Part shown: piece by piece, positions 1-25,374 of the stretch | Layout of the letters: each line of letters starts with the position of its first letter | How positions within the stretch are numbered: position 1 is the stretch's first letter | Assembly: GCA_035382325.1 (NCBI GenBank) | Contig: DAOTAC010000001.1 | Location: 1-25,374 of the forward strand | DNA from: Bacillota bacterium | GTDB taxonomy: Bacteria > Bacillota > DTU025 | Reading direction: 5' to 3' | Length of the DNA stretch: 25,374 bases | The notes under the pieces: generated by a model | Told to the model about the DNA's origin: nothing | The model's database searches: none | What the model saw: the letters and a program-made list of their open reading frames with translations, nothing else | Position numbers and translations under genes: made by a program

Positions 1-1980
1 AACATCATTGTCATGGTGGACGAAGCCCACAGGACGCAGTATGACATCCTGGCAATGAACATGAGAAATGCCCTGCCCAACGCCGCCTTCATCGCTTTCA
101 CCGGCACACCGCTCATGGCTGGCGAAGAACGCACCCGCGAGGTCTTCGGCGATTACGTGAGCGTATACAACTTCGCTCAGTCCGTTGAGGATAGCGCCAC
201 TGTCCCCCTGTACTATGAGAACCGCATACCCAGGCTCCAGCTGACCAACGAGGCGCTCAACGACGACCTAAATGAACTGCTTGACAGTGCTGCTCTCGAT
301 GAGGAACAAGAGAAGAAGCTGGAGCGGGAGTTCGCCCGCCAGTACCACCTGATCACCAGGGATGACAGGCTCGAAGCTATCGCAGAGGACATAGTGGCCC
401 ACTTCATGGGCAGAGGCGATATGGGCAAGGCCATGGTGGTGTCAGTAGACAAGGCTACCGCTGTGCGGATGTACGATAAAGTGGGCAAGTACTGGCGGCA
501 GTATCTGGATGAACTCAGGGCCGAATACCGGCGCTCATCAGGCCAAAAGCGCGATACGCTGGCGGAGCGGGTCAAGTTCATGGAGGAGACAGACATGGCC
601 GTCGTGGTGTCGAGCGCTCAGAACGAAGTAGAGGACTTCGCCGCCAAGGGCCTGGACATCTTGACTCACCGTAAGCGCATGATCAATGAGCAACTGGACA
701 CCAAGTTCAAGAACCCTGACGATCCGCTGCGCATCGTATTCGTGTGCGCTATGTGGATCACCGGCTTTGACGTGCCATGCCTGTCTACCATCTACCTAGA
801 CAAGCCGATGAAGAACCACACGTTAATGCAGACGATTGCCAGGGCCAACAGAGTGTTCAAAGACAAGACCAATGGCCTCATTGTGGACTACATAGGCATC
901 TTCCGAGATCTCCAGCGGGCGCTCGCTATCTACGGCACCGCGCAGGGCGGCGCTGCCGGCGAAGGGGACATGCCAATCAAGGACAAGGATGAACTCGTAG
1001 GGGCGCTTGGGACGGCTCTGGAAGAGGCCGAGAAACACTGCCGAAGATTCAACGTGGACCCGGAGGTCATCCTCGCCTCGCAGGGCAACGAATGTGCGGC
1101 GTTGATCGCAGATGCGGCAGACTCTCTGCTCGAGACCGAGGAATCCAGGAAGGAATACATGTCGCTTGCCGGCGATGCCATCAAGCTGTACAAGGCCATA
1201 CTGCCTGACCCAAGGGCATCCGAATTCCAGGCCAGAGTCACGCTTCTTGCTGTACTCGTAGCCAGAATTCGCTCGTTAGCCCCTCAAACCGACATTTCGC
1301 AGGTCATGGAAGGGGTCAATGCGTTGCTTGACGACTCCATAGCCACCGACGGCTACCGGATTAGCGATCCTGTGTCAGTAGTCGACCTGAGCCAGATCGA
1401 TTTCGAGGCTCTCAGGAAGAAGTTCGATGAGGGACGGAAACGGACCATCGCTGAACAACTCAAAGGGGCCATCAACAGCAAATTGCAGAAGATGGTTCGG
1501 CTCAATAAGTCCCGTACGGATTTTGCGGACAAATTCCAGAAGCTCATAGACGACTACAATGCCGCATGCCTCGCAGGAAATCCCGACATCGACGACTTCT
1601 TCGGCAAGCTTGTGGAGTTCACCAAAGAGCTGGACGCGGAGGAGAGACGCGGCATCGCCGAGCAGCTATCAGAAGAGGAGCTCGCGATGTTCGACATCTT
1701 GACCAAGCCTCATATAAACCTTGACGAGAAGGAGAAGAGCCAGGTCAAGCAGGTAGCTCGGGATCTTCTCGAAACCCTTAAGACAAGCAAGCTCGTGCTG
1801 GATTGGCGCAAGCGTCAGCAATCCAGGGCCCAGGTTAGGCAGGCCATAGACATCAAGCTCGACGAGCTTCCGAGATGCTACACCAAAGAGATCTACAGGC
1901 AGAAGTGTGATGACGTCTTCCGCCACGTGTACGACTCGTACTACGGAGCTGGGCAGAGCATATATAGCCAGGCTGGGTAG
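1..1980 (+). CDS. hsdR: Type I restriction-modification system restriction subunit R, C-terminal part (5' end outside window)
   Basis: Frame is open from position 1. Helicase motifs VDEAHRTQY (DEAH box), FTGTP, MWITGFDVP and LMQTIARANR, followed by the helical C-terminal region typical of HsdR. Stop TAG at 1978-1980. Confidence 0.93.
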   Translation, partial: NIIVMVDEAHRTQYDILAMNMRNALPNAAFIAFTGTPLMAGEERTREVFGDYVSVYNFAQSVEDSATVPLYYENRIPRLQLTNEALNDDLNELLDSAALDEEQEKKLEREFARQYHLITRDDRLEAIAEDIVAHFMGRGDMGKAMVVSVDKATAVRMYDKVGKYWRQYLDELRAEYRRSSGQKRDTLAERVKFMEETDMAVVVSSAQNEVEDFAAKGLDILTHRKRMINEQLDTKFKNPDDPLRIVFVCAMWITGFDVPCLSTIYLDKPMKNHTLMQTIARANRVFKDKTNGLIVDYIGIFRDLQRALAIYGTAQGGAAGEGDMPIKDKDELVGALGTALEEAEKHCRRFNVDPEVILASQGNECAALIADAADSLLETEESRKEYMSLAGDAIKLYKAILPDPRASEFQARVTLLAVLVARIRSLAPQTDISQVMEGVNALLDDSIATDGYRISDPVSVVDLSQIDFEALRKKFDEGRKRTIAEQLKGAINSKLQKMVRLNKSRTDFADKFQKLIDDYNAACLAGNPDIDDFFGKLVEFTKELDAEERRGIAEQLSEEELAMFDILTKPHINLDEKEKSQVKQVARDLLETLKTSKLVLDWRKRQQSRAQVRQAIDIKLDELPRCYTKEIYRQKCDDVFRHVYDSYYGAGQSIYSQAG

Positions 1981-2088
1981 CGTGGGTTGCGCTGGAGACC
2001 GGCGCGAGCCTGCATCCGGGTCCTTCTTGCCACAGTGCGGGTACAATGTAGCAGTACACAAGATCTGGCTGCCGAGGAGGAGATCACA

Positions 2089-2859
2089 ATGACCGTAAAG
2101 AGGGAATTCCCCATATTGGAGTTTGACCCCGCCTCGCCGGCGAAGATCCAGCCTTCCAACATCATCAGAAAACGTAATGTGCCAAAGCATTGCGTGATTA
2201 CGTTTTTCGGTGACGTTATTGGGAGAATGCTTAGTGAGGGAAGACTAAGCAAAATCGCGGAGTTTCATACAGCAACAGTCATATTGCCTATCTATCGCAC
2301 CGAGTATAGCGGAAAACCTATCGGGATTGTGCAGGGTTATCTGGGAGCAGCAGGTTCCGGCGGGCAACTTGAAGAGCTAATCGCCATGGGATTTGAGAGA
2401 TTTATCGTATGTGGTGCTGCCGGGGTATTGCAAAAGGGCGTTCAAGTAGGTCATCTGGTTGTTCCATATTCAGCAATCAGGGACGAAGGCCTTTCATATC
2501 ACTACCTAGAGCCGTCTAGGGAAGTCGAATGTAGCAAGCAAGCGCTGAAATGCATTACCGATTATCTGGAGATCAACCGCATTCCATTCATCAAAGCCAA
2601 AACGTGGACTACCGATGCGTTTTACCGTGAAACAGAAGACAAAATAGCCTTGCGCATTTCTGAGGGATGCGTGACTGTAGAAATGGAAGCCGCAGCATTT
2701 TTCGCAGTATCGAAATTCAGAAATGTTGTGCTCGGACAGATTCTTCATGGCGGAGATGATCTGAGTGGCATTGAATGGGATGCAAGGAATTGGGCGAGTA
2801 GGGAAGACATCAGGGCCAATCTAGTCGATTTGTCCATAGCCATTTGCCTGGAGCTATAG
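2089..2859 (+). CDS. Nucleoside phosphorylase (PNP/UDP phosphorylase family 1, uridine-phosphorylase-like)
   Basis: Start moved from the ORF-track 1987 to ATG 2089, which follows SD GAGGAGG (2074-2080). Motifs LEELIAMG, AIRDEG.SYHY, WTTDAFYRET and VEMEAAA. Two sampled 60-nt blocks are 47% and 43% GC. Confidence 0.88.
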   Translation: MTVKREFPILEFDPASPAKIQPSNIIRKRNVPKHCVITFFGDVIGRMLSEGRLSKIAEFHTATVILPIYRTEYSGKPIGIVQGYLGAAGSGGQLEELIAMGFERFIVCGAAGVLQKGVQVGHLVVPYSAIRDEGLSYHYLEPSREVECSKQALKCITDYLEINRIPFIKAKTWTTDAFYRETEDKIALRISEGCVTVEMEAAAFFAVSKFRNVVLGQILHGGDDLSGIEWDARNWASREDIRANLVDLSIAICLEL

Positions 2860-2972
2860 ATCACCTGATAGCCGTGAAGGGAGAAAAGCCATCGATCAAG
2901 ATTGGCGGCCGGGCACACTCACTCATGCTCCACGGGCTGCATAGGGACGGTCGCGGACTCGCGTACACACGA

Positions 2973-3010
2973 TTAACTTCCCCCCTCATACGTGCTACAT
3001 TATCAATGTA
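2973..3010 (+). promoter_or_regulatory. Candidate sigmaA/70 promoter with an overlapping inverted-repeat operator for the ABC exporter
   Basis: TTAACT (2973-2978), 17 nt spacer, TACATT (2996-3001); each box is a 4/6 match. The -10 box is the left arm of the inverted repeat TACATT-ATC-AATGTA (2996-3010). Confidence 0.4.
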
Positions 3011-3070
3011 TCTATGATTCTGGCCTGCTCAAACAGCTTGTGCTGCCAGTAGCCCCGGGGGGCCGTCTAT

Positions 3071-4801
3071 GTGAAAAGACTTGCGGTATACATGAAGCCT
3101 TACATTGTCTTCTTTCTTGTTGCGCCTGTCTTTAAGGCCATTGAGGCATCGGCTGAACTGCTTCAGCCCAAGATCATGACCACTACGGTGAATGCGGGCA
3201 TCATAGCAGGCGATGTTAGTGTCATCTGGCGAAATGGGCTGCTTATGCTGGGTGTCGCGCTGGTGGGGATTGCGGGCGGCGTCGGTGCATGTTGGTTTGC
3301 CGCCAAGTCGTCGCAGGGGTTCGGCGCTGATCTGCGGCGTGCGGTGTTTCAAAAGGTTCAGAGCTTCTCCTTTTCTGACCTCGACCGGTTCTCCACGGGC
3401 TCACTCGTCACACGTCTCACCAATGACATCACCCAGTTGGAGAATACGTCCCTCATGATGCAGCGGATCATGGTTAGGGCGCCCCTACTCTGCATAGGCG
3501 CGATCATCATGACCATCTCGATCCAGCCTCGTCTTGCTGTGGCGCTTGTGTCAATGGCAGTGGCGCTGCTATGTGCTGTTCTTTTTATTATGGGCCGGGC
3601 GTTTCCCCTGTTCGGCCAGGTGCAGCAGTGCCTGGACGCTGTCAATACTACGATGCAGGAGAACCTTGCCGGGATGCGTACGGTCAAATCGTTCGTCCGA
3701 GCCGGCTTCGAAGTCGAGCGCTTCGACCGCGTCAATGAGCGGCTCTACAACACGAGTGTCGCTGCGGGCAGGGTGATGGCATTTAGCCAGCCTACGGTGT
3801 ATTTCGGTATGAACATTGCGGCCCTGATAGTCCTGTGGCGGGGCGGCCGCCTGGTTGCCGGCCGCGAGATGGAAGTCGGCCAGATCATGGCGGTCATGCA
3901 GTACATCACTCAGATTCTCTTCTCCCTGTCGATGCTTGGATTCCTCCTGATCAACCTGGTCCGGGCCCGCGCGTCGGCCCTTCGCGTCATCGAAGTCCTC
4001 GAAGTAGAGCCCAAGATACGGAGCAGCCCGGAGGCCCGCCGCGATGCGTGTGTCACCCGGGGTGAGGTGGAGTTTCGCAATGTCACGTTTAGGTACCCAG
4101 GCGCCGTCGGAGATCCGGTCCTCAGCGGTGTCTCGTTTCATCTACGCCCCGGCGAGACCCTTGGCGTGCTCGGCGGAACCGGCTCGGGCAAGTCGACACT
4201 TGTCCACTTAATACCGCGTCTGTACGATGTAACGAATGGCCAGCTCCTGGTGGACGGGGTAGATGTGCGCGATTACGTCCTGGAGAGTCTGCGGGCCGGC
4301 ATAGGCATGGTGCTGCAGGACACGGTGCTCTTCTCCGGGACGATAGAGGACAACTTGCGGTGGGGAGCGCCTGACGCGTCCTGCGAAAGCCTTCAAAAGG
4401 CCGCCTCACAGGCACAGGCCACGCAGTTCATCGACAAGATGCCGCTGGGATATGGAAGCCCGATAGGGCAGCGGGGAGCCGGGCTCTCAGGCGGCCAGCG
4501 CCAACGCCTATCCATCGCCCGGGCGCTGGTGAAGAACCCGTCCATACTGATACTCGACGATGCCACCAGCGCAGTCGATACCCGCACTGAAGTAGCATTG
4601 CGCCAGGCACTCCGCGAAGAGCGGCGGGCGGCGACGACAATCATTATAGCCCAGCGCGTGACCAGCGTGATGGGTGCAGACCGGATACTGGTGCTCGAAA
4701 ACGGGCGGGTCTCCGCCATAGGCCGCCACGAGGAGTTGCTTGAGTCCTGCCCCGCGTATCGCGAACTGTGCCGACTTCAGCTGGGAACGGAGGCGGTGTG
4801 A
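3071..4801 (+). CDS. Heterodimeric multidrug-type ABC exporter, subunit 1 (TM287-like, degenerate NBD)
   Basis: N-terminal TMD plus NBD. Walker A GGTGSGKST, signature LSGGQRQR, Walker B ILDDA (Asp replaces the catalytic Glu), switch IIAQR (Gln replaces His). This is the degenerate-site pattern of TM287/LmrC-type subunits. GTG start. Confidence 0.9.
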   Translation: MKRLAVYMKPYIVFFLVAPVFKAIEASAELLQPKIMTTTVNAGIIAGDVSVIWRNGLLMLGVALVGIAGGVGACWFAAKSSQGFGADLRRAVFQKVQSFSFSDLDRFSTGSLVTRLTNDITQLENTSLMMQRIMVRAPLLCIGAIIMTISIQPRLAVALVSMAVALLCAVLFIMGRAFPLFGQVQQCLDAVNTTMQENLAGMRTVKSFVRAGFEVERFDRVNERLYNTSVAAGRVMAFSQPTVYFGMNIAALIVLWRGGRLVAGREMEVGQIMAVMQYITQILFSLSMLGFLLINLVRARASALRVIEVLEVEPKIRSSPEARRDACVTRGEVEFRNVTFRYPGAVGDPVLSGVSFHLRPGETLGVLGGTGSGKSTLVHLIPRLYDVTNGQLLVDGVDVRDYVLESLRAGIGMVLQDTVLFSGTIEDNLRWGAPDASCESLQKAASQAQATQFIDKMPLGYGSPIGQRGAGLSGGQRQRLSIARALVKNPSILILDDATSAVDTRTEVALRQALREERRAATTIIIAQRVTSVMGADRILVLENGRVSAIGRHEELLESCPAYRELCRLQLGTEAV

Positions 4802-4802
4802 G

Positions 4803-6701
4803 ATGAGCGGGAGCACACCTAGGGAAGGCTCTGATCGGCGCCCCGGCGAATTTGGCCCGCAAGTAGGCTCCCAGCTAGGCCCCAGGTTTGGTTCCCGAGC
4901 CAGCCGCCTCGGACCTGTATCGAAACCTAAGGACATTGGGGCCGTCCTGGCTCACCTGTGGGTTTACCTGAGGCAGCAACGACGCACTCTGGCGCTGGTG
5001 TTTGCGGCTACATTAGTCAGCTCGCTAGTATCGATATTTGGGCCTCGTCTTATTGGAACCGCCATTGATCCGTACGTCCTGGACGGCGATCTTCTAGGGC
5101 TGAGCCGGATACTCATCCTCCTTTCTGCGATGTACGCGTCGAGCTCTCTCGCGTCTTGGGTCCAGCAGACCTGCATGGTGGGGTTGTCGAACCGAGCCCT
5201 CCGCGAGATGCGGCACGACCTGTTCGCCAAGGTACAGGCACTTCCCCTGTCTTTTTTCGACAGCGCAACCCATGGCGATCTCATGAGCCGGCTCGCCAAC
5301 GACGTCGATACTGTGGGCATGGCGCTAGGCCAGCCCATCGTTCAGCTCTTTTCGTCGGTGGTAAGCATCTCGGGAACGCTGATCATTATGTTCTCGATGA
5401 GCGTGTGGATGGCACTGACTGTGCTGGCAATGGTCCCGGTGACTTTGCTAGTCACCACCAAGGTGGCGGGCTGGTCAAGGAAGCTCTACAGACGCCGTCA
5501 GGAGGCTCTGGGCGAGATCAACGGATACATCGAAGAGATGGTGACAGGCGCCCGGGTCGTCAAGGTATTCGGCCGTGAGGACGACGCATGCGCCGCATTC
5601 AATGACAAGAGCGAGCGGTTACGGGACATCGCCTACAGGACTGAACTCGTGTCCGGCATGTTCATGCCAGCTATGCACCTGCTCGACAATTTGAGTTTCG
5701 CAGTGGTGGCTCTCATTGGAGCACTGCTGGCAGCGAACGGGATCATTCATCTCGGGATCGTCGCGTCCTTCATAATATACTCGCGCCAGTTCATGCAACC
5801 CGTCCGGGATTTATCGAACCAGTGGAACACCTTTCAGTCCGGCCTGGCAGGCGCGGAGCGCGTGTTCGAGATCATGGATACCGAGTCCGAAGCCGACGCC
5901 CCGGGCGCAAACGACCTGCGTCTGCCGGTTTCGGGCCACGTCGAGTTTGAACGCGTATCGTTTGGCTATAAGCCGGGCGTGCCTGTACTGACCGACATAT
6001 CACTGGAGGCCAAACCGGGTCAGACCATCGCGCTGGTGGGCGCCACAGGCTCAGGAAAGACAACCATCATCAGCTTGCTGTCACGTTTCTACGACATAGA
6101 AGAAGGACACATATACGTAGACGGCGTGGATGTCCGGGAAATCCGCAGGGAATCCCTGCGCCGCGCTCTCGGCATTGTTCTGCAGGACTCCCAGCTCTTT
6201 TCGGGGACCGTGCGGGAGAACATACGCTACGGGCGCCCGGACGCCTCCGACGCCGATGTCGAAAAAGCCGCGGAGCTGGCGCTTGCGGATCCGTTCATTC
6301 GTCGAATGCCTGAAGGCTACGATTCTGTGCTCACCGCCGACGGAGGCAATCTCAGCCACGGACAGCGCCAGTTGCTCTGCATCGCCCGCGCAGTGCTGGC
6401 AGACCCGGCCATACTCATACTCGACGAAGCTACCTCGAGTGTGGACACCCGGACCGAACTGAGGATACAGCAAGCCATCCTCCGGTTGATGCGTGGCCGC
6501 ACGAGTTTCGTCATCGCACACCGACTGTCCACCATTCAAGGCGCCGACCAGATACTCGTCATCGACCACGGCCGCATAGTCGAGCGCGGCGCCCATGACG
6601 AGTTGCTGGCCAGGGGCGGCGCATACGCCCGGCTCCATGAAAGCCAGTTCCACGTCGCTGCGCAGCCCGCAATGGGTCATGGCATATTTGAGTCAGTGTA
6701 G
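4803..6701 (+). CDS. Heterodimeric multidrug-type ABC exporter, subunit 2 (TM288-like, consensus NBD)
   Basis: ATG 4803 follows SD GGAGG and the upstream stop. Gly/Pro-rich N-terminus, then TMD, Walker A GATGSGKTT, non-canonical signature LSHGQRQ, Walker B ILDEA and switch IAHR. Confidence 0.9.
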   Translation: MSGSTPREGSDRRPGEFGPQVGSQLGPRFGSRASRLGPVSKPKDIGAVLAHLWVYLRQQRRTLALVFAATLVSSLVSIFGPRLIGTAIDPYVLDGDLLGLSRILILLSAMYASSSLASWVQQTCMVGLSNRALREMRHDLFAKVQALPLSFFDSATHGDLMSRLANDVDTVGMALGQPIVQLFSSVVSISGTLIIMFSMSVWMALTVLAMVPVTLLVTTKVAGWSRKLYRRRQEALGEINGYIEEMVTGARVVKVFGREDDACAAFNDKSERLRDIAYRTELVSGMFMPAMHLLDNLSFAVVALIGALLAANGIIHLGIVASFIIYSRQFMQPVRDLSNQWNTFQSGLAGAERVFEIMDTESEADAPGANDLRLPVSGHVEFERVSFGYKPGVPVLTDISLEAKPGQTIALVGATGSGKTTIISLLSRFYDIEEGHIYVDGVDVREIRRESLRRALGIVLQDSQLFSGTVRENIRYGRPDASDADVEKAAELALADPFIRRMPEGYDSVLTADGGNLSHGQRQLLCIARAVLADPAILILDEATSSVDTRTELRIQQAILRLMRGRTSFVIAHRLSTIQGADQILVIDHGRIVERGAHDELLARGGAYARLHESQFHVAAQPAMGHGIFESV

Positions 6702-6734
6702 CGACACAAGCCGCGGCACTTGCTGAGCAGGGCT

Positions 6735-7012
6735 TTGCGCGACCGTATGGAAAATCGTACGGCCTTTCCACCAGCCTGATGGAAAACCAGACGGTTCGGC
6801 ACGGCCGGGCCAAATCGGGGGAGGATTGGGGATCGCAGGGCCCTAGGGTGGCGGTTCGCCACGGCCTGCTATCAAGGCGCCGTGTCCTTATGCCGGTTCT
6901 AGCTGCGCATTCGATAATCACTAATAGTCTGGAAAAGAGGAGCCCTACTGTCGGTTGCGTTCGGAGAAGCCCATGTGTTCAGAACCGTTGGGTTTCCCAT
7001 ACGGTCTCGCAA
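6735..7012. repeat. Three-copy imperfect repeat (two direct, one inverted) between convergent operons
   Basis: Copy A 6735-6762 ttgcgcgaccgtatggaaaatcgtacgg; copy B 6779-6797 atggaaaaccagacggttc; copy C 6982-7012, whose reverse complement is ttgcgagaccgtatgggaaacccaacggttc. A vs rc(C) 23/28 identical; B vs rc(C) 16/19. Confidence 0.6.
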
Positions 7013-7165
7013 GAAGCGGTGCGGAAAACCAACAGGTGGTGGGGCTGGCTGGCAAACACAGGGGAACTGCAGGTACAGCCCGCCTTTGCCAGATGAACTG
7101 CCATGATTCGAGGAGACTGCGAGGTACTTGAAGGCAGGATCCGTGAGGAGCTTGACAACATCGGA

Positions 7166-8752
7166 TCATCCCTGAAGACTGAGGGCGGCGTTGTCAGCAT
7201 TGGCGTCGGCGTCGGCGCCGGCGGGCCTATTCGCCCCTGCCATGAGCAGCCCGAGTTCCTCCAGCGAGACGCTGTCGGCCTCCACGACGGCGACTATTTT
7301 GCCTTCGTAGATCACAGCTATCCTATCAGACAAGTTGAGGATTTCGTCTAGTTCCTCCGAAATGAGGAGTATCCCGCCTCCCGAGTCGCGCACGTCGAGC
7401 AGGCGTCGGTGGACGTACTCGGTGGCCGCGATATCCAGGCCGCGCGTGGGATAGCACGCTAGCAACACAGCAGGCTTCCGCGTTATGTCGCGGGCTAGGA
7501 TAACCTTCTGGATGTTGCCTCCCGATAGGCTGCCGGCGCGCGTTTCTACGCTGGGGGTCCTGACATCAAACGTCTCCACGGTCTTGCGCGACCAGTTCCG
7601 GATCACGTCGTTCTGCAGGAAAATCCAGCGGGCGAATGGAGGCCTATGGTGGTCTTTGAGAATCAGATTCTCCTCTACCGAAAACGACTGGATGATGCCG
7701 AAACTGAGCCTATCTTCCGGTACGTAGCCGAGACCGGCGTCGATCATCGCTGCCGGCGAAGCGCCGGTAAGGTCATGGCCGCGCAGGCGCACTTTGCCGC
7801 GACTCACCCGGCGAAGGCCGGTCATGATCTCAGCCAGTTCTCTCTGGCCATTGCCAGACACTCCGGCAAGCCCCAGGATCTCACCTTCCCGCACCGCAAG
7901 CGATAGGCCCTTCAGTGCAGGGAGGCCATTGTCGGCGTCGGCCCAGACTTGGTCCAGTTCCAACACGGGTTGCCCGTGCGAGGCTTCTCCAGTGCGCTTG
8001 GCAGCTTCAATCTTGCGTCCTACCATCATCGTCGCCAAGGACTCCGGGCTGGCCTGTGAGGTCGGCACGGTTCCGACCACAGCGCCTGCCCGGAGCACTG
8101 TTACGCGGTCGCTTACCGCCATGACTTCGTTCATCTTGTGGCTTATGAAGACCAGTGACTTCCCGGCCTGGGCCATTCCGCGGAGTATGGCTATGAGCTC
8201 GCCCGCCTCCTGCGGCGTCAGCACCGCAGTGGGTTCGTCTAGGATGAGCAACTCGGCGCCGCGGTACAGCGCTTTGATGATCTCTACGCGCTGTTGCTCG
8301 CCCACCGACAACTGCCATACGGGCGCGTCGGGCCTGATTCTGAAACCGTATTCGTCGCCCAGCTCCACAATGCGCTGTGACGCGGTGTCGAGATCGAGAA
8401 GGGGGCCTCTCGCCGATTGCAGGCCGAGCACGACGTTTTCGACCACAGTGAGGCTGGGGACGAGCATGAAGTGCTGGTGTACCATGCCGATGCCCAGGGC
8501 TATAGCATCACGCGGAGAGTTGATCGTCACTGCCTCTCCGTTGACCAGTATCTGCCCGGAGTCGGGTCGATACAGCCCGTATAGCACTTTCATCAACGTG
8601 GTCTTGCCCGCGCCGTTCTCGCCTAGAAGCGCAAGCACCTCACCGGAGTTGATATCGAGGTCAACGCAATCGTTGGCCCGAACCCCGGGGAAGGTCTTCG
8701 TTATCTGGCGCATCTTCACGTGTTTGATGCGAGGCCCCGATGTCGATCCCAT
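7166..8752 (-). CDS. Nucleoside/sugar ABC importer ATP-binding protein, tandem NBD (CUT2 family, NupO/YufO-like)
   Basis: ATG at 8752 follows SD GAGGAG. Walker A GENGAGKTT, GMVHQHF, LSVGEQQRVEI, ILDEPT; second NBD has LSGGNIQK and ISEELDE. Confidence 0.9.
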   Translation of the reverse strand: MGSTSGPRIKHVKMRQITKTFPGVRANDCVDLDINSGEVLALLGENGAGKTTLMKVLYGLYRPDSGQILVNGEAVTINSPRDAIALGIGMVHQHFMLVPSLTVVENVVLGLQSARGPLLDLDTASQRIVELGDEYGFRIRPDAPVWQLSVGEQQRVEIIKALYRGAELLILDEPTAVLTPQEAGELIAILRGMAQAGKSLVFISHKMNEVMAVSDRVTVLRAGAVVGTVPTSQASPESLATMMVGRKIEAAKRTGEASHGQPVLELDQVWADADNGLPALKGLSLAVREGEILGLAGVSGNGQRELAEIMTGLRRVSRGKVRLRGHDLTGASPAAMIDAGLGYVPEDRLSFGIIQSFSVEENLILKDHHRPPFARWIFLQNDVIRNWSRKTVETFDVRTPSVETRAGSLSGGNIQKVILARDITRKPAVLLACYPTRGLDIAATEYVHRRLLDVRDSGGGILLISEELDEILNLSDRIAVIYEGKIVAVVEADSVSLEELGLLMAGANRPAGADADANADNAALSLQG

Positions 8753-8826
8753 GAATATCGCACTCCTCAACCGCTTGCTGGGCTACTAGAACCGCCTGCT
8801 GAGCTACTGCAACCGCTTACCGGATA

Positions 8827-9837
8827 TTACTTGCCTCCAGCCTTGGGCAGTTCCACTTTGAGCTTGCCGGAGATGATGTCTTGCTTGGCCTTCTCTACGC
8901 GGTCAAGCACGGCCTTGGGTATCTTGTTTGTTAGTTTCGGGTTGAAACGCAGCTCCAGGGTACCGTCGGCAAAGGTCAGCGTAAGGTGTTTTCCGCCCAG
9001 GATTCCCTGGGCACGATAGTTGATCATATCCTTGACGACTTTCTCCCAGTGGTACACCTGCGCCGCGAGAACATGATCGGGCGCGAGGGAAGCCTGGTCC
9101 ATGTCGGTGGACATCCAGTACACGCCGGACCTTTCGGCCACTGCGCGAGCGGCTCCCACTGCCTGCTGAGACGATCCCGTCAGCACGTCGGCTTTGGCGT
9201 CCATGTGGACCTTAGCTAGCTCGCCGGCGCCGACTATGTCGCCGAAAGAACCGGTGTAGGCTATGCGCACTTTCACATTGGGATTCCCCGCAGCCACGCC
9301 TTGCTGGAAGCCGTAGTTATACTTGATCGCATCACCCGACTCCACCGGGCCGACGATTCCCACAACGCCTGTCTTTGACATCAAGGCGGCGACCATGCCG
9401 AGAAGATACGCGCCCTCCTGGGCCTGGGGGTCGTATGCGAAAATGTTGGGCGCGGTGGTGAACCCGGTTCCATAGGCGAAAGTGGTCTTGGGGAAGTCGG
9501 GAGCAAGTTCCATGAGCACGCTCTGATACTGAGCGCCATGAGCGATAATGATGTCGAATCCCTGGTCAGCATATTGCCGGATTGCGGCGCCCGCGTCCAC
9601 AGGGTTGCCCATCCGTTCGCTCGTAACAAACTCCAGCTTGTCGGCGCCCATCTCCTTCTGGACAGCCTTGAGTCCTTCGTACATCGACTGGCTCCATGCC
9701 ATGTCGTCGATGGTGCTCGCCATGAGCATGGCGATGCGGATCTTCTTAGCGGGGGCGCCGTAGCCGTAGCCCGCCCCGAAGACCATGAGTGTCGCCAAAG
9801 CTAGAAACGCTACGAGAACTATGCGGTTTTTCCTCAC
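8827..9837 (-). CDS. BMP-family (BmpA/NupN/PnrA-like) substrate-binding protein
   Basis: GTG start at 9837 follows SD GGAGGTG. Signal peptide MRKNRIVLVAFLALATLMVFGA; motifs DMAWSQSMYEG, DIIIAHG, EGAYLLGMVAA and YTGSFGD. No lipobox Cys. Confidence 0.88.
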   Translation of the reverse strand: MRKNRIVLVAFLALATLMVFGAGYGYGAPAKKIRIAMLMASTIDDMAWSQSMYEGLKAVQKEMGADKLEFVTSERMGNPVDAGAAIRQYADQGFDIIIAHGAQYQSVLMELAPDFPKTTFAYGTGFTTAPNIFAYDPQAQEGAYLLGMVAALMSKTGVVGIVGPVESGDAIKYNYGFQQGVAAGNPNVKVRIAYTGSFGDIVGAGELAKVHMDAKADVLTGSSQQAVGAARAVAERSGVYWMSTDMDQASLAPDHVLAAQVYHWEKVVKDMINYRAQGILGGKHLTLTFADGTLELRFNPKLTNKIPKAVLDRVEKAKQDIISGKLKVELPKAGGK

Positions 9838-9863
9838 AGTAGACACCTCCTGACGTATTTGTG

Positions 9864-9887
9864 CGTCGACCGCCGCGGCTGTCGACG
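9864..9887 (-). other. Intercistronic GC-rich hairpin upstream of the substrate-binding protein gene
   Basis: On the minus strand: cgtcgac-a-gccgcggc-g-gtcgacg (7-bp outer stem, self-complementary core), no U-tract. Confidence 0.45.
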
Positions 9888-9921
9888 ACGACACCGCCTG
9901 ATCCGCCCCAACCTCGATCGG

Positions 9922-10854
9922 CTAGCCAGCTTCCCTTCGGAACGGCTTGCCGAGGGCGGTTGGGGCCCACACTCGCCTGACAGCTACTGCCAGAGCTGCG
10001 ATGGTCATGACATATGGCAGTATCACTGCGAACTCGTATGGGAAACTGATGCCGAGCACCTGAATCCATAATTGGAGTGCGTTCATCATGCTGAAGAGGA
10101 GCGAGCCAAGAAGGATGCCCACAGGGCTCCACCTGCCGAAATACACCAGGGCGACGGCGATGAAACCGCGGCCTGCGGTGATGTTATCGGCGTACATGTT
10201 AGCCTGACCAACAGTCAGGAAGGCCCCGGCAAGCCCGGCCATGGCGCCTCCCAGCACCACACACTGATATCGGATGGCGTTGACGTTGACGCCCAATGTG
10301 TCGGCGGCTTGCGGTGTGGTGCCCACTGCGCGCACCTTGAGCCCCCAGGTTGTGCGGTACAGCACAAACCAGGATACCGGAACGAGCAACAACGAGAAGT
10401 AGACCATCCAGTTGTGCTGGAACAGCACAGGGCCGAGAAACGGGATCTTCGACAGTACCGGGATGTTCCATGGGCCGAAACCCTTACATGATGTGATGAA
10501 CCCGAGATACACTCGGAAAAGCAGCCCTGACAGGCCCCAGCAGAACATGTGTAGGCCAATGCCGGAGATGCCTTGTTCGGCCTGCATGGTAACGCTGATG
10601 AAGGCCATGAGCAGGCCTAATGCAGCTCCGACTCCGATTGCGGCCAGCACGCCGAGCCACGGACTGCCGGTGCCCAGCGAGGTCATGAATCCTGCGAAGG
10701 CTCCCATCATCATGATGCCTTCGAGCCCGAGGTTAAACACCCCGGAGCGCTGCGCGAACATTTCGCCCAGCGACGCATAGAGGAATGGTGCAGCGAGCCT
10801 GATCCCGGTAGCAAGTATCCCGACGATTATCCCTTGGCTTGAGATAGTGGCCAT
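9922..10854 (-). CDS. Nucleoside ABC importer permease 2 (NupQ/YufQ-like)
   Basis: Hydrophobic protein with A.LGEMFAQRSGVFNLGLEGIM, GLKVRAVG.TP.AA.TLG, AGRGFIAVALV.FGRW and LPYVMTI.AL. Confidence 0.9.
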   Translation of the reverse strand: MATISSQGIIVGILATGIRLAAPFLYASLGEMFAQRSGVFNLGLEGIMMMGAFAGFMTSLGTGSPWLGVLAAIGVGAALGLLMAFISVTMQAEQGISGIGLHMFCWGLSGLLFRVYLGFITSCKGFGPWNIPVLSKIPFLGPVLFQHNWMVYFSLLLVPVSWFVLYRTTWGLKVRAVGTTPQAADTLGVNVNAIRYQCVVLGGAMAGLAGAFLTVGQANMYADNITAGRGFIAVALVYFGRWSPVGILLGSLLFSMMNALQLWIQVLGISFPYEFAVILPYVMTIAALAVAVRRVWAPTALGKPFRREAG

Positions 10855-10855
10855 A

Positions 10856-11992
10856 TCAGTTGCTCACCCCCTTGCCCTGCCTTGCCATACCCTGCTTTCC
10901 CGCAACGCCTGCTGAGCCGCCTGACATCCGGCGGCTACGGAGTAGATCGGGCCTGCGGATGAGCAAGTCGCTTCCGACCACGAATAGCACAACTAGCCCC
11001 TGTATGGCCATGACGATGGCGGCCGGTATCTGCACCGCCCTCTGCATCATGTCGGCGCCCAGAGTGAGCGCGCCGAAGAGTATGGAAGCTGGGATGCAGC
11101 CTAGGGGATGAAGGCGCCCGAACAGCGCGACCACGATTCCGCTGAAGCCGTAACCGCCGGAGAGCCCTTCGAGGACCCTGTGATGCACGCCAAGCACTTC
11201 TACGATTCCAGCCAGCCCCGCGAAGCCTCCCGCAAAGGCCATGGCAAGTATTTGGTAGTTTTCAACCCTGATTCCAGCGGCTTTTGCAGCCTGAGGGCCG
11301 GCGCCTGAGGCGCGCATCCGGTAGCCGATTGTGGTGCGCCAAAGGAAGATGTAGACCAGTATCGCGAAGGCGATGGCGATCACCAGTCCCCAGTGAAACC
11401 GTGTGCCGCGAATGATCCGGGGAAGCCAGATCGATCTGGGCAGCAGAGCTGTTTGGGGACACCCGGTGCCGTAGGCCACTTCCTGTGGGTCGATCATCGG
11501 ACCGCGGATCAGGTAGAGGTTGAGTTGGAAGGCGATTTGGTTGAGCATTACGGTGCTGAGTATCTCGTTCACCGAAAGCCGGGCCTTGAGCCAGCCGGCA
11601 ATTCCGCCCCATAATGCCCCCGCGAGCACACCCGCGATTAGCGTCATGGGCAGCAGCACTATTGCAGGCCAACTCGGAAAAGCCAGGGCAACAGCTGCGC
11701 CTGCCAGCGAACCGGCGACCATCTGCCCCTCGCCCCCGATGTTGAGGATTCCGCTCCTGAACGAGATGACGATTCCGAGGCCTACCAGGAGAAGTGGTGT
11801 AGCCTTTACCAGGCTTTCGGTGATGCCGTATTTGCCGCTGACCGGCCCGGTGAACATCGCTTTGTATGCAGTGATGGGATTCGCGCGAGCCAGCAGGATC
11901 AGCCCCGCTCCAACCAAGAGTGCCAGAACCAGAGCCCCGACCAGCACGCCAGCTTGTAGAAGGGAGTCGGACGTGCCCGTACGTTTCTTCAT
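10856..11992 (-). CDS. Nucleoside ABC importer permease 1 (NupP/YufP-like)
   Basis: ATG at 11992 follows SD AAAGGAG. Motifs SGILNIGGEGQ, NEILSTVMLN, TTIGYRMRA.G, GYGFSGIVVALFGRLHP. Confidence 0.9.
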   Translation of the reverse strand: MKKRTGTSDSLLQAGVLVGALVLALLVGAGLILLARANPITAYKAMFTGPVSGKYGITESLVKATPLLLVGLGIVISFRSGILNIGGEGQMVAGSLAGAAVALAFPSWPAIVLLPMTLIAGVLAGALWGGIAGWLKARLSVNEILSTVMLNQIAFQLNLYLIRGPMIDPQEVAYGTGCPQTALLPRSIWLPRIIRGTRFHWGLVIAIAFAILVYIFLWRTTIGYRMRASGAGPQAAKAAGIRVENYQILAMAFAGGFAGLAGIVEVLGVHHRVLEGLSGGYGFSGIVVALFGRLHPLGCIPASILFGALTLGADMMQRAVQIPAAIVMAIQGLVVLFVVGSDLLIRRPDLLRSRRMSGGSAGVAGKQGMARQGKGVSN

Positions 11993-12305
11993 GACACCTG
12001 CTCCTTTAGATAACACGCGTCGATTCCAATGGCAGAAGATATATCATATGAATAGAGGATTCTAGGCAAGGCACACTTATCCTGCCTTGAGCACAACTAA
12101 TAGATACGAAGGAAATCCATTGTTTACGGCCCATGCAGGTAATCCTGCTTTGTCGCGGGGTCTTGCACTTGCACGGGAGAGCATCGCCGGCATTCATACA
12201 GAGGCCCAGGAAATGCAAGTTCAACTATGATACTCTTATGCTGAGCGCTGCGAGGTTTACGGTATCGGCAGGGGCCGAGTGGATTCCAAGACAGGTGGGT
12301 CGTCG

Positions 12306-13856
12306 ATGAGTTCTTTGGAACGTAGTATCAGCATACTCAAGGATGCTTTCCCGGAGGCATTCACCGAGGGAAGGATCGATTTCGATATTCTGCGCGGGTT
12401 GCTTGGCGTTTGTGTGGATGATCGGCACGAGCGCTATCGCCTCACCTGGAACGGCAAGGGCCGTGCCCGACGCATTGCCCAGGCCCCTTCGGTCGGGGCG
12501 CTCCAGCCGAGCCCTGAGGAGTCGGTCGATTGGGATACGACTCAGAATCTCCTGATCGAAGGGGACAACCTGGAGGTTCTGAAGCTACTGCTCAACGAGT
12601 ATCAGGGGAAGATCAAGATGATCTACATCGACCCTCCATACAACACGGGCAACGATTTCATATACCGCGACGACTTCCGCGACAGCGTCGCAAGCTATCT
12701 CCAGCTGACCGGACAGGCCGACGCTAGTGGGCGCCTGCTGCGAGCCGACGCGGAAACCTCGGGCAGGTACCATACTGACTGGCTGAACATGATGTACCCG
12801 CGCCTCAAGCTCGCGCGCAACTTGCTTTGCGAGGACGGTGTTATCTTCATCTCCATCGGCGACAATGAAGTGGCGAACCTCAGGATTATCTGCGATGAGT
12901 TGTTCGGGGAGGGCAGCTGCCTAGGCTGTGTGGCTCGCGTGGCCAAGAAGACGTCGAACAAGGGCACTCACTTTGCGCCGTCCAAAGACTATGTGCTGGT
13001 CTACGCCTGCAGAGCCGAATGTGTCGCTCCTTTCATGGACGTAGTAGACCCTGCGTACGCTTCGCGTTTCAGGGAGCGCGACGGGCGAGGTCGGTACGCC
13101 ACGGTCGGTCTGTACCAGGCGGCTCTCGACCCGCGTCCCAATCAGCGATACTGGATCGCCTGCCCCGACGGGTCGTTCGCCATCCCTCCCGGCGAAGTCT
13201 TTCCTGATGAAGTTGCCGATGGGGCTCAGGTAAAGCCGGCAAGTCGCCGCGACCGGGTGTGGCGCTGGAGCCGCGAGTCGTACCTTGCGAAGAAGCATCT
13301 TCTGGTCTTCAAGAAGTCCGCTCGTAGCCCTCTCGTGACGCCCGACGGGTCGCCGTCGAAATGGAATGTCTACACCAAATACTATCTTGAGGACAGACTG
13401 AATGACGGGATTCGCCCCCGCGACTACCTTGACGACATCACTAACGATCTGGGCACGGCCGCCCTCAAGAGCCTGGGGCTCGACGATTTCTTCGAGTTTG
13501 CCAAACCTCCGGAGCTGGTGCGGCGGCTGATGCAGTGGCTGGGCGGACGCGATGGCATTTACCTCGACTTCTTCGCAGGTTCAGGAACGACGGCCCAGGC
13601 GGTCCTGGAGCAGAATGCGGAGGATGGCGGCAGCCGTCGGTTCATCCTGGTTCAATTGCCTGAGCCCTGCCCTCATGACTCAGTGGCAGCCCAGAATGGT
13701 TACAACACAATCTTCGACATCTGCAAAGAGCGCATCCGACGGGTGATCGCACGCCTGCGCGCCGACGAGGCGCATGGCACCGCGCTCGACTTGGGATACC
13801 GCGTTTTCAAGCTGCGAGGTGAAGCAGTTGAAGATCAAGTTCGACCCAGATCTTGA
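12306..13856 (+). CDS. mod: Type III R-M adenine methyltransferase Mod, copy 1 (lacks the C-terminal domain)
   Basis: FPEAFTEGRIDFD N-terminal segment, IEGDNLEVLKLL, motif IV IDPPYNTG, WLNMMYPRL, variable TRD region, KP motif, motif I DFFAGSGTT (beta-class order), FILVQLPE. Ends 13 residues after LDLGYRVFKL. Start could alternatively be GTG 12279. Confidence 0.9.
   Translation: MSSLERSISILKDAFPEAFTEGRIDFDILRGLLGVCVDDRHERYRLTWNGKGRARRIAQAPSVGALQPSPEESVDWDTTQNLLIEGDNLEVLKLLLNEYQGKIKMIYIDPPYNTGNDFIYRDDFRDSVASYLQLTGQADASGRLLRADAETSGRYHTDWLNMMYPRLKLARNLLCEDGVIFISIGDNEVANLRIICDELFGEGSCLGCVARVAKKTSNKGTHFAPSKDYVLVYACRAECVAPFMDVVDPAYASRFRERDGRGRYATVGLYQAALDPRPNQRYWIACPDGSFAIPPGEVFPDEVADGAQVKPASRRDRVWRWSRESYLAKKHLLVFKKSARSPLVTPDGSPSKWNVYTKYYLEDRLNDGIRPRDYLDDITNDLGTAALKSLGLDDFFEFAKPPELVRRLMQWLGGRDGIYLDFFAGSGTTAQAVLEQNAEDGGSRRFILVQLPEPCPHDSVAAQNGYNTIFDICKERIRRVIARLRADEAHGTALDLGYRVFKLRGEAVEDQVRPRS
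12429..12915 (+). repeat. Direct repeat copy 1 (mod1 MTase N-terminal half), homologous to 16139-16625
   Basis: Gap-free at constant offset 3710. Identical runs: tcacctggaacggcaag (12442/16152), aagatgatctacatcgaccc (12615/16325), actggctgaacatgatgta (12778/16488). Two sampled 60-nt blocks are 41/60 and 48/60 identical. Confidence 0.85.
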
Positions 13857-16116
13857 CTATCAGCGCGATGCGATCGACTCGGTTGTTCAGATCTTTGCGG
13901 GTCAGGAAGACTGCCGGGCCGACTTCGCGGGCGATCTGGTCATCGGGAACCGTCTCCGCTTATCAGAGGAAGAGATACTGAAGAATGTGAGGGCCATTCA
14001 GCTTTGCAATGGGCTAGCTCTGTCTGATACGGTTTCCGGCATGAACTTCACTGTGGAGATGGAGACGGGCACCGGCAAGACATATGTCTACTTGAGGACC
14101 ATTTTCGAGCTCAACCGGGAATACGGGTTTCTCAAATTCATAATTGTCGTGCCGTCTATCGCGATCAAGGAAGGGGTCGCGAAGTCGCTCCAGATGGTCG
14201 AGGAGCATATGCGCGGGCTGTATGATAACGTTCGGTTTGACCACTTCATCTACGATCCCGCCAGCCTCAGTCAGGTGCGGAACTTCGCCACGAGCGACTA
14301 CATACAGATCATGATCATCAACATCGATGCATTCCGCAAGAGCTTCGTCGACCCAGAAAAAGAGCATAGGGCCAACATCATCCATCGTTCGCACGACCGG
14401 ATGATGGGCGCTCGCCCAATCGAGTTCATCCAGGGCACGAGCCCGATCGTCATCATTGATGAACCGCAGAGCGTAGATACGACGGCCAAAAGCGCTGAGG
14501 CCATAGCGTCGCTTCATCCGCTGTGCACCCTGCGGTACTCCGCCACCCACGTGGAGAGGCACAACATGATGTACAGGTTGGATCCGGTCGATGCGTACCA
14601 GCGCAAGCTGGTCAAGCAGGTTGAGGTGGCAAGTGTCGAGGCAAGCCACGGGCCGAGCAGGCCGTATGTGAGGCTACTGGGTGTAGACAACACAAGAGGT
14701 TCGATCACTGCCAGGATTGAGCTGGATGCGCTGCACAGGGGTGGCGCGGTCAGGCGCGTGGCCAGATCCGTCCGCTGCGGCGACGACCTGCAGGAGGTCT
14801 CGGGCAGTCGGGATGTCTACACCGGCTACATCGTCGAGAATATCTGCTGTGAGAGGGGTAATGAGCACATCATGCTCGCCCGATGGCCTGAGGCTGTGCG
14901 GCTGAACCAGCCTATCGGTGATCTAGACGATGGCGAGTACAAGCGCATTCAGATACGGACTACCATCCGGGAGCACCTGGACAAGGAATTGATGCTCCGG
15001 CCAAGGGGCGTCAAGGTGCTCAGCTTGTTCTTTATCGATCGGGTCGCCAACTACCGTTGGTACGACGAGGACGGCAATCCGCGTAAGGGCAAGTATGCGC
15101 AGATGTTCGAGGAGGAGTACGTAAAGGCGATGGGCGACGTTAAGTACCGTTCGCTGCCGGAAGGGGCTGACCCGGCGGCTGCGGCTGAGAGCGTGCACAA
15201 CGGGTATTTCGCCATCGACAGGAGAAGGGACGCGGCAGGCCGGGATATGTTCAGGGAGTCGCGGGGCGATGGTGTTGCGCAGGCCGACGAGAGCGCGTAC
15301 CAGCTGATCATGAGGGACAAGGAGAAGCTGGCAAGCTTCGAGTCTGGGCTGAAGTTCATCTTCTCTCACTCAGCTCTCAGGGAGGGCTGGGATAATCCCA
15401 ACGTGTTTCAGATCTGCACGCTGAACGACACGGTCTCTGCGATGAAGAAAAGGCAGGAGATAGGGCGCGGTCTGCGCCTTGCCGTGAACCAGGACGGCGA
15501 GCGGGTTTACGGCTTCGATGTGAACACCTTGACTGTCGTGGCCAACCAGTCATATGCGGAGTTCGTCCGGCAGCTGCAGAGCGAGATCGAAGAGGATACA
15601 GGGGTCCGACTGGGCGAAGCGCGTCGGCTCAATGTCAAGAACGCGGCCGAACGGAGGCAAGTCGGACCGGGCGGGTCGAATGGTGTCGGCACAAGCCCAG
15701 AGCCGGGGCCGAAGCAGGAGTGCAACACTGGGTATCGTGTGACATTCGATACAGATGAGCTGATTAGGCGGTGCGCCGGCGAAATCCGGCGGATGCCGGC
15801 GATAGATCACACGGGACCTATGATACGGAAAGCGCGACTCGGGATGGGTCGCGGCGGGATCGGGGCAGGAGACGTTCGCGTCAGCGCCGAGATACATGAG
15901 GCTCATGGTCATCCGTTGCCCGACATAGTGACCCAGTTGCAGAACGATACCTCCCTAACCCGGCGCACGATTGTGAAAATCCTGGTGCAAAGTGGAAGGC
16001 TTGAGGACTTCAAGGCCGGCCCGCAGGTGTTCATAGAGAAGGTGTCGGCGATTATCCGGCGCCGGGTGGGGCTGTGCATTCAGGAGGGCGGGACACATGC
16101 AGGGACTGGATCCTAG
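13828..16116 (+). CDS. res: Type III R-M Res-family helicase/ATPase lacking the C-terminal endonuclease domain
   Basis: TTG 13828 lies 6 nt after SD GAGGTG and gives the family-type start MKIKFDPDLDYQ (GTG 13819 is an alternative). Motifs EMETGTGKTYVYLRTIFEL, IIDEPQ, RYSAT, SALREGWDNPNVFQIC and QEIGRGLR are intact. The protein ends shortly after LTRRTIVKIL...PQVFIEKV, with no PD-(D/E)xK-type motif. Confidence 0.88.
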   Translation: MKIKFDPDLDYQRDAIDSVVQIFAGQEDCRADFAGDLVIGNRLRLSEEEILKNVRAIQLCNGLALSDTVSGMNFTVEMETGTGKTYVYLRTIFELNREYGFLKFIIVVPSIAIKEGVAKSLQMVEEHMRGLYDNVRFDHFIYDPASLSQVRNFATSDYIQIMIINIDAFRKSFVDPEKEHRANIIHRSHDRMMGARPIEFIQGTSPIVIIDEPQSVDTTAKSAEAIASLHPLCTLRYSATHVERHNMMYRLDPVDAYQRKLVKQVEVASVEASHGPSRPYVRLLGVDNTRGSITARIELDALHRGGAVRRVARSVRCGDDLQEVSGSRDVYTGYIVENICCERGNEHIMLARWPEAVRLNQPIGDLDDGEYKRIQIRTTIREHLDKELMLRPRGVKVLSLFFIDRVANYRWYDEDGNPRKGKYAQMFEEEYVKAMGDVKYRSLPEGADPAAAAESVHNGYFAIDRRRDAAGRDMFRESRGDGVAQADESAYQLIMRDKEKLASFESGLKFIFSHSALREGWDNPNVFQICTLNDTVSAMKKRQEIGRGLRLAVNQDGERVYGFDVNTLTVVANQSYAEFVRQLQSEIEEDTGVRLGEARRLNVKNAAERRQVGPGGSNGVGTSPEPGPKQECNTGYRVTFDTDELIRRCAGEIRRMPAIDHTGPMIRKARLGMGRGGIGAGDVRVSAEIHEAHGHPLPDIVTQLQNDTSLTRRTIVKILVQSGRLEDFKAGPQVFIEKVSAIIRRRVGLCIQEGGTHAGTGS

Positions 16117-17968
16117 TATCGGCCAAAGCCTGGGGTCGGAGAGATACAGCTTCACCTGGAACGGCAAGCGCCGCGCCGGACTTATTGCTCAAGCGCCGCC
16201 CGACGGCACGCTCCGTCCTTGCCCCGAGCAGTCAGTCAATTGGGATACGACGCGCAACCTCTTCATCGAAGGTGACAACCTGGAAGTCCTCAAGTTGCTG
16301 CAGAAGTCTTATCACAAGAAAGTGAAGATGATCTACATCGACCCGCCTTACAATACGGGTAAGGATTTTGTGTACCGCGATGACTTCACAGACAGTATCC
16401 AAAACTACTTGAGATTGACGGGGCAGGTGGATGAGGCGGGGCGTCGCCTCTCGGCCAACCCTGAAACATGCGGCCGCTATCATACTAACTGGCTGAACAT
16501 GATGTATCCCCGGATGAGGTTGGCGAGAAACCTCCTGCGAGACGACGGGGTGATCGCCATTTCCATTGATGACCATGAACTGGCCAACCTGCGGAAGATG
16601 TGTGACGAGGTGTTCGGCGAGGAGAATTTCTGCGGTGTGTTCATCTGGGAGAAGAAGAAGAAGCCTTTGTTTCTGGACGCCAACATGGGCACTGTGACCG
16701 AGTACATAATCTGCTTCGCCAAAAACCGGGCACAGTCGCCGCCCTTTGGTGCCGGCGCTGCCCGGGAGGGGAAGAAGTACCCGTTCAACAATGCGGGCAA
16801 CGGCGTTCAGACCCTGACGTTTCCGGCCGGGAGTGTGCGGTTCGGCTTCGGTGATCAGGTGGTGGCGGCTCAGGACATGTCGGAGGGCAGCATCTTCACT
16901 GAACTGCTGGATGATGTGGCGATTGTGGGCGGGCGGAACGCCAATGCATTCCGCCTGAGGGGCGAGTGGCGATACTCCCAGCAGAAGCTGGACGAGTTTG
17001 TGCAGGAAGGCGCAGACATCGTCATAAGCAAGATCCCGTTCAGGCCAAACTATGTCAGCCGTTCGGGCGAGCTGAAGAAGACTTCGAATCTGCTGTCATA
17101 CCGCACCAACGGCGTGCCCACGTATGAGGATGCGACGCAGGAGATCCGAGCCCTTTTCGGGGCCGATGTGATGAGCTACCCCAAGCCCAGCGGGTTGATG
17201 AAGTACCTTGTACGTGCTATGACGGGCGAAGGCGACATCGTCATGGACTTCTTCGCGGGATCCGGGAGCACCGCACACGGCGTCATGCTCCAAAACAGCG
17301 AAGATGGCTACAATCGCCAGTACATACTGGTGCAACTGCCGGAACCTCTGAAGCCTGATGATGCCGAGAGCGGGCCGGCCTTCGAGTTCTGCCGGGCACA
17401 CGGCTTGAGCCCTACAATCGCCGAAATCGGAAAGGAGAGAATCCGACGGGCCGCCACGGCCGCCGCGGCGGGCGCGGTGGAGCGGGGGGCCCTTGGGCTT
17501 GGCCCTGAGTTTGGTCCTGGTCTTGGCGCTGGCCGTGGCTCAGGTCTTGACCTGGGGTTTAGAGTCTTCAGGCTTGACAGCAGCAACCTTTGGCCGTGGG
17601 ACTCGGACCCCCGGAATCTCGAGGAGTCCCTGCTGCAGGCGGTGGAGCGGATCAAGGACGATCGACAAGAGGCAGACGTCCTATACGAGTTGGTGATCCA
17701 GTACGGGCTGGATCTCGCGGCGTCCGTCGAAAGGCGGGAGATCGACGGCAAGGCAGTCTATATAGTGGGTGAGGGCGAACTGGTGGTATGCCTTGCCGAT
17801 CATATCAGCTCGAGACTTGCTCTCGGCATTGCGCGACTCCGCGCGGAGCTTGCGGCGGCCCAGATGCAGGTGGTGCTCAGGGACGCAGGCTTCGACAGCG
17901 ATGCCGACAGAATCAACACCATACAGGTTCTGCGCGGGGCGGGGGTTGAAAGCGCAAAGACGCTGTGA
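16097..17968 (+). CDS. mod: Type III R-M adenine methyltransferase Mod, copy 2 (short N-terminus, C-terminal domain present)
   Basis: ATG 16097 follows SD AGGAGGG inside res (20-nt overlap). ERYSFTWNGK starts at residue 15, then IEGDNLEVLKLL, IDPPYNTG, a TRD unrelated to mod1, YPKP, DFFAGSGST, and the C-terminal domain from LDSSNL...LYEL...GLDL to VVLRDAGF. Confidence 0.92.
   Translation: MQGLDPSIGQSLGSERYSFTWNGKRRAGLIAQAPPDGTLRPCPEQSVNWDTTRNLFIEGDNLEVLKLLQKSYHKKVKMIYIDPPYNTGKDFVYRDDFTDSIQNYLRLTGQVDEAGRRLSANPETCGRYHTNWLNMMYPRMRLARNLLRDDGVIAISIDDHELANLRKMCDEVFGEENFCGVFIWEKKKKPLFLDANMGTVTEYIICFAKNRAQSPPFGAGAAREGKKYPFNNAGNGVQTLTFPAGSVRFGFGDQVVAAQDMSEGSIFTELLDDVAIVGGRNANAFRLRGEWRYSQQKLDEFVQEGADIVISKIPFRPNYVSRSGELKKTSNLLSYRTNGVPTYEDATQEIRALFGADVMSYPKPSGLMKYLVRAMTGEGDIVMDFFAGSGSTAHGVMLQNSEDGYNRQYILVQLPEPLKPDDAESGPAFEFCRAHGLSPTIAEIGKERIRRAATAAAAGAVERGALGLGPEFGPGLGAGRGSGLDLGFRVFRLDSSNLWPWDSDPRNLEESLLQAVERIKDDRQEADVLYELVIQYGLDLAASVERREIDGKAVYIVGEGELVVCLADHISSRLALGIARLRAELAAAQMQVVLRDAGFDSDADRINTIQVLRGAGVESAKTL
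16139..16625 (+). repeat. Direct repeat copy 2 (mod2 MTase N-terminal half), homologous to 12429-12915
   Basis: Same gap-free alignment at offset 3710 as described for copy 1. Confidence 0.85.
17495..17548 (+). repeat. Degenerate in-frame hexamer tandem repeat in mod2 (Gly-X linker)
   Basis: gggctt ggccct gagttt ggtcct ggtctt ggcgct ggccgt ggctca ggtctt, encoding GLGPEFGPGLGAGRGSGL. Confidence 0.65.
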
Positions 17969-17970
17969 TT

Positions 17971-17998
17971 CACTGGCCATTGCGTCCGAGCATATCCT
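17971..17998 (+). promoter_or_regulatory. SigmaK-like (mother-cell sporulation) promoter candidate
   Basis: cACt (17971-17974), 16 nt, CATATCCT (17991-17998). Compare the B. subtilis sigmaK consensus mACm-N16-CATA---T. The -10 box also fits sigmaE. Confidence 0.45.
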
Positions 17999-18052
17999 GC
18001 TATTGTCGACCAACTCCTACCGAGGTGTCCATGATGTGTCGACGAGAGGTGG

Positions 18053-18514
18053 GTGAAAATGCAGGATTTCTCGGATTCCGCAAAGTACCAGTGCGGGCAC
18101 CCGATGGCCAAGATCCTTGCCGACCACTGTGATCCTTGCGGCCGTCCCGTTGCCGTGGAATTCTCATGCGGCGACTGTTCCAAGAAGGCTCTTAACGCCA
18201 AGGTAAAGGATATTTGCGCCGGGTTGCTTATCCTGACGCCCTTCGACGCAGGGGGCATCGACATCAAGGTATTCTGTGGAGGCGCGCTGGTAGAGAGAGA
18301 GACGGCGCAGGTGGTGGTCATTCCTCTGGAACGGGTGTGCGCTGTGGAGGTGGGGGCTCGCGAGGTGGACGGATGTCCTCCGTGTCCTCCCTGCCCGCCG
18401 CCATGTTCTGCGTGTCCACCATGTCCACCGTGTCCGCCTTGCCCTCCCTGTCCGCCATGCCCTTCGAACGGGCGACCTCCGACGACCGGGCCGGTGAGCA
18501 CTGGGCCGTCCTAA
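18053..18514 (+). CDS. Small cysteine-rich protein with (Cys-Pro-Pro)n tail; candidate spore coat/exosporium structural protein
   Basis: SD GAGAGGTG precedes GTG 18053/ATG 18059. 18 Cys in 153 aa. The N-terminal domain has HCxxC and CxxC; the tail is CPPCPPCPPPCSACPPCPPCPPCPPCPPCP. Function is inference. Confidence 0.75.
   Translation: MKMQDFSDSAKYQCGHPMAKILADHCDPCGRPVAVEFSCGDCSKKALNAKVKDICAGLLILTPFDAGGIDIKVFCGGALVERETAQVVVIPLERVCAVEVGAREVDGCPPCPPCPPPCSACPPCPPCPPCPPCPPCPSNGRPPTTGPVSTGPS
18374..18463 (+). repeat. 9-nt-period coding repeat TGY-CCN-CCN (10 Cys units)
   Basis: tgtcctccg tgtcctccc tgcccgccg cca tgttctgcg tgtccacca tgtccaccg tgtccgcct tgccctccc tgtccgcca tgccct. Units differ almost only at synonymous positions. 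Confidence 0.9.
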
Positions 18515-18601
18515 CGGCTGAAGGCCGCGCGGAGCTCCAGGTGTAGTTCGGGCTTCGGGCGGCCTTGACAATGTGCAGGGCGCTGTGACTACATGCACAT
18601 A

Positions 18602-18618
18602 TTGTACAAGTTGTACAA
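18602..18618. promoter_or_regulatory. Candidate operator TTGTACAA-G-TTGTACAA
   Basis: The 8-bp palindrome occurs twice, 9 nt apart, so it is both a direct and an 8-1-8 inverted repeat. It sits in an AT-rich patch upstream of the likely start of the c-di-GMP enzyme. Confidence 0.45.
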
Positions 18619-18695
18619 GGTTTTTGGTGAGAGATGTAGAAACACAGACAGTGTCTGCAGCGCTTCTGCCTGTGGGCAAATCGGGGGTATCGAGG

Positions 18696-21287
18696 GTGCG
18701 CAGTCCAGACAAGGTTTCATGGCCTTCACACGTGTATGTGGGAATACTGGTGTGGGCGTTGATCGTGCCGGTGGGCTGGGTTGTTTTGGGAAGTTCCACG
18801 CCGGCGCTGGCGTTTTCGTTTGAGACGGCGTCCATTTTCTTTGCTGTGCTCGCTTTCTTTACCGCATGGCACACTTACGGGTACTCTCGTTCGAGCTACT
18901 TGCTGTTCATAGGCATGACGCAGCTGATAGTGGCTTTACTCGACTCCTTCAGCCTCATATCCAGTCCCGTGCTCAGGCTCAGCATTGAACTGGGGATCCA
19001 GCATCAGATGCAGTTTTGGGCTGCGGCGCGGACGATCCACGCTTTTTCCATGTTCCTGGCGCCCAGATACGCCCGGCTTCGCCGCCCGAGTATTCGCATG
19101 CTGGCTGGTTCCGCGTTATTGGCTATTGCGCTGGTAGCTGCGATAGTGTGGCTGCCCGGGTTCCCTGAGCTCGCGACGGTGGATGGCGCGTTGACTCCCG
19201 ACATGGTTGTGATCAACTACCTTATCCTTGGGGTCCTTGCTCTCAGTGTGATCGGCCAGACTCTGTCGGACGTCCGTGATCGGGTGCTGCGCGAGCTGAT
19301 GACCGCGTCATTGGCAGTCGCTGTGGTGTCGCAAGCCTCGTTTACTGTTGCCGGGCCTATCACCAACTACATGACTGCAGGCGCGGGCCTTTTCGGCCAC
19401 ATTGCGAAGGCGCTATCATACTGGCTTGTGTATGAGGCCGTGGTCATCGGGGGCTATGAGCATCCTCTTGCCCGCCTGCGCGATGGCCTGAGACACGTTC
19501 GGGCGACGCGGCGGGTCACGTTGTCTAGCGTGGGCGACGGGGCGATCACCACCAACAAAGACGGGAAGGTCACGCTGCTTAATCCCGAGGCATCGAGGAT
19601 TACGGGATGGACAGAGCACGATGCTTTGGGAGTCGACATTGACAGCGTGTTTCGGCTGTCGCTTATGGGGGCAGGTTCATCGGCGGGGCGGAGATCTCGC
19701 AGCACTTGTCTCACCGAGTCGGTTGTCTATGCCAAGGATGCCAGCATCAGATACGTGGAGTACACTTCCTCGCCAATCCACGGGCCGGACGGCGGCGATC
19801 TGGGCGAAGTCATAGTCTTCAGGGAGATTTCGGAACGTGTGCAGAAAGATGAACTCATCAAGACAAGCATGGAGAAATACCGTGCGCTGTTTGAGCACAT
19901 GCCCAATGGAGTCGCCGTGTATCGCTCAGTTGACGGAGGCAAGGATTTCGTGTTCGTGGAGTTCAACCGGGCAGGCGAACTCATCGAAGGCATCGATGCG
20001 GCGAGCGTTGTGGGGAGGCGCCTGACTGAGGTGTTCCCCGGATTGGCGAAAATGGGCCTGATGGAAGCGTTGCAGAGGGTGTGGCTTACAGGACATTCGG
20101 AAAGGCTCTCACCTGCCTACTGCGAGAATGGACCTCGCTCCGGGTGGAGGGAGAACTGGATATACCGCGTACCGTCGGGAGAGGTGGTCGCCGTTTTCCA
20201 GGACGTCACCGAGCGTGTCCAGGCCGAACAGAGGGTTGAGTACCTTACCGTCCACGATGCCTTGACAGGCCTGTACAACCGTCGTCACCTGGAACAGGTC
20301 GTCAGCCAGTTGGACGTAGAGGCTGTAGTGCCGGTGAGTGTGGTGTTCGGAGACGCCAACGGGCTCAAGCTTGCAAACGATGCCTTCGGCCATGAGGCCG
20401 GCGACAGGCTGCTGGTCAACATCGCTAAGGTGCTGCAAGCGTGTAGTCGGAGCGATGACATCATCGTGAGGATGGGCGGCGATGAGTTCGTAGTCATCAT
20501 GCCTGGGGTGCGTGAGGGTGAAGCCGCCGAGGCTGTCGTGCGGATGAGGCGCGCCTTCGATGAGGCTCCCGCAGATCCTGTGCGGGTAAGCTTGGCCCTG
20601 GGATCCTCCACTCGCTCCACCCCGTCGGTCTCTCTTCGCGAAGTGCTTGCCGACGCTGAGAAGCACGCTTACCGGCAGAAACTGGCCGAAAGCAAGAGCG
20701 CGCGGGGGTCTCTCATGAAATCGCTCCTTAGAACTTTGGCTGTGAAGACGCCTGAGACTGAGGATCATGTGTTGCGCATGCGCGAGCTTGCGCTGGAGCT
20801 CGGGCGCAACCTCGGCTTGCCCGACAGCACTCTGGACGACCTTGCAGTGTTGACTCTGATTCATGATATCGGCATGGTGGGGATTCCAGACAGCATCCTG
20901 ACAAAGGTCGACGATCCGCTCTCTCATGATGAGCAAGAGGCGCTGAAGAAGCATCCGGAAATCGGCTACAGGGTGGCACAGGCCTCAATAGAGCTGGCCC
21001 ACGTGGCCGATGGAATACTGTCACACCACGAGAACTGGGATGGCACGGGATATCCGCAGGGCCTCAAGGGTGAGGAGATTCCGCTGATTGCACGGATTGT
21101 GGCCATAGTCGACGCGTACGATAGCATGACGGCAGGCCGAAGCTACAAGGCGGCTAGATCTAAGAAGGAGGCCATTGATGAGATCCGGAAGCTTGCGGGA
21201 GCGCGCTTCGACCCCGATCTGGCAGAGGCCTTCGCCAGGGTCATCAGCGGTCACGAGGGTTTTCGCTTCGGCACAATTGAACGATAG
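18696..21287 (+). CDS. Membrane-anchored MASE3-PAS-PAS-GGDEF-HD-GYP protein (diguanylate cyclase/phosphodiesterase)
   Basis: MASE3-like TM region (AWHTY..LLFIG..QFWAAAR..GHIAKALSY); PAS (SSVGDGAITTNKDGKVTLLNP; LFEHMPNGVAVY); GGDEF (HDALTGLYNRR, NDAFGHEAGD, RSDD I-site, GGDEF); HD-GYP (HDIG, HHENWDGTGYP, VDAYDSM). Start uncertain: GTG 18696 chosen, ORF open from 18573. Confidence 0.88.
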   Translation: MRSPDKVSWPSHVYVGILVWALIVPVGWVVLGSSTPALAFSFETASIFFAVLAFFTAWHTYGYSRSSYLLFIGMTQLIVALLDSFSLISSPVLRLSIELGIQHQMQFWAAARTIHAFSMFLAPRYARLRRPSIRMLAGSALLAIALVAAIVWLPGFPELATVDGALTPDMVVINYLILGVLALSVIGQTLSDVRDRVLRELMTASLAVAVVSQASFTVAGPITNYMTAGAGLFGHIAKALSYWLVYEAVVIGGYEHPLARLRDGLRHVRATRRVTLSSVGDGAITTNKDGKVTLLNPEASRITGWTEHDALGVDIDSVFRLSLMGAGSSAGRRSRSTCLTESVVYAKDASIRYVEYTSSPIHGPDGGDLGEVIVFREISERVQKDELIKTSMEKYRALFEHMPNGVAVYRSVDGGKDFVFVEFNRAGELIEGIDAASVVGRRLTEVFPGLAKMGLMEALQRVWLTGHSERLSPAYCENGPRSGWRENWIYRVPSGEVVAVFQDVTERVQAEQRVEYLTVHDALTGLYNRRHLEQVVSQLDVEAVVPVSVVFGDANGLKLANDAFGHEAGDRLLVNIAKVLQACSRSDDIIVRMGGDEFVVIMPGVREGEAAEAVVRMRRAFDEAPADPVRVSLALGSSTRSTPSVSLREVLADAEKHAYRQKLAESKSARGSLMKSLLRTLAVKTPETEDHVLRMRELALELGRNLGLPDSTLDDLAVLTLIHDIGMVGIPDSILTKVDDPLSHDEQEALKKHPEIGYRVAQASIELAHVADGILSHHENWDGTGYPQGLKGEEIPLIARIVAIVDAYDSMTAGRSYKAARSKKEAIDEIRKLAGARFDPDLAEAFARVISGHEGFRFGTIER

Positions 21288-21307
21288 CGGACTTCTGCCG
21301 ACGATGG

Positions 21308-21334
21308 GTGTGATGATAAGATAGGGTATCACAC
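21308..21334. promoter_or_regulatory. Inverted repeat upstream of the MFS gene
   Basis: GTGTGAT-N13-ATCACAC in the 69-bp intergenic gap. Role unknown. Confidence 0.3.
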
Positions 21335-21356
21335 TAGTTGAAGGCGGTGCTGGTAG

Positions 21357-22556
21357 GTGGTACCTGACCGGAGTCTCGCGTGGCTTGCGATACTAACCTT
21401 CGTAGTCAGCTTCAGCTCCGGGATGACAGGCCCGGTCTTTCCCCTTCACGCCCAGGCTCTGGGCGCCACGTATGAGCAGATCGGCATGGTATCGGCCGCA
21501 GGTTCGCTGATCCATGCGGGCTTCGCTTCCCGTGCTGGCCGACTTGCCGACCAGCTCGGGCACGACCTCATGTTCCTCCTGTCTTCGCTGACAATAGTCC
21601 TTTCGACGACGGCCTACTTCTTCTCCCGGACGCTGCTCATGGCTGGGCTGGGCAAGGCCCTGGATTCGTTGTTCATAGCGTCGTACTGGCCGGCTTTGGA
21701 GAGCGCGTCGCACTCGTCAGGCAGCGCCGCGGGGCATTCGCTCGGCGTGGTGTACACGGTCTACCCTATGGCCACCTTCGCCGCCAGCGCTGCCACTGGC
21801 TGGCTCGCGGGTCGGCTGGGCTACCGCGCGTCTTTCGCTGCTGCGCTAGTGGGCGGGGTGGCGGCGGTGGTCGGCGTATCAATCGGGCTGAGCAGGCGCC
21901 GCAGACTCGACGCGGGGTATGGCGATGCGACCGTTCGGGTCGGTCGCCGGCTGCGCGCGCGTGGAGAGCGATCAAAAGGGAACGTCCGACTGCTGCCCGG
22001 TTCAGGGCTGCGGTTCGCCGCGGCGCTCACCGCGTGTTTCACGTACTGCGTGCTTGTGGGAGAGGCGTTTACTTTCGTGCCGCTGCTGGCGGAGGCAAGA
22101 GGGCTTCGGGTTGAACTGGTCGGCCTGCTGGTAGGGGTCTTCTGGCTGGGCAGGACTGCCACAAGTCTGCCCGCGGGCATGCTGGCGGATCGCGTCGGCG
22201 TTGATGTTGTGCTCATACCTGCTTTCATAGTGGGCGGCATCGGCTCAGCCGTAGTGGCATGGCACGCGGCGCCCGTTGTCATGTTTGTCGGAGTAACGAT
22301 GATGGGTTTGTGCGCTGGGGCGGTAGCGCCTGTAGCGATGGTTCTGGGGGCACAGTGTGTCGACCCGGGATCACACGGCTGGGCCCTCGGGCTGTGTGAA
22401 ACCTTCTGTGGCATTGGGTTCATCTCCACCGGGCTTGTGGGAGGCGTGCTTGCCGGGCGGTGTGGGCTGGCAGTTCCTTTTGCTGCAGGGGCGGCAGTGT
22501 GCACTGCTGTGGCGCTGGGGCTGGCTCTGGCGTCTAGGCGCGGCAGACGGAGCTGA
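21357..22556 (+). CDS. Major facilitator superfamily transporter
   Basis: About 12 hydrophobic segments in two halves, with motif-A-like GRLADQLG and GMLADRVG. Substrate not inferable. Confidence 0.85.
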   Translation: MVPDRSLAWLAILTFVVSFSSGMTGPVFPLHAQALGATYEQIGMVSAAGSLIHAGFASRAGRLADQLGHDLMFLLSSLTIVLSTTAYFFSRTLLMAGLGKALDSLFIASYWPALESASHSSGSAAGHSLGVVYTVYPMATFAASAATGWLAGRLGYRASFAAALVGGVAAVVGVSIGLSRRRRLDAGYGDATVRVGRRLRARGERSKGNVRLLPGSGLRFAAALTACFTYCVLVGEAFTFVPLLAEARGLRVELVGLLVGVFWLGRTATSLPAGMLADRVGVDVVLIPAFIVGGIGSAVVAWHAAPVVMFVGVTMMGLCAGAVAPVAMVLGAQCVDPGSHGWALGLCETFCGIGFISTGLVGGVLAGRCGLAVPFAAGAAVCTAVALGLALASRRGRRS

Positions 22557-22607
22557 CATGCCGGTCCGTTGGCCCAGTGCAACACGGCATTATGACGCGA
22601 ATGGGAG

Positions 22608-22635
22608 AACCCTGTCCGAACTTGCGTCATACGAT
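22608..22635 (+). promoter_or_regulatory. SigmaK-like (mother-cell sporulation) promoter candidate
   Basis: aACc (22608-22611), 16 nt, CATACGAT (22628-22635): a full match to mACm-N16-CATA---T. Confidence 0.55.
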
Positions 22636-22687
22636 GCTTCTAGGGACAGTTAGCTCCCCATAATGCCATGAGAAGGTGGGCAGTACA

Positions 22688-23041
22688 GTGAACGGATGGA
22701 TGTGTCCTACTAGCCCGTACGGCGGATACGGAGCGTACCCCTACAGGCGCTGGCGCGATCCTGAAGGCGAGTACGAGTGGGAAGAGCGCCATATGCTGCG
22801 CGAGATCTACCGGGGTATGCATCATCTGCTGAGGGAAGAGGCCGAAGAGGCCCACAAGATCGACGAGATATACCATTTGTGCCACGATATTGCGAGGATG
22901 GTGGCCGGCCAAAGACCCATGGAGATGCCGGAGACGGTCATGCCTCCGATGCCGATGGTCCCACCGATGGCGCCGTCACCTGTGGTCGCGCCTGGTCCGA
23001 TGTATCCGTGCCCCAGCAGGCCTCCAATGGGAGTCATCTAG
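22688..23041 (+). CDS. Small Tyr/Gly-, His/Glu- and Met/Pro-rich protein; candidate spore coat protein
   Basis: SD AAGGTGGG lies 7 nt before GTG 22688. Three blocks: YGGYGAYPY; a charged helical middle (EERHMLREIYRGMHHLLREE); and PMEMPETVMPPMPMVPPMAP. Followed by an intrinsic terminator. Confidence 0.72.
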   Translation: MNGWMCPTSPYGGYGAYPYRRWRDPEGEYEWEERHMLREIYRGMHHLLREEAEEAHKIDEIYHLCHDIARMVAGQRPMEMPETVMPPMPMVPPMAPSPVVAPGPMYPCPSRPPMGVI

Positions 23042-23085
23042 CGGATCAAGGCGACGCGACACGATTCGACGAGACTGGACGAGAC

Positions 23086-23110
23086 AGGGCGGGGCGGGGC
23101 CCCGCCTTTT
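23086..23110 (+). terminator. Rho-independent terminator
   Basis: Stem ggcggggc (23088-23095) / gccccgcc (23099-23106), followed by TTTTGTT. Confidence 0.75.
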
Positions 23111-23378
23111 GTTCTATCTGATGTCAGGAAGTTGGCGTGTCCTACATAATGCTCGCTCTATGTCAGTATAATTGCGTGAGGTTGAATTTACTAAGCCGAG
23201 AAGGATTCCGCAATCTTGTGTGGAATATCTACTAGAATATGATGGGGTGCCGCACAGCTCCATCGTGGACAACGACAGATATGAACTATGGATGACGAAT
23301 GGACGTCTGCGGAAGGGGGCGCGTTCATGTCTTGATCGCTGAAGTCTGACGAAATTCGCGGAATGGAGGGATTAGGAA

Positions 23379-24800
23379 ATGATATCGAGTGTGGATATCG
23401 TCAAACCCCTCGTCAATCAGGCGCTGGCCTATGTTAGCAAGGACCCTGTCGCAAACTTGCCCAAGATTCTGAAGATAGGCGAGAAGATAGCGGGCAAGGA
23501 GAGCCACAAGGCCCAGGTTCGCGATGTGACGAGAGTGCTGACGGAATCCGACGGCAACTGGCGCGAGCTGGCCATCAGGCTTCTCACTGAAACTCACCCC
23601 AACATAATGAAGTCTATTGGAGTCAACTTCTTCGTCAACGCTAGCCTAGTCGGTATCCCTAAGCAGTACAAGATCTCTGAGGAACTCGGCGTGCAAGTGC
23701 CCTACGCTATTCTCATGGACCCGACCGAAAAATGCAATCTAAGATGTACCGGCTGTTGGGCCGGCGACTACCAGCGTGTTCGTGAACTAGACTATGAAGT
23801 GATGGACAGGGTCTGCCGCGAAGCTGAAGAACTGGGCATTTATCTTATCGTTGTATCCGGCGGTGAACCCATGGTTGCAAAGGACAAGCTGCTCAGGCTG
23901 GCCGAGTCCCACCCGAATCAGTTGTTCCATCCATTTACCAACGGTACGCTGATAGACGAGGATTTCGTGTCGGAAATGGTCCGATTGGGCAATATCGCGC
24001 CGGCGCTCTCAGTGGAGGGCCTGGAACAGGAGACCGACAATAGGCGTGGCAAGGGCGTGTACAAGAAGATCATGCACGCCATGGACTTGATGCGCGAGGC
24101 CGGGTGCATATTCGGGTTCTCTGCCTGTTATGCCCGGAACAACGTGGACGTGATAGCCAGCGACGAGTTCATCGACACCATGGTCGACAAGGGCTGCACG
24201 TTTGGCTGGTTCTTCACGTACGTACCTGTAGGCTCAGAGCCTAATTTGGACCTGATGGCGACGCCTGAACAGAGGGCCAAGATGTATGATGCTGTGCGGA
24301 GTTTCAGAAACACCAAGCCCATCTTCCTCGTGGACTTCTGGAACGATGGCGAGTTCTCTCTCGGATGCATAGCCGGCGGTCGCAGGTACCTGCACATCAA
24401 TGCAGCCGGCGATGTCGAGCCCTGTGCGTTTATCCATTACGCTACCGACAATATCAACGATGTCAGCCTCAAGCAGGCGCTGGCTTCGCCGCTGATGCGG
24501 GCATACCAGAAGAGACAGCCTTTCAACGAGAACATGTTGAGGCCGTGCCCGCTCATCGACAATCCTGAGAAGCTGGTGGAGATAATCCAAGAATCTGGCG
24601 CCCGCTCGACCCAGCTTGGCGAGCATGCGGTCGAGCCTGAGGTACTGGCCGACAAGATCCAGAAGGAATACACCCAGCACTGGGCAGCCCGTGCAGACGA
24701 GCTGTGGCAGTCCAACCCGCACCCCTTCCACGACAGAGCATGTGAGTTTGCGAAGAAGGAGGAAGCGGAGAGGAGAGAGAGGCAGGCCAGCAGGGTGTAG
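23379..24800 (+). CDS. Radical SAM protein with SPASM/twitch-like C-terminal domain
   Basis: CNLRCTGC (CxxxCxxC), SGGEP, FTNGTL, and auxiliary-cluster-like GCIAG...HINAAGDVEPC...RPCP. SD GGAGGG upstream. Substrate unknown. Confidence 0.88.
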   Translation: MISSVDIVKPLVNQALAYVSKDPVANLPKILKIGEKIAGKESHKAQVRDVTRVLTESDGNWRELAIRLLTETHPNIMKSIGVNFFVNASLVGIPKQYKISEELGVQVPYAILMDPTEKCNLRCTGCWAGDYQRVRELDYEVMDRVCREAEELGIYLIVVSGGEPMVAKDKLLRLAESHPNQLFHPFTNGTLIDEDFVSEMVRLGNIAPALSVEGLEQETDNRRGKGVYKKIMHAMDLMREAGCIFGFSACYARNNVDVIASDEFIDTMVDKGCTFGWFFTYVPVGSEPNLDLMATPEQRAKMYDAVRSFRNTKPIFLVDFWNDGEFSLGCIAGGRRYLHINAAGDVEPCAFIHYATDNINDVSLKQALASPLMRAYQKRQPFNENMLRPCPLIDNPEKLVEIIQESGARSTQLGEHAVEPEVLADKIQKEYTQHWAARADELWQSNPHPFHDRACEFAKKEEAERRERQASRV

Positions 24801-24839
24801 AACAGTCGGAGACCCGAAACAGACGAGACAGACGAAACG

Positions 24840-24870
24840 AGAGCCCGTGCAGACGCGCGGGCTCTTGTTT
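24840..24870 (+). terminator. Rho-independent terminator, possibly bidirectional
   Basis: Stem gagcccgtgc (24841-24850) / gcgcgggctc (24855-24864), loop AGAC, then TTGTTT. Lies between the convergent radical SAM and mnmA genes. Confidence 0.75.
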
Positions 24871-24884
24871 AGGTGCACCCGGTG

Positions 24885-25374
24885 TCACGTCGAACTTGCG
24901 ATGATGCCACCGCCGAGGAGCATGTCTCCGGAATAGAACACTCCGGACTGACCCGGGGTTATGGCGCGCTGGGGCGAAGCGAACTTCACGCGAACATTGC
25001 CGTCTGCGGCCGGCGTCAACAGGGCTTTCGCGGGCGCCGATTTGTACCTTATCTGTACCTGCGCCTCCATCTCGTCTTCCAGCACATCGAACGGGATGAA
25101 GTTCACCTGTTCAGCCCGGAACTCGGTGCTGTAAAGATACTCTCTTGGCCCCGCAACGATGGTATTCGATTCCGGCCTGATCTCGATGACGTACATGGGC
25201 CCGTCATGTTTGCTCTGCAGTTGCCCCAGCCCACGCCGCTGGCCCACGGTATACATTGCGGTTCCCATATGCTCGCCGATGATCGTGCCGTCAGGAGACA
25301 CGATAGGACCGGGAGCCCCTAGCGCAGGGCGTTCGTGGATGCCAACACCGACCGCAGCTGCAGCTTTGGCGAAG
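24885..25374 (-). CDS. mnmA: tRNA-specific 2-thiouridylase MnmA, C-terminal part (5' end outside window)
   Basis: PGPIVSPDGTIIGEH.G...YTVGQRRGLG and PQRAITPGQSGVFY.GD.LLGGGII. The frame has no stop up to the window edge. Confidence 0.92.
   Translation of the reverse strand, partial: FAKAAAAVGVGIHERPALGAPGPIVSPDGTIIGEHMGTAMYTVGQRRGLGQLQSKHDGPMYVIEIRPESNTIVAGPREYLYSTEFRAEQVNFIPFDVLEDEMEAQVQIRYKSAPAKALLTPAADGNVRVKFASPQRAITPGQSGVFYSGDMLLGGGIIASST

Follow-up and report, generated by a model that had tools for sequence, protein, structure and literature searches.

[quoted passage not shown] Truncated res genes are usually dismissed as dead. In the Mod subunit of EcoP15I, the N-terminal domain (NTD) serves dimerisation and the C-terminal domain (CTD) contacts Res; ModA reads the DNA and holds Res via its CTD, and ModB methylates with its own CTD idle (PMC4490356). 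The heterodimeric beta-class methyltransferases (MTases) METTL3-METTL14 were cited as an analogue in the same study (PMC4490356). In H. influenzae 86-028NP and N. meningitidis modA11, res is truncated ahead of the endonuclease domain, and such endonuclease-less res alleles of Haemophilus and Neisseria are recent within-species frameshifts that were read as inactivation (PMC1976455).

The locus described here lies in a stretch of 25,374 nucleotides, the whole of which is hereafter called the window. It comprises three genes, mod1, res and mod2, which encode a rebuilt and probably non-cutting methylation machine.

Gene overlaps and translational coupling

All three genes are intact open reading frames on the + strand. 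The mod1 gene occupies positions 12306-13856 and starts with ATG (a GTG at 12279 is also in the open frame), res occupies 13828-16116 and starts with TTG, as it does in all orthologs, and mod2 occupies 16097-17968. The overlap between mod1 and res measures 29 nt (13828-13856), and that between res and mod2 20 nt (16097-16116), the latter being kept in orthologs. The Shine-Dalgarno sequence of res (GAGGTGA, 13816-13822) is located within the 3' end of mod1 and is kept in all orthologs, as seen in the junction alignment, and that of mod2 (GGAGGG, 16083-16088) is located within the 3' end of res. The original prediction had described just such a chain of intact overlapping genes, with overlaps of these lengths and with the Shine-Dalgarno sequence of each downstream gene inside the preceding one, and both points hold. 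The three genes are translationally coupled. Their promoter is presumably sited in the region upstream of mod1 (12017-12305), which is divergent from a Bmp-type ABC transporter operon; no match to the sigma-70 consensus was found on the + strand of this region.

A misassembly at the junctions was rejected, since the same architecture occurs in at least nine other assemblies and the junctions are bridged in independent runs. Contigs of four runs from three other studies, metatranscriptome libraries included, cross both junctions with 0 differences. The mod1-res-mod2 locus is present in RNA libraries, where contigs cover res and mod2 at depths unlike that of the neighbouring gene, such contigs being no proof of transcription. 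In one metatranscriptome library, the covering contigs start at 12269.

In most orthologs mod1 and res are in the same frame with one TAG between them, according to the junction alignment. The window has CAG in place of this TAG, but an upstream indel, shared with L001, puts mod1 out of frame. A read-through fusion of Mod1 and Res was considered and rejected, and the junction between the two genes is read as a variable linker. A recent gene conversion between mod1 and mod2 was likewise rejected, as a 300-nt direct repeat (offset 3710 bp) is just 72% identical; nor can crossover in this repeat account for the natural Res-less genomes, as these retain both mods. In mod1 and mod2, TRF detected just weak repeats of low copy number (period 9-12) and no short-unit slippery tract, and phase variation of the mods was rejected because suitable simple-sequence repeats are absent.

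Domain composition of Mod1, Mod2 and Res

Both Mods are Type III beta-class MTases that match Pfam PF01555 (with an N6_N4_Mtase match recorded for Mod1) and the PADLOC profile MTase_III (E-values of 1e-154 and 2e-183). In each of them DPPY (motif IV) lies before the TRD and FxGxG (motif I) after it: DPPY is encoded at 12630-12641 in mod1 and at 16340-16351 in mod2, and FFAGSG at 13569-13586 and 17249-17266, respectively. Neither protein has both the NTD and the CTD that surround the MTase-TRD core in canonical Mods. Mod1 consists of the NTD, the MTase core and TRD1 and ends directly after LGYRVFKL (13791-13814); it covers MTase_III positions 7-501 of 621, and both the profile and an alignment with canonical Mods show that the Res-binding CTD of about 110 aa is missing. 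Mod2 covers positions 54-617 of 621 and has TRD2 and the full CTD (from about 17615), and by the same comparisons it lacks the N-terminal dimerisation helices, about 45 aa in canonical Mods.

The full-length relatives of Mod1 are 628-693 aa long and share 58-69% identity with it (75% in the TRD for L042), and the canonical relatives of Mod2 are about 649-673 aa long with 55-68% identity across 98% of the query. Mod1 and Mod2 are 41% identical to each other, with 70% identity in the N-terminal MTase half and 18% in the TRD, and each has its own same-TRD full-length relatives at 65-69%. The claim that both MTases keep the DPPY and FxGSG motifs and have unrelated TRDs was thus borne out. Mod1 and Mod2 are trimmed descendants of canonical Mods from two different lineages, and Res is a trimmed descendant of a canonical Res lineage.

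Res is an SF2 motor (RecA1, Pin and RecA2) with a helical spacer and without an endonuclease domain. It has the features of a Type III Res motor, namely the Pin insertion, the spacer and the SF2 ATPase motifs I (METGTGKT, the Walker A motif, 14059-14082), II (DEPQ, 14458-14469), III (SAT) and VI (QEIGRGLRL, 15454-15480), the motif columns being invariant across 40 homologs. Res matches positions 2-595 of 989 in PADLOC REase_III and 2-592 of 986 in NCBIfam PRK15483, and no Pfam, NCBIfam or PADLOC profile covers it past position 595 or so. The domain PF19778 (RE_endonuc), which is found in relatives of about 1000 aa, was absent from Res in the Pfam search. In the alignment, Res ends about 30 aa ahead of the nuclease core of its relatives, before the GIKY...DS..E...PDW...ETK block; its last spacer helices are encoded at about 15916-16065, and the spacer is about 80-100 aa shorter than in the nearest relatives. 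When ten nuclease domains were searched by tblastn against the window and eight related loci, matches were confined to the end of the spacer and no nuclease remnant was detected in any frame. The top PDB match of the AF2 model was EcoP15I Res (4ZCF_C, E 4.6e-32), and the predicted structure corresponds to EcoP15I Res minus the nuclease. The motif alignment and the lack of PF19778 thus confirm the earlier observation that Res has kept its ATPase motifs and lost the endonuclease domain, and this absence predicts that DNA is not cleaved.

Distribution in the genus, loss of res and selection

Genomes were searched for this architecture, as had been proposed with the original prediction, and at least nine other independent assemblies, all from one Bacillota genus, proved to carry it at an identical chromosomal site; G002, G005 and seven metagenome contigs share the three genes, the 20-nt overlap and synteny. 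The architecture is confined to this genus and to one syntenic site and is not widespread. The locus has been inherited vertically at this site in a single genus of sludge Bacillota. Among the six species of the genus, res has been lost twice: in G004 it is reduced to a remnant of about 110 nt, and G001 and G003 retain just mod1-mod2. Each of the six species genomes, the three without Res among them, has an intact, coupled pair of mods, which are still adjacent and translationally coupled (TGAcATG) after the loss of res. The old Res-less lineage G001/G003 is precisely the one that lacks the CTD of Mod2, which ties this domain to Res, and the NTD of Mod1 is lost in G001. The operon is flanked by transporter and signalling genes, and its sole conserved neighbour encodes a Cys-rich (CPP)n protein, of which the window has a truncated form and G001/G003 none.

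Pairwise dN/dS (omega) values show purifying selection on all three genes, with values of 0.08-0.15 in the MTase cores, the TRDs, RecA1 and RecA2 at a dS of about 0.45-0.55. In mod1 they were 0.10-0.15 in the core and TRD and 0.56 in the NTD; in mod2 0.08-0.13 in the core and TRD and 0.30 in the CTD; and in res 0.11-0.13 in the RecA domains and 0.39 in the spacer, the spacer and Pin evolving faster than the rest of Res. Between two Res-less genomes, omega for the mods was about 0.16. Res is about 20% diverged between species, and no stops or frameshifts were found in res in 10 orthologs. These data support the view that the operon is a remodelled unit and not debris. The original prediction of a candidate new system can be kept in this respect, as the unit is intact in many diverged relatives, is under purifying selection and cleanly lacks the nuclease. 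Its novelty as a system was not upheld: it is limited to one genus and one site, res was lost twice while the mods stayed, each Mod and Res has ordinary full-length Type III relatives that share 64-69% identity with it, and loss of the Res endonuclease is recurrent in the Res tree and was already described in Haemophilus and Neisseria (PMC1976455).

Possible roles of the operon and comparison with known systems

We lean towards the explanation that the operon is a derived, non-cutting Type III R-M system in which the Mod1/Mod2 pair, possibly a hard-wired heterodimer, is the core and Res is accessory. The selected core would be the adenine/N4-type methyltransferase pair that is kept by every species of the genus, and Res would be an ATP-dependent dsDNA motor or sliding switch held via the CTD of Mod2; since res was lost twice in the genus, its contribution appears to be dispensable. 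When mapped onto the EcoP15I Mod2Res1 structure, a Mod1-Mod2 heterodimer seems most likely, which would fix the EcoP15I division of labour with Mod2 taking the place of ModA and Mod1 that of ModB. The relaxation of the Mod1 NTD (omega 0.56; lost in G001) is expected if its NTD partner is gone. With the catalytic sites and TRDs of both Mods conserved, either orientation of the dimer may be active, so that two motifs would be written, but the motor would be coupled only in the orientation in which Mod2 reads. Methylation, rather than cleavage, would be the output, and ATP might in addition trigger the loading of a sliding complex on unmodified sites. Against this explanation, the intact catalytic motifs and constrained TRDs of both Mods fit two independent homodimers equally well, and a single deletion reaching from the res nuclease into the 5' end of mod2 would be enough to yield two of the three truncations by accident. 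An obligate 1:1:1 Mod1-Mod2-Res machine, in which Mod2 reads and holds the motor, Mod1 methylates and the ATP switch serves a non-cleavage role, is possible but rather doubtful. Sliding complexes loaded on foreign, unmodified DNA might then act as a non-nucleolytic block, or the search for methylation targets might be faster, and the at least four independent nuclease-less Res lineages would represent a general, overlooked 'non-cutting Type III' mode.

We consider it somewhat unlikely that the operon encodes two separate enzymes and no heterodimer, with a Mod1 homodimer for one motif and, for the other, a Mod2 homodimer that dimerises through its MTase domains and binds Res via the CTD. Such enzymes would go back to two neighbouring Type III systems, of which one deletion would have removed the stretch reaching from the res nuclease into the 5' end of mod2, another the CTD of mod1, and a further loss the second res, with the seemingly complementary truncations as a mere by-product. 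The separate relatives of Mod1 and Mod2, which are not recent duplicates (65-69% versus 41% mutual identity), fit this history, as do the retained DPPY and FxGxG motifs, the strongly constrained TRDs (omega 0.10) and the largely MTase-MTase dimer interface of EcoP15I (PMC4490356). However, for a Mod1 homodimer held together by the NTD, neither relaxed selection on this domain nor its loss from G001 would be expected, and the adjacency of mod1 and mod2 and their TGAcATG coupling persist after the loss of res. That the locus is a slowly decaying R-M remnant, in which the methylases alone count and a non-functional Res is carried along through polarity or through translational coupling with mod2, strikes us as improbable. 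The two losses of res in six species, the faster evolution of the spacer and Pin, and the endonuclease-less alleles of Haemophilus and Neisseria, read as inactivation (PMC1976455), would suit such decay; the omega values of 0.11-0.13 in RecA1 and RecA2 over a dS of about 0.5, the lack of stops and frameshifts in 10 orthologs and the invariance of all helicase motifs argue against it. Moreover, the Mod2 CTD, useless without Res, still has an omega of 0.30, and other, independent nuclease-less Res proteins also retain the motifs.

We give little credence to continued restriction, in which the Res motor would recruit a nuclease from elsewhere, either the Type I HsdR of the contig or an unassembled gene, to cut unmodified DNA. 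The strong purifying selection on the ATPase, the 84% completeness of the genome and the HsdR fragment at 1-1980 leave room for such a partner. Yet this HsdR, which the original prediction had proposed as a nuclease for the translocase, is just a C-terminal fragment on the edge of the contig, separated from the operon by 10 kb with unrelated transporter genes, and nothing supports its use. A candidate nuclease is linked in none of at least 10 loci, the other loci having transporter, HepT-type or other unrelated genes upstream of mod1 within the 6-8 kb read. PF19778 was not found in a whole-genome search of the MAG (84% complete), and profile searches (Pfam, NCBIfam) of the ORFs between mod2 and the GGDEF gene gave nothing relevant; together with the tblastn results, these searches led us to reject a separately encoded nuclease. 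Loss of Res with retention of the mods is also the opposite of what a lethal restriction partner would lead one to expect. A BREX-like defence, another earlier suggestion, finds no support either: a PADLOC scan matched MTase_III and REase_III only, with no BREX (PglZ, BrxC, BrxL) or DISARM (DrmA, DrmB, DrmC) components among 10 neighbouring proteins.

The locus matters because a nuclease-free Res has been kept intact across species under purifying selection, and because the domains lost from Mod1 and Mod2 are exactly those of which, in the EcoP15I structure, only one protomer each makes use. It offers a natural experiment on the role of a Type III motor beyond cutting, on whether asymmetric Mod protomer roles can be split between genes, and on the sequence of losses that turns an R-M system into resident methyltransferases (nuclease, then motor, then docking domains). 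It is also a warning for annotation, as 'DEAD/DEAH helicase' genes beside Type III mods can be conserved nuclease-less Res genes and not pseudogenes.

When the literature was searched for Type III systems in which res lies between two mod genes, only Actinobacillus phasevarion papers came up. Nuclease-less Res proteins with a single full-length Mod occur elsewhere, in the G024, P0128, P0129 and P0193 loci, and represent at least three or four further independent origins; the Res tree forces at least four changes, and a single origin of all short Res proteins was therefore rejected. The Res proteins of these loci stop at the domain boundary that follows the last spacer helices, as in the window, with intact helicase motifs and no nuclease remnant downstream; unlike the window, the loci have a single normal Mod that carries both NTD and CTD, and they lack a second mod. 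With phasevarion Type III systems the locus shares the loss of the Res endonuclease domain with retention of Mod, and the complete loss of res in some lineages. It differs from them in its cleanly truncated Res, which has diverged by about 20% between species and evolves under purifying selection, and in having two Mods, neither of which carries a phase-variation simple-sequence repeat. METTL3-METTL14 offers a parallel for the idea that two paralogous beta-class MTase subunits take fixed but unequal parts in one dimer; the catalytic motif of METTL14 has decayed, whereas both partners of the putative heterodimer keep DPPY and FxGxG. As in classical Type III systems, to which its nearest relatives belong (ordinary Mods of about 650 aa and Res proteins of about 1000 aa), and as in EcoP15I/EcoP1I (Mod2Res1; PDB 4ZCF), mod precedes res, the Mods are of the beta class with the order DPPY, TRD, FxGxG, and Res consists of RecA1, Pin, RecA2 and a helical spacer, with 4ZCF_C as its best sequence and fold match. 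In contrast to EcoP15I/EcoP1I, Res has no endonuclease domain and a shorter spacer, two unlike Mods, one without the CTD and one without the NTD, replace a single homodimer, and the second mod lies downstream of res and overlaps it.

A Type III derivative lacking the nuclease

The window is the entire 25.4-kb contig of a MAG (84% complete) from sludge and anaerobic-digester samples. The mod1-res-mod2 locus is flanked on one side by a Bmp-type ABC transporter operon, which is transcribed divergently, and on the other by a MASE3-PAS-GGDEF-HD-GYP gene. As stated in the original prediction, it consists of three intact, overlapping ORFs: mod1 (12306-13856, +), res (13828-16116, +; TTG start, the same in every ortholog) and mod2 (16097-17968, +). 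The overlaps measure 29 nt (mod1/res) and 20 nt (res/mod2), and each downstream gene indeed has its Shine-Dalgarno sequence within the preceding one (GAGGTGA before res, GGAGGG before mod2). Both Mod proteins match PF01555 and PADLOC MTase_III and carry DPPY and FFAGSG; their N-terminal methyltransferase halves are 70% identical and their target recognition domains (TRDs) 18%, in agreement with the original prediction of unrelated TRD regions.

The proposed retention of the ATPase motifs and absence of the endonuclease in Res were likewise confirmed. Motifs I, II, III and VI occupy alignment columns that show no variation among 40 homologs, the match to Type III Res profiles stops at position ~595 of ~989, and PF19778, which is present in the ~1000-aa relatives, is absent. 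In the AlphaFold2 model of Res (pLDDT 77.7), the top PDB match is EcoP15I Res (4ZCF_C, E 4.6e-32), ranking above Type ISP enzymes, Type I HsdR and other SF2 helicases. EcoP15I Res is built of RecA1, Pin, RecA2, a helical spacer (620-810) and then the endonuclease (PMC4490356). The window's Res ends just past the last spacer helices, ~30 residues short of the block (consensus GIKY...DS..E..FA...KLP...YNPDWA...ETKG) that marks the nuclease in its relatives. The locus is a Type III derivative that has no nuclease, and its output would be methylation rather than cleavage. No support was found for the suggested recruitment of a nuclease in trans, or for BREX-like components. Window positions 1-1980 (+) encode a Type I HsdR that the contig start truncates to its C-terminal two thirds (SWI2_SNF2, T1R_D3-like, T1RH-like_C); the window contig contains no HsdR nuclease domain, hsdM or hsdS.

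Several further features vary among relatives. In most orthologs mod1 and res share a frame, with a single TAG between them and the TTG start immediately after (L002:7998-8003; equivalents in L004, L026, L027, L029, L030 and G005). In the window and L001 the linker is 17 nt shorter, which places mod1 in a different frame, and the window has CAG in place of TAG. A Gly/Leu/Pro-rich low-complexity insertion of ~19 aa (17488-17549, +; a 12-nt repeat in ~5 copies) sits in the linker ahead of the Mod2 C-terminal domain (CTD) and accounts for the 623 aa of the window's Mod2 versus 595-604 aa in orthologs. Starting 90 nt after mod2, an ORF (18056-18514, +) encodes a protein that is rich in Cys, contains a (Cys-Pro-Pro)n linker and has no match in Pfam or NCBIfam. 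In relatives it has 240-264 aa, with a second domain beyond the repeat; several of them share 91-95% identity in the N-domain, which is thus more tightly conserved than the R-M genes. The window allele (153 aa, confirmed by contigs of other studies) ends after the repeat, and G001 and G003 lack the gene. Some relatives carry a small ORF plus HepT-like_2 pair (nucleotidyltransferase-type toxin-antitoxin) upstream of mod1 (L026:3099-3985, L030:3-706, L004:602-1479), directly so in L026 and L030; it is missing from the window.

Conservation and reduction within the genus

Ortholog loci were drawn from JGI, ENA, NCBI and Logan assemblies, which include the genomes of two further species in the genus. 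Far from being unique to this assembly, the same three genes with the 20-nt res/mod2 overlap were present at every locus retrieved, with the same neighbours wherever the locus was long enough to include flanks. Four runs belonging to three other studies yielded contigs that cross both junctions with 0 differences, which contradicts a misassembly. The Res orthologs form a tight clade (756-774 aa, 77-81% identity, none with PF19778), and no ortholog contains a stop or frameshift. Pairwise NG86 dN/dS values (dS about 0.45-0.55) were well below 1: 0.08-0.15 in both methyltransferase cores and both TRDs, 0.11-0.13 in RecA1 and RecA2, 0.29 in Pin, 0.30 in the Mod2 CTD, 0.39 in the Res spacer and 0.56 in the Mod1 N-terminal domain (NTD). 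Judging from these sequences, the nuclease-less motor is being maintained. In two metatranscriptome libraries the depth of res and mod2 differs from that of the adjacent permease gene, a pattern that fits RNA better than carried-over DNA, without proving it.

The motor is conserved where present, yet dispensable. On the Mod1 tree the window's genome has G004 as its sister, in which mod1 is followed by a res remnant of ~110 nt (residues 515-530 plus the last codons) and a full mod2 with its CTD. In the outgroup pair, G001 and G003, mod1 is coupled directly to mod2 (TGAcATG), res is absent and mod2 lacks the CTD; G001 additionally lacks the Mod1 NTD. Both mods have an omega of about 0.16 between these two genomes. 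Canonical systems have homologs of both the CTD and Res, so the ancestral state is the one with three genes, and res was lost twice in the genus, as recovered in 200/200 bootstrap trees. The series thus runs from loss of the nuclease to loss of the motor and lastly of the docking domains. The two methylases are the conserved core, the pair being kept in 6/6 species genomes.

Origin and pairing of the two methyltransferases

Mod1 and Mod2 do not stem from a recent duplication. Full-length relatives of Mod1 (628-693 aa) are 58-69% identical across 95-99% of its length, its TRD being 75% identical to that of L042, and those of Mod2 (~649-673 aa) are 55-68% identical across 98%. Res sits on a long stem branch nested in a clade of ~1000-aa Res proteins. 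The two of these that were examined, which are among its nearest canonical relatives, reside in larger SNF2-DUF4391-mod-res clusters (L034:1-3030, L035:1-406), the one in L035 being interrupted by AbiE-type and Bro-N genes. Relative to canonical Mods, the ~110-aa CTD is missing from Mod1 and the ~45-aa NTD from Mod2, and both forms are found only in the window's genus. The three proteins together thus keep a single NTD and a single CTD, along with two cores and the motor with its spacer.

In the EcoP15I structure the NTD helices of both protomers intertwine at the dimer interface; ModA reads the site with its TRD and contacts Res extensively through its CTD, and the CTD of ModB, the methylating protomer, is solvent-exposed (PMC4490356). 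Mod1 and Mod2 accordingly probably act as a heterodimer, with Mod2 at the ModA position, its CTD probably holding Res, and Mod1 at the ModB position. The Mod2 CTD is missing in G001 and G003, the sole old Res-less lineage. The fit to EcoP15I, the relaxation and eventual loss of the Mod1 NTD, and the lasting mod1-mod2 coupling after res loss all favour this arrangement. Against it, both catalytic sites and both TRDs are still constrained, as would suit two homodimers or a dimer working in both orientations. Moreover, in a simple history starting from two adjacent Type III modules, a single deletion from the res nuclease into the 5' end of mod2 would account for two of the three truncations; the Mod complementarity could stem from such an event, which weakens the argument that it was selected for.

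Nuclease loss elsewhere

Among 150 Res-family representatives, at least four other Res proteins (P0128, P0129, P0193 and P0145) end at the same domain boundary, as does, in a fifth case, the Res of G024. On the tree, this requires at least four independent changes. The helicase motifs are kept in P0128, P0129 and P0193. At the three loci inspected (P0128, P0129, G024) we found one normal full-length Mod each and no nuclease remnants. An ORF of 679-733 aa with no Pfam match (L036:8789-10828, L037:8789-10990) is found downstream of P0128 (742 aa). Loss of the Res endonuclease within Haemophilus and Neisseria has been read as inactivation en route to phasevarions (PMC1976455). In contrast to those phasevarions, neither mod1 nor mod2 carries a phase-variation repeat. 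The view of the locus as remodelled rather than debris holds, and it is functional; it is, however, limited to one lineage and represents a derived Type III locus, not a new kind of system.

What the first reader, a model, noticed from the sequence alone, without database searches (positions are those of the whole stretch)
13828..16116. Res is cleanly trimmed: endonuclease domain absent, plus apparent in-frame internal deletions
Seen: about 762 aa, ending ...IEKVSAIIRRRVGLCIQEGGTHAGTGS, with no YNPDW/ETK-type nuclease motif here or in any other ORF of the window. From recall of this Res subfamily (about 990 aa; not an alignment): roughly 170 C-terminal residues are missing, a segment of about 80 aa after EEDTGVRLG is absent, and a helical stretch is replaced by the linker GPGGSNGVGTSPEPGPKQE (about 15664-15720). 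Several frame-preserving losses with no stop or frameshift in 2.3 kb suggest selection for a nuclease-free ATPase (inference).
Basis: partly seen in the sequence, partly recalled or inferred. Interest (0 to 1): 0.75.

Follow-up and report, generated by a model that had tools for sequence, protein, structure and literature searches.

The report
Nuclease-free type III Res, conserved
A restriction-enzyme motor protein has lost exactly its DNA-cutting arm yet has been kept intact by selection across several sludge-bacterium species, between two half-trimmed methylase genes, so a former restriction system now seems to work without cutting DNA.

Summary
The Res ORF (13828-16116, 762 aa) has all SF2 ATPase motifs. 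Compared with its nearest full-length (~1000 aa) relatives it lacks a 78-aa segment after RecA2 and the last ~145 aa, including the PF19778 nuclease. One spacer helix is replaced by a disordered Gly/Pro linker (15664-15720).

It is not a one-off or an assembly artefact. The same short form sits in the same chromosomal slot in at least 4 congeneric species (77-82% identity). dN/dS is about 0.2 overall, 0.14 in the ATPase core and about 1 in the linker.

New points:
- The flanking Mods have complementary losses. Mod1 lacks the Res-binding CTD and Mod2 lacks the NTD.
- All six species of the genus keep both Mods. Three have lost Res: G009 by a recent deletion that left scars, and G007 and G010 together with the Mod2 CTD.
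- Two unrelated lineages (P0129, P0130) independently lost the same three Res elements.

Best reading: a de-weaponised type III system, in which a two-Mod adenine methyltransferase works with an optional nuclease-free ATP-driven DNA motor.

It is a new variant of a known kind. Frameshift loss of the Res nuclease is known from phasevarions. The scan had sibling notes on this same stretch, and none on other DNA.

The parts
12279..13856 (+). mod1: type III beta-class N6-adenine methyltransferase with NTD, MTase core (IDPPYNTG, DFFAGSGTT) and TRD1 but no C-terminal domain (CTD). The start may be the ATG at 12306.
   Evidence: PADLOC MTase_III profile 8-501 of 621. dN/dS is 0.15-0.20 overall and 0.06-0.10 in the TRD.
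13828..14637 (+). Res RecA1 domain (aa 1-270), with Walker A METGTGKTY and motif II IIDEPQ. The TTG start is preceded by GAGGTG inside mod1.
   Evidence: dN/dS 0.14-0.19.
14638..14922 (+). Res beta-rich insertion between the RecA domains (aa 271-365), the counterpart of the EcoP15I Pin region.
   Evidence: AF2 model strands 264-359. Position by homology to EcoP15I (PMC4490356). dN/dS 0.22-0.42 for aa 271-400.
14923..15618 (+). Res RecA2 domain (aa 366-597), with motif V REGWDNPNVFQIC and motif VI QEIGRGLRL. The 78-aa deletion junction lies at its end.
   Evidence: dN/dS 0.10-0.17.
15619..15747 (+). Unconstrained linker (aa 598-640) that includes GPGGSNGVGTSPEPGPKQE (15664-15720). It replaces a conserved spacer helix.
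   Evidence: pLDDT below 50 for residues 590-639. dN/dS 0.43-1.06 with indels between species.
15748..16116 (+). Retained distal part of the helical spacer (aa 641-762: helix, beta-hairpin, four helices including LPDIVTQLQNDTSLTRRTIV), then the stop codon. The protein ends three residues after the point where full-length relatives continue into the nuclease arm.
   Evidence: dN/dS 0.29-0.39.
16097..17968 (+). mod2: second type III methyltransferase. It lacks the NTD and has the MTase core, a different TRD2 and a full CTD. Its ATG overlaps the Res stop by 20 nt in the +1 frame.
   Evidence: profile 54-617 of 621. dN/dS is 0.11-0.21 overall and 0.29-0.63 in the CTD.

Best explanation

Shown:
- Res keeps its complete SF2 ATPase (RecA1, Pin-like insert, RecA2) and the distal half of the helical spacer.
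- Res has lost the whole 'nuclease arm': the proximal spacer segment, one spacer helix and the PD-(D/E)xK domain.
- This trimmed gene is under purifying selection.

Inferred from the EcoP15I structure:
- Res works with a Mod1/Mod2 heterodimer that has fixed the division of labour seen in the EcoP15I Mod2 homodimer.
- Mod2 keeps the CTD that docks Res in EcoP15I. It would take the ModA position, reading the site and holding Res.
- Mod1 has dropped the CTD, which is solvent-exposed in ModB. It would take the ModB position and methylate the flipped adenine.
- On unmethylated sites Res would still hydrolyse ATP and switch the complex to a sliding state. With no nuclease the outcome is release and scanning, not cleavage.

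The methyltransferase pair is the core function, because it is kept in every species of the genus. The motor is a useful but dispensable accessory.
For: Architecture. ResIII/DEAD is the only Pfam hit, and the profiles stop at about position 595. The best structural match is EcoP15I Res, 4zcf_C, E=2e-24. Every residue invariant across 53 homologues, including motifs I, II, III, V and VI, is present. The nuclease domain is absent from the protein and from the genome.

Selection and inheritance. Res dN/dS is 0.20-0.24 overall and 0.10-0.19 in the RecA domains. dS equals that of the flanking genes. The mod1-res-mod2 cassette lies in the same slot next to the MASE3-GGDEF-HD sensor gene in L001, L003, G008 and G011. 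The 20-nt res/mod2 overlap is conserved where gene calls are available (window, L001, L003).

Mod complementarity. Mod1 has an NTD and no CTD. Mod2 has no NTD and has a CTD. Canonical Mods next to full-length relatives have both domains. In EcoP15I the ModA CTD contacts Res and the ModB CTD is solvent exposed (PMC4490356).

Co-loss. G007 and G010 have neither Res nor the Mod2 CTD, but both mod ORFs are intact. G009 carries Res deletion scars between intact mod1 and mod2. Both Mods occur in 6 of 6 species, and the Mod1 and Mod2 trees are congruent.

Convergence. P0129 and P0130 each have a full-length protein as nearest relative (61% and 69% identity). Both lost the same three Res elements cleanly, and no nuclease relic remains downstream.
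Against: - No experiment or complex model was run. The heterodimer and the assignment of roles rest on analogy with one crystal structure.
- Both Mods keep DPPY and FxGxG, so neither is visibly specialised as a non-catalytic reader.
- The Mod2 CTD and the Res C-terminal remnant evolve faster (dN/dS 0.3-0.6) than the cores. Res has been lost in three of six congeners. The motor's contribution may therefore be small.
- The genome is an 84%-complete MAG, so a nuclease encoded elsewhere cannot be excluded.
- The RNA evidence consists only of contigs from metatranscriptome libraries, which may contain DNA.
Confidence: 0.6

Rival explanations
1. Res associates only with a Mod2 homodimer through the CTD. 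Mod1 is a separate stand-alone methyltransferase with its own specificity. The cassette would then be two independent methylases plus a motor, not a heterotrimer.
For: The two TRDs are unrelated, and both are strongly conserved (dN/dS 0.06-0.13). This fits two real specificities. Both Mods have complete catalytic motifs. The EcoP15I Mod2 dimer works as a stand-alone MTase (PMC4490356).
Against: The domain losses are complementary. Both Mods are kept in all six species and become translationally overlapped when Res is deleted. The Mod1 and Mod2 trees are congruent. In EcoP15I the TRD of ModB is also conserved, because it mediates protein contacts.
Confidence: 0.2
2. It is still a restriction system. 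The nuclease is supplied in trans by a protein encoded elsewhere, or the complex blocks foreign DNA without cleaving it, as BREX does.
For: The ATPase is under strong purifying selection, which calls for an ATP-dependent function. The MAG is 84% complete, so a partner could have been missed.
Against: The genome has no PF19778 match. No conserved neighbouring gene exists apart from housekeeping synteny, and the upstream genes differ in L003. The two convergent loci have only mod and res, next to a chemoreceptor gene in one case and redox genes in the other. The cassette is inherited vertically with stable TRDs, which is unlike an arms-race defence locus. Res has been lost repeatedly.
Confidence: 0.1
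3. Res is a functionless remnant on its way to loss, and its intact frame is chance or hitch-hiking on mod expression.
For: Res is lost in three of six congeners, with at least one recent independent deletion. A Res-less haplotype is present in a digester sample (joint 13819->16137). Constraint is relaxed in the linker, the C-terminal remnant and the Mod2 CTD.
Against: A 2.3-kb ORF is intact in four species-level lineages with DNA in hand and in eight protein clusters at dS about 0.3-0.6. dN/dS is 0.10-0.19 in the RecA domains, with the bootstrap upper bound for the whole gene at 0.28. All helicase motifs are invariant. Clean in-frame trimming has occurred convergently in two other lineages.
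Confidence: 0.1

Closest known systems
EcoP15I / EcoP1I type III restriction-modification enzymes (Mod2Res1-2; PDB 4ZCF)
   Same: Res has the same SF2 motor and Pin-type insertion, and 4zcf_C is the best sequence and fold match. The Mods are beta-class N6A methyltransferases with the DPPY motif. Genes are adjacent and translationally coupled.
   Different: There is no PD-(D/E)xK endonuclease domain and half of the helical spacer is gone. Two different Mod genes flank res instead of one. Each Mod lacks one of the four EcoP15I Mod domains.
SNF2-DUF4391-Mod-Res cassettes, the genomic setting of the nearest full-length Res relatives
   Same: The Res ATPase region is 62-69% identical to theirs, and the window clade is sister to P0016/P0090 with 100/100 support.
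   Different: Those loci carry one full-length Mod, a ~1000-aa Res with PF19778, and SNF2 and DUF4391 genes. None of these extras is present here. The flanks are ABC-transporter and signalling genes.
Phasevarion-type type III systems of Haemophilus and Neisseria with inactivated res (Fox et al. 2007, PMC1976455)
   Same: A type III system keeps Mod while Res loses its endonuclease domain. This is interpreted there as a shift from restriction to an epigenetic role.
   Different: There the loss comes from strain-level frameshifts that give truncated, presumably dead Res, and mod carries phase-variable repeats. Here the trimming is in frame and conserved across species under purifying selection. 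No simple-repeat tract is present, and there are two Mods.
METTL3/METTL14 heterodimer, cited in the EcoP15I paper as a beta-class MTase pair with division of labour
   Same: The proposed logic is the same: one subunit binds and recognises the substrate and the other catalyses (PMC4490356).
   Different: This is an analogy only. Here both subunits keep catalytic motifs, and no heterodimer has been shown.

Membership tests
Type III R-M restriction subunit (Res; NF012027 / PADLOC REase_III) | SF2 helicase core with motifs I, II, III, V and VI | tested here: met
   All family-invariant residues are present.
Type III R-M restriction subunit (Res; NF012027 / PADLOC REase_III) | C-terminal PD-(D/E)xK endonuclease domain (PF19778) | tested here: not met
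   The alignments end before the domain. Pfam at E<=10 finds nothing in residues 590-762. The NCBIfam score of 260 is below the 564 cut-off.
Type III R-M restriction subunit (Res; NF012027 / PADLOC REase_III) | Encoded next to, and co-oriented with, a type III Mod | tested here: met
   A Mod lies on each side of res.
Type III R-M restriction subunit (Res; NF012027 / PADLOC REase_III) | ATP-dependent cleavage of DNA carrying unmethylated sites | not testable with these tools
   This needs biochemistry or restriction assays.
Type III Mod (EcoP15I-type, four domains NTD-MTase-TRD-CTD) | Beta-class order of motifs, with DPPY (IV) and FxGxG (I) | tested here: met
   Both Mod1 and Mod2 meet it.
Type III Mod (EcoP15I-type, four domains NTD-MTase-TRD-CTD) | Complete four-domain architecture | tested here: not met
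   Mod1 lacks the CTD and Mod2 lacks the NTD.
Phasevarion (phase-variable type III Mod regulon) | Simple-sequence repeat tract in mod that causes ON/OFF switching | tested here: not met
   One search found only weak, low-copy imperfect repeats.
Phasevarion (phase-variable type III Mod regulon) | Methylation-dependent change in gene expression | not testable with these tools
   This needs methylome and transcriptome data from mutants.
SNF2-DUF4391-Mod-Res cassette | SNF2 helicase and DUF4391 genes immediately upstream of mod | tested here: not met
   The syntenic neighbours are ABC transporter, Bmp and permease genes. The cassette is present in the relatives' loci.

The most novel reading that the evidence does not exclude
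The type III motor has a cleavage-independent job. Mod1/Mod2/Res(delta-nuclease) would be an ATP-gated, site-loaded, sliding adenine methyltransferase machine with a hard-wired reader subunit and writer subunit. The same 'motor without blade' solution has evolved at least three times by removing one structural arm of Res.
Probability: 0.3. Interest if true: 0.8.

Novelty: new variant of a known kind. Interest (0 to 1): 0.66.

Why it matters
In type III enzymes the only role assigned to the ATPase is to license cleavage after 1D diffusion. A Res that has shed its nuclease but keeps its motor under purifying selection is a natural separation-of-function allele. That holds for several species here, and two other lineages show the same clean trimming. 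Such an allele makes it possible to ask directly what the motor does for methylation or DNA scanning.

The two Mods with complementary domain losses match the ModA/ModB asymmetry of the EcoP15I crystal structure. If they form a heterodimer, they are a natural test of the 'one subunit reads, the other writes' model for beta-class methyltransferases.

The locus also shows stepwise domestication of a selfish R-M system within one genus. The stages seen or inferred are full system, nuclease-free system, two-Mod methylase, and minimal Mods.

Tried and rejected
- Hidden nuclease. Pfam at E<=10 on the last 173 aa found nothing. PF19778 is not found in the whole MAG. There is no second Res copy.
- Nuclease relics. 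tblastn found none downstream of the two convergent short Res genes.
- Trans partner. The 679-aa neighbour of P0129 is a chemoreceptor. The Cys-rich ORF at 18053-18514 has no Pfam hit.
- Common origin of all short forms. The AU test gives p=0.03 against monophyly. Each short form's C-terminal remnant resembles its own full-length relative.
- Phase variation. No simple-repeat tract is present.
- Promoter and terminator scan. Hits are at shuffle level and were not used.
- Wider distribution among kin. The class has only 21 genomes in the collection, and Res and the Mod pair occur only in this genus.
- Other short hits. P0133, P0156 and P0158 (730-765 aa) still carry the 78-aa segment and stop mid-spacer, so I treated them as fragments.
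- Literature. Searches for mod-res-mod or a naturally nuclease-free Res found only the EcoP15I structure paper and the phasevarion papers.
- Transcription. Metatranscriptome contigs cover res and mod2 at 100% identity, but the library may contain DNA. This is no more than a hint.
- Structure model. The AF2 model is only moderate (pLDDT 64.8, pTM 0.51). I used it for disorder and secondary structure, not for domain packing.
Full report
**What is there**

The window is a whole 25.4-kb contig of a 2.28-Mb, 84%-complete MAG. The organism comes from sludge and anaerobic digesters.

Between an ABC/Bmp transporter operon and a MASE3-PAS-GGDEF-HD sensor gene lie three co-directional genes:
- mod1, 12279-13856
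- res, 13828-16116
- mod2, 16097-17968

The res start is the TTG at 13828. It follows a GAGGTG Shine-Dalgarno sequence and matches the N-terminus of all homologues. mod2 starts 20 nt before the res stop, in the +1 frame.

Domain searches agree on where Res homology ends:
- Pfam sees only ResIII/DEAD in Res.
- The NCBIfam type III endonuclease model matches positions 2-592 of 986, below its cut-off.
- PADLOC REase_III matches 1-595 of 989.
- EcoP15I Res (4ZCF chain C) is the only solved relative by sequence (E=1e-56).
- It is also the best fold match to an AlphaFold2 model (E=2e-24).

The nearest full-length proteins are about 1000 aa, 62-69% identical over the first 600 residues, and carry PF19778. 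Aligned to them, the window protein lacks three elements:
- a 78-aa segment directly after ...EIEEDTGVRLGE;
- the last ~145 residues, including all of PF19778 (residues 885-990 of P0016).

A 26-aa gap near the N-terminus lies in a loop that varies across the family and is also short in EcoP15I.

Residues 590-639 are predicted disordered. Residues 642-753 form a helix, a beta-hairpin and four helices, homologous to the distal helical spacer of full-length relatives. Pfam at E<=10 finds nothing there. The genome has no PF19778 match and no second Res.

Every residue invariant across 53 homologues, including helicase motifs I, II, III, V and VI, is present.

**Not an artefact and not a one-off**

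Eight further protein clusters of 756-774 aa are 77-82% identical over 98% of the length and share all the deletions.

In L001, L003, G008 and G011 the same mod1-res-mod2 cassette lies in the same chromosomal slot. The res/mod2 overlap is also 20 nt where gene calls are available, in L001 and L003.

Contigs from independent DNA runs of different studies, and from two metatranscriptome runs, cross the res/mod2 junction with no differences or indels.

**Selection**

| Region | Pairwise dN/dS |
|---|---|
| Res, whole gene | 0.20-0.24 (bootstrap 95% intervals 0.15-0.28) |
| Res RecA1 | 0.14-0.19 |
| Res RecA2 | 0.10-0.17 |
| Res C-terminal remnant | 0.29-0.39 |
| Res replaced linker (with indels) | 0.43-1.06 |
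| Flanking GGDEF and MFS genes | 0.10-0.17 |

These values exclude the near-identical L003-G008 pair (dS 0.008), which carries no information.

dS for Res is 0.29-0.61, the same range as for the two flanking genes. The cassette has therefore been inherited vertically with its flanks. The ATPase is under clear purifying selection, and the linker is free to drift.

**The Mods**

Mod1 and Mod2 are 41% identical overall. They are about 70% identical in the N-terminal MTase half, and their TRDs are unrelated.

Compared with EcoP15I Mod, with a second solved Mod (PDB 6K0W) and with the canonical Mods encoded next to full-length relatives:
- Mod1 has the NTD but stops right after ...GYRVFKL, so it has no CTD.
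- Mod2 starts at the equivalent of EcoP15I residue ~51, so it has no NTD. It does have the full CTD.

These points rest: both Mods hit the same PADLOC model, at positions 8-501 and 54-617 of 621. Both keep DPPY and FxGxG.

In the EcoP15I structure the ModA CTD makes extensive contact with Res, while the ModB CTD is solvent-exposed. ModA reads the site and ModB methylates (PMC4490356). The domain complement here fits Mod2 in the ModA position and Mod1 in the ModB position. This step is inference.

Both TRDs are highly conserved (dN/dS 0.06-0.13). The Mod2 CTD is more relaxed (0.29-0.63).

**Comparative genomics within the genus**

All six species of the genus carry both Mods, and no other genus in the 21-genome class has the pair.

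*G007 and G010.* The same locus has intact mod1 and mod2 abutting or overlapping. There is no res, and Mod2 ends just after ...GFRVFML, so it has no CTD. G007's Mod1 has lost its NTD as well.

*G009.* Two contigs overlap by 55 nt. They join mod1 to a full mod2 across a scar. The scar consists of:
- 49 nt of Res motif V (window 15369-15417);
- the last 68 nt of res (window 16049-16116).

Res was therefore present in this lineage and has been deleted.

*Phylogeny.* The Mod1 and Mod2 trees are congruent: (G007,G010) | ((window,G009),(L001,L003)). G009's loss is thus recent and independent of the G007/G010 state.

*Field sample.* A digester run also holds a Res-less joint, 13819->16137, on a diverged haplotype.

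*Conclusions.* The two-Mod methylase is the constant core. The trimmed Res is maintained by selection where present but can be dispensed with. The Mod2 CTD is missing in the two species where Res is also absent, and it is still present in G009, where Res was lost recently. This is what a CTD-Res contact would predict.

**Convergence**

A search of 1.8 billion representatives found two other complete Res proteins that end at the same place: P0129 (742 aa) and P0130 (749 aa). Each sits directly after a single full-length Mod, among housekeeping genes.

Their nearest relatives are full-length enzymes of about 985-990 aa from other groups, at 61% and 69% identity. The window clade is sister to the 1000-aa proteins P0016/P0090 (100/100). 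Monophyly of all short forms is disfavoured (AU p=0.03).

Each short protein, compared with its own nearest full-length relative, lacks the same three elements: the ~78-aa segment, the spacer helix and the nuclease end. No nuclease relic lies downstream.

I infer that these three elements form one structural arm, which is removed as a unit when cutting is abandoned. The rest of the spacer would belong to the motor and Mod-binding core.

The 78-aa segment alone is not diagnostic. An 880-920-aa subfamily lacks it yet carries the nuclease.

**Mechanism proposed**

A Mod1/Mod2/Res complex would bind its site, methylate one adenine and use ATP hydrolysis to switch to a sliding state, as EcoP15I does. 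It would not be able to cleave.

What is shown:
- absence of the nuclease;
- an intact and selected ATPase;
- complementary Mod architectures;
- the pattern of co-loss.

What is inferred:
- heterodimer formation;
- which Mod reads and which writes;
- what the motor contributes, for example turnover or scanning.

**Comparison with what is known**

Loss of the Res endonuclease domain with retention of Mod is known from Haemophilus and Neisseria phasevarions. There it arises by strain-level frameshifts, and mod carries repeat tracts (PMC1976455).

Here the trimming is in frame, conserved across species and under selection. No repeat tract is present, and the Mod function is split over two genes.

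I found no description of mod-res-mod or of a conserved nuclease-free Res. Sibling first-reader notes on this same stretch propose the two-Mod and heterodimer ideas. The scan holds nothing like it on other DNA.

**Limits**

- There is no biochemistry and no multimer model.
- The genome is an incomplete MAG.
- The structure model is of moderate confidence.
- dN/dS comes from pairwise Nei-Gojobori estimates on four species-level lineages.

Noticed in passing
L017 (G009:C188) tail + L015 (G009:C73) head; corresponds to window 13820-16048: In a sister species, res is reduced to two scars between intact mod1 and mod2: 49 nt of motif V and the last 68 nt. The two contigs overlap by exactly 55 nt at this point, which may reflect an assembly-graph branch between Res-plus and Res-minus strains.
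   Followed up: yes
window 13819->16137 (run X14): A contig in an anaerobic-digester DNA run joins mod1 directly to mod2 and skips 2317 nt. It lies on a diverged haplotype at depth about 7, against about 25 for the Res-bearing form. Res-less relatives therefore coexist with this organism.
   Followed up: partly
L014 8284-11074 (G007), L016 2876-5783 (G010): In the Res-less species, Mod2 also has a ~30-aa internal deletion right after the DPPY motif (YPDD|ADWLNMMYPR). G007's Mod1 has lost its NTD. These are minimal MTase+TRD proteins that still have intact frames.
   Followed up: partly
window 17488-17549: An imperfect 12-nt-period repeat (about 5 copies) encodes a Gly/Pro-rich insertion (GALGLGPEFGPGLGAGRGSG) in this species' Mod2. 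It lies just before the CTD and is absent in L001 and L003 (623 vs 604 aa).
   Followed up: no
window 16097-16116: The 20-nt overlap of the res stop with the mod2 start, with mod2 in the +1 frame, is also present in L001 and L003. A +1 shift there would make a Res-Mod2 fusion. No slippery motif was seen.
   Followed up: no
L003 1-8400 vs window 1-12000: Synteny upstream of mod1 differs. L003 lacks the ABC/Bmp transporter operon found in the window, L001 and G007, and has PadR/DUF2812 and unknown genes instead. Synteny downstream (GGDEF sensor, MFS, radical SAM) is conserved.
   Followed up: no
L005 1985-11006, L006 1-10997: The nearest full-length Res relatives sit in SNF2-DUF4391-Mod-Res cassettes. 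L006 has AbiEi/AbiEii and a Bro-N gene inserted between the core genes and a GmrSD-like gene downstream.
   Followed up: no
proteins P0424 (918 aa), P0459 (824 aa), P0469 (840 aa): These are further Res homologues from Bacillaceae-type lineages with no precomputed PF19778 hit. They may be additional cases of nuclease loss or gene fragments.
   Followed up: no
window 18053-18514: The Cys-rich, low-complexity ORF between mod2 and the GGDEF sensor has no Pfam hit. The gene in this position differs in length among relatives (67 and 117 aa in L001 and L003).
   Followed up: no
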